From Hypanus sabinus (Eukaryota): a stretch of DNA of 64,000 bases. The notes below the pieces were generated by a model. The model had not been told where the DNA came from. It saw only the letters and a list, made by a program, of their open reading frames with translations, and did not search any database. This document shows positions 1 through 64,000 of this stretch, piece by piece. The position numbers and the translations under genes are program-made. Where the stretch lies: positions 56,978,001 through 57,042,000 of the forward strand of contig NC_082719.1 in assembly GCF_030144855.1 (NCBI RefSeq), given 5' to 3'. Numbering within the stretch: the stretch's first letter is position 1; each line of letters opens with the position of its first letter.

Positions 1-3000
1 AGATGGCACTACCAAAGGCATGCAACAGCTTACTGGTAAATCGTAAGGCAAGAGATTTGACTAAAAACATTACTTATAAAATCTTTTCTTAAGCAAAATG
101 TAGTGAACTATCACCACAGACAATGAGGTGACAGCCAAAAGAAAGGGTAGTTTGGAGGATGACCTGTGCTGGGACATTGTGAGGCACAACAGGTTTGAGT
201 CAGGGTAGAAGACAGAGTTCATATTGTGGTTAGAAATGGACTGAGGGATTTTTAGTTGATGAGGAAGAGTTTTGATGCCCATCCACCTAACCTGGGTGCA
301 AGGTTGGATTACATCAGATGCTGTGGTGATATGTTGAGATTAAGAATGACTTCAGGCTGGGTGGCCCAAGTGTACTGTAGCACTGAGGTCCAGGTCCAAC
401 AGTGAGGTACTACCTGGTGCTTGGACACTGGCACAGATAGCCTGGCAGCCCTGTTCAGAACAGAGGCAAGGATCGAGCTGATTTTGCTCACTCTCGTGTG
501 ATGGTTCATGGTGCCAAGGCTGTGAACTGATCCGGCTGCTCTGAGTTTTTGCCCCACTAGTGTGATGAACTAGGACTGAGGCTTACTCTGGTGGCTTCAA
601 GTGTTGATCTGGAACTCAGCCTGGTTCTGAATGCTTTTGGCTTGATTCCATTATTTGCATGGTGTGTGTGTTTTCTCCCCTCTCCTTCTCTGCAATGGTT
701 TTTGCTCTGTCATTCTTTTAAATTAGGTTATTCATGTTTCTTGCTTTGTGCTATCTGCAAGCAGACCAAATTTCAAGGTATATAATTGATACAGTCTTTG
801 AGGATAACTTGGTTTGAATCTTTGAATCAAGCAAGATATTGCTGTCTACCTATGAACTACCTCAAAGGGTAGTGTATCTATATTAAATGCCTGAAGTAAG
901 GTAAGTTGCAGGGTTATGAGGGAAAGGGAAGTGCCTGCGATCAGCTTTCCCTTTCCTTCCCAGGCAGTCCCTCAGGACTGAGAACATCTTGTTTCCACGC
1001 TGATTTTCTGAGTATTTGGGTAGCTAATGAAGAGAATAAGATGAGCCTGAGAGGCTGATGTGCAGATGTTGCATAGTGGTGAGATGGCCCGATTCTTCTG
1101 TTGCTCACTTAGGGATCTGTATAAACTCAGGTGCATGGCCTCAGGTTTTTCAAATATATCCTTAAAGCTCACACACGTATCCTTCCAGTTAATTTGGAGG
1201 ATTTTGTAGGAATAGTTAGGGTAATGTTTTTGAAGTTCTATGTGTTAATTAATTTTTGTTGCCTGGGTTTCAGAAACATACAAGAGGGTTGAAATCATTG
1301 CTGCTTAGCAAATAGTGGATATTTTGCAAGGTCTGAGCTCCTGATCTTAAAATACAATATTTTTCATTCAAACAAAATGATTTGACAGATAAGTGGCGGT
1401 ATATTTCTATCTGCCCTTACCAAGATGATTTCAAACATTTTATCAAAAAAATGATTAATAGAATTAGTTTTCTTTAACAACCATTGCTTCCCACCCTGTC
1501 ATTGAAGTCTCTCAAAAGGTTTAATTTCATACCCATTGGGATAAGGACCAGGATATTTTCAGTGCAGGAGTCGAGATTATTCCCCACTTGCAGCTTTGAG
1601 GTGTTGGTGCAGATCTATTGATGTCTGCAGCAAGCTGGTTCGGTGTCATAAGGAGCAGACTTCTCTTGCATAATCAGAAAATGCCTTCTGAGCCCTTCTC
1701 TGCTATTCAGCTGGTACGTAGAATAGGCTCAATTTCTGAAGTATTATTCTGTGACATGCAAACAGTTAATGCAAACACCTTGATACGAAATTGTAAGTTA
1801 TACTGTAATAATGCCCACAGAAAAGGAATACTTAAGCTTAATTTTGGAGTACTCCATTGGCATGTTTTATTTAATTCTATCTAGTACTTTGAATATGCAT
1901 TCTCAATGAAACTTTTCTTTGTTTTTCTTTTTTTTTTACACTTTATTTCAGCATATATTTTAAATAATTAATCATGCATTTTACAATATTTTAAGTATTT
2001 TAGTCATACTTAATTCTTGAAAATTTTCCAAAATTTTTCAATTTCCATTCATCTTCATTTAAACAATGTAAAATAGCATAAGCTGTCAGAAGGCCAACAG
2101 GGTCGTTTGTGGCTCTGTACACCCAAGACCTATTTGCTCTTCATGCCACAAAATGTCAGTGTAGGACTAGACCTGACAGTGACTTGGAGACCAAGCCCAA
2201 CACAATTTGGCTCATTATACTGTTGCAGTACACATCCTCTTAATATGATTTGGTTCAAAAAGGTTGGCTGTCACATCTAGTTTCAGAATGGTTTCTGCAC
2301 ATTCAATCTCACAGGTCTAGAATCAGTACAAGCTGGGAGTTCAACAACCATTTATACAAATACAAATTGTCTTACAGTAAAACTGCAACAATATGTCCTT
2401 CCAAATCATTAGCCATAAACATAATTGCAACAAACAACATAAAACAAATCACTATTATTTAATTTACAGTTTTATTTTAAGTGTAAAATTTCATGCCTGA
2501 ATATAGAAATCCTGCCATCTAGAAATAATTTGTATATTGATGTCTATGTGATGCATCGATGCACCGTTCAATTTGTGAGAGACTGAGGAATGGCTAAGTA
2601 AGCATCCATAATTTTGACTGTGTACATTATGCCTTCACAATGATATTCCAGGACAGGAACAGGACCAATAAGCTCACATGGGAGTTTGCTGGTGCTGTAG
2701 GAGAAAATATACTCTGTTTTGGAAGAGAGTTGGAAGCCCGAAGGTAGAAAATAAAGGGAGAAAAGATGAGCTGGAAACCAAAGGTAAGGAGTCAGATAAG
2801 GAGTTATTCAGAAAGGAAAACAAATACATGTCCAGAGTTGATGGGGAAGGGGCAGAGTGTAAACCATAACACTGAACCTACAAATAGTGTCAGTCAGGAA
2901 AACTGATCAGATTACATTGAAGGCCAAAAAGCAACAAGGAACAGGAAATATTACAGACCTGATTAGGTCATTATAAGGATTTTAATGGGGTCAGTGAAAC

Positions 3001-4321
3001 TGTAAATAAAATAACCAGGTTTGCCTTACCACTCAGGAAGTCAATATATAGAATGTGGTAAATAAGGTTAATGAACCATATGCACATACGGTCACGAAGA
3101 AATATGCTGCAGTCGCAAAAGTAGAAACGTTGCTCAAATAGGAAAAGGATTGAGCAATAAACATTCTTGGATATAAAGTCATCAGGAGGGACATCAAAAT
3201 AAATGAGGAGTGTTACTGAATAGGGAGAAAGACAATGACAGCTATTTTGCTTAAAGCCAGTACAGTTGGGTGTATTCTGTAGGTTTCCAATTGATGGAGA
3301 TGGAAGAATAAATATGTAAAGATATTACAAAGGCCATTATAATGGGAGACCTTAATTGTACCAATGAAAATTGAGATGGTAACAATGTAAAGGGCTGAGA
3401 GAGTGAAGAATTTCTTAAGTATGTCCATAAAAAATGTACATCATTTGTTGGACTTTGTTTCTGGTCTAACAAGGAAAGAGGCATTGTTTGATGTGTTTTT
3501 AGGGAATGAGTTGAATCAAATGACTCAAATTTCAGCAGATGAAAATTTAGAAGTTCGTGATCATAGCATTTAGAGTTAGACTAGTTTTAGAAAAAAAAGC
3601 TGTAATTCCAAGGAAAAATAATTCATTGAAGTCAGTAAGTTTTAATGAGTGAGAATAAATACACCCAAATAAATTGGAACTAAAAATTGACAGGCAAAGT
3701 TGTAGCAGAACAATATTAGGTGCCAACATAATTGGGAGTCCAAATACTCAATAGGTATATAAAAAGTGAAATGGATATATACATTTGGGTGGCATTAAGA
3801 CAAAAATGGGAAATTACTTGCTAAGGCAGTGTCAATATACCAACTGAGTAGTTTGTATCTGTTTTTGGAGGGGATTTCCAAAATATTGTTGCAGGTATTA
3901 ACAGGTGAGACTTAAAATATGATGGTACGGAGGACATTAAAAGGATTGTTGCATATAAAGTAGGTAAGTCACCAGGAACAGATGGGGTACATCCTAAGAT
4001 TTTTCAAAAAGCACAGGAGGAAATTGTGAGGACGCTTACCATAAATTTGCAATGCTTTTTGTATTCAGGACTGGTGACTGAGGGCAGCAGACTAGCAACC
4101 TTTTGCTCTTGTTCAATAATGGGAACATGTCCAGCAACTACAAGCCAATCAGTTTCATCTCATTGATGCAACTGATATAGAAACATTAATCTGGGACAGA
4201 ATTCATAGTCACCTGGAGGGAAATGAATTAAGGCAATCCAGCCTACATTCGTCAATGGAAAATTATGTTTATCCAATTTGATACCATTTTCTGACGAAGT
4301 AACAATAGAGTTAATGAGGGT

Positions 4322-4836
4322 GAGTCAAGAAACTACAGATCCTGGAACCTGCAGCAGTACCCAAATGCTGAAGGGACTCGGCAGGTCAGTCATCAAGTTC
4401 AAATGAAGGTTTATTTTATTTCGAGATACAGCGTGGAATTGGTCCATCTACTGCAGCAAGCCACACCACCCAGCAACCCACCTACTTAACCTCAGCCTCA
4501 TCACAGGACAAATTAAAATGAGCAATCAACCTGCTAACAGGCACGTCTTTGATTTGTGAGAGGAAACCAGTGCACCTGGAAGAAACCCGCGCATTCACGG
4601 TGAAGACATACAAACTTCTTACAGAGGATGCTGGAATTGAACTTCAACCTCTGATGTCTCTAGCTGTAGTAGTGTCGCGCCAATGTCTAAGCTATAGTGG
4701 TGCACACACCCAGGTCTCCCGTATGCCAGAAAAGAATTCTATCACCGAACCACCAATGGTTCTTGACTGAAACACTGATTGTCCATTTCCTTATTTAGAT
4801 GCTGACCAATCGACTGCATTCCTCCAGCATTTTGGC
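4322..4836. mobile_element. Inverted pair of Penelope-like pseudo-LTR arms (old palindromic mini-element) with a SINE nested inside
   Basis: Left arm ...aaatgctgaagggactcggcaggtcagtcatc and right arm gatgctgaccaatcgactgcattcctccagcattttg are degenerate reverse complements. Flanked by gttaatgagggt (4310-4321) and gttaatgatggt (4837-4848). Confidence 0.6.
4408..4700 (-). mobile_element. tRNA-derived V-SINE (HE1-like)
   Basis: Reverse-complement V-domain-like core gaggaaaccagtgcacctggaagaaacccgcgcattcacggtgaagacatacaaact, B-box-like ggaattgaac, T-rich tail at left. Homologous to the copies at 29529 and 42474. Confidence 0.7.
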
Positions 4837-6838
4837 GTTAATGATGGTAATGCGATTAAATTGGTGCACAAGGATTTCCAGATGCATTTAGACAAATGTA
4901 GCTTATCAGCAAAAATGAAGAACATAGCATAAAAGGGATATTGATAGCATGGATAACTGGCTAAGTAGCAGGCGAGGATTGTGGTGCAGGGCTGCTTTTA
5001 GACTTGAAAATGGTAAATGAAAGCTTTCCCTATAGATCAATAATAAAGCCATTGCATTTTTTAAATCCATATTATGATCTAGATTTCAGGATATAAGCCA
5101 CAATTTCTGAATTTGCAGCTGACACAATACTTGATGGTACTATGAACTATAAAGAGTACAATGATAAATTGTAGCAGGAAACAAATAGACTACTAGAATA
5201 GACAGGTGTGGGACAGTCTACTGAGCAGAAATGTGAGGTGATGCATTTTAGGCAGGATATTGAAAAGAAGTAACATTGTCTAAAGGGTACTGTTCAAAAA
5301 CAATTGCAGGATTTTTCAGTAATTATTTATTTGCTCCAGAATCATTTCTCAGGTATACAATTCTCTTAAATGATATCAACATTAGCCTTATATAGGAATT
5401 CAGTATAACCAAGCACCACACTGATCTGAATAAAGAACAGCAGCTCTGATCACTGATCAATCAGGTTTAATGGATCCATTTCCCCAGTAACTGACAAAAC
5501 CGCCTCCTTTGCCTTCACTAACAGATATGACTTCCTCTAACTTCAAACACAGCTTCATATCAGGACCAGTCACATTCACTTTTAGCTTCCTAGCCTCAGG
5601 ATGATTTCAAAATACTGTTCCCAATCTTTGGCAAATCTCACTGCCCAGTGCTCTCTGCATTAGACTAATACTCAAATTTCATAATCAAGGAGAGATGACT
5701 TCATCTCTTTCTCACTTAACGATAGTATAGAGGTAGGGATTTGCCTGTAATGCTGTCTTTGATGAAGTGCGCTCATCTATACTCAAGGGGTTTCACTGGC
5801 AACCGCCTGCCATAAGTACTTGGCATGTAGTCCTGAAAGATTTTCATGGCCCACTTCCATACGAGTCCTGCAAGCTAGGTTCTTCAACAATGTCCCTACC
5901 TCTCTCTGAGGCGCTGGAAGCACACTGATATTCTATCATTGTAGAAGGCATCAACTGAATAACAACATGCATCATGGCTGAAAGCAAAACAATTAGTTTT
6001 TACCAGCAATATTGTGTAAAACTATTAACAAGTTCCAGAGTGTGCATTTAGATGCTGCAGTCCAACAGATATGCTCAGTGATTCTGCTTTTCCCTGAGCT
6101 GTTCCTTTGTAGCCTTGCCCAGCGATAAGACACTTATCAGTGGTTCCTGTTATCAAAGGCCTCAAAAATGTCTCTCAATGCTGCATAAGATGTGAGAGCT
6201 TTGAGGCATTAAGTTATAATTGCTCTGTAACAAACACTATTTCACTTAAAATGTTAACTTTATTTGCATAGATCTAATTTGCATTGATAACTGTTTCAAA
6301 ATTTAATAGAAATTAGGATAATGAAATTTTCTTTTTTTTTTAAGTTTATGGCAACCCATCTTCAATTCTAACATTTCACAGGTTCCAAACAGGGTGTTAT
6401 AAACTGTTAAGTGTTTACATACCAATTTAAAAAGTAATTGGCTTCTAAATTTTATGAAGACTTATTTGACCACTCAGCCAACTCAACAGATATCTCGACT
6501 TCTGGAACTGAGTAATCCCTCAACTATACATTGAGAGAAAAAGACAAAAATTACACACTATGTATCTCTGAGTTGGATGTTCTTTTAATGGGACCCAATC
6601 TGTCAGTGCATTGCACAAATAATCTTGTCTGAAGCTCAGTCATTAATTGCAGTCATGCAGTTTGACACTGGTCCTTCTTTCCCAATGCTTTGACACAGCT
6701 CCTTCATGACAGGCTTGTACTTATGCTTGCAATGATCTATCTGCATGGTATGCAAAATAAAACTTTTTAACATCTTGGCACATGTGATGATAATAATAAT
6801 AAAACAATTATGAATTACCAATTTCCATGTTTGCATAG

Positions 6839-7023
6839 TGTGGTGAACTATATATACCTGTCTGGACACGCCCCCTGCTGACTGCTCCTGTGGCCCCTCC
6901 CACTGACCCCAGCCCTCAGTCTCCAGAATGTAGCATGGTGGTCAATTACTGCTTGTTCTTTTTTCCAGTCAATAAAAGCCGATATCTCCCCTCACATCTC
7001 AGAGAATTATTGATGCTGCATCA
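6839..7023 (+). mobile_element. Solo LTR (185 bp), probably Gypsy-type
   Basis: TG...CA termini, AATAAA near 6971, perfect 5-bp TSD CATAG (6834-6838 / 7024-7028). Confidence 0.85.
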
Positions 7024-7059
7024 CATAGTGACATCAAACAGGATACTTTGACATAATAC

Positions 7060-8290
7060 ATACAAAAATATTCATGTCTCCCTTAAATTTTTCAACGTTC
7101 ACTCTCAACCAATGAGCTCTAGTCATTAGACTCAGTGGAAAACATCTGCTTGCATTTACCCTATCTATCTCCCTCATAATTTTGTATATGTTTCTCAAAT
7201 CTCCTCTCAGTCTTCTACGTTCTAAAGTATACAGTTCTAACCTATTCAATCTTTCTTTATTTCTCAGGTCCTCCAGACCCAGCCACATCCTAGAAATTTT
7301 ACTTTGTACTCTTTCTACCTTGTTTACATTTTTCCTGTAGGTAGATGACCAAAATTGCACACAATACTCTAAATTAGGCCCCACTAATGTCTTATACATC
7401 ACCATTCTATCGCCTGTACTCACTACTTTGATTTATGAAGGCCATTGTGTCAAAAGCTTCCTTACAACCCTTTCTACCTCTGACACCAGATCCCTTTGTT
7501 CTACAGCACTCTTCACTGTCATACTGTTCAGTGTGCGAGATCTGGGTTGGTCCTACTGAAGTACAACACCTTGCACTTGTCTGCATTAAATTCTAACTGT
7601 CATTTTTCAACCCACTTCTACAGCTGGTCCAGATTCTGCTGCAAGGTTTGTTAGCCTTCCTCACAGTCCACTACACTCCTAATCCTAGTGTTATCACAGA
7701 ATTGTTCATCCAGATTACTGATATAGATGATAAAGAACAATAGATTCTGCACCAGTCCCCGCGGCACTCTGCTAGTTACAGGCCTCTAGTCAGAGAGGCA
7801 AGCATCCACTACGACTCACTGGCTTCTCCCACAACACCAATGTTGAATTCAATTTACTACCTCATCTTGAATGCCTAGCAACTGAACCTTCTTGACCAAC
7901 TTCCCATGCAGGGCTTTGTCAAATGCCTTGCTCAGGTTCAAGTAGAGTACATCCACTGTCTTGCCTTCATCAGCTTTCCTGCTAAATTACTCAAAAAACT
8001 TGAAACTTGGTTAACCATGACCTACCACACATGAAGCCATGCTGACTATCACAAATCAGTCCACGTTATTCCAAATACTCATATATCCAGGTCCCTTAGA
8101 ATACATTCTAATAACTTTCCCACTACTGATGCCAGGCTCACTGGCCTATAATTTCCTCATGTATTTTTAGAGCCTTTCTTAAACAGCAGAACAACAATAG
8201 CTATCCTTCAATTCTCTGGTGCTTTACCTATCGCTAAGGATGGTGTAAATGTCTCTGCTAGGGGCCCTCTGCACTTGCCCCCAGGAACAG
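7060..8290 (-). mobile_element. 5'-truncated CR1 LINE (RT and C-terminal domain), degraded
   Basis: ORF 7034-7423 reads YKTLVGPNLEYCVQFWS...LERRRLRGDL, a typical CR1 ORF2 C-terminus. Upstream on the minus strand are NYRPVSL and KAFDK-like motifs. Confidence 0.9.
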
Positions 8291-9171
8291 CTTGTGTTAC
8301 TTTTGTTGGTAAAATGTTGAGACTCAAAAGTAGTAATTGTTTTCCACTTCATTGTAATAGAATTGAAATAGAAGTCACTACATCTACAGCTGAAAAATGA
8401 TGGTGCAAGTTCTGTAAATAGTCACATAATGTTTTGTGAAGAGGGCCAGAATAACAATCTGCATTATTTAGAAACTCTACTTAAGTGATTGCGGAAATTC
8501 TGATCATTTGGAGAAGTCCTTTTCTCTATCATTCAAAACAAGCTTTGACGTTAGACTGGCCACAGCAGCCAGTGGTGAAACAACGACCACATAATTTCAC
8601 ATCACTTATACGAGGAAATCTGCATACTATTTCTTGTCTTACGAAGATCATCAGGTTACAGGTAATTTACAATTTTTAAAACAAAAATGATATTATTTAT
8701 TCGGTAAAGCTTTTTTTTTAAAATGTGTCTTGTTTATAGTTTGTGAGTAACAGAGATATTCACAGATATCTCAAAGCTTTTGATGGGATCGATCACCATT
8801 AAGCCTAAGTAAAAGTGCGCCAACTGTCTGTCAATGCATCTCCTGGAGTGAGGGTGGGACATGTCAGTCACAGCAAGAAGGGTCCACTCTCCACAGCACC
8901 TAATCGATCAGGAGCAGTGTAACTACAGAAAGGTATGCACCTGAAACTGAAGAGGGCTGGACAAATCCATCTCGCAGTCAGTTTAGTAAGAGACAGACTT
9001 CAAGACCCAGAGGACCAGGTTGATCTAATGCTATGATCCAATGATGACTGTGAGGCCAGATTCTGCTCTAACTCAGTCAATAATTTTACCCTGGCCCAAA
9101 AGCATAAGAAGCTGCAGAGAGACGAGGACACAGCTCAGCGCAGCACAGAAACCAGCCTTCCATCCATGGAT

Positions 9172-9397
9172 AAAAACACAAAATGCTGGCAGAACTCAGC
9201 AGGTCGGACAGCATCGATGGGAGGAGGTAGTGGTGCCGTTTCGGGCCGAAACCCTTCACCAGGAGTGCACTCATGATGAAGAGTTTCGGCCCGAAACATG
9301 GTCACTACGTCCTCTCATAGATGCTGCCTGGCCTGCTGAGTTCTGCCAGCATTTTGTGTTTTTACTTATTTCCAGCATCTGCAGATTCACTTGTATT
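9172..9397. mobile_element. Palindromic Penelope pseudo-LTR mini-element (226 bp) with a hammerhead-like motif on each strand
   Basis: Two ~95-bp arms are reverse complements centred on gagtgcactc (~9262-9271). Perfect 17-bp direct repeat gccttccatccatggat at 9155-9171 and 9398-9414. Confidence 0.85.
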
Positions 9398-9746
9398 GCC
9401 TTCCATCCATGGATTCTGTCAATACTTCTTGCTGCCTCAGTAAAGCAGTCAGTGTAATCAAATAACCCATATATCCTCCATTCTATTTTCTCTCCTTTTC
9501 CATTCACAGAACATACAAATGCCTAAAACCAGGTTCAAGTCTGTTTATAAGTCTATTGAAAAGTTTCCTTGTACAATAAGATGGATTCTTGACCTCATCA
9601 TCTACCTTGTTAAGGCCTTGCACCTTCTCTGTAACTATAATACTTTATTCTGAATCCTGCCATTTTCTCTTGTCCTTCCTGAATGCACTGTTGTAATGAA
9701 ACAAGCTGTGTGAATGGCATGGAAAACAACATTTTTTCATTGTACA

Positions 9747-10706
9747 AACACGAGGAAATCTGCAGATGCTGGAAATTCAAACAACAACACACTCAAAATG
9801 CTGGTGGAACACAGCAGGCCAGGCAGCATCTACAGGGAGAAGCGCTGTCGGCATTTCGGGCCGAGACCCTTCGTCAGGACTAACCGAAAGTAAAGATAGT
9901 AAGAGATTTGAAAGTAATGGGGGGAGGGGAAATGTGAAATGATAGGAGAAGACCGGAGGGGGTGGGATGAAGCTAAGAGTTGGAAAGGTGATTGGCGAAA
10001 GTGATACAGAGCTGGAGAAGGGAAAGGATCATGGGACGGGAGGCCTCAGGAGAAAGAAGTGGGGGGGGGGGGGAGCACCAGAGGGAGATGAAGAGCAGGC
10101 AAACAACTAAATATGTCAGGGATGGAGTAAGAAGGGGAGGAGGGGCATTAACAGAAGTTAGACAAGTCAATGTTCATGCCATCAGGTTGGAGGCTACCCA
10201 GCTGGTATATAAGGTGTTGTTCCTCCAACCTGAGTTTGGATTCATTTTGACAATAGAGGCCATAGATAGACATATCAGAATGGGAATGGGACGTGGAATT
10301 AAAATGTGTGGCCACTGGGAGATCCTGCTTTTTCTGGCAGGGCAGACGCAGCGTAGGTGTTCAGCGAAACGGTCTCCCAGTCTGCATCGGGTCTCACCAA
10401 TATATAAAAGGCCACACCGGGAGCACTGGATGCAGTATACCACACCAGCCGACTCACAGGTGAAGTGTCGCCTCACCTGGAAGGACTGTCTGGGGCCCTG
10501 AATGGTGGTGAGGGAGGAAGTGTAAGGGCAGGTGTAGCACTTGTTCCGTTTACAAGGATAAGTGCCAGGAGGGAGATCGGTGGGAAGGGATGGGGGGGGG
10601 GGACAAGTGGACAAGGGAGTCACGTAGGGAGCGATCCCTGCAAAAAGCAGGGGGGGGGGGGGGAGAGAAAAATGTGTTTGGTAGTGGGATCCCGTTGGAG
10701 GTGGCA
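9747..10706 (-). mobile_element. Penelope-like element 3' fragment: GIY-YIG endonuclease and pseudo-LTR
   Basis: ORF 10174-10740 contains CxxxKCYTCP...FTCESAGVVYCIQCSRCGLLYIGETRCRLGDRFAEH (PLE-type GIY-YIG with Cys motifs), frameshifted near 10330. pLTR at ~9747-9890. Confidence 0.92.
9845..9885 (-). ncRNA. Minimal type I hammerhead ribozyme motif (degenerate) in Penelope pLTR
   Basis: Minus strand reads agtc-CTGACGA-agggtctcggccc-GAAA-tgcc-gac. The CUGANGA and GAAA cores and stem II are present; the stem III/cleavage triplet deviates from ACGUC. Confidence 0.6.
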
Positions 10707-11264
10707 TTGTTCCCTGGTATGTGTGACAATAATAATTCAATTTAATTTACCAGTCATTAATAACATCCGTTTGTAAATGAGTGGTATAAAATGAAAAAAA
10801 AAAGGCTTCCTACCTAGGCCTCTACTCTGTGGAATTGTGTGTGTTGGGTTCAATATGTTATGTGAATGGTACTGTTTTGATAGAAGTCAACAAGGATGAG
10901 TAAAGACTCAACTGAATATTGCGTTACATGCACTTCAGTGATTCTTGGGATTATTTCTCTGAAACAATTGGTGTAGCAATGTTCGCTGAAATGGAGTTGG
11001 ATATCATTGATTTAGATTTTTTTTATGCTTGCATCAGTTAGACCATGACATAATTGAGCTGCTTGCATTACAATAATAAATCCTCAACTGAGTATGTGGA
11101 AAGAATGGGAACATTTTTTGTTGCAAAATATATCACAGAAGAAGTTATCACTTCTTCTGCACTCTGCTTTGCTATTATGATCTTCAAATTGATAGTTTTC
11201 AACTGCAGTAAAACATGGAGACAGGACATTTGAAGGGACTCATGGTCTTCCCCGGTAAAACAGC

Positions 11265-12925
11265 AATTAGCACAAATAGCACACGTGACTTGTGGCGAGG
11301 GCTGTATACCATTTCAGACTTCAAAGCCAAACATAGTGGTGCCAGCATCGGGGCCGCTCTCCCAAATGAGCTCAATCGCTTTTACACTTGGTTGGATGTT
11401 GCTAATTCTGAGCCTCCGAGGAAAGCCACAGCCACAACCTGAAACCTGGTCATCTCTGAGGCTGAGGTACGCAGCTGTTTCCAATGAGTGGACGTTTGCA
11501 AGGCTACGGGACCAGAGGACATCCCAGGGCAAGTACTCAGGATGTGCACAGCACAACTGGCTGGTGTGCTTACACACATTTTTAATCTCTCTCTCCCCCA
11601 GTGTAGAGTGCCCTCCTGCTTCAAATTATCCACCATTGTCCCTGTACCAAAAATAACAAGGTAACATGCCTGAACGACTGGCGTCCTTTCGCACTCACCT
11701 CAATAATAAGCAAATGCTCTGAGATGTTGGTCAAGAACTACATCTGTAGCATGCTACCATCCAAACTGGATCCCTTACAATTCACCTACTGACACAACCT
11801 ATTGACAGACGACACAATAGCCACTGCGCTACATACCGTCCTTACACATCTTGAGAAGAAGGGTGCTTATGTGAGACTGCTGTTCTCGGCCTACAGTTCA
11901 GCATTCATCTCCATAATTCCATCCAGGCTCAACAAGAAGCTCAGAAACCTTGGACTTGATCCTGCTTTGTGCAGCTGGATCCTGGACTTCCTGTCAGGTT
12001 GCTAGCAGCTTGTAAGAGTGGGCTCCCTCACCTGCACTCCTCTGACTCTCAACACAGGAGCCCCTCAGGGCTGTGTACTGTCCACTCCTTTACTCCCTGT
12101 ATAGCCACCACTGTGTCGCCACCCACAGCTCTAATCTGCTAATTAAATTTGCTGACGACTCTACATTGATTGGCCTAATTTCAAACAATAACGAGGTGGC
12201 CTACAGAGAAGAAGTCATCTCTCTGACAGAGTGGTGTCAAGAAAACAACCTCTCCCTCAATGCTGCAAAAACAAAGGAGCTGGTTGTGGATTACAGGAGG
12301 AATGGAGACGGGCTAACCCCTATTGACATCAGTGGATCAGCATCCACAGCATCATGTAGTCTGTACACACCAGGTGTGTGGTGAAAAAGGCACAACAGTG
12401 CCCCTTTCACCTCAGACGGTTGAGTAAGTTTGGTATGGGCTCCCAAACCCTAAGAACTTTCTACAGGGGGCACAATTTAGAGCATCCTGACTGGCTGCAT
12501 CACTGCCTGGTATCTGTACTTCCTCAATGACAGGACTCTGCAGAGAGTGGTGTAGATAGCCCAACACATCTGTAAATGAAAACTTCCCATGATTGAAGAC
12601 ATTTACAAAGACAGGTGTGTAAAAATGGCCCGAAGGATCATTCAGGACCCGAGTCACCTCAACCACAATCTATTCTAGCTACTACCATCTGGGAAACAAT
12701 ATTGCAGCATAAAAGCCAGGAACAACGGGCTCCGGGACAGCTTCTTCCACCAGGCCATCAGACTGATGAACTCACGCTGATTTGAGTGTATTCTATGTTA
12801 TATTGAATGTTCTATTTATTATAAATTACTATGACTGCACATTGCACATTTAGACAGAGATATAACAAAGATTTTTACTTCTCATGTACGTGAAAGATGT
12901 AAGAAATAAAATCGATTCAATTCAA
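11265..12925 (+). mobile_element. Rex1/Babar-like LINE, 5'-truncated, pseudogenised RT
   Basis: ORF pieces with [55 protein letters not shown]. 3' tail aataaaatcgattcaattcaa. Confidence 0.85.
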
Positions 12926-15900
12926 ATCACATTTGTGAATGTTGTGGAATCCTCACTGTGCATGTCCAAATGGGGATCCTCAAAGGAAAATATTAAATTT
13001 CAAGGATAACATTAGACTGCATCCAGGTGAAGGAGACAGCTAATGAGATTCGTTTCACCATCCAGAGAAGGCTTAGAATGCAAACCCGATAATGTGCAGC
13101 TCCACAACATCTTTGGGACAAGTGAGGCACAACTGGACGTGGAATTGACAGCACACACACTGAGTTATTGAGTACATACACAACAAATCTGTTTGCCATA
13201 AATGTGATATAAAGAAACAACTGTCAATAGTTTGCTTGAAAAGTAAGCTAGACCACGGCAAATTCAAATAGCCAAAAGCACAATGCTAGTTCAAAAGATG
13301 AATAGTTCAGTATTGTACAGACAAATAAGTTAGGCGGGAATAAATAAGCTGTTCACACTATTGGAATTTAAATAAGCCTTTCTATACTTTAATATACTTC
13401 GTAGGAAATAGAGCAACTATTCAAATTAACATTAATGCAGCAATTTCACTAAAATTATTGCAGGAAATATAATCCAGCAAGAGGCCACATATTTCTTGCT
13501 CAACAATTGATCAAGCCAGACAAAGGTTTATTCACCAACATATACTCTGATGTCACCAATACATCAGAATTATCCTTGACATAGCACAGCTGCTAGCATT
13601 TTCCAGAGGACAAAGGACAGCTTGCTCCAAGGCCAACCATGCGTTGTAACCTACAGTAATGATACACTTATATCTGGAAAAACGGATCAGGAGCACATGG
13701 AAAATTTAGCATGTATGCGCCAAAAATTCTGTGAAGTATGATTAAGGAAAGACAAGCACCTTTTCTGCCTCAGAAGCAGAGTGTATTGTTTATCAATTAA
13801 ATTTAAGCCCTGGGACAATCCAGGTAAGGACAAGGTCCAAGTAATGCTTAATGAACTTCGTTGGACCAATCTGACAGAGTTGAAGTTAACTCAGAACCTA
13901 GCTATTATGCAGCTTTCTTGTCAATTTTATGACAGGACTTCTAACAAGTTGCTGAATCACAAACTGGAACTGGACAAGGAAAAAAATAACTTTTGTTCTG
14001 GATATTGAATCAGTTTCTGCCGATTCTTGTTCTTGTTCACTGTGATTTAGTGGGCCCACTGCTGTTCTTCTGTGATGCAACACCGTAGGACATTGATATA
14101 GTTTTGTCACACTCCACAGAGAATGAAGATGAGTTGCCAATTGCATCCAGCTCTCGCTCCCTGAACCACCAATGTTACATATAGCCAGGGAAAAAACGCT
14201 TAGCTATAAAATGAAATGGTCCCTGAACTTTCACAGGTCAGACATCTCTGCTGGGTATCTTTTTTCGTAAATTCAAAAAGGATACATCTGATAGCTTAGA
14301 GCTAGACTTTAACATAATCTGCAAATTATTATAGTTCAGAATTGAAGTGTGACTGATATGATCAAAAGGTAGATGCACTGAGCTGATGGACAGTTGATGC
14401 TTTTCCACAACTATATCACTGCTGTAATACACAGACATTAGGCATAGATGTGTGAAAATGATATTTAACCATATTATTAAAGATGGTGCAATCTAAGCAT
14501 CCAGAATAAAGTGGTTCTTTGAAGATCTAGAGTTCTTCTTCCACCATGAGGGACAGCAGAAGATATTCTAAAAGAATTGCCAGGAGCTTTATTTTGTGAT
14601 TTTGTATAAACAGGGCATTGCGAAAGAATTATCATAAGAATCCACCAGCAGCAACTCTCAATCCTTGATTTGGGTGAATAAACCTTGATGGAGAATACAT
14701 GCTTATTTTATAGTTTATTTTATGGTAAAATAATGATTCTTAATAAAAAGAATAGTAATGGATAAATATTCTACATGGATAAAAACAACTCTTATTAGAT
14801 AGCTCTCCATCTCAGAAGACAGGAAGTCGAGCAGTTGTACATAGCTTCATACCTTATGGTCTTAATGGAAAGAGGCATTTTAGACAAAGTTGAAAAGAAA
14901 TTAAACGTGGCCACAATCTGCATATCTTATAGCATATACAATTACAGGACATGTAGTCACAGCCTGCCCATACGCTTCTGATTCTTTGGCCATCTACATC
15001 AGGAAGTTTGGTTACTTGAAAGTTACCCCTAATGCTATATGTGCAAAATCCTCCAAATTCATGGTAAGTGTAAGTGAACATTCAACAATATCCTCTTCCA
15101 AACAAGCAAGTGAGCACCGAAGTCCTGAAAGCATTCAGTTAGCTCTACTGGGCAGTCCATTTCATTCACAAGCCCAACCAACATCAGATGCTCTATTATG
15201 ACCTCTGTCACACGTAGAGATTAGTAGGAAATGCAAGGATGTGCTCAAGGAACATTCCCACTGACTCCATTGACTTCAGGCTCATGGCCATTCAAAGGGA
15301 AGGAGTACTCAAAATGGCAGTGAGAACCTTAAGTCAATACAGCAATCACACAGAAGTGGTAGGAGGAACACAACATCTCAATAGTCCATTTACCAATCCA
15401 TCAGTTACCACCTACCTGGCTGGGAAAAAGTTGTTTGTTCAAATATTAATCTTATTGGTCACTTTGGAATTCAAAAAACTAAAGTAGAATAAGTCATGTT
15501 TAATTCCAAGAAGAAGCTAAACCAAAAGAATACTTCTCAGAACCAGAAGTGTCCTTATATTTGACTGAAACTAGCGTACTGAAGCAGGATGCACCTCAAA
15601 ATGAGATACTACCATCCTCTGGTTATAATACAGTGCCAGCCAATCATAAAAAAAAACAAATAAGCAAACTGACACACACATATAGCTTGGAAAAAGGGAA
15701 GTGCTAATTGGACAATTTTGTTGTTAATATTAAAGCTTTTTGATTATATATTATCTGCAGTAATTTATAATTATTTTCATCCAAGTTAAGCTGACAATCA
15801 TGATAACAAGGGTAGATTTTAAGAAACTGCAGTTATCAATCAGAATCAGATTTATTGTTCCTGTTTTATATGACATGAAATGTGTTATTTTGGGGCAACA

Positions 15901-16908
15901 GTACAGTGCAATGTTCTTTCTTGAATGAGAGCTGCAAAGTAGAAACCAATTCATACATAGAATTCCATCTAGTTTTAATGTTGAATAATGAGATGTTTTC
16001 ATACATTCAACACTGCTGTTATGATAGGGCTGTTGTTTTATATTGCCTAAGTGGTGCAAGTGGTGAAAATTGTGTAGCTCTGTTTGTGCAACGAGTTAAG
16101 ATAGTCCTAAGAGAACAAGCGAGTTCCCTTTTGATATTTTGATTCAGTGAGTCAATACAAAGTTTTCTAAAAGGATTCAAATACAAGATAATAGTACAGG
16201 ATAATAAATTATCTCGCTACACCGACATGGGTTAAACACTTAAAAATGAGAATTTATGGAAATAATTGATCTAACTTTTTTCTCTTAAAAGTCATAAATA
16301 TTAATACCTCATTCTGCCTGTGCTCACAACTCTCACAATGACTTAAAGCAAAACCTCTCCCCTCCAACTGCCTAGTTGTTCATATTGGCTAAGTCAGGCA
16401 GAGATGTAGACATGTGGACAGAGAAAATCTGGCCTCTTGATCTCTCCCTTAACTCTATCTAATGAGGATGTCTGTAGAGCTGCCTGCTGAAATTACTAGC
16501 TTGAATAATATCTACCACTGTATGAGAGTTTACAACTACATTTTCTGCTTAGCTGAGCTCTGTGATTGGTGCATCAGAGGAAAACCACTCTCATATTAAG
16601 AAGATAAATTGCTCTGCGATGTGCTAAGTGATTCCCCATCATATCATGACTGATGTGGTATTTCAAAGTACATAGTTTTTGCTCTTCCTATTTATATCTG
16701 AAAATTGGGTCTCACAACCATTGTAGTATCTTGACTCCACTATGCAGGTATCCTCCCACCCAATTTAGAAAGGCTCGCTATGCATCATTTACAGTTTTGC
16801 TTGAAACAAGCATTCCAGTGGCATTTCACGTACTCTCACCTCAATTTTCTAATGCTTGCACCCATTTTTCAATGATAAAACAAGTGAGAATCGAAAATTG
16901 CTTCCACT

Positions 16909-17493
16909 TGTACAATGTCCTGGGTATGTTACTCAAAATGGCCTCTTTGGTTTGTTACAAGTAGGAATGTTTCTTTGTCGGATAAGTGTTTCTCTCGCCA
17001 TTGTTTCACTTTAGAATGGCTGATATGGTAATTGTATTCATTTGTTAATCAATGGGGAATGTCATTGTGTCTTGTGATGCTGGGAACTTGGGGGAGGGGT
17101 TTTCGCGGGTTTTTTGGAGAGGCCGAGGAAGGTGGATGTGTGCTGGACTGCTCGTAAGACCACCGGGGTGGTCCCAGGTGCGACGGCCGGATGGGTCGAT
17201 TGGTTCTTTGATTGAGCTCCAACGAGTGCACTAAACAGACTGAACTTTGATAAGTTGGCGCCTTTTGTTTTTTTCCTTGTATATATATATATTGTATTGC
17301 CTACTATTTTTTTAATTTTAGTAAACTCTTTAAAGTGTATTTCATAACGGTATTTGTTGTGGGTTTGATACTGTTGGTGGGCGCGAGGCATTAACTCGAT
17401 TCTCACAGCACCTGCGTGTACAGGAGGTGGGTTGGAGAGTGGCTGGATCTCCTTTTCCCCTAGACATATACCAGCCTGTGGGTAAGGGTTACA
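16909..17493 (+). repeat. 5' LTR (585 bp)
   Basis: tgtacaatgtcc...gggttaca; near-identical to 23448-24065. Confidence 0.97.
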
Positions 17494-17497
17494 TTTG

Positions 17498-17516
17498 TGG
17501 GGTGCTCGTCCCGGAT
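17498..17516 (+). promoter_or_regulatory. Primer-binding site, tRNA-Pro-like
   Basis: TGGGGTGCTCGTCCCGGAT 4 nt after the LTR, versus the canonical Pro PBS TGGGGGCTCGTCCGGGAT (one insertion, one mismatch). Confidence 0.8.
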
Positions 17517-17560
17517 TGGATTGTCAGGGGCTGTGGAGTCGCGCAGGCAGCAGAGCGGAG

Positions 17561-18949
17561 ATGGACAGAGATAAGATTTTTTGTTGGTGCCAGTTTGAAG
17601 GTGTACCAGTACAGTACGCATGCGTAGTGAGCGGAGTGGATGTTCGAGTTTCGGGAGACGTGATAGTGCGGGGTTTAAGTTCGGTGAAGGGTATTGGGCA
17701 GGTAGAATTGGTAGCTAGACGGTGTGGTAAAGAGGTGGAGTCTAGCTGGGTGTTGGTTCGTACGAGTGCTGAAGTCAGGACGGTGGAACTGCAGGCGACG
17801 GTCAGTGTACCAGGGGAGAAGGGGCCGTGGGGGCTCCACTCCTACCAGGATGAGGCTGAGGAAACATCGGGGGAAGAGCTAGAGCTAGAGGTGGACCCCA
17901 GAGAGGTGCCCAGCACTAGTAAAGGGAGGTGGGAGGAGGGAGTTGTGACTAAGCCCCGCTCCCCAGGTAGGGTGGAAGCCTCGGAGCTGGCAGCCGCGCT
18001 TTACTCCCTGGTGGGGGTGGCCGAGAGGCCACGGCTGAAGCTGGAGATGTTCTCCGGAGCCAAGCCTACTCCGGATGGGGAGGTGGACTATGAGACCTGG
18101 ATCGAGCATACGTCTTTGATGTTAGAGGAGTGGCCAGGCTCAGAGGAGGAGAAGAGGCAGCGATTGGTGGGAAGTTTGAGGGGTTTAGCAGCCAAAACCG
18201 TCCGGGAGTTGAAAGCTGAGAAGCCTGGGGCCTCAGTGGAGGAATGCCTAGAAGTTTTGGAGGGAGCGTTTGGGTTGTCAGGGGAACCCTGGCTGCTTTT
18301 AGCAGAGTTTCAACGCCTGGAACAATGGAGAGGGGAAAAGCCCTCCGAGTACATATTTAGGATGGAGGGGATGCTCTCGGGGCTGCGGCGCCGGGGGGTA
18401 GTGAAGGCGACTGACGTGGCTAGCGTGAGGATGAGTCAGCTATTCAGTGGCTCTCTGGAGGAGGACAAGGTGGCGTGGACTATCCGGCAGGCTTATAGGA
18501 AAGGTCCCCCTCCATCCTTCGGGCAACTGATTAGAGAGGTGCGAGAGGAAGAGAGAGCGTTGGGGTGGAAAAGGGGCACGGGCCTACGGGAGCGATCCTC
18601 AGCGATACAGGAAGTGGTGGCTGAGTGGAGGAATGACAATCCCCCGGGGAGTAGGGAACCCCCTTTGGAGGGGAGGGACAGGGGAGGTACCTACTCTCAG
18701 GGGCGATCAGTGCAGTGGATTGGGAGCAGGAGCCATCCTGGGAGAGGAGGGGTGACCGGCAGTGTGTGCTTTAACTGTGGGAAAGAGGGGCATTTCAGGC
18801 GGGACTGTGGGCGGCTGAGGGTGTGCTATAGCTGTGGAGAGGAGGGTCACTTTAGGTGGGATTGTGAGAGACAAGGAGTCCCGCGGAGGACAAGCCCCCC
18901 TATGACTAAAAAGGGAGAGATGTCGGGAAACTTAGGAGAGGCTCAGTGA
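17561..18949 (+). CDS. gag: Gag, PNMA (paraneoplastic Ma)-like capsid protein with two CCHC zinc knuckles, 462 aa, uninterrupted
   Basis: First ATG at 17561 (MDRDKIFCWC). PNMA-like capsid motifs KLEMFSGAKPTPDGEVDYETWIEH...EKRQRLVGSLRG and QWRGEKPSEYIFRME. Knuckles CFNCGKEGHFRRDC and CYSCGEEGHFRWDC. Confidence 0.9.
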   Translation: MDRDKIFCWCQFEGVPVQYACVVSGVDVRVSGDVIVRGLSSVKGIGQVELVARRCGKEVESSWVLVRTSAEVRTVELQATVSVPGEKGPWGLHSYQDEAEETSGEELELEVDPREVPSTSKGRWEEGVVTKPRSPGRVEASELAAALYSLVGVAERPRLKLEMFSGAKPTPDGEVDYETWIEHTSLMLEEWPGSEEEKRQRLVGSLRGLAAKTVRELKAEKPGASVEECLEVLEGAFGLSGEPWLLLAEFQRLEQWRGEKPSEYIFRMEGMLSGLRRRGVVKATDVASVRMSQLFSGSLEEDKVAWTIRQAYRKGPPPSFGQLIREVREEERALGWKRGTGLRERSSAIQEVVAEWRNDNPPGSREPPLEGRDRGGTYSQGRSVQWIGSRSHPGRGGVTGSVCFNCGKEGHFRRDCGRLRVCYSCGEEGHFRWDCERQGVPRRTSPPMTKKGEMSGNLGEAQ

Positions 18950-18985
18950 GGGAACGGACTGGAGCCTCTGGAGGAACACGTTCCC
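18925..18985 (+). promoter_or_regulatory. -1 programmed ribosomal frameshift signal: G GGA AAC plus H-type pseudoknot
   Basis: Heptamer 18925-18931 in correct phase with gag; 5-nt spacer; stem 1 AGAGGCTCAGT (18937-18947) / ACTGGAGCCTCT (18958-18969); stem 2 GGGAACG (18950-18956) / CGTTCCC (18979-18985). Confidence 0.85.
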
Positions 18986-21900
18986 AGATATCAGCCGGAA
19001 GACCACCGGGTGCCCACGCCTCCGGATGGGCTGGTAGGACCCCGTGCCAGTGTGGGTCTACGGATAGAGGGAATTTACGCAAAAGCTGTTCTTGATACGG
19101 GATCGCAGGTGACCTTATTGTACCGGTCTTTCTACAATCAATATCTAAAGCATTTGCCCGTAACACCATTTGCCGCCCTGCAGATTTGGGGTGTGAGCGA
19201 GGGTGACTACCCGTACGATGGGTACCTATTGGTGAGATTGGAGTTCTCGGAGGGCGATGTGGGAGTGTCGGAAGCTATTGAGACGTTGGTGTTGGTGTGT
19301 CCTGACCCGGTGGAAACCGGTGGTGCTGCCCTCCTGGTGGGGACTAACTCCCCAGTTGTGCGACGGCTCCTGGGAGCTTGTAAGGAGAAAGGGGGGGGAA
19401 GACTTTCTGGAGACCCTCTCGGTGCATCCAGTGTTTCGAGCAGTGTTCGCAGAAGGGGTTGCCTCCCAAGGGCTGGACCCGGAGTGTAAACGAGGGACGG
19501 TGTGGTGTATGCAGGCGAGGCCCAAGGTGATCCGACCAGGGGAGGTAGCACTAGTGATGGGGACCCCCAGATTCCCAGGAGTGCCGACGGGAGAAGCCCT
19601 GTTAGTAGACATCCCAGACGATCTTGAAGGGGAGACCCGATTTCCGGCGGGGGCGCTGGTGAGGCCCAAAGTGCAGAGACCAGGGGTGGTACATGCGAGG
19701 CGTATAGCTATAAGTGTCAGGAACACCACGGCAAGAGAAATCACCTTTAAGAGGGGAATGCCACTGGCACATCTGTTCCCGGTGACGGTAATGTCTAGCG
19801 CACCAGTGAGGACCCCTAACGGGGAGGGATCGGAGCATCGAAGGGAGCTGACCGCTGAAGCCTTTAACTTCGGGGATTCCCCTGCGTCGCCGGAGTGGAA
19901 ACATTGGCTAGTGGAGAAGATGCTGAAGATGGAAACTGTTTTTTCTCGGGGCGAGTTTGATGTTGGCTGCGCCAAAAGCACTCGCCACACCATCCGGGTG
20001 ACGGAGGACACCCCGTTCCGAGAGAGATCCCGGCGGCTGGCTCTGGCAGATGTTGAGGGTGTGTGACAGCACTTGTGCAAGTTGAAGGAGGCAGGAATCA
20101 TAGCTGAGTCTCAAAGTCCCTATGCGTCCCCAATAGTGGTGGCACGGAAGAAGAATGGGTGAGTGCGCATGTGTGTTGACTACAGGACATTGAATCGGCG
20201 AACTGTCCCTGATCAATATACTGTCCCAAGAGTCGAGGATGCGTTGGCCTGCCTGAGCGGTGCGAAGTGGTTCAGTGTGCTGGATTTAAGAAGTGGGTAT
20301 TACCAGATCCCGATGAGTGCGGCCGATAAAGAGAAGACCGCTTTTACCTGCCCGCTGGGGTTCTTTCAGTTCGAACGAATGCCCCAAGGCATATCGGGTG
20401 CCCCAGCCACCTTCCAGAGGCTCATGGAGAGAACTGTGGGGGATATGAATCTGTTGGAGGTGCTGGTGTACCTGGACGATTTGATAGTGTTTGGATCGAC
20501 TTTGGAGGAACATGAGGAGAGGCTGTTGAAGGTGTTGGGCCGGCTTAATGAAGAAGGGTTGAAGCTTTCCCTGGACAAATGCCAGTTCTGCAAGTCGTCG
20601 GTTAACTACATTGGCCATATCATTTTGCGAGAGGGAGTGGCTACTGATCCAACCAAGATAGAGGCCGTGACCACCTGGCCGAGACCCCAGAAAGTGGGTG
20701 CTCTGTGCTCATTTTTGGGGTTCTGTGGGTATTACCGGCGATTTGTGAAAGGATAAGCCAAAGTGTGTCACCCGTTGACTCAGCTGTTGTGTGGCTATCC
20801 CCCGGTGGGGAAGAAGAGGACGGGGAACCAGAGGCAGGACGCTGGAGGATACTGGAACCCGGCGGAACCTTTTGGCTTGAGATGGGATGATCAATGTGAA
20901 GAGGCGTTCCGATCTTTGAAAAGGGCACTGACCCAGGCCCCGGTGTTGGCTTTTGCCGATCCCCAGAAGCCATATGTGCTGCACACGGATGCCAGCCGAG
21001 AGGGTCTCGGGGCTGTTCTGTACCAGGAGCATGGCAAAGCATTGAGGCCGGTAGCCTTTGTCAGCCGAAGCTTGTCGCCATCGGAGAGAAACTATCCCAC
21101 TCACAAGTTGGAGTTCCTGGCGCTGAAGTGGGCGGTGGTGGACAAGCTGGGCGATTACCTGTACAGAGCCAAGTTTGAGGTGAGAACGGATAACAATCCT
21201 CTCACTTATATTTTGACTTCGGCGAAGCTGGATGCCACAGGACATCGGTGGCTGGCGGCCTTGTCGGTATATGATTTCAGCCTGAGGTACCGCCCCGGAA
21301 GCAAGAATGTCGATGCGGATGCATTGTCTTGTCGGGAGCCGGGGGAGGAGGAGAGGGACGAGGAGTGGGAGAGTGTCCCTGCCCCTGGAGTGAAGGCGAT
21401 GTGTCAGTTTGTTATCACCGTGAAGACTGAGGGAAGAGGGAGGCTGGAACGGGCCGTGGACCATTTGGGGGTTTTTGACGATGCCATACCCCTAGTTTAC
21501 TGTGACCTGACTGCTCTGGGGACTAAACAGTTGCCGGAACTGAGTCCGGGGGAAGTGGCAACTGCTCAGCAAAATGACCCGGGCATTGGCACAGTGTGGA
21601 GAGCGGTCGAGAAGGGGGATGGGGCGTTGGCTGAGAAGGCGAAACACCCATGCGTGCCTCTGTTGTTGAAGGAGTGGTCTCGGTTGAAGTTAAAGAACAA
21701 AATCTTGTACCGGGTAACGACGCATCCGGACCAACCCCGCTGTTGGCAACTGGTCCTGCCGGAGGAGTATCGCCAGGCTGTACTCCAGGCCTTACATGAT
21801 GATTCTGGACACTTGGGGGTGGAAAAGACATATGGATTGCTCAAAGACCGGTTCTACTGGCCCCGGATGAGGGGGGACATCGAAGAATGCTGTAGGGGAT

Positions 21901-23426
21901 GCCGTCGTTGCATCCAGAGGAAGACCCTGCCAGCGTTGACGGCTCCACTGTCGCACTTGCAGAGTGCGGGACCTCTGGACCTGGTATGTATGGATTTCCT
22001 GTCGATTGAGCCTGACACCAGCAACACCGCGAATGTATTAGTCATCACCGATCATTACACTCGCTATGCTCAGGCATTTCCCACCAAGGATCAGAAGGCG
22101 ACGACAGTGGCGAAAGTGTTATGGGAGAAGTACTTTGTGCATTACGGCCTTCCCAGGCGAATCCATAGTGATCAGGGGCGGGACTTTGAGAGCCGCCTTA
22201 TCCAGGAATTACTGACTATGCTTGGGGTTGAGAAATCCAGGACTACCCCTTACCACCCACAGGGAGATCCTCAGCCAGAGAGATTCAACAGGACCCTGTT
22301 GGATATGCTCGGGACGCTGGAGATTGGGCAGAAAAGCAGGTGGAGTCGTCATATTGGACAACTGGTTCACTGTTACAATTGTACTCGCAATGATGCTACA
22401 GGGTATTCGCCCTATTATCTGATGTTCGTGCGGGAAGCGAGGTTGCCCATTGACGTGTGTTTTGGAGGTGGAGTGGGTGAATTTCCCGGGAAGTCCCATT
22501 TAAAGTACGTGTCCGACATGAAGAGGGAGTTACAGCGGGCGTACGAGTTGGCCGAGGCGGCGGCTACCAAACAAAATCAGAAGAATAAGATGCGGTATGA
22601 TCGAAAGGTGAAGTTTGTACAATTATTACCGGGCGACCGGGTCCTTTTACGGAATTTGGGACTCCCTGGTAAGCACAAGTTGGCAGATCGATGGGCGGCC
22701 AGCCCCTATGTAATAGAGAGCCAGATGCCGAACCTGCCCGTTTACCGGGTGAAACCTGAGGATGGAAAAGGGCCTATCAAGGTACTCCATAGGAATCACC
22801 TGCTGCCACTGGGTCAAGCGGTGCAGGTGGATAAGGAGCCCGAGTGGGAGGTTACGCCCAGTACAAGGACTCTGCGAGGGCGCGGAGAACGGGAAGAGCC
22901 CGCTGCTGAAGAGCGGGGACGGGTCCCTCACCCGGGAATGGCTACCGATTCAGAGGAGGACGACTCAGATGAGTGGGTCCTGTTCCCATTCGCTGGTGCT
23001 CCAGTACCAGGAGAGGAGGCTCCTGGCCCTTCCCATACTGAATTGGGTGAGAGGAGGGAAGGTCTTGAGGGTCAGATGGAGAGGCAGCCTACATTGGTGG
23101 GAGAGAGGGTGGAACCCGAGCGTGAGCCAGAGAGATCTCAGGTGAGGGAGGACCCCTGTGAGGAAGGGCGTGCGGGTCTGTCAGGTAGACCTGGGGTGTC
23201 CGAGACAGTGGGTTCGCAGGTGACGAGGGAGCCCAGTGGGGCAGAAGGGGTATGGAGATCTCAGAGGATTAGGCGCCCCCCGGAGCGGTTGACTTATGTG
23301 GTACCGGGAGAACCGAGTGTGATTTCTACTGCTCTGGGTAGTTATGTCACTGCTTTCTGCACCTGGGTTGGGTTTTGTATGTTGCAAGAAGCTTTGGGGA
23401 CCTCTAGTAATGCCATGAGGGGATGA
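18931..23426 (+). pseudogene. pol: Pol polyprotein (aspartic protease, RT, RNase H, integrase), disrupted in PR-RT
   Basis: PR LDTGSQVT; RT RMCVDYRTLN, LDLRSGYYQI, MPQG, YLDD; RH TDAS, TDN; IN HDDSGH..CRRC, MDF, SDQG, PER. Extra G in the G8 run 19391-19398; stops ending at 20066, 20162 and 20756. 20763-23426 is open for 887 aa. Confidence 0.95.
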
Positions 23427-23437
23427 CATTTGCTGGT

Positions 23438-23447
23438 GGGGAGAGAA
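23438..23447 (+). promoter_or_regulatory. Polypurine tract
   Basis: GGGGAGAGAA directly abutting the 3' LTR. Confidence 0.85.
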
Positions 23448-24065
23448 TGTACAATGTCCTGGGTATGTTACTCAAAATGGCCTCTTTGGTTTGTTACAGG
23501 TAGGAATGTTTCTTTGTCGGATAAGTGTTTCTCTCGCCGTTGTTTCACTTTAGAATGGCTGATATGGTAATTGCATTCATTTGTTAATCAATGGGGAATG
23601 TCATTGTGTCTTGTGATGCTGGGAACTTGGGGGAGGGGTTTTCGCGGGTTTTTTGGAGAGGCCGAGGAAGACGCTGAGGAAGGTGGACGTGTGCTGGACT
23701 GCTCGTAAGACCACCGGGGTGGTCCCAGGTGCGACGGCCGGATGGGTCGATTGGTTCGTTGATTGAGCTCCAACGAGTGCACTAAACAGACTGAACTTTG
23801 ATAAGTTGGCGCCTTTTGTTTTTTTCCTTGTACGTATATATATATATATATATATATATATTGTATTGCCTACTATTTTTTTTAATTTTAGTAAACTCTT
23901 TAAAGTGTATTTCATAACGGTATTTGTTGTGGGTTTGATACTGTTGGCGGGCGCGAGGCATTAACTCGATTCTCACAGCACCTGCGTGTACGGGAGGTGG
24001 GTTGGAGAGTGGCTGGATCTCCTTTTTCCCCTAGACATATACCAGCCTGTTGGGTAAGGGTTACA
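23448..24065 (+). repeat. 3' LTR (618 bp)
   Basis: Copy of the 5' LTR with an extra 12 bp (gacgctgaggaa) and a longer (TA)n. Confidence 0.97.
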
Positions 24066-27000
24066 CACTACATAGGCAAGTTGGTTAGTTACTGCATCAC
24101 ATTCAACTCCATCTACCATATACTGCCACATTTGCCTAATTTTTATTAATAACTAGGATAATTAGTTTTTATTCTACTTAAAACTCTTTTCTGAATTGTT
24201 GCAATGCTGGAATAGCTTATTCATGTCAAAGCAAAGCTATATTTTTTGAAAAATTATGCCACAGCCAAGCAACTGTCTTTTCAGTCATATGAATTATAAC
24301 TTCATTATATTATTGGCCAAGTCATTGTGTTCCATTGAAAATCAAGTGCCTACGTCTTTCCCGTAAACCTACAAGTTAAAAAGACTTTGATCCATAAAGC
24401 ATTCAAATTAAAACACAAAACAATCTTGACATAACAAGGGTATGGATAACCTGTCACCACCACTGCTGTAGCTAGGAATGATGCACTGAGGAAATGGTAG
24501 GGAATACAATTTGAGAAAAAGCATACTTTACCTAGCTGGTATCTGGCAAAATTGTTATGTAGTTCAGTTTTCTTATTTTAAAATGCAGTATGAAGATAGT
24601 GATAAACACAACTTGTATACCTTGTCCATTATTGCACATCAACCCTCAACATCTGCTTCCCACCGAACAAGCATCAGCTTTCCCTTGCTTCAAGATGAAT
24701 ACTGATACATGACAGACACCACAATCATATGTATAGATGAATAACTCAAAGATGGTAAAGCAAGGATGGAATAGAGAATTTCCTTTCTTATCATTTACAC
24801 TGTGAAGCTCAGAACATACTTAATAGGATCCCAGGTCTGTAAGTGCCATGTTGTATTTTGTAACTTCAAAATATTAAACTAATTAAAGGAAAACACGGGG
24901 AGTCCAAAATATGGGTGTAGTCTGTATTTGCTTTAAGTGAGAAGTGCATATATCACGTGGTCGCATGATGAAGTATGCAAGTCATGTATTTTTACAAATA
25001 ACCCATAATTAGTCATTTAAATGAAGAATGATTAATCAAACCATGTATATAAAATATTATCAAAATATTATTGAAATGTTAAATACGCAACACTCCTCTC
25101 TCCTTTGCTATAAACTCCAACTCAATATAGAATGCATCTTAATTACAGTATAAACACAATATATCATATAATACAACTATATATAGACATCCACAGCATA
25201 GTACATTATAAATTGTCCCATTCAGGCTGAAAGATTTCATCCCTGTGGAGGATTTCTTACTCTTGTGGGATAACGTCCTTCCGGATAAGGGAGATCACTC
25301 TGCTTGGCAGGTGGGGCTTGTGACTGTGAAACAATCGCAGGTTCTGAGGCCTCCTCTGTGGTGACTGAAGGAGTTGACTCAGAGACTGCAGGAAGTGGCT
25401 CTGGCAGCTCTGGACACCTTTCTTCTCTTTCTCTCTCTCTGGATCAACTGCAATCCTTCTCTTTTTTCTCACCTCCCTTCTCTCTTTCACACCCTCATTT
25501 GATGAATCCTCTGTTTTCGTATCTCCATTGATTCCTTCTTTATGGCATTCCATTCATCCAGCTGGGGTCTGGTTTTGCATCTACTTTTACAAGTAGCTGT
25601 TTGTCTCTTACTTAAAGTTCCTGTAATAACTTAATGCACGCAGAGTATATTCTGATTCTTTATTCTCACAAAAACTGAATGCTTTCAACTTTCCTGAAGC
25701 TCCTCGAACTCTCTTGCTGCTTAAAACAAAGCCATATTTTATAAGTATCTGCCTGATCAACTTATCAGAAGCTTCTCAGCTACGTTGCCTGCAAACACAG
25801 TTGTAGTCAGAACAATGTTTCCATCACTTTCATGAATACTCTGAGCAGCATGGTCCTTCCTTGGTCCATGATGCTTTCCAACCAGAGGCACAGAGATTGA
25901 CACCAACACCCATTTATTCTCTTTTGGGCAATGATTCAACGTGTTCAGCATGGAGAGAATTGCGGCTTCATCCAGTACTTTTCTTAATTTACATTCAGTA
26001 AACTTTATTGCAGGAGATGTGGCTATAAATTGTGGATGGATCTCCAATTAAGTTGTAGTTGTCTCAGCCAATCACGTCCCCACAGTGCAAGTCCTTGTGT
26101 TTTTAAACCACATACAAACTCAATGTGGCTTATTAGTTGTTGTATTTCAGTATTACGGATGTCATTCCCAGAGGAGCCTTCTTTCCTCCAGTATAAGTTC
26201 TTAGTTGGATATCTGCAGGCTTCTTAATTACAGTAAAAGATAAGGGGAATCCATTTCAGCGTACGTGGCTGAATTGAAGGTATTGTCTGAGCATGGTCAG
26301 TTTGGTAATGGACTTAATGATACACTGAAAGAGCACTTAGTTTGTGTTTAGTTTAGTATCTTTGAAACACCATTCAAAATCATTTTGTGGAATGACTGAA
26401 ACAGCTGAACCAGTGTCCAATTCCATTTTATTTAAGTTGCTGTTCACATCTGGCATAAGCCATGTTGATTGTCTATTTTAATTTTCACACTGTAACTCTC
26501 AAGGCTACACAATCCTGTATCACTCTCATCATTATCAGATATCTCATCAATAGCATGCAGATTAGTGCTCTTTGTGAAACTGTAACTTGACTTTTTATCT
26601 TCATCTCTTCCCTGTACTGTCCATTTACGTTTGTCTGGAACATGCTTGTTGCACGTATCCTATATAGGGAGACCAGGCTGGTTTCAGTTTAGAGGTTGCA
26701 ATTTTGCTCATGTCCGCTTAAATTCCCGATTGCAACTTAGTTGCATCTCTGGTTGTTACTTCCATTGATACAATTTCAACTGCTCTTTGAATGCTTTCTC
26801 GTAAGATTACACAAACTAAGTGCTCTTTCAGTGTATCATTAAGTACATTACCAAACTGACCATGCTCAGACAATACCTTCAATTCAGCCACGTACGCTGA
26901 AATGGATTCCCCTTATCTTTTTATTTCACTTATGAAACCTAAAGTGTCCTGAAATCAACAATGGCTCGGATTCTAAATGTTCTTGCATCACAGTTACCTC

Positions 27001-27597
27001 GTCAGCAAAGCTCATTTCTGATGGTTTGATTGGAGTAGTTAAACTTCAAAACAAACTGTATGCCTGTAAACTCAATCAATATAGCAAAACTGGCACTTGC
27101 TTTTCATTGGCTATTTCATTTGCTTCAAAATACTGTTCCAATAGCTCAGTGTACATGAGCCATTGTGTAACAAAATCCAACTCATCAATTTTCCCACTGT
27201 AGGCAGCCATTTCCGCTTTTTTTACTATCACCCAGTATTCATTCCTTTTAAACCAGTGAATTCTTCCATTTCCATAATTTTTTTTACCAACTCGATCACG
27301 TCTTCCCTCCTGAGGAACATGTGCTACTCTGCTTCGCCATTCCTCACAAAGATTTTTTAGTCTGAAAGTCTCGCTATGCTCTAACACATTGGCAGCTGTC
27401 TCCGGTTCATTTTAAAAATAACTCAGTGCCAATGTATGTCTTATAACTTCAATATATTAAACTAATTAAAGATGTGGGGATTCCAAAATATGGATGTAGA
27501 TTGACTTTACTCTAAAAAAGGTGCACACATATCACATGATAGTGTGATGACATATGTAATTAATGTACTTTTACACACATATACACACACATATATA

Positions 27598-27906
27598 CGA
27601 GGGGTGATTGATAAGTTCATGGCCTAAGTTAGAAGGAGTCAATTTTAGAAAACCTAGCACATTTATTTTTTAACATAGTCCCCTCCTACATTTACACACT
27701 TAGTCCAGCGGCCATGGAGCATACGGATCTTGGAACTCCAGAAAGTGTCCACAGCTGGGTGATTGATAATTTTGTGGCCTATGGTAGAAGGAGATGAGTT
27801 ATACAGCTTTTGTTACATGCACATGCAGGTCAACTCTTTGAGTAATTATGCAGAAAGTTTGAAGTTAATAACTTATCTCCTACCTTAGGCCACGAACTTA
27901 TCAATC

Positions 27907-27908
<2 letters not shown>
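27598..27908. mobile_element. Tc1/mariner-type MITE inserted in an LTR
   Basis: TA followed by CGAGGGGTGATTGATAAGTTCATGGCCTAAG; inverted copy cttaggccacgaacttatcaatcac at the right end, which runs into (TG)n. An internal third TIR-like copy lies at ~27757-27793. Confidence 0.75.
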
Positions 27909-27942
<34 letters not shown>

Positions 27943-27958
27943 CGCGCACACACACACA
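27909..27958. repeat. (TG)n-(CG)n-(CA)n microsatellite
   Basis: Direct reading. Confidence 0.95.
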
Positions 27959-29528
27959 AAAGACCATTCAAATATTATTGAAATATGAAATATGAATCAT
28001 GCCATATTTTCATTCACTTTCTGTGTTTGCTCATTATCAAATACAGGTCTAGTGTCCATTGACAGCCCCCTGAATGCAGTCCTGGTGTACGTTGTTATTC
28101 AGATCACTGTATATGACTATACTACTAGATTGGTCCAAGTCACACCTGGTGATTATGTCACTCACATTATAGCACTTCTGGACCTCATTGATGGAGCTTC
28201 TCACTGATTTCATGAGCAAAGTATTTTGATATCCAGTCTTTCAAGAACTATTTAGATCTTCTTTCTGGAGTTGAATGATCCCAATAGTTCCCAGGAATGT
28301 CTCACAAATATTCATGAACTATTTCTACTGTTATACAGAATCAATAATGAGCAATATCTCTTTAAGCTGATATAGAGATGCTCAGATTAAAACACGTACA
28401 TACTCTCAAACACACTCAGTTAGACAAGTGAATATAAACACAGACTCATTCTTGTGATTGCCATCATGAGTGAAGCTTGGTAATATCCAGTATCAACAAA
28501 GAACCTATCAATCTGCCGCATTATGCATTTAACTTCAGTGGTTTGCGAAGATATGAAGATGCCAGGTAGCACGCTGGAAAAGGACTTGTATGGGAAATGG
28601 ATGAGGGCCAGGGATCTCTCACAATCATTGTTCGTGCAAGATGTAGTTAGCCTATCAGGCTGTCAACACCAGAGGTGACAATCTAAACAGTTACATTTTT
28701 TCCTTCTCTGTAGACTTCTCTATTTTGTACCCCTGCCCTTATCATTGATAAGGATGGCGTTTCTCTCATGGTGTTCTGTCAAATGCATAGAACCATGTAC
28801 CTCCAAACCTGATATTTTCAACTAAAAGATCATGTATGTTTAGTTAGATCTATTTCAAGAGAAGAGCTTTGATTGATGTTTATCAGAAACAATCAAGAGT
28901 TCAGCAGGAATAATTGTGCTTTAATTCAGAGAAGGGAGATATACTTCAACCAATACAATTGTAGCTTAATCTTTTCTCCATTTCATTGGTCACCTAACAA
29001 TCTCCAGGAAGCAGTGTTAGATGATAAATTTAAAACAATGTTAAATTTAATTCAAAGGCTCCTAACTGAATGAATCAAGTCAGATGCTCACAGGTACATC
29101 TCTGCTGCAGTCAAATGTAGGTTTCTTGGAGCCACATTGTGACCACAATACTAAACTCTAATAACTCAAATCTGCATTTACTTACCATCATCCACAAACC
29201 TCCCTCACCATTCCACTCAACGCTCACCAATTTTGATGGTATTTAGCAATTCAGATCCTGTAATGAATGTTTTACTGCTTTGGTTTTATTTGATCTGGAA
29301 TTGAATGTTATTGTTATTGTATACTTGTATATAACACTATGAAAGACAGAAATATATCTGGTGGTTTGATTTTATTTAACCAGGAAGATCATCTTGAAAA
29401 AGGTTTAATTAGATCTGTGTAACAATTTTCATCAGTTTACATAACAATTTTCAGAACTTCAGTGAAAAAGCACGACTGAAGAAATCAGCTCACAATAAAG
29501 AAGCAGTACTTCTAAATGAACAGGGAGA

Positions 29529-29800
29529 TTTATTTTAGAGATACAGCACAGAACAGGCCCTTCTGGCGCACTGCCCACCTCTCTGCCCAGCAACCCACCG
29601 ATTTAAATCACAGGACAATATACAATGACCAAATAACCTACGAGCTGGTAGGCCTCTGGACTGTGGGAGGAAACTGGAGCAGCCATAGGAAACCAACGCG
29701 CACATGCAAAGAACGCACTTATTACAGAGGACGCCAGAACTGAACTTTAAACTCCATTGCCCCAAGCTACAACAGTGTTGTGCTGACTGCCACACTACCA
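29529..29800 (-). mobile_element. V-SINE (HE1-like)
   Basis: Homologous to 4408-4700 (gagatacagc..., ggactgtgggaggaaactggagc). Confidence 0.7.
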
Positions 29801-30387
29801 CAATGCCCCAGAGACAAAGAGAAGAAAATAATGCAATGCACATTCATTACAAAGAACAATACTTTTCAGTATCTATGTCATAGCAGGTATTATTTTAGAT
29901 TGCAATATTCCATTTCGGTGTACAGAAAAAGGGTATCAAACATATTAAATAAAAATCCCACAAGAAGTGTTGCTAATAAATCAGCAGATAGGGTACATTT
30001 GCAAGGATGAAAACACTAAACTATGTAATGCATAATGCAGTATTCTGATAACAAGGTGTACCTGTGCATGACAGATATATCTTTTTCAATTTCAATGTGT
30101 AATTTTTGTACAGTAACAGCCCAAAATCAATGCTGTTAAATTAGAAAATCAATTAGAGATTATTTTAAGCACATTGGGTACTTTCAATGGATTGGATCTT
30201 TGCCAAGATCAGATGAATCTAGAAGGAAATAACTGCTTTTTCTTCTTTAATTACTTTAAAGCCAATTCTGCCTCAGCGAAAAAATGCAAAGCACGGTGAA
30301 ATTTCAGTTTCAAGTCACTCATGGTGAATCAGAGCATATGTAGGCTTGTAACATTGCCAATATATTTGAAGTAGCAATAATAGCCTA

Positions 30388-30633
30388 GGTAGCCACCAGT
30401 CTGAAGGAATGAATATCAATTTCTCCTTCCAGTAATTATTATTTTCTTCCTCCCCCTTCCCTTTTCTGTTCCCCACTCTGCTTGCCTATCAACACCTCCT
30501 GATGCCCCTCCGCTCCTATCAGGTTCCTTCTTCAGCAGTCCATTATCTTTCCCACTCACCAATCACCTATCCAGTCCTTCACCTTCCCTCCCCTTTTTTA
30601 TTTTGGCATCTTCCTCCTTCCTTTCCACTCCTG
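30388..30633 (+). mobile_element. Penelope-like 3' fragment (pyrimidine-rich UTR, ends just before the hammerhead core)
   Basis: Degenerate reverse-complement similarity to 9890-10200 (ggtagccaccagtctga..atgaatatcaatttctcc); ends ...ctttccactcctg. Confidence 0.55.
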
Positions 30634-33310
30634 TGCTGAACAACTTGCTGGAGTGTTCATTGAGATCTTTAGCCTCGCACTTTAGCAGCCTGAGGTACAG
30701 GTGGCTAAGAACGTGAAGGCCTGCCACAATGACTGTCATCCATTTGCACTTACATCCATAGTGATGAAGTCCTTAGTTATGAAGAAGATGGTGCCGATGA
30801 ACAACGTGACCAAAGACGAAATCTTTCAATCAGTTCACAGAACTACTACTTCTTTCAAATATGATTCTGCTACTAATCTGTGTGCAATTGGAACTTACAG
30901 TTTACGTTTAGATGGTGTGTTTTCAGGCCAATTGAGTGATCTGGCATTTTGCTGACTCTGAGGAAGTTGGTGCGGTTTTGAGTGGAGTGTGTGGCCTGGA
31001 GGCACGAGGCCACGATTGACCCCATTTTTTGCTAAGACGTCGAGCAAGATTGAAATCAATGAGGACAAGAGTAGAAGATGAGTGGGTGTCCAGCGCCGTC
31101 TGCTTGTGTTTGACCGGTGTCGCTCTCTCTCTCCCTCACGGTGCTGCCAGAGTCTTGGGTCTTGGGGATCACTTAACCAACGCAGTTTGTGGATTGGACT
31201 CTGCAGTTCATGTTATGTGTTTCTGGTTGCTCCTTTTTTTAATTGCTATTTTATACGATTTTGATTGGAGCAGACTGGCTCTACGACCTGCAATCAACAA
31301 ATGATACAGTGCTAAACTGAACTGAACACTTCCAGATTGTTTCAATGACTCTGTTGCTTGATGTTGGATATTCTGCATTTCTTGTTTTTTTGCTGTTTGC
31401 ATGATCTGTCCATTTGTTTTTGCAAGTTGCATATTTAATGTTTCCTTTGTATGGCTGCCCTGGTATTATGCAGTATACAACCTCTCTGGGTTGTATACTG
31501 AGCAACAGGTTCACAGCAGATGCCACCACACTGGCTCTTCACTCAACCCCGGAGCATCCTGTCAGCAAAGATGCATTCATCAGAATGCCCTTTATTGAGT
31601 ACAGCTCAGCATTCAATACCATCTTCACCTCAAAACTAATCAATAAGCTCTGAGATCTTGGCCTGAATACCTACTTGTGCAATTGGGTCTTCGATTTCCT
31701 CACGAAGATCCCAGTCAGTTTAGATTAGCAACAACATCTCCATTAGTACAGGCACACCACAAGGCTGTGTGCTTGGTCCCCTGCTCTCCTTACTTTACAC
31801 TTGGGGACCGGACAGGATATACCCCATGCTACTGTGGAAAGCAAGGGAAGAGGTTGCTGAGCCTTCAGCAATGATCTTTGCATCGGAGGGGTTCCAGGGG
31901 GTTGGAGGGTTGTGGATGTTGTTCCCTTATTCAAGAAAGGGTGTAGGGATAGCCCAGGAAATTATAGACCAGTGAGTCTTGCTTATGATTAGGAATAGTC
32001 AGCATGGCTTTGTCAAAGGCAGGTCATGCCTTAAGAGCCTGATTGAATTCTTTGAGGATGTGACTGGATACATTAATGAAGGTAGAACCATAGATATAGT
32101 GTATATGGATTTCAGTAAGGCATTTGATAAGGTACCGCATGCAAGGCTTATCGAGAAAGTAAGGAGGTATGGGATCCAAGGGGACATTGCTTTGTGGATC
32201 TAGAGCTGGCTTGCCCACAGAAGGCAAACAGTAGTTATAGACATCTCATATTCTCCATGGAGGCCGGTGACCAGTGGTGTGCCTCTGGTAGGGACCCTAC
32301 TCTGCATGATTTTTAGAACTGACCTGGGTGAGGAAATGGATAGCTGGGTTAGTAAATATGCTGATGACACAAAGGTTGGGGGTGCTGTGGATAGTGTGGA
32401 GGACTGTCAGAGGTCACAACGGGACATTGATAGGATGCAAAACTGGGCTGAGAAGTGGCAGATGGAGTTCAACCCAGATAAGTGTGAGGTGGTTCATTTT
32501 AGTAGGTCAAATATTATGGCAGAATATAGCATTAATGGTAAGATTCTTGGCAGTGTAGAAGATCAGAGGGATCTTGGGGTCAGAGTCCATAGGACACCCA
32601 AAGCTGCTACGCAGGTTGACTCTGTGGTTATGAAGACATACAGTGCACTGGCCTTCATCAATCGTGGGATTGAGTTTAAGAGCCAAAAGATAAGGTTGCA
32701 GCTATATAGGACCCTGGTCAGACCCCATTTGAAGTGCTGTGCTCAATTCAGGTCGCCTCACTACGGGAAGGATGTGGAAACCATAGGAAGGGTGTAGAGG
32801 AGATCTACAAGGATGTTGCCTGGATCAGGAAACATGTCTTATGAGAATAGGTTGAGTGAACTTGGCCTTTCCTCCTTGCAGTGACAGGGGATGAGAGGTG
32901 ACCTGATAGAGGTGTAGAAGACGATGAAAGGCATTGATTGTGTGGATAGGCAGGAGCTTTTTCCCTGGGGCTGAAATGGCTAGCATGAGAGGGCACAGTT
33001 TTAAGGTGCTTGGAAGTAGGTACAGAGGCGATGTCAGGGGTAAGTTTTTTTACTCAGAGAGTGGTGAGTGCGTGAAATGGGCTGCCAGCGGTGGTGGTGG
33101 AGGTGGAAATGATAGGGTCTTTTAAGAGACTCCTGGATAGGTACATGGAGCTTAGAAAAATAGAAGGTTATGGATAAGCCTAGGTAGTTCTAAGGTAAGG
33201 TCATGTTTGGCACAGCTTTGTGGGCTGAAGGGTCTGTATTGTGCTGTAGGTTTTCTATGTTTCTATGTTTATGACTGTGTGGCATAGCACACCTGTAATA
33301 CCATATTCAA
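30634..33310 (+). mobile_element. Fragmented Rex1-like LINE hosting two later insertions (~30780-31530 unclassified; 31803-33268 CR1)
   Basis: RT pieces at 30634-30780 (FALTSIVMK), 31530-31802 (YSSAFNTI, PQGCVLGPLLS) and 33269-33310. The host reading ctttacactt|atgactgtgtggc is split by the CR1. Confidence 0.7.
31803..33268 (+). mobile_element. CR1 LINE, 5'-truncated, RT and 3' UTR
   Basis: SQHGFVKGRSCL, YMDFSKAFDKVPH, SGVP, KYADDTK, WQMEFNPDKC, YRTLVRPHL; (ttctatg)n tail. Confidence 0.93.
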
Positions 33311-33468
33311 TATTTTAAAATATAGATTCCCAACAATGTTTGGTAGCTCAAATATACTAAATCTGTTATTTTTCCTGTTTATTTTATGCTGTAGAACTTG
33401 TCATAATAACTAACTCTCTTTTTCAAAATGATGGCATCTATACACACATTGCAAGTGTGTATTTAATA

Positions 33469-34265
33469 CAGAAGATTCTGGTTAATTGGTTCAGCAGTTT
33501 ATTGGGGCAGCCTTTTATTTGGGACAACACTTAAAGAACAAAAACTAATTAAGAATATAGCAAGGATTCTCTTTGTTCATTTGGAGCACTATGCCACTTA
33601 ATCAGGACAAGAGACTGTTGCTGAACATTTTCTAATTAGTATCAGCCATATGGACTTATGAGGCCATTAGACATAATACAGTACTAAAATAGTGCCAGGT
33701 GTGTGTTTGCATTCAAAGAAACTGATTTTTATCACTGACCGTTGATGAGAAATAAGCATTGGAAAATGTTGAAACTTCTGCTCACTGTGGTTTCAAACAT
33801 TCAGGCTTGCAGATGGCAAAAACAACCAGGAGCTAGGAGTAATGATTTCACTACTCCAACAACTTAAGAATTACAAAGTATTTGAAGCTATTGACAGTCA
33901 TCTTCAATGTTACAATGAAAATGAAGATTTGTAGGATGAAAGCATTGTATGAAGGCACATTATTTGCACTAAGTGTCTGTGCTGATTTTGTTCATTTTGT
34001 TCATTCAAAAGAACTTGGTAGCATACACTGCACAAATTCTTCCATGAATAACTATTAGGAAATAATACACAGCTTTGTAGTATTCTAGTAACATTGGAAG
34101 TGTTCTAATGTGTTCTATATTTCATTTAAATGCATAACATGTTGCTTAGTTAAATTGTGTTTTGTCTTTTTGATACCTTTTAAACTATTTCTATGAAACT
34201 TTGTCTAATTGGGCAGCTGCTTAATTGGGCCAAACTGTACTAGTCCCAATATGTCCAAATTAACT
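33469..34265. mobile_element. Probable non-autonomous Tigger/pogo-like DNA transposon
   Basis: TA-CAG start; terminal motifs ggttaattgg/attggggcagc at left and gctgcttaattgggcc...ccaaattaac at right form degenerate inverted ends. Confidence 0.45.
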
Positions 34266-34363
34266 ATATTTAAATTAAAATTAAATAGGATTCTCTGCAT
34301 TGGTATAATTAGAAAAGGATGATTTTAATAGTGGCAACTATCACTGGTGAATTTAGAATGGGG

Positions 34364-35088
34364 TGTGTTAGTTGCACTGAGGCAAGGTTTTTTTTTCTTT
34401 TTCAATCTTTTTATTGAGTTTCATATAAATATATAAAAAAACATAACATAATAATGAATAGGTTATGAATACAATAGAATTGAAATTACATTAATAATAA
34501 GATAATAATATCCTATTAAACATCAACAAAAAAAAGTACATTAATCAATCAAGTCTATATAACTATATATGAAAAAAAACAAAAATAATCATCAAAAGAA
34601 AAAGAAAAAAAATTGGAAAATATATAAAAGAGAATATATATTGAAAAAAAACAATAAACTACTAAACTAAACTAATGAGGCAAGGGTTAACATAATATAT
34701 ATGCCAAGATTGAGTTCAGACAACCCAGGCAAGAAACGTCTTTGAAGAGTATAGCTTCTCTTTGCATGGTCTGAAGACAAGATCAGCAATCCAAAACACA
34801 GGCAACTGAGGGACAACTGTTTTACTAACTTTAAAGCATCATTCATTGTCATCTTGCAGTTTCCATTACTTTTAACACTTCTGTGAATGGTGATTTATCT
34901 TACAAATAAGGAATACAAATATATCAAATTTACCAAAAGGTCAATATCATTACTGATGATAATAATCACGTTGTTTTGTTCAAACTTCAGAAGAGCATGC
35001 AGACAGAGGCCATATTGCTGTCCTTGTGCACAAAGTAAAGAATGTGTGAGTAGTGTTCTGGGTCCATTTAGCTTATTTTATTATCAGA
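34364..35088 (+). repeat. ERV 5' LTR (interrupted at 34388-34675)
   Basis: Collinear with 40968-41458 (gcaagggttaac, gtctttgaa, agggacaa, aatttaccaaa, acttcagaa blocks). Confidence 0.85.
34388..34675 (-). mobile_element. Poly(A)-tailed retroposon 3' end (L1-like) inserted in the ERV LTR
   Basis: T-run and tttatt(g) at left; very AT-rich; 10-bp TSD tgaggcaagg (34378-34387 / 34676-34685). Confidence 0.75.
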
Positions 35089-36388
35089 ATCAGATTGAAT
35101 ATCACCAGCATATGTTGTGAAAATCATTTTGGAGCAGCAGCACAATTGCAATACACAATAACTTTAAAAACTGTAATTTACAGTAAATTATCATTGAAGT
35201 ATCAGTAAAGAACCACTGAGTGTGTGCCTTCAGGCTCTTGTACCTCCTCACTGATGGCAGCAAAGAGAAAAGAGCATGTCCTGCATAATGGAGATCCTTA
35301 ACGTTGGATACCTCCTTTTTGAGGCATTGCTCCTTCTGGATGTACTGGACACTGGGAAGGCTAGTGCTCATAATGAAGCTGATTCTGTTCACCACTTTCA
35401 ATTCTGTGGAGTGCCCCTCCCACCAGAATGTGATGCAGCTGGTTAAAACTCTCCTCCACAGTACACCTGTAGAAATTTGAGAGTGTCACTGCTGACATGC
35501 CAAACCTCTACAAATTCCTAATGACGCAGAATTGCTTTGAAACTGCATCAAGCTGCTAGGCCCAGCATAGATCCTCAGAGACGCTGACACCCAGGAACAT
35601 TAAATTCCTCGCTCTTTCCACTACTGATCTCTCAATGAGGACTGGTATCTGTACTCTCATCTTACCCTTCTTGAAGTCCACAATCAATTTATTAGTCTTA
35701 CTGCCATTGAGAGCAAAGTTGGTGTTGTGACACCACTCAACCAGCAGATCTCTCTCTCTCTCCTGTATTCCTTCTCGTCATCATCTGAAATTCTGCCAAC
35801 AATTTGTGCCATCAATAATAGTTGTGTCATCAGTAAATTTATTTATGGCATTTGAGCTATGTCTAACCACACAGCTATGGGTGTAGAGAGAGTAGAGCAG
35901 TGGGCTAAGCACACATCCCTGAGGTGTGCTAGTGTTAATTATCAGTGAGGTGAAGTTGTTATTTCCAATCTGCACAGACTGTGGCCTTTCAGTGAGGATC
36001 CAGATGCAGAAGCCATTACAGAGGCCCAAGTTTTGGAACTTTTTGATGAGAATCATAGAAATGATTGTATTAAACATTGAGTTGTAGTTAATGAATGGCA
36101 GCCTGGCACAAATATTGGTAATGTCCTGGTGATCCAAGGCCATGTTAAGATCCAATGAGATCACATCAGCTGTACACCTATTGTGATGATAGGCAAATTG
36201 TAGTGGGTCTAGGTCCTCACTTAGGCAGGAGTTGATTCTAGCCTCTCAAAGCATTTCATCACCATAGATGTGAGAGCTAATGGACGACAGACACTCACCT
36301 TCTTCTTCTTGGGCACTGGTATGATTTTTGTCCATTTGAAGCAGGTGGAAACTTCTGAATGTAGAAGTGAGAGACTGAAAATGTCTTG
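35085..36388 (-). mobile_element. Rex1/Babar-like LINE fragment inserted between ERV LTR and PBS
   Basis: ORF 35781-36164: NYNSMFNTI, PQGCVLSPLLYSLYTH, KFTDDTT. (atcaga)n tail at left. Confidence 0.85.
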
Positions 36389-36396
36389 GAGTTACT

Positions 36397-36414
36397 TGAA
36401 GGTTCTACCAAAAT
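36397..36414 (+). promoter_or_regulatory. ERV primer-binding site, tRNA-Gln-like
   Basis: TGAAGGTTCTACCAAAAT versus TGGAGGTTCCACCGAGAT: 14/18, all mismatches transitions. Positioned where the LTR would end once the LINE is removed. Confidence 0.65.
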
Positions 36415-36759
36415 GGCTAAACTTTCACTTCATTATACAGGAGAAAGGAATTCAGTCCTGGTAGCTGATCAGTCCAAATCTGATCAGCACATATCTGAGC
36501 AGGGGACCAAGTCTGGTGCTGAAACACAAATGTCCTTTTGTGTCGAGAGGTCAAGGTTCACCAACACCTTAGTTGCAGACATAGAAAGCTGCAGCATTAA
36601 AAAGGGAGGGAGGGGGAGAGTCTCTCTCTCTCCCTCTCTCTTCTCTCCCCCCCTCCCCCACCCCCAGCATAGAGGTCCCCTGTCTTAGGCCTCTAAAGAA
36701 CTCTGTGGTGGCATGCATGTTTCTATATTATGCACTAGAAAACACTATGCTGAGACGTA

Positions 36760-37890
36760 TATTGTATGGGTGGAACTGACTACATAAGTGCCTGCAGACA
36801 TTGTTAGAGAAAGGAAAGTATGAGAAGACTGTTGGGTAGCCTGTGATTGTTCAATGTAGATGTTAAATGTAAAAATAGTTAGATGAATCCTTTAAAAAAA
36901 AGCAGAAAGTGTGTAAAATTTAAAAGATACAAAGAACAAGCAAAGGATAATAGTGTCTACACCTGTCTTTTAAAAAGAAACAATTAGCACTGAAGTCTGA
37001 AGATGAACTAGATGCTATACCCCTGCCTTCCCCAAGCATGGCTTCAACAAAGCCCACAGCAAGTACTGCCTCTTGAGTACTTGGTAAGGCCGGCATCAGC
37101 TAACACCCTGCCACAGGTAGTGGGTTCCCAGTAACACTACGAGAGATGAGAGGCTGAAAGTGCAGAGGGAATGAGTGAAATGTTGATTTAAATGTACTTT
37201 GAACTGATCTAGTAGGGGCTCTCAGAAAATGTTTCCCTTGCACTGTTGATTGGCATTTTGACAAGAAACAATGATGTCTTAATAAATGCTCTTGTAAATA
37301 AGTTGCAACTTAGGTTAAAGCAAAAACATACTGTTACTTTTGTGAGATGAGAGAGTTAAGTAAAATTGAGAGTAGTTTACAATATTGCCAAAAGCAATTA
37401 CGACATCAAAGGATTAAAAGGATGAAAGGGGAATGATGACATAATATCCCGGGCTACTCAATTATAGACAGGGGGCAATTTACGCTATGCTCTATAAGTA
37501 TTGCGATATCTGCACTATACAATTTTAATATTATTTTTACTTATAGCTTTGTTTTGTATTTAACCAAACTGACGGGGGCTATTTTTGGCTAATCATTGCC
37601 AGATTAGCTTCTCCTTAAAATTTCACTGTAAACTTTGGTTTTACCATGACCTGCTTTTCACACATGTGGATCATGTGACCCACTTCTGACTGGTAGCTTT
37701 ATTTTGAACAGCATAGACACATTTTAGATACTGCTATTATAAATGCACAATTTTATAGTTCTTTGATTCACATCATCAACACATAGAAATGTGATGGTGG
37801 ACACTGTAGAATAAAACATAGGGATATCTACAAAGGGTATGTTTTTGTTTGTGGACAGCCTGGCCACTGGGCTTGAAGATGCCCTCAGAC
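36760..37890 (+). pseudogene. gag: ERV gag remnant
   Basis: Only the NC knuckle is clear: C-F-V-C-G-Q-P-G-H-W-A-*-R-C-P at ~37840-37885 with one extra T. The 5' boundary is a guess. Confidence 0.55.
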
Positions 37891-38189
37891 CAAGGAAACT
37901 TTAATAACAGATTCCACACCTCCACTAACACCAGCGCCATAGATAACGCAATTTACTTTAAATAATCCGTTCCCAGAGTGTACTTAAGAACTTGTACAAT
38001 TTTAATTTTGCCCACGGCACCTGATGTAAGCCTATACATTATGTTCTTTGGCCTTTTCTCCTGAACAGATACTGGGAAACATCCTACAGAATATGTGGTA
38101 CTCATTTAGTAATTGAGGCACAACTACCCTCCCAAACAAGAGAAAAACTGCAGATGCTGGAAATCCAAGCAACACATACAAACTGATTA

Positions 38190-39420
38190 TTGTTACAGCA
38201 CATGATAAAGGATTATTATGGAAACTACATGGGTTTCTCATCTCTTCAGAGTTCCAATAAACTACAGTGAATTAAGTATGAACCTTCTCTGCTTTTCAAT
38301 TACTGCAATTATTATAAACTATACAACTCATAGTAATGGAAAGGATGAAATAACTAGGGCAAACAAACAAGCTGACTCCTTTGCTAAGGCAGCAACAGCA
38401 GAACTTTATGACCATGTAACTCTCCAGTGTGATCAGGCTGGCAATACTTTCCAAATTCTTTGATGAACAGGTACAATTTCCACCGGCTGAAAATACTTTA
38501 TGGACTAAAGCACATTATGTGGAAGGCTACAAAGGATGATGGATAAAATTAAAATGACGGGCTCTTGACCATAGAACAAAAAGTAGCAATGAACAATATG
38601 ATTTGTTAGAGACACAAGAGCGAAGAACACTGCTGGTATCTGCTGCCTTGAGGCCCCACCCTCAGGAGGATAGGAGTGCATCTCCAATTTCTGCAATTAT
38701 CTAGATGTATGGGTTATGATTATGCATTTGTTATTGTGTTTGTTATCTTCATGGGCAAAAGATTATCCAACTCAGAGAAATGATGCTGTAACTTCATAAT
38801 TTTTTTACTATGAAAATTTATTCCTCAGTTTAGGATCCTGGAGAAAATCTCCAGTGATAACGGGCTTCACTTTACAGGTAAATTGGCAAAAGCCTTACAG
38901 TGTAAACACCATTTCACCTGCCCTTATTACCCTCAATCTTGCAGGGCAGCTGAAAGACAGAACGGGTCCCTGAAAAGCAGGTTAGCTAAACTGAGCAATG
39001 AAACCAAGCTGAAGTGACCAGAGGTGCTTCCACTGGCCCTCATAACAATTCACTACCCTCCAAACTGCATAACAGACCTATCTCCACATGCGATGTTTCT
39101 GGGACTTCCCGTACATTTACCAGTCACTCCCCTTTTTAATTAAACAGTTGGACTCTATACAAGTGAATGCATGTTGCAGTACTGTACAACACTAACACAA
39201 GCTCTTAAACGTTCCCATGGACAGAAACTTGAAGCCTAGAAGATCGTGCTGGCTGCAGAGTGCACACATACCATCGAGGAGATTAGGCACTGATAAAAGC
39301 CTATGGTCAAAAGAATTTCATGGAGCCCCACTGGGAAGGTCTATTCCAAGTGCTGCTGATCACATATACTGCTTTGAAGGTCTAAAGAAAGCCATCGTAG
39401 ATGGACACATTGCTTTGTTA
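38190..39420 (+). pseudogene. pol: ERV pol remnant: RNase H C-terminus and integrase
   Basis: AHDKGLLWKLHGFL; AIII..H...DEITRANKQADSFAKAA; FIPQFRILEKISSDNGLHFTG; CPYYPQSCRAAERQNGSLKSRLAKL..ETKLK*PEVLPLAL; EPHWEGLFQVLLITYTALK. Confidence 0.88.
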
Positions 39421-39529
39421 AGCCAGAGATGCTACCGGACTAGGGAACAGGTGGCCCAAACAACCTTGATGATAGGGACTAATTAGCCGAATTTGATCAT
39501 TGTTACTTTGACCTTAAGTGATCACTATG

Positions 39530-40935
39530 CATTATGCTTCAGAAATTTGGTGCTTCTGCCTTTTGGCTAAGTACAGAATTACTTCATGGCACCAACACTC
39601 CTAACACTTTATTTTAGTTATGAATATGTGTTGTGTTCTATCCTTTCAAGTCCTAGGGGGCCTAGAGAAGGAGGCTTGCCATAGCATTTCTACCCCTGAA
39701 AGGTGGTGAGTTTGATTTGTTTTTTTAATTTGAAAAATGAAACCGAAACTGTAAAGGGAGCAGGGAAGTGCATTGCCCATAGGAATGAAATGGCAATGCA
39801 ACTTTTTTGAGGAATGGTATCAACCGAGCTACAATTATTGCATAATCCCCCTGCTCTGAAGCTGATTTGTGGGGATAGAGGTGAAGTATGTTATTGTAAC
39901 CATCAAGAGATGGGACCAGACTTGGGTAACTGTAGTATGTACAGTGCCTATACCAGTGGTGACCCTCTGAATCCTGTAAACAATATTTACTGGGGGTATG
40001 TGGCTACCAGGGGTACACTTTCTAAAATGGGATCAAATCCCATTTGGCCTATGTAAGGCCATAGATGTACACCTGCTTACTCTCTTTCTGCATCTTACTA
40101 CATGGGGCTGCTATCAAAGGACTATGGAGATTGCACTTTTCTAGATTGTAGTGTTCTCTTCTAGGAACCTCCCAGGCTGGCTAGTGAAAGCATTAACGTG
40201 GCCTCAGCACCACTGCAGAAACCGACTACCAATTAGGCTATTAATCACATTTTTTCTGGAAAAAGATCACTGCAATTAATAGCCTGTAACTTCCCTTTTG
40301 GTGTTGAGATTTTGAATCGCCTGTATGACCTGACATTTTTGCGGAGTGAACTGAAGTTTCAAAGACGCAGGATGGTTGTGGCATGGCTTGTACAGGCCAT
40401 ATCAAGATGTCAGGGCCAAGGCCCGATCATGAGGAGTGAGCCAATGCTTGGCTATTGCTGGAGAGACTTGGAGTTCATTTGAAGTGGCAGAACAGAGGTG
40501 AGGTAAGCCAGTCCATCAGTGATATTACTGTCAAAATGTTGGCAATCTGCTCTATGGCCCTACAAAAATCAACTAGCACCAGACTTTTTGTTGTCTAAAA
40601 GATGGTACTTGTGCCATTATTCAAAAGTGTGTTGCACGTACATCCCCAAAACACTGAAGAACATTACTGATTTAGCTGTGCATACCCAGCTGGAAGCTCT
40701 TAAGTTTAGGAAGACTGGACAGGAGTAACATGTGTTTCTATCTTCACCATGGGGACCATTTAGTTGATATCACTCTTTATTAGTAGCTGTAATATTCATT
40801 TTATTCTCTTGTCTGAGATCTCTCTGGAGCAGTGGCCCAGAGAGCAGTTGTCTTCATCATGATCAAACAGCCAACTGTCCCTGATGAAACCATCACAAAG
40901 TTTCAGACACTCTGTGCTATTGAAGTTCAGTAGAA
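39530..40935 (+). pseudogene. env: ERV env remnant (gamma-type TM)
   Basis: At ~40554-40648, across frameshifts: MALQ-NQLAPDFLLSK-DGTCAIIQK-CCTYIP (immunosuppressive domain and CX6CC). Hydrophobic anchor at ~40765-40815. Confidence 0.8.
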
Positions 40936-40967
40936 TTTGTGTTGTCCTCTATAGGACAAAAAGGGAG

Positions 40968-41458
40968 TGTGCACGTTGCAGTAAAGCAAGGGTTAACTTA
41001 TTATCCAGGTAAGGATAGAATGAAAATGGAGTGCAGACAGCCCAAGCAAGAAAGGTCTTTGAATAGCATAGCTTCCCTTTGCATATGAGAGGTCTGGAGG
41101 TGAGCTGAACAATCCAAGGTACACAAAACAAACAAAGGGACAATTGCTTCAACTAACTTCAAAGTATCATCGGTTGTCAGCTTGTAGTTTCTATTGAGTT
41201 TAGCACTTCTGTTGTTAATGGTGATTGACCATGCAAGCAAGGAGTTCCAACATACTCAATTTACCAAATAGTCAATATCCATAACTGATAAGCTAGTTCT
41301 GTATAAAAAAAATAACATTTTTTGTTCTGTTCAGACTTCAGAACGGTACTGTGACAGGGGCCATGCTGCTCTCCTTGAGTACAAGGAAAATAAAGTAGGT
41401 TTGAGTTGTAAGCATTTGTGTGTTTTGGGCCCAGTTATTTCATTTGTCAGCAATGACA
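40968..41458 (+). repeat. ERV 3' LTR (491 bp) preceded by PPT
   Basis: Purine tract aggacaaaaagggag then TGTG...; TATAAAA at ~41302; AATAAA at ~41389; ends ...tgaCA. Confidence 0.87.
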
Positions 41459-42473
41459 GGGGAAGGAAGTCAACAGTTGGAGAGAACAAAAGCATGACAG
41501 GTTGTAAGAGGCAAATTTCAAAATGAACAGAGGTCTTCTTGGCATTGTTCAGGAACCATCTTCAAGCCTTTCATTATCTAACACCTTTTGGGGCAGTGAC
41601 ATTGATGATTGGAACAGATAGGAAATATAGAACATATTGCCATCGAGGTATGAGGGATTATACCAATATGTTTAAACTGCTCATTTTCATATCCATTTTA
41701 AATCATTTTAACACGTCCATAGGAGAATCTATAGAAATACGCAAAGTATTGTGAACTGATTTGGTCAGGCAAATGGGAACAAAAAATTAAAAAATTCCAG
41801 AAGGTAAACTGAACAACTTGATTTTTTTTCCCCAAGATTGACAGTTATATGAATCCTAAGCAATAGGACAGAACAATTTTGAAATTAAGCTTGACAATTT
41901 AAAATGTATACCCAGATATTGAACTTATGGCCACAAGTCCAATGACTGCACAATATCTGGGCATCATTTTTTAAAATTGTAAAATGTGTACTATCACAAA
42001 TAGAACAATAAAGTTGATATATCCCCATTTCAGAAATTGTTATTGTGATTTACTCCCTTGAAGGGATGTTAAAGGCTGATTTGCAAATTTCTGAGCTATT
42101 GCTATTGGCTGGTCTCATGGTAACAAACATTCATACATCAACCTATGGGAAATGCATCAGTTGTAATAAATCTTTTATATCCAAATTTGTGAACTCCATC
42201 CATCCCAAACTTCATTTTTGATTGTGAGCCAAGAGAAATATGTCTTCCCTATTTTTCCTATTTGGGCCCATCATAAATTTGTTCACTTCAAGTCATCGAT
42301 TAGTAACTGCTTTTTCAAAATAACAATCCAGTCTATCCAATTTTTATTTATTGCTACTATTTGAAGTCTTAGTGACACTGTTGCAAATTTAACCAGTACC
42401 CTTCGTGTAATATGGCAATTAGAACTATATAATCATACTCACTAAAGTGTAGTATACACTTCTAGTATATTTG

Positions 42474-42700
42474 TTTATTTAGAGATACAACATGGAGTAG
42501 GCCCTTCTAGCCATTCGAGCCACACCACCTAGCAACCCCGATTTAACCTTAGACTAATCACGGGACCAATTAACCTACTAACCTACAGTATGTCTTTGGA
42601 CTGTGGGAGGAAACTGGAGCACCTGGGGAAAACCCATACATTCCACAGGGAAGATGTACAAGCTTGCTATGGGGGATGCTGGGATTGAACTCCAATCTCC
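42474..42700 (-). mobile_element. V-SINE (HE1-like)
   Basis: Homologous to 4408-4700 and 29529-29800. Confidence 0.7.
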
Positions 42701-42704
42701 AAAC

Positions 42705-43990
42705 TGCACAAGATCATCTAGCTTATTCTGAATATTGTGTACATTCAAATATAAAACTTTCAGCCGTGTATTCATCACCTTTTTTGATTTTGCTCCCATG
42801 TTACACTTCAACTTATCCTACCGACTGCAATTCTATCCAATCATCGACCTGTCCTTCCTCACAGTCTCACTACACACTGCATTGATTTACATAACAACTG
42901 CCCCATCTTCAGCCCTATCACTCTAGTTCCCATCACCTGTCCAAACAGTTGAAATGTTTTCCAACAGCTCCAGCAAACCTGTCCAAAAGAACCCCTTGGG
43001 TTCAGGTGTAACATGTCCTTTTTGTACAGGGCTTACCTTCTGAAAATCGGAAACATTGCTATCTGCACCAGTTCCTTGCCTGCTCATTCATCTGTACTAT
43101 TATCCTATTCCTGCTCTGACTAGCACATGGCATTGGGAGATCCTGTTCTTCTGCTTCTTCTTCAACTCCCTTCATTCACTGTGCAGTATCTCTTCCCCCT
43201 TTCAACCTATGTCATTGGTGCCAATGGGCAGCACACCCTCTGGTTGCTCACCCTCCCTTCTGCAGCCACTCTGACACATCCTTAATCCTCGTATCTGGGA
43301 GGCAACACATTATCTTGGTCTCCTGTCCATCCCCCTAACTCTCAAGTCTCTTATCACCATTGCTGGAATTGATTTTACCCTTTTCTGTTGAGCCTCCAAG
43401 CCAGCTACAGTGCCACTGTCCTGGTTGCTGCTGCTGTGCCCTGTGGGCATCCCTCCAGCACTCTCCAAATGGGTATATATGTTGCTGAGAGGAATGGCTA
43501 ATGTGATCCCTGACTAACTGCTTACTCCCCTTCCTTCTCCTGGTGGTCACCCATCTACTATCTGAAGCCTGCACTCTGGGTGTGACCACCTCAGTAAAGG
43601 TCTCATCTATGAGGATTTTGGCCCCTCCATATAGTCGTGAGTTCATCCAGTTCGAACTCCAGTTCCTTGACCTTGTCAATCAGGAACTGAAGTTGGGTGC
43701 ACTTCCTGAAGATGTAGTCATCATGGAAACAGTTGTGCTAAAATCTAACACTGGCCCAATCCAACAATAGCTTCTCCACTTACACCTCCCTTCTTTTTAT
43801 TGGCTCAAATAAGACTCACTCTCGACGAGGTTTACTGTTTTCAAATGGCTCCTGCCCTCCAAGATGTCACCTCTCTCACTTGCTACTTCAAACAGTGACA
43901 TATTCCTAAAGATACTTGGTTTTCAAATGGCTCTTGACCTGTAAAATGCTGCTTTCTCCCTCAATACTTCAAACAAGTTTGCAGTGAACT
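42705..43990 (-). mobile_element. CR1 LINE 5' portion (5' UTR, ORF1, start of ORF2), degraded
   Basis: Minus strand gives KCTQLQFLIDKVKELEFELDEL, TFTEVVTPRVQ..RWVTTRR, CCLPD(T)R and LKVLYLNVHNIQNK (APE start). Confidence 0.75.
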
Positions 43991-44519
43991 TTTGATGATA
44001 ACAATTACAGTATTTTCAGAGACATTTGATGGATTCTACAATGAGCTTGCATACAGACAGAATCTAAAGCTAAATATACTTCAGAAAACTTCTGGGTAGG
44101 AGTTTTGTTTCAACTTCCATTCTTAACATATTAATTGAGGGATTGCCAGTTAAATAGCTGACTTGAGATATGGACGGGATGATGTGGGTGGAGCAGGGCA
44201 GAAAGACTGCAGTGTAAATAGTTGGAAGCAGTGATGTCATTGAAAACAATGAACCAAGTATCCAGATGCAGTGCTGCAGAAACTTATCATTTGGCTTAAC
44301 AGATTCATTTCAGTGTTTAAGCTCCACATGACCTCCCCAACACTCTTCAATGACACTTTTTAAAAAGTCCTTTCTCTGTTGTGCTCAGCCAGGTTCTCCT
44401 TATCCTTAGATATGTGGATTTTGAGCCAATCCAAGTGTTAGATCCGTGAACTATGAGAAGTATGCTTTTTAAACGGAAAGTTCAGGAAGATAGCCAGTGG
44501 GGATGGGGTGCCTTTTTTG

Positions 44520-45095
44520 TTAAAAAAATGAATTCGAGTCCTTAGAGAGAAGTGACAAACGATCAGAAAATGTAGAATTCTTGTAAATAGATTTAAGAAA
44601 CTTTAAGGGTAAAAAAACCCTGATGCATGTTATATACAGGTCACTAAAGAGTAGCCAGCATGTGGGGTACACCAACAGGGCATTGTTATGATAGTAATGG
44701 GGAACTTTAGGTCGATCTTGGATCCCAAAGATGGAATTTGTGGAATGCCTATGAGATGGCTTTTTAGAGTAGCTTGTGCTTGCGCACACTGGGGTAAGAC
44801 AATTCTAGATTGAGTGCTGTATAATAAACCAGATTTGATTAAGTGGTTTAAGTCAACGGAACCTTTATGATCATAATGTGATAGGATTCACCTTGCAGTT
44901 TGAGAGGAAAATGCTAAAAGCAGATGTTTGATGAAAACGAGAATCAGCGGATGTTGTTTAGTTGGATTTTCAGAATACCTTTGACATGGTGGCACATGTG
45001 AGTCTATTTAACAAAGTAAAAACCCAAGTTTTTTCAGTAAAGACAGAAGACTGGCTGACTGGCAGGAGACATGGAGTAAGAATAAAGGGGGCTGA
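44520..45095 (+). mobile_element. CR1 LINE fragments (APE and RT, internally deleted)
   Basis: IVMGNF; ILD*VL; YLDFQKAFD-like ttggattttcagaatacctttgac. Confidence 0.6.
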
Positions 45096-48000
45096 CGGTT
45101 ACTAGATGGCAAGTTTGAAGAATTGCACAACAAATTGTTCTAGTACATGTTAAGATCACCACTTTATGTTACACTGCAATTACAGGCTGTTGATGGTGAT
45201 GGGAGCAAATCTTCTGGGTGCTCAGTGGGTTCCCCATCAGGCAGTTTGCTTTGCTCTGGATGGGACATGAGTGATGTTTTAATGTCACTAATACAAAATT
45301 AATCTATGTATAAAATATCCAAAAATGACATAGATCAGTCACTGAGTTGAGCAGAGAGGCTACTCTCTCAATTGAGAAAGAAAACAAACTAACCTTGTCT
45401 ACTACTAGAAAGAGCACAGGTTTGTTATTTTGACAGCACAGACCAACCCCCTACTACAATCTCCACGCATATCCTCTTTACAGTTAATGTTGCCTAAGCT
45501 TCAGAATGTATACTTTGACACCCCACTATCATTTATCTATTACTACTCTCACTGCTCTGCAGTGTGAGCACTTTAAACCACTTTTATAATGCCGCTTACA
45601 TTGTAAATACATGATGCCATTTATGTATTATGCTCATTTTATTCTATATGAGCTTTAACATCTAACTTTATTTTCATATAATGCTTTATTCCTTATAATT
45701 GTTGAATGCTGCTGCTGTTGTTGCATGTCACACCCTGACTAACACAACACAGAGGATTTCTAATACATGTGAATGTACTTGGTGAATAAAGTTGATTCTT
45801 GATCCATCCTACCACCCTCTTATCTGAACCTTCCTCATTTTATCCAATAAGAGTCTCCACCTCCCAGATTCTCCTTTCACCACCCATGTTCCTTAATGTC
45901 AGCTTTCCCTTGCTATTGCTTCTTCTTTAGATCATTAACCTAAACAGGCAGAACTTTTTGAGAGCACTTGGATTCTTCATGATTCCCATGGCAATACTCT
46001 GAAGTACAAGTCAAGATTGTGTACTCAATTCATGGAACTTGAATCTTTCAGACTCAGAAGCAGAGAACAAGACACAAACCAATTCTTCACACTAAGATTT
46101 GGAAGACAAGCATGTTAGGTACTCCAATGAAATTAGTTGGAGATTCATGTCAAGAGTCAGCAGAGACATAATAGGACTCATTAGTTTCTTCCATAATTCA
46201 ATAACTTAGGTGAATGTCTGAAAGAGAAAATAAACATCTGCCTTCAGCAGTACCATTTTTAAAAATTTGATGCCACTTTTTTGTCAGCTTAAAACTAGAG
46301 GACCTCTCTCTGAAATTAATGTGTAGGAGCTGTTGCTGAATTACTGGAACTATAATAACAACTATTTTCTTTAGTTAAGGGAAGCTGTTTTCTGTAAGTA
46401 CTGTATTTCAGGTAAGAAATCAAACCAATGGCTCTCAAAACTCACTTAAATAGAAATGAAATAGATTCTGTGGCACCATCTTAAGAAAATCAAAGTTCTT
46501 CTGAAATCTTCTGAGAAGATGTTCTCTTCAAACAGATCCATAAAAAAGATTAAATGGTCATTCATTTCATCAGTGGAAAACTACCTTTTCAGTAATTGTG
46601 GTGCACTTGTATTGATAAGGGGGGAGATGTTCTGTCCTATTGGCCATAATAATGCTGAGACTAGCCAAATATCCACTTGGACGTTCTGCTTTCCAGCAAC
46701 AACATTGGCTTCAGTAGTGAAATCCCAACCAGCAACCATGGAGTCCAACAAGGCAACGTGATTGTCCATAGGTGTCATTGCTCTCAGACTGGGAATCTGA
46801 CTGAGTATGTCAAGTTAAAGCTGTCACAAACAAAGGAATTCCCATTCAAATAAATTGGAGGTAATGGCTCCTGGGTTAAATGTAAGTGGTTATATATTTT
46901 TTAAAATATGTATCTTTATATTAGTTGTTTCAATTAGCTTAGTTGATTGTTGCTTCATAGCCTGATAAAAATAACAAGATTTTTTTAAAACATTCACTGA
47001 CCCTGATTTTATACCAACTGTTTTCACAGAAGATGAGTAATGGCATGGGGCCTCTTCATCACACCACAGTTCTATGAATCCAGTCAACTGCCTGTGCTGA
47101 GAGTGTGGATATGCTGTGCGAGGTCAAGCTGAAGTGCTAGGAGACATGTTCCCAGAACAAATGCGCTGTTTATTTTTCTGGAACAAACAGGAGACAGGGC
47201 GATTGGCCAGTTATTTGGGACTAACAGAAGGTCCATCCCAACAATTCATTGGCACTTCTAATGTAGCTCATGTGGTAGTGCTTTACAACTGCAAAATTAA
47301 ATTATAGATGAATCATGTCAGATTTTATTTTATCCCAGAAAGCATCAAGTGTTACAGATCTTTTTTGTAATTTATTTTTTATTGAAGTTCAAACATTTCC
47401 ATAAGATATATTTCAGATATTGTATATATATCATATAGTCATATTTGCCACAAATCTGCACATAATATTGATCTGAGGTATACACTTATAGAAAAGACCT
47501 CAGTATGACATTAATAAAATGATGCATATTTACTGCCTAGTATTTTCCTAACATATTGAGAATATATTAACTAAATTTATATTTACATTCTATTTAAAAC
47601 TCATCAAGTCCTATCAGTTAACATGGAACTAAGAAATTAATCGGGAAACAAAAACATTGCATCCGATTTGCATGGTGGCCCAATGTGAAATATGTAGGGT
47701 AAACAAAACAGAAGTACAGAGGAGAACAAAAAGTAATGACTAAAAATGGCCAGAGAAATGAATCCTCTGACAATCCTCAGTTATATTTGATGATATGGCT
47801 CCCAGAAAATTATGCAATATAAAAGCTTTATCAGGACTGAAAAGATGAAAAGAGAAGAACACAAAAGCCCAGTTTCAGATGACCCAGGAGAATGGAAGCA
47901 GAGTGAGGCCTGATGGAGACAAAGTGAAGCTTTTGAATAATTTGAAAACAAGGTTAAAAAATACTTCTGGGAATAAAGAACTAATGTAGGCTAGTGGCAT

Positions 48001-49321
48001 AGGGAATATCTTGGGTAAGTATATATTAAAAAAATCATAATGTCAATTATCCGCCCCTAAAGATATATTCCCTCACAATAGTTCTTCTCACACCATAAGC
48101 CTAAGCTCTGTCCTACATTTTCCATTGTGGGGATGTATGCACAATTGATTCATTTAGAACAGCAATCCATTATCCTTCCAAGTTTCTTCTACATCTTTCC
48201 ACACCACTTCATTCATCAATGTGCATCAGCTCTGAGTTTCAATGGACCTTTGCTGCTTCTAGCTTTGAGCTATTAGTAAGTACCTTGTTCTATTCTTTTT
48301 CAACTCAATATGAATAACTTCTCATTTATCACATATACTATCCACTATTCCAAATCAAAAATTAATACATTTATTATTTAATACCTACACTGTCAGAGAT
48401 TTACAAATACAATCCATAGTTACAATGTCAGCACAAATCTCTTTGGGCCAAGACTTGCCAATCTTCCAAATGAGTACCTGCTGAGGAACTGTTTCTCGCT
48501 CAACAAATGTTACATGAACAGCTTAGTATCTTCAGTGTCCCGTGTTTTCATTTCAGTTAATTTCTATTCACCCACTCAAATTTGCCTTTAATTCCACAAT
48601 CTTTCACTTCACCTAATAATTTCTAATTTTCCGAAGGTCCAAACAAGAAACATCTATATGTGTGTCACTCTTTAATACTTTAGAGACCTCTTAAAAGGTT
48701 CAATGTTTATCACATGTCAACTATGCTTTCTTTCATGTAGTCATTCACACCTCCTTTCGTTATAGACTCTTGTACATCCCACCATAGGATAAATGATAGA
48801 TAGTTTCAATCTCGATTTTTCTTCCAAGTCTAAGCAAAGCTCACCAAGCCAGAGAATCTGAAGGATTGTGGTTAGGGCATCTGTAATTGTTTGTACTATT
48901 TTCATTAATTTATTAGGATGAACACAATCTTTCCCTGGGCTTTGTAACTGTAGTTCTAGATTTTCTTCATTACATTACACATGTTTTACACATGTTCTGC
49001 TGTCCCTATTCTTGATTCAGTGTTAGTCTCCTTGGGATGGAAATGAATAGCATGCTTTATTCCTCTTTCCTTCATTGTAAATTTCCAAGCTCAGAGCTTT
49101 AGAGGTCTGACCAAATCAAAGATCAACTTTCAAATCTGAGGGCAAATGGGATTAGCTCATTAGGCAACACAGTTGGCACGGATGAGTTGGACCAAATGGT
49201 CTGTTTCTATGCTGTAGAATTCTATAACACGTTTCCCCTATTTTTTTTTTTCTTGATATTGATCCTTACAAATGTCCTGTCATTTTCCTTTTTTTTTATC
49301 AGCTCTTGCAGCTTGTTTAGT

Positions 49322-49835
49322 CATAGAACCATAGAACATTACAGCACAGAAACAGGCCTTTTGGCCCTTCTTGGCTGTGCCAAACCATTTTTCTGCCTAG
49401 TTCCACTGATCTGAACCTGACCCATATCCTTCCATACACCTCTCATCCATGTACCTGTCCACGTTTCTCTTAAATGTTAAAAGTGACCCTGCATTTACAA
49501 CTTCATCTGGCAGCTTATTCCACACTCCCACCACTCTGTGTGAAGAAGCCCCCCCAATGTTCCCTTTAAACTTTTCCCCCTTCACCCTTAACCCATGTCC
49601 TTTGGCTTTTTTCTCCCCTAGCCTCAGTGGAAAAAGCCTGCTTGCATTCACCCATCATAATTTTATATAGCTTTATCAAATCTCCGCTCATTCTTCTATG
49701 CTCCAGGGAATAAAGTCCTAACCTATTCAACCTTTCTCTGTAACTCAGTTTCTCAAGACCTGGCAACATCCTTGTAAACCTTCTCTGAACTCTTTCAACT
49801 TTATTAATATCCTTCTTGTAATTCGGTGACCAAAT
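49322..49835 (-). mobile_element. CR1 LINE 3' end
   Basis: MLPGLEKLSYRERLNRLGLYSLEHRRMSGDLI, WNKLPDEVV; (catagaa)n tail. Confidence 0.88.
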
Positions 49836-50234
49836 CTTTTACCTTTCATCTTTTGTCACTCATGGTATTTCGTTCAAACACCAGGACTGGTATTATTTTT
49901 CGCCATTTACATGCTTTTTCTTTCATTTGCATGTTGTCTCCACCTTAATCATCCATGGCTGATTTATTTTGGCAGTGGAGCTCTTTTTCGTAAGGAAGAA
50001 TAGTTAGCTCTGCATCAAATTAAATTATTTTAAGTACCTTTAAATGATCTTACCTTCACTCAACCATTCACAAATATGCATGTTTACTGTGGATAATTTT
50101 ATATTCATCCCAAGGAGGTCAACCTTCTGAATCAAGAATTTTCCCTTTTTTTGTTTTTAAGAAAATACAGACAACCAAGTTGCATTACTGTATCAGATAA
50201 ATATCTATACACTGCAGACTTAACCAATTGAATT

Positions 50235-51115
50235 ATAGTCATTGAGTACTTCAGCACAGAAACTGGCCCTTTGACCCTTCTGGTCCATACCAAACTGTTA
50301 TACTACAGAGTCCCAACTACATGCACCTGGACCATAGCCTTCCATACTCCTCCCAAATTATTTATCTGAATTTCTCTTAAATGTTGCAATCAAACATCAT
50401 CCACAACTTCCACTGGCAGCTCGTTCCACACTTGCTCCACCCCGAGTGAAGAATTTCCTCCCCAGGTGCCCCATAAATACTTCATCTTTCACCTTTAACC
50501 TACGAACTCTAGTTTTAATCTCACTGAACCTCAGTGGAAAAAGCCTGCTGGATTTACCCTATCTATACCCCATATATACTCTATCAAGTCTCCCCTTATA
50601 TCCTACATTCCAAGGAAAAAAGCCCCTACCCATTCAATCTTCTCCTGCAACTCATGTCCTAAAGGCCTGGCAGGATCATTGTATTTGTTTCCTGTGTTCT
50701 TTCAGTCTTATTGGTACTTTCTCAGTGACCAATACGCACACAATACTCCAAATATGGCCTCAAAAACTTTGACATAATATCCCAACTCCTGTAAGTACTC
50801 TGATTTATGAAGGCCACTGTGCCAAAGGCTTTCTTTATGATGCTATCTGCCTGTGGTGCCAATTACAAAGAACTATAGATCTTTATTCCCAGATCCTTTT
50901 GTTCTACTGCATTCCTGAGTGCTCTACTGATCCCTCGGCAAGTCCAACTGGTTTGTCTTCCAAAAGCACAACACCTCACACTTGTCTGCATTAAATTGGA
51001 CCTGACAGTTTTCCAGCTGGTGTAGATCTTGCTGCAAGCTTTAATAGTCTTTCACCTGTAACCCATGGCCTATAATTCTAGTCTCACACAACATCAGTGA
51101 AAAAGTTTGCTTGAA
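50235..51115 (-). mobile_element. CR1 LINE 3' fragment, older copy
   Basis: Collinear with 49322-49835 and 7060-7700. Confidence 0.75.
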
Positions 51116-51319
51116 TTTCACGAGGTTCACACAATTATCATGGGCCATAGGGCTTGTACTTCACTGTAGTGTGCAATGTTTTTCCTTGCTGTCATTATGC
51201 TCTCAATCTTGTTATTCAATACTAATTCTAAAGTGACCTTCTCATTTGTTGTTTTTGTGCTAGTACTGGGGAAGCACTGTAGGAGCTCAATGGCATACTC
51301 GGCAACCTCATAGCCACTC

Positions 51320-52740
51320 ACCCCAATGGTTGCTGGTGATTTAAATTATGCCAACTTAAAGCCAGTCCTGCCAAAGTTCTACTAGAAAGTTCACAGAAAA
51401 TCCACAGACACTTCTGTGACACACGTGGCAAGGTATACAAACCATAACAGATTACAAGTCCACCCTGTATTACAGCAACACCTCTATTTCTGATAAGCTG
51501 AATGCTTTCTATGCAGCATTGATCAATTGAATGATGTGACATTGAAGAAAGCCCCTTCTCTTCCTGAGGAACAGGATAATCTGCCTGCTGTAGCTGAGGT
51601 GAGGAAGAGCTTAGCCAAGTCAACCCACCCAAAGCTGCAGGGCTGGACAATATACCTGGTCAGGTGCTGAGGGACTGTGCAATCTAGCCAACCGAGGTCT
51701 TATTCAAAATCTTGAATATCCCCCGAAACAGTCCACTGACCCTGTAGGCTTCAAGCCAGCCTCCATCATTCCAGATCCCAAGAGAGCAACAGTAACTGGT
51801 ATAAGTAATCACTGCCCCATGGCACTGACTTCAACAATCATGAAGAGCTCAGAGTGGCTGTAAATGGATTGCATAAAGTTCATCGATGTTAGCTCGCTGT
51901 TTTAAAATGATCACCCCTCAGAGGCTAGTGAGTAAATTGTCCTTGTTAGGATCAACAGCCCTTTCTGTATCTGGATCTTGGACTTGCTGATGGAAAGACC
52001 CCAGTCAGTGCAAGATGGCAGCATCATCTCAAGCTCCATCACACTGAGCATCAGTGCTGCCCAGTGCTATGTGCTCAGTCCGTTGCTGATCACGCTGCTG
52101 ACTCACAACTGCTCTGCCGGATTCAACTCAAACCTCATCAACAAGTTCACTGATGATACTATAGCGATTTGCTTCATCAGCAGCAACGATGAGTCTGCAT
52201 ACAGAAAGGAGGTAGAAAGGCTTGTCAGGTGGTGCAAGAATAACCTGAAACTCAACGTGGATGAGTCAAAAGAAAAGAAATGATTGTGGCTTTTCAGGAA
52301 GGAATAAGTCAACCACTCTCCATTCAATATCAATGGTTCTGCCAATGAGAGAGTAAGGAGCACAGAAGTTCCTTAGTGTGTATATAACAGATGATCTAGC
52401 CTGGACCCACAAAACCTCCTCACCTGTCAAGAAGGCACAGCAGCATCTATACTTTCTGAGAAGATTGAGGTGTGCAAGGCTCCCCAACCCCCACTAACAT
52501 CGGGAGGAAGATACAGGAGCCTGAAGACCCATGGACAATTTAAGAACAGCTTCTCCCTGTCCATGATTCTTGAACGATCCAAGAACAATAGTTTGGTATT
52601 CCTCTTTTGCACTATTTATTTATTTTGTAATTTTCCATAATTAATAGGTCTTGCACTAACCTGCTACTAGAAAACAACTAATTTCATGACATCTTTGTGA
52701 TAATAAATATATATTATATATTTATACATATTCTGATTCC
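51320..52740 (+). mobile_element. Rex1/Babar-like LINE remnant
   Basis: VAGDLNYANL, KAAGLDNIPG, VLSPLL, NKFTDDT, WCKNNLKLNV; attctgatt tail. Confidence 0.8.
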
Positions 52741-55689
52741 TTACAGAGAATACTTACTTAGTTAATTTGTCCTTCAGCTCTCATGTGTCAGTTATACATT
52801 TCTTATTCCACTCCTCTGCTTTATCCTTTATCCTTTATCTTTGTACATAGAATATACTTATAATCTCTTTTATTGATTCATACAAAATTGGCAAGTGGAA
52901 GCTGGAAGATGTTGTATCTGTCCACACATGGCAATTATTCCACTTTTCACTTAACAAAAAAATAGAAGCATTGTGTTGAAATAACTATTTGTCAGTGTAC
53001 TTCTTGCTTTCGTTTTCATACAGTTTTAACAGCTAAAATACATAATGCATGAAACAAGTCAGGAATATTTCAAAAACGAGTGGATGAAATCAGGCAAGCT
53101 GCTTCAACAAAAGGAATGTGTTACAAATAAGAAAAACATGTTCCGTTGTCCTTCAGAGGAAATGCAATGGATTCTTAATAATGGAAAAAATAGGACACTA
53201 GTAAGATACAACTGGTATAGCAACATCTGAGAAAAGATGATAAAGTGTTTTGGGAATCTTGCACGTTCTGATAAATAAAGACTGAGTATTTTTCTCATTT
53301 AAATTGCTAAGAGATCTGCTGCAAACATTCAGTGTATCCCATTTTATTTTTGAGTCCAAAACTTAAATTAAAAACAAATTCTTGCTGCATGGGATGATTA
53401 CCATTTTGCATTGTAGGGATTGTGAAGAAAGAACTGAAGCTCTCCTGACCTGAAAACAGCCTTTCTGGTGATCAAGAACAATCCTTTTGGCACAATGGAA
53501 CTATTTACTGTCCAGGTATTCCCAGGTATACCAATTTGAATCACTGTGCTGTATATAAAAGTTAAATCAATCATATAAATAAATTAAAGATTAACTATCA
53601 TTCAAGTGTTAGTAAGGCTCTATCAGAAAAAGTTAAACTAAAGTGAGCGAGCAAAGGGATTCTGGGCCTTTAAGAATCAGAAGAATGGTCACTAAGTGAA
53701 GAGCAATGGATGAATATGAAATGGTGGAAGGGTTGATGGACATTTCTTATCTCAAATATTTCAGTTTAAAATTCTGTAATCTTTAAATGCTCATTTATTT
53801 TGCGAAGTTTTCAGTTCTAAAGAATTCATCACTTCAAGTATGACTCTATCCAATTACAGCAATTACTCTTCGTCTTGGCACTAATACACTTGATTCCTGT
53901 GAAACCCATTATTACAGCAGGGTGTTTCCAGCATTCTTTTCACCATGCAACAATTTAAGTTATAATCCCATTTCTGTTTTGGTCATTCCCAGCGTAGTCT
54001 TGCAATTTTTCCTTATTTAGATTGCAGTCATCCAATTTTAGCACCATTGATGCTAAAAGTGAATTATTACAAATTTTAGTAGTAATTCAAATAGAAAGCA
54101 GGATTACTGCTTGACGATATGAATCATTTATGTAAAATTAGCAGATGCAAAGATAACTTTGAAGACATTTATACCCTTGATATGTTTATGGTGATACAAT
54201 CAGATTTTAAAACTAAAATCTAAATTAATATTCCCTGTATTCAACTTGATTTGAAAAACGATCCTTTAATACATCTTGCAGCCGCGCAATTTGCTCAAAA
54301 CCTGAATTGAGTGAAAGAACAATATTTGGTATCCCAATGTGTAAGTATGTCACATAAAATTAGGGCCCACCTGACCAAGACCCAACCAAGAACTTTCTAG
54401 AAACTGACATCAACTTCAGGAAACTCTTTAGAAATTATTCATAACTGGCATTGCAAATTAAAACAAACAGCCAACAAGCAAGTTGATCACATACCTGCAG
54501 ATTTCTGTAAGGTATCCTACTTAAGGTTTCACCTACTTCCCGATTTAATGGTATTTCCAAACAATACTCCCCCTCCCACATCCTGCAACCTTCCTCATCA
54601 ATATTACTTGCGATATTTTCCCCTCAACCAAACTCCGAGATGACTGAACATACTCCAGTCCTTGGCTCATGAGCTATTTCTGTAATACTGGGAATCATCC
54701 ATTGTTATTTAAAGCATGAAGTGAATCTCAGCCCTTATATAATGCTTCATTTTCAGCAAATCTTGAACATTTACTGGATATGTTGGCAAATAAATGAATA
54801 AATAATTATTTTATACATTATTCAGAATGATATAATTCTGAATCAATTCATAAATTATTAAATACTCCCATTTGTTGTCCTGGATGATATGCTGCAATCA
54901 ATATTTGTGTTCTTAAACCTACGAGCGTTCGAAGGTCTTTACTTATTATTTACTGTTTAAACAATAGACATATCTGATAATTGACGTAACTGCCCAAGAA
55001 CTTGACTGATTCATTCTCATCAAAACTAGCTTATTATGCAGTTTTATACTTAAAATCTTAGAGTAACGATTCCACTAATTCTGTTGACCAAATTATTCAG
55101 TCAATGGAAAATTGATAGAACTCATCACCCCAAAACTGACTGCTATGTTATTATACTCAAAGATTATAACACCCACCACTCTTATCCCAGAAATCCTAAT
55201 ACTTTGCCCTCAGTTCTCAAGCACATATTATCTGAATCCAAGACTCTCCAGTGAAACATCTTGTCTTTTCTTCAGAACTTCAACATTACCCCATTTGAAC
55301 CCCAATGAATTCACCACTGGACCATTTACTCAACCTACATCATAGCTTCAAAAGGTGACTATCACGATATTGTTTAAGTATCAATGTGCAACCACTCTAA
55401 AGGTTAACTTAAGATAGATTAATGAATTATTTGACTATTTCCTTTACATTCTATTTGGGCTACTCAAAAAAGAATGAAGGCAAGAGCACCAAGAAATCTA
55501 TTTCCTCAGGTCCCCTTGTGATCTGCTCCTGTAACTTTGAAGGGGACGGAGATCAGAGAAATTGGGTAACTGTCCATTATACTTCAACTTGATCAAGCTC
55601 ACACAGTTCTGAGCATACATCTAAATCAGTTTCTATTCAACAGCTTCATCCACAAAGCTTACACTCTTTTTAGCTCTCAGATTATGAGA

Positions 55690-56410
55690 TGAAGAAAAGG
55701 GCAAGAGTAAGTTAAATCAGGGCAAGGCAAACACAGTGAATGACAGGGTTCTGGGGATTGTTGTTAAGCAATACCTATGGGTACAAGTACATGCAGTAGT
55801 TCTCTGAAAGTGTGAACAGAGGTTCAGTAGGTGTGAAGATGATGTATAAAACGCTTGCCATCATTGTTGGAATGTCTTGTAGCATTCTATGAGGTTCTGG
55901 TCACCACGGTATATGAAGGATATAATGAAGCCAGAAAGGGTGCAAAAAAGTTACACAAAGATACTGTTTGGACTGGTAGCCTTGAGGTAAAAGGAGAAAA
56001 CAGAGAAGCTGAGAATTTCTCTGACATGAAGGAGGCTGAGAAATAACTTTATAAATGTTTAGGATTTAGTAAGGAATAGATAGGACAGATAGACACAGTG
56101 CATTTCCCAGTAAAGGACAGTGCAGAACAGGAGGCCATTGGTTTATGTTGAGATGGTATAAGTTTAAAGAAAACCTGAAGGGTAATTGCTTTTCTTTTTG
56201 TTTACACATAGGATAGTGGGTAAATGGAACAAATTATCCAGGGAGGTGGTAAAAGATAAAATTACAATGTTTTTTAAAAAAAATAATTTGGACAGGTACA
56301 TGGACAAGGAAATTTTAGAGGGATATGCGATTAGATTAGATTAGTTTAGATTAGATAGGCATCTTGTCTGGAATGGATGACCTTGGCCAAAAGGCTGTTT
56401 TACAAGTTTA
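55690..56410 (+). mobile_element. CR1 LINE 3' remnant, highly degraded
   Basis: ttctggtcaccac, tggaac.., ttggacaggtacatgga motifs shared with 32750-33200; (attag)n expansion at ~56330-56356. Confidence 0.55.
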
Positions 56411-57099
56411 TTGATCTACTATATATTCCCTACATTTTCATGAATTGAAACATTGATTAATTTATCCTTTTTGATTCATATGTATGGACTCATACACCTT
56501 CATGTTAAAATATCTCTATGACAATTTTTACTCTCTGACTTAACCTGTCAATGTCTACCATGTAAGAAGACAACTCTGATTTATTTACCAGCAATCATTG
56601 CCTTGTATGCATACTTCAACATCCAAGCCTATTTTGCATCCTATATGCCATTAATCCATCTCAGTTTTGCCCCATTGTGAGAAAGTACTCACTTTCATCC
56701 AAACTTACAACTCTATTGTTACTCACCGCTTAATTTCTATCGTCAATAGTTTTCATTAAGTTTTGGGAGACATTGATGATTATTTCATAGCTTACTAATT
56801 TTTTTAAATTATTTCCTAACTGAGCAATGGCTTTATGCCATAAAATACAGATAATAATCAACTGAGATCCATTTATACTATACACTGGTAGTCTAAAACT
56901 TGCAGAATACTTATTGGTCCCCTGAAATAATTATGACATAACACAAGCAAAATCTTCTTAAAAGCATGTAAATGTTTGCTGTTCACCATTACATTTTTTC
57001 CTACAGAATACACCACAATGGATAGAAATTCAAGGTTTGAAAAGCAATTTCAAATTATTCCTAACTGGAAAAGTAATTTCCCAAATAGGATTAATTCAA

Positions 57100-58356
57100 T
57101 TTTCATGAGGCCATAAAACATAGGGGTGGTATTAAACATTTCAGACTATCATATCTGCTCTGCCATTTGATAATAGCTGATGTATTTTCCCTCTCAACCC
57201 CTGCCTTCTCCCCGCAACCTTTGATTTTCTTACTAATCAAGAACCTATCGAATTCTACTTTAGATATTCCCGAAGTGCACAACACAGTACATATAACTCA
57301 CACACAACATACAAGGTAATATTGGCTCAAATAAATTAGGAAACAATAAGACGTATTTCAGAAATTTGACATTTAGCATAAGGTGCATTTATGAAACAAG
57401 CCAAAAAGTAAGCAGTATAATGCTATTGGCACATCATGAGTGATGAGACCTGGTGTGACAAGGTGTTCAATCATCTAACAGCCTGGGCGAAGAAGCTGCT
57501 CCCATCCAAGCAGTCCTCGTCCTAATGTTACTTCCTGGGTGATAGTGGTGGGGGTGGTCAAAGAGATTGTGCAGAGGATGAAAGAGGTAAGGGCCCTGAA
57601 TATGTAGCACTTCTGATAAATACCTTGGATGGGTGGAAGAGAGAACCGTCACAACAGTCCTTGCAATTCTTTGTGGGGTCTTGTGGTCAAACGCCTTGCA
57701 ATTCTTGTACCATTCAAGACACTCTCAATGGTAATCCTATAAAAATTGGTTAGAATTGAGGGTGTGGGCCTCACTCACCACAATCTCCTCTGGATCCAGA
57801 AACACTGCTCTGCTTTCTATGTGACATGGAAGCAGAATTAGCCTATGAAATCTGTGCTGCCATTCCATCCTGACTGATTTATTATTCCTCTAAGTCCCTT
57901 CCTCCTTCTTTCTCCCCATATTCTTTGGTGGGCTGATTATTCAAGAACCTATCAACCTTTGCTTTAAATATACTCAATGATTTGGCCTCCTCAGTCATCT
58001 GTGGCAATGAGTTCCAGATTCATCACCCTCTGGCTGAAAGAATTCCTCCTCATCTCTGCTCTAATGGACGTCCCTCTATTCTGAGTCTGTGCCCGTTGTC
58101 CTAGACTCACCCACTATCAGAAACATCCTCTCCACATCCACTTCAATAGGCCTTTCAATATTTGATATGTTTCAATCTGATCCCCCTCATTCTTTTAGAC
58201 TGCAGAGAGACCAGCCCCAGAGCCATCAAACACTCCTCATACAATATGTTAATCATTTCATTCCCAGAATCATTCTCGTGAACCTCCTCTGGACTTTCTC
58301 CAATGCCAGCACATCTCTTCTTAGATAAGAGGGCCCAAAACTGCTCACAATACCCC
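57100..58356 (-). mobile_element. CR1 3' pieces (57100-57265, 57830-58356) flanking a Rex1-like 3' fragment
   Basis: CR1 3' UTR motifs (aagaacctatc, ctctggctgaaagaattcctcctcatctc). The middle part has SFFAQAVRL on the minus strand. Confidence 0.6.
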
Positions 58357-58475
58357 TGGAATAAATAAAGATTTATTTATTTATTTATTTAAAAAAAAAC
58401 ACACACACACACACACCACCACCCCCCCCACCCCCCCCCCCCCCCGCCCCACCTCCAGTCTCCAGTCCTTACAGA

Positions 58476-58659
58476 GTCCAGTGAGCGGCAGCTCTGTTCC
58501 TGAAAATGACTTGCTAATGAGAGAGGTCAAAGGAGAATGGCTAGACTGGTTCAAGTGACAGGAAGGCGACGGTAACTCAACCAACCACTCATTACAGAAG
58601 ACCACAAACATACTGATTACTACTACTACTGGTACCTAATAAAGTGGCCATTGAGTGTA
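58476..58659 (+). mobile_element. Tc1-like transposon remnant with right TIR
   Basis: QRRMARLVQ/RKATVTQ transposase HTH-like piece; end gtacctaataaagtggccattgagtg-TA. Confidence 0.7.
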
Positions 58660-58789
58660 TGTACTTTGATAAAACATTTATTTTAGTTTTGATTTTTTTT
58701 TAAATTTTAAATGTTATTGGACCTCCCTCAATTACATGTCCTTGTTCTTCTGCTTAAGCCCATCATCCCTACCAAGGAATAGATCACCT

Positions 58790-59140
58790 GAGACCTCTGT
58801 CCCTCTGGGGACTCGGCAGAGATTGTCGAATCCTTGTTAGCCATCTGTAAGGTACCAAATCACTGGAGAATAGCTAATATTTTGCCTTTATTTAAGAAGG
58901 CATCAGAAATAAGTGAAGGAATTACAAGCCAGTGAGCCTTACATTTATTGGTATTCTGCAAAACAAATTTTATTTGCATGTTCAAGGACTGATAAGGGGC
59001 ATTCAACGTGATTTTGTGCATGGGAAATCATGTTTCACAAATATGACTGAGACTTTTGAAGAGCTAACGAAGATGAGATCAAAGCAGTAAATATGGTCTG
59101 GATGGACTTTAGCAAGGACTTTGACCAGGTTCTGCATGGT
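58790..59140 (+). mobile_element. CR1 RT fragment
   Basis: WRIANILPLFKK, NYKPVSLT, WMDFSKDFD. Confidence 0.75.
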
Positions 59141-59142
59141 AG

Positions 59143-59860
59143 CAACACCCACAAAATGCTGGTGGAATGCTGCAGGCCAGGCAGCATCTATAGGAAGAAG
59201 TACAGTTGACGTTTCGGGCCAAGACTCTTTGTCAGGACTAACTGAAAGAAAAGACAGTAAGAGATTTGAAAGTACGAGGGTGAGGGGGAAATCCAAAATG
59301 ATAGGAGAAGACAGGAGGGGAAGGGATGAAGCTAAGAGTTGGAAAGGTGATTGGCAAAGGTGATACAGAGCTGGAGAAGGGGAAGGATCATGGGACGGGA
59401 GGCCTAGGGAGAAAGAAAGGGGGAGTGGAGCACCAGAGGGAGATGGAGAAAAAGCAAGGAGTGATTGTGAGAGAAAAAAAAGGGAGAGAAAAAAAAGGGG
59501 GGGAATAAATAAATAAGGGATGGGGTAAGAAGAGGAGGAGGGGCATTAACGGAAGTTAAAGAAATCAATGTTCATGCTATCAGGTTGGAGGCTGCCCAGA
59601 CGGAATATAAGGTGTTGTTCTGCCAGACTGAGAGAAGGTTTCGCTGAACGCCTTCGCTGTCCTCCCAGTGGCCACAAATTTTAATTCCACGTCCCCTTCC
59701 CATTCTGATATGTCTATCCATGGCCTCCCCTACTGGCAAGATGAAGCCACACTCAGATTGGAGGAACAACACCTTATATCCTGTCTGGGTAGCCTCCAAC
59801 CTGATTGCATGAAAATTGATTTCTCTAACTTCCGTTAATGCCCCTCCTCCCCTTCTTAGC
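59143..59860 (-). mobile_element. Penelope-like 3' fragment with pLTR, hammerhead motif and an inverted segment
   Basis: Homologous to 9770-10400. Minus-strand agtc-CTGACAA-agagtcttggccc-GAAA-cgtc-aactg at ~59203-59243. 59660-59858 is in the opposite orientation. Confidence 0.85.
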
Positions 59861-60229
59861 CCAGTAGAATTGTGTTAAGGATATACAGTAAAGGCTGCTG
59901 TTCATTTTCAGTGATTGATTTCTGGATAAAGAACTATTATTAAAAACTGCTCCCACCCCATTGTTGCTCAAATATACCATTTTATAAAATATTTAATGAA
60001 TTACTTTGCTTCTAAGTAAGTATACATTACAAATCCACATTTGGAGTTCTCTGTGGAGCTTTGCGAATCCTTGTGATGGTATTCTGTTTGCTTACTGTGA
60101 GGTTCTAAAGTTAAAAAAAGATCTTAAATAAAGTTAAATAAAGATCAGTTAGAGATAGCTATGTGTACCCTGAAAAAGAGAAGGTTATACTCTAGCTACC
60201 TACTCTTCAAAGACTAGTTCACTTTCCTG

Positions 60230-61005
60230 TGTTACGTCCGTAGCCCCCTCCTTTGTGAGAATTGAAAGGTCATCGTTGGGTTGGGTCAAGGGGCCCAGGA
60301 AAGGAGAATAAGACGTGCAAAATGCCTCATTTCCCCAGCGATATAAAGCTACGGGACATGGCCATTGTCTCCGGAAGACCAAGTTGTGTATTGAGTACTG
60401 TACTATTCATTGAAGCCCCTCAGGGGATGACCAGAGTGGGCTGGTTGAGGGATTGCATCATCCCAACCTGATTGACATTGGAGACCCCGTGAGGAAGTAT
60501 AAAAGAGGGTCTGGGGAACAACCCCTTCAGACGCACCAGAAGAAACGTTAAGCGACCACGTAACAGCAGGAAGTCATCTGAAGGAAGCCACATGCGTTCG
60601 ATTCTGTGGCTGGAATTGGTGGCTGGAACCATGGGAAAACAGCTTTTAGCTAACAACGGGGAAGCCTGCTCCCCTGACTCAACGGATCTGCATCTTAAAA
60701 GACCTGGGGCAAGTTTAAACCACATGACTTTTAAACCCAACAAAGCTGCAGCTTGGACGAACTGATAGTGACTGTTATCTTTCCATCGGACAATACATTA
60801 ACCCCTAGACAACGATAGAGCTATTTCTTATTGGTTATTATTATACCCGCGCTTAGATTTAGTATTGACGACGTATATTATCTGTATGTTTGCAATAATC
60901 TTATTTTTGTGCCCTTTATCAATAAAAACCTTTAAAAATAGTACTATCAGACTTCAACAGACCCCTCTATATTTGCTGGTAAGTGATCCAGTTACGGGAA
61001 TTCGT
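60230..61005 (+). mobile_element. Probable solo LTR (~775 bp), 3' end eroded
   Basis: TGTTACG start, CpG-rich relative to flanks, TATAAAA at ~60499, AATAAA at 60921, ends ...ttcgt without the terminal aaca. No TSD seen. Confidence 0.6.
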
Positions 61006-61680
61006 TTATTCTCCACAGTGAGTTTAGCTTCCACTACCCATTATATGAGTGGTGTGTCCCCATTCCCTACCAAAGGGAGTTGCTTCCAGTTAACAAAGTA
61101 GATTACAGTTCATTTATTTTCAGTGAAACATATTTAAATTTAAACAAAATTCTTAAAACACATTTAAAAACGCACAAGAGGGTTTCTCTTATAAAGATTT
61201 TCAAATTACAAACCATTTCAATGATACCAAGGATTTCCAAAACACAGATACAATTTCATTAAGCTAAAAAGACAAACCAATGAGCTGTAGACAAATGCAT
61301 CGTCTGTAGCAGAAATTGAAGGCAAAGGAATAGATTTTAGATCCCCATCTTTCTGTCATTCTTCTTGCTGTTTCGTGACAATCTCTGACAAGCTCTCCTT
61401 CATTTTTTGTTTGGCTACTTGGGTGACTTCACACACATTTCTTTCCAGATACCTTTTTAGACAGGTGGTCTAAGAGTTTACAGGGACAGAATACTCAGAA
61501 TCAACTTTGTCAAGTTGGCTCTGAGCAGATCAACTATCTGATGTGCTAAGTGAAGGAATTAATGTGATCTGCAAACTTCCTTGAATGATTTAGCCAGTAT
61601 CATCTGATCTGATACAAGCTAACCAACATAACCCCGTTGTCTTACACTGTATCTCTTAAGTAATCAGCCAAGTCTTTAGG

Positions 61681-62484
61681 TCTTTAGGAGACCTAGGCCT
61701 CATATGAAGCCAGTGATCATTAATGGAGAATGTGTGGAGCAGGTTAAGACATACAAGTATCTGGGAGTGCAGTTAGACGAGAAGCTAGACTGGACTGCCA
61801 ACACAGATGCCCTGTGCAGGAAAGCACAGAGTCGACTGTACTTCCTCAGAAGGCTGGCGTCATTCAATGTTTGTAGTGAGATGCTGAAGATGTTCTATTG
61901 GTCAGTTGTGGAGAGCGCCCTCTTCTTTGTGGTGGCGTGCTGGGGAGGCAGCATTAAGAAGAGGGACGCCTCAACATCTTAATAAGCTAGTAAGGAAGGC
62001 AGGCTCCGTCGTGGGCACAGAACTGGAGAATATGACATCGGTGGCAGAGCGGAGGGCACTGAGTAGGCTACGGTCAATCATGGAAAACCCTGAACATCCT
62101 CTGCACAGCACCATCCAGAGACAGAGAGGCAGCTTCAGCGGCAGGTTGCTGTCAATGCAATGCTCCTCAGACAGGATGAAGAGATCATTACTCCCCAATG
62201 CCATTCGGCTCTACAATTCAACCACCAGGGGCAAGACATGTTAAAGTGCCGGGGTTAGGACTGAGCTTAAGTTACCACTCATTTTACTTTAGTAAACTAT
62301 TTAAGAACTTTTTAAAAGCTATTTATTAATGCTTTTTGGGAGGGTGCTTTTAGATGCATATCATATTTATACTGAGTTAAATACTGTATGTAATTAGTTT
62401 TGCTACAATAAGTGTATTGGACACTGGAAAAATGTTGAATTTCCCCTTGGGGATGAATAAAGTATCTATCATCTATCTATCTAA
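61681..62484 (+). mobile_element. Young 5'-truncated Rex1/Babar-like LINE 3' end
   Basis: VEQVKTYKYLGVQLDEKLDW..KAQSRLYFLRRL..VVES..HPLH..SLLPNAIRLYN across one frameshift; aataaag(tatc)n tail. Confidence 0.88.
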
Positions 62485-64000
62485 GTTCTGTGGGCAAGCA
62501 TCCTGAATTCTATAGACAGTGCTGCTTGCTTGCAAAACTTCAGATTGATTGTTGCTTGCCATTTACATTAAGAACTGAAGATTGGTTCCCATTTACAACG
62601 AGGAGCTGAAGAATGAACATAGGTTGGAAGTTTAACTTGCTGATAAACAACTCTTGGATTTTTACAAGTGTCTGCTATTATGTTAGAAAGCAGAGCTTGG
62701 CAAGAGGGCTCCCTGGTCCCAGACAATGACTATCCATCACATCCTGTTATAGAAATGATAGAAAAGTAATCGCAATTACATATCATAAATTTACTTGAAT
62801 GAAAGAACTGTGAAATCATAATTAGGAAGAAACAACTGAGAAAATGGAGAAGTCAGGACCAGAAAAAAGATTTAGCAAATGGGTTTATCTTTACAAAGCC
62901 CTATTATCAGATAACCAGGAAAAGACTACTTCCCCTTGTCATTGAATTATAGAATCACACTGCACAAAAGCAGGTCCTCTTGGTCTACCTAGTCATCCTA
63001 TTACCTGTAAATATCATGTGTTGAAAATTGACATATTTCATTTATGTATTCTCTTTAACTGGAATTGAAAAGAAGATAAAATTACATAATTTGCTAATGC
63101 TGTTGTTTTGGAACAGATATACAAAAGTTGTAATGCACGATGAGAAGTTCAAGGATATGGTCAAATTAAATCACTATTCACGTATAGGTGACTTGAGTAC
63201 CAAGCTTAAAGCAATCCCCAATTATAATTTAGTTGGAAGTCTCCTGCAGAAAGTTTACAGCATGGACACTGAAAGGGCAACAAAACATCAAAAAATCCCA
63301 CCTTATTAGAAGCTGAGAATAACATCCTTTAACAGAGCAGAATAGATGGAAATTTCCTCCTCTTATGCGGACACTTGGATAGCATACTTCCACTCATGTT
63401 TTGTGAAGTCTGAAGTCCTTTGTGGGTATTGTATACTCTGCGTTAGGTGAGGCAGTACATTGAAGAGTTGTTTAGGATAAATTCATTCCTGTTCTTTGTA
63501 CTTGATCCCAGAGTAGTCCTTGAAAACTGCTGTGTTTCTGACTGTGGTATTCCTGACTAGGAATATTTTAGATGAGCAGAATTCAACACCACAGCACCTA
63601 ATATCTGATCATGATGAGCATAATGGTGATGTCTCCCAAGTGATAACAAACAACTCAAGTTTCTCACAGCTGGTTCAAGAAAGAAGCGACCAACCATCAA
63701 ATCAAGAAAAACTGAACACTGGATAAATTTTGTGGAGAATAAAGGATTATATTTGTGTAGAATTCAATTCACACATGGAGACAGATTGGAAACTGTTTGA
63801 TAGAACTTCAAATCAGCCAGACCACATAATCTGTCTGAATATGTTCAATTATTTCAATACACTTAAACAAAAACAAGTGCTGCATTTGCTAAAATACCGT
63901 ACATCTTATGGAAGCTAGGAATACTGAAATAAGATGAAAACATTGTCATCCTTTTTCTGTAAAACAGGAATAGGCAGAAGGAAAGCAGAAATATTAAAAT

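Follow-up and report, generated by a model that had tools for sequence, protein, structure and literature searches.

The provirus at positions 34364..41458 of the window, the 64,000-nucleotide stretch of DNA that was analysed, very probably belongs, as a defunct copy, to a class I endogenous retrovirus (ERV) family without protease (PR) and reverse transcriptase (RT), which was spread in one ancient burst by the particles of a helper retrovirus. The loss of PR and RT is common to the copies, which kept their cis-acting signals, are dispersed and are of similar age. Rather than the lone, cryptic full provirus implied by the first-pass annotation, the locus is a member of a family with more than 100 loci.

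Provirus structure and gene remnants

Diverged direct LTRs, a GGGG TSD, a polypurine tract (PPT) and a Gln-like PBS displaced 1.3 kb by a LINE had been proposed for this locus, and all were recovered (Table 1). Based on global alignment, the LTRs were identical in 313 of 401 columns (78%, K2P 0.262), with an alignment score of 336 against a maximum of 9.4 among 200 shuffles; blastn with gaps gave 70%, the approximate identity originally estimated. The 5' LTR contains an A-rich insert and has lost its final ~8 nt, including the terminal CA, at the LINE junction. Since the minus-strand LINE cuts this LTR near its end, the PBS was shifted to 36397. Similar copies of the LINE are present in loci L034, L043 and L087, and in family copy L061 the PBS matches tRNA-Gln at 17 of 18 positions. 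The A/T-rich insert is likely, from its sequence, to be a poly(A)-tailed retro-insert, and no second copy of it was found among the fetched loci. Rfam and ARAGORN gave no match in the parts of the window to which they were applied.

Table 1. Features of the provirus, its insertions and its flanks (window coordinates)
Feature	Position	Strand	Evidence or remarks
5' TSD GGGG	34360..34363	plus	Sequence flanking LTR
5' LTR, begins TG	34364..35082 (end approximate)	plus	LTR alignment; LTR-end/PBS context in other copies
A/T-rich insert within 5' LTR	34388..34675	minus	Bordered by 10-bp duplication (34378-34387, 34676-34685)
5'-truncated LINE separating LTR from PBS	35083..36388	minus	RVT_1, E 4.6e-9
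tRNA-Gln PBS	36397..36414	plus	14/18 positions match 3' end of tRNA-Gln genes of the same genome
gag (likely), degenerate	36750..37900	plus	Zinc knuckle at its end, ~37847-37888; one stop-poor phase 36760-37380 in 13 copies
Family-wide junction, ~2.2 kb (PR, RT, most of tether) absent	37900..37975 (approximate)	plus	Spacing and alignment across copies
RNase H, degenerate	37975..38400	plus	tblastn with turtle Pol P0208
SINE-head fragment inside RNase H	38133..38182	–	Same fragment in many loci and at 9745-9786 of the window
Integrase, degenerate	38400..39450	plus	Core ~38670-39250; MLV-type C-terminal domain 39263-39382
env SU and start of TM (likely), degenerate	39450..40230	plus	Common to family copies; weak tblastn to shark/ray Env
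Piece of unrelated ~900-nt dispersed repeat, not env	40230..40505 (approximate)	plus	Inserted; missing from other family copies
Gamma-type TM	40506..40865	plus	Heptad repeat, ISD, CX6CC, membrane anchor region
Polypurine tract	40953..40967	plus	Sequence
3' LTR, TG...CA	40968..41458	plus	LTR alignment
3' TSD GGGG	41459..41462	plus	Sequence flanking LTR

The region upstream of the junction is likely gag, in which a capsid would be placed by position; Pfam, PDB and tblastx searches of it gave no capsid match. The single CCHC knuckle reported earlier corresponds to one zf-CCHC match (E 3e-4) and is degenerate, its first Cys being missing from the window frame and likewise not seen in L030, L058, L075 and L080. 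RNase H had no Pfam match in the window and was confirmed by alignment to residues 712-779 of turtle Pol P0208 (E 3.7e-6). The integrase (IN) motifs were also borne out, with matches to rve_3 (E 0.017), PFV integrase (E 8e-7) and MLVIN_C (E 1.6e-7), the last of which scored above cut-off in the window and in L028. The IN C-terminus had been described as of the PRWEGPFQVLL type; the domain is of that kind, and the letters actually present are degenerate (PHWEGLFQVLL). A homologue search using the IN piece of the window returned nothing.

The region following IN is likely, from its sequence, to encode the SU and the beginning of the TM of env. The TM of the window was aligned to Env-like proteins from sharks and rays (E 2.7e-11), and it was called gamma-type based on homology to proteins bearing TLV_coat; the TM motif is degenerate, and Pfam gave no match for the TM of the window or of L075. 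An ISD with CX6CC had been claimed, of which the TM homology stands, while CX6CC is divided between two frames and positions 40230-40505, considered as an env fusion peptide, were rejected since they belong to a separate dispersed repeat. In the L075 frame the TM is 34-47% identical to those of Env-like proteins of sawfish, sharks and stingray (P0126, P0127, P0129, P0132, P0134 and P0136), all of which carry TLV_coat and are annotated as open frames, whereas the copies of the family that were read have a broken env. Among 26 copies, ISD and PPT were 124-169 nt apart in 22; in the other four, two of which had been chosen for a TM match, the interval was 382-451 nt. At 375 nt, the window copy therefore belongs to the minority keeping the CX6CC region and the anchor. 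Run X4 also yielded a contig with the short TM form.

Loss of PR and RT and spread of the family

The zinc knuckle and RNase H are separated by 390 nt in the window and by 572 nt or less in 43 of 57 other copies carrying both anchors, compared with ~2.6-2.7 kb in L101 and L105, two class I loci of the same genome which carry RT. The 57 copies comprise 28 from 40 loci examined (21 within this distance), 20 from 40 loci chosen by gag (17) and 9 from 18 loci chosen by RNase H-IN (5), and are exclusive of 13 mapped family loci (L078-L089 and L097). Neither a Pol profile made from 31 database proteins nor tblastn using turtle Pol P0208 revealed PR or RT in register in the 111 family stretches that were fetched (53, 40 and 18, with L026 and L062 as near-identical duplicates). 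Applied to seven other degenerate class I loci (L100-L102, L105, L106, L115 and L117), the same tests did detect RT. The retained pol begins near P0208 residue 597-630, which is the end of the tether. Among 13 uninterrupted copies pairwise identity was 0.68-0.82 throughout the junction with no drop, so the deletion arose in the master element. The genome searches scored the best 40-150 candidates, and rare full-length members could escape them.

Longer spacers between the anchors were present in 14 copies, of which 10 were examined, consisting mostly of known common repeats, and four were screened for PR and RT. Most of the length of the spacers in L068 and L071 matched nothing. Those of L173 and L175 (2.2 and 2.6 kb) were considered as PR-RT on account of their length and rejected; they hold a young mobile element, and an inverted LTR with duplicated pieces, with no RT match. 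RT matches in or near L026, L039, L040, L067, L071, L074, L080, L173, L185 and L191 lie on the opposite strand or outside the junction, and that of L187 (6.5 bits) was rejected as lying inside gag. Extra tether sequence in L209 was likewise discarded, the alignment having passed through a common repeat. The absence of PR and RT went unstated in the first-pass annotation.

A protein search with the gag region gave 119 matches among the best 150 scored, which is a lower bound. In DNA searches all 40 of the candidates scored matched in each case, these being the best 40 of 1373 first-look candidates for the LTR, of 2038 for RNase H-env and of 274 for gag, so that these counts too are lower bounds. 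IN was 65-78% identical between copies (22 rows). A DNA tree of the copies (23 rows) was star-like, with tips of 0.12-0.23 (median 0.17) and inner branches of at most 0.03, one duplicate pair excepted. Together with LTR K2P values of 0.24-0.30 in six other copies having at least 200 alignable LTR columns, this tree points to one old burst. About 11 solo-looking LTRs among 23 LTR loci had both ends readable by eye; three of these (L123, L125 and L129) are bordered by exact 4-bp duplications, two have TSDs matching at 3 of 4 positions and the remainder were unmatched.

Based on these features, the family was likely dispersed by a helper which packaged and reverse transcribed its RNA. The master element would have lost ~2.2 kb of pro-pol, bringing the end of gag next to the end of the tether and RNase H, and would have kept the signals required in cis, namely the LTRs, the tRNA-Gln PBS and the PPT. 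Its RNA would then have been packaged into helper particles and reverse transcribed there, the helper supplying PR and RT and probably also the IN which made the 4-bp duplications. A later sub-lineage would have lost the CX6CC and membrane anchor of TM and become the majority, the longer TM being retained by the window copy, which presumably decayed after its insertion and gained the four insertions of Table 1. The 30 best RT loci of the genome, from a search crowded by young families, share no DNA similarity with the family, and none of nine class I loci screened, including L090, L100 and L106, has a Gln-like PBS.

The retained RNase H, IN and env are most likely passive cargo because no excess at third codon positions was seen in the IN of 21 copies (p 0.21), a comparison of low power given the star tree. 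It is improbable that the RT-less master was semi-autonomous, with functional Gag, RNase H, IN or Env of its own and only PR and RT borrowed. Such an element would agree with the retention of RNase H from the upstream linker on, with the whole layout of IN, and with the younger, unrelated class I loci L098, L108, L109 and L113, in which pol also begins at the tether/RNase H. Against it stand, besides the codon positions, the first knuckle Cys, which was not seen in the copies read, and the TM anchor, which is missing from most copies. Moreover, IN requires cleavage from Pol by PR. Far less probable still is the insertion of full proviruses from which each copy lost PR and RT independently. Post-insertion deletions are common in these copies and some spacers measure 60-360 nt, but the distances between knuckle and RNase H cluster near 430 nt, RT is kept in no copy, and the common junction, which aligns between copies, largely refutes such losses.

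Classification and age

Placement of the family among class I (gamma/epsilon-like) ERVs, as originally suggested, is supported at the sequence level by the paired TG...CA LTRs with tRNA PBS and PPT, the IN tree, the MLVIN_C match, the TM homology and the 4-bp TSD, which is listed as a trait of class I ERVs (ERV1) in Table 1 of PMC4299795. In a tree of 39 IN rows drawn from a 75-row set, nine family rows formed a clade (100/100), and four Gypsy rows were split from all retroviral rows, those of the family included, at 100/100. The nearest neighbours, less strongly supported (90/83), were turtle P0123, which at 38% identity to L078 was the nearest Pol found, and loci L090, L100 and L106 of the same genome. 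As a clade of the family plus Gypsy was not rejected in an AU test (p 0.105), the tree does not settle the matter by itself, and the retroviral placement is completed by MLVIN_C, TM and the 4-bp TSD. Least credible of all is a Gypsy-type LTR retrotransposon which captured env, for although the AU test leaves that grouping unrejected and the best PDB match of the IN is foamy-virus rather than gamma IN, it is opposed by the 100/100 split, the MLVIN_C match, the 4-bp TSD and a closest Pol that is a turtle protein with tether and RNase H.

The term "epsilon-like" would follow from the host and the neighbours, in a comparison set without named WDSV, ZFERV or MLV. It agrees with the statement in PMC6001957 that the gamma-like clade Jin is confined to amniotes and that clade Mu occurs across jawed vertebrates. 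The proposed cartilaginous-fish host was corroborated, and would be a ray, since another ERV in the same genome shares 94% identity with a protein of Hemitrygon akajei. By their published descriptions, the epsilon-like class I ERVs of fish and reptiles, CmiERV lineages II/III (PMC4422223) and CoeERV1-1 (PMC4255032), resemble the ray family in their common layout, 4-bp TSD, gamma-type TM and MLV-type IN C-terminus; unlike them, the ray family has PR and RT in no copy. The turtle/crocodile affinity reported for CoeERV1-1 in PMC4255032 is echoed by the turtle Pol nearest to the ray family, and the LTR divergence given for CmiERVs in PMC4422223 is 0.024-0.033, compared with 0.26 in the window copy.

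The great age proposed at first sight is upheld by the LTR divergence and by the presence of the same insertion in organisms A and B. In organisms A (run X1) and B (run X2), contigs bridge the 3' LTR and its flank, differing at 30 of 1225 and 36 of 1226 letters, respectively, and runs X3, X4 and X8 carry internal pieces at ~97%. X8 was not counted as bridging, having fewer than 31 letters of overlap at the 3' junction, and X9 and X10 gave short pieces. Paralogs, by comparison, reach no more than 78% identity, so A and B carry an orthologous insertion, whose age is some 9-11 times that of the split from them. Absolute dating depends on a rate for rays; with a mammalian rate of 2.2e-9 the window provirus would be ~60 My old. 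An age of ~590 My would be older than the crown cartilaginous fishes. Such a date, which results from the 2.2e-10 per year assumed for elephant shark in PMC4422223, was rejected as implausible. The shark mutation rate reported in PMC10587355 is low (7e-10 per generation), making an age of more than 60 My likely.

Related deleted families and significance

In mammals, deleted ERVs are already known to be complemented in trans, and the same mechanism here would be a modest surprise. A trans-complemented D-type ERVK is described as spreading in this way in cattle (PMC10924933). By the accounts given of them, that family, ERVK[2-1-LTR], as well as RTVLH2-like HERV-H (PMC6629862), MER41E-int (PMC11905727) and ETn/MusD (PMC10089650), have a common internal deletion, a high copy number and spread in trans which was inferred or shown. 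The family described here differs from these in its ray host, in the removal of PR and RT with RNase H, IN and env spared, and in being extinct, with no autonomous partner found.

The view that ERVs of cartilaginous fish are sparsely characterised was overstated, given the many class I families in the same genome and a preprint (10.1101/2021.11.23.469661) whose text reports gamma-type-Env ERVs in six cartilaginous fish, three of them with more than 500 copies. No published account of this architecture or host was found in open-access text, and the supplements of that preprint may list the lineage. As the family has no RT, ERV surveys based on RT would miss its more than 100 loci. It is rather unlikely that ray class I ERVs repeatedly arrived, under selection, at a parasitic design which drops PR and RT and keeps RNase H, IN and env working in cis, once in this family, taken as Mesozoic in age, and again in the younger, unrelated L098, L108, L109 and L113; if true, RT-based surveys would be blind to all such families. 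The orthologs and the concordant LTR ages could help to date an old retroviral invasion and to set the neutral rate of rays, which is poorly known.

Relatives and copies of the main family

The knuckle-to-RNase H junction, at which the main class I family misses PR and RT, is shared by a diverged relative, L080 (oriented 2550-3320). The region from the capsid-like part to the knuckle is approximately 300 nt shorter in this locus than in the main family, the additional stretch corresponding to about 37480-37780 of the window. Two near-identical main-family copies, L026 and L062, are both located on G000:C87 with about 360 kb between them, and likely represent a segmental duplication. Based upon the contigs of sequencing runs X1 (organism A), X2 (organism B) and X4, whose match to the window ends at 34678, there are hints that the insert at 34388-34675 in the 5' LTR of the window copy is missing from these organisms.

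Other LTR elements and repeats

Coordinates of the remaining window features are listed in the table. The two LTRs of the Gypsy-type element, which was used as outgroup, are 93.5% identical; its gag, which contains two knuckles, is PNMA-like, and it has frames for PR and RT as well as an RNase H-IN frame of 889 aa. A young mobile element of approximately 1.8 kb was identified at L173 (1383-3163), L070 and L079, with 96-97% identity across the three loci and no RT match.

Repeats and mobile elements located in the window
Feature	Window position	Basis
Gypsy-type LTR element, young	16909-24065	LTR identity; gag/PR/RT/RNase H-IN frames
Inverted repeat pair, 99%	26235-26347 / 26809-26921	
Palindromic stretch	9171-9364	
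Direct repeat, diverged	49342-49776 / 50252-50683	
Direct repeat, diverged	7080-7658 / 50470-51051	

Complete and shortened pol in class I elements

PR, RT, tether, RNase H and IN are all present in one young class I family (L091-L094, L110 and L111), which has long open frames and numerous copies in G000. In four younger class I loci (L098, L108, L109 and L113; LTR identity 90-94%), which have no DNA-level relation to the main family, pol begins at the tether or RNase H, as it does in that family, with start points that differ. L112, close to L109 and L113, retains part of PR-RT and carries a different deletion.

RNase H and IN were the sole domains of seven database proteins of about 640-685 aa (P0003, P0013, P0029, P0035, P0057, P0078 and P0095). 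These could be merely frame fragments, or could represent RT-less elements of other hosts.
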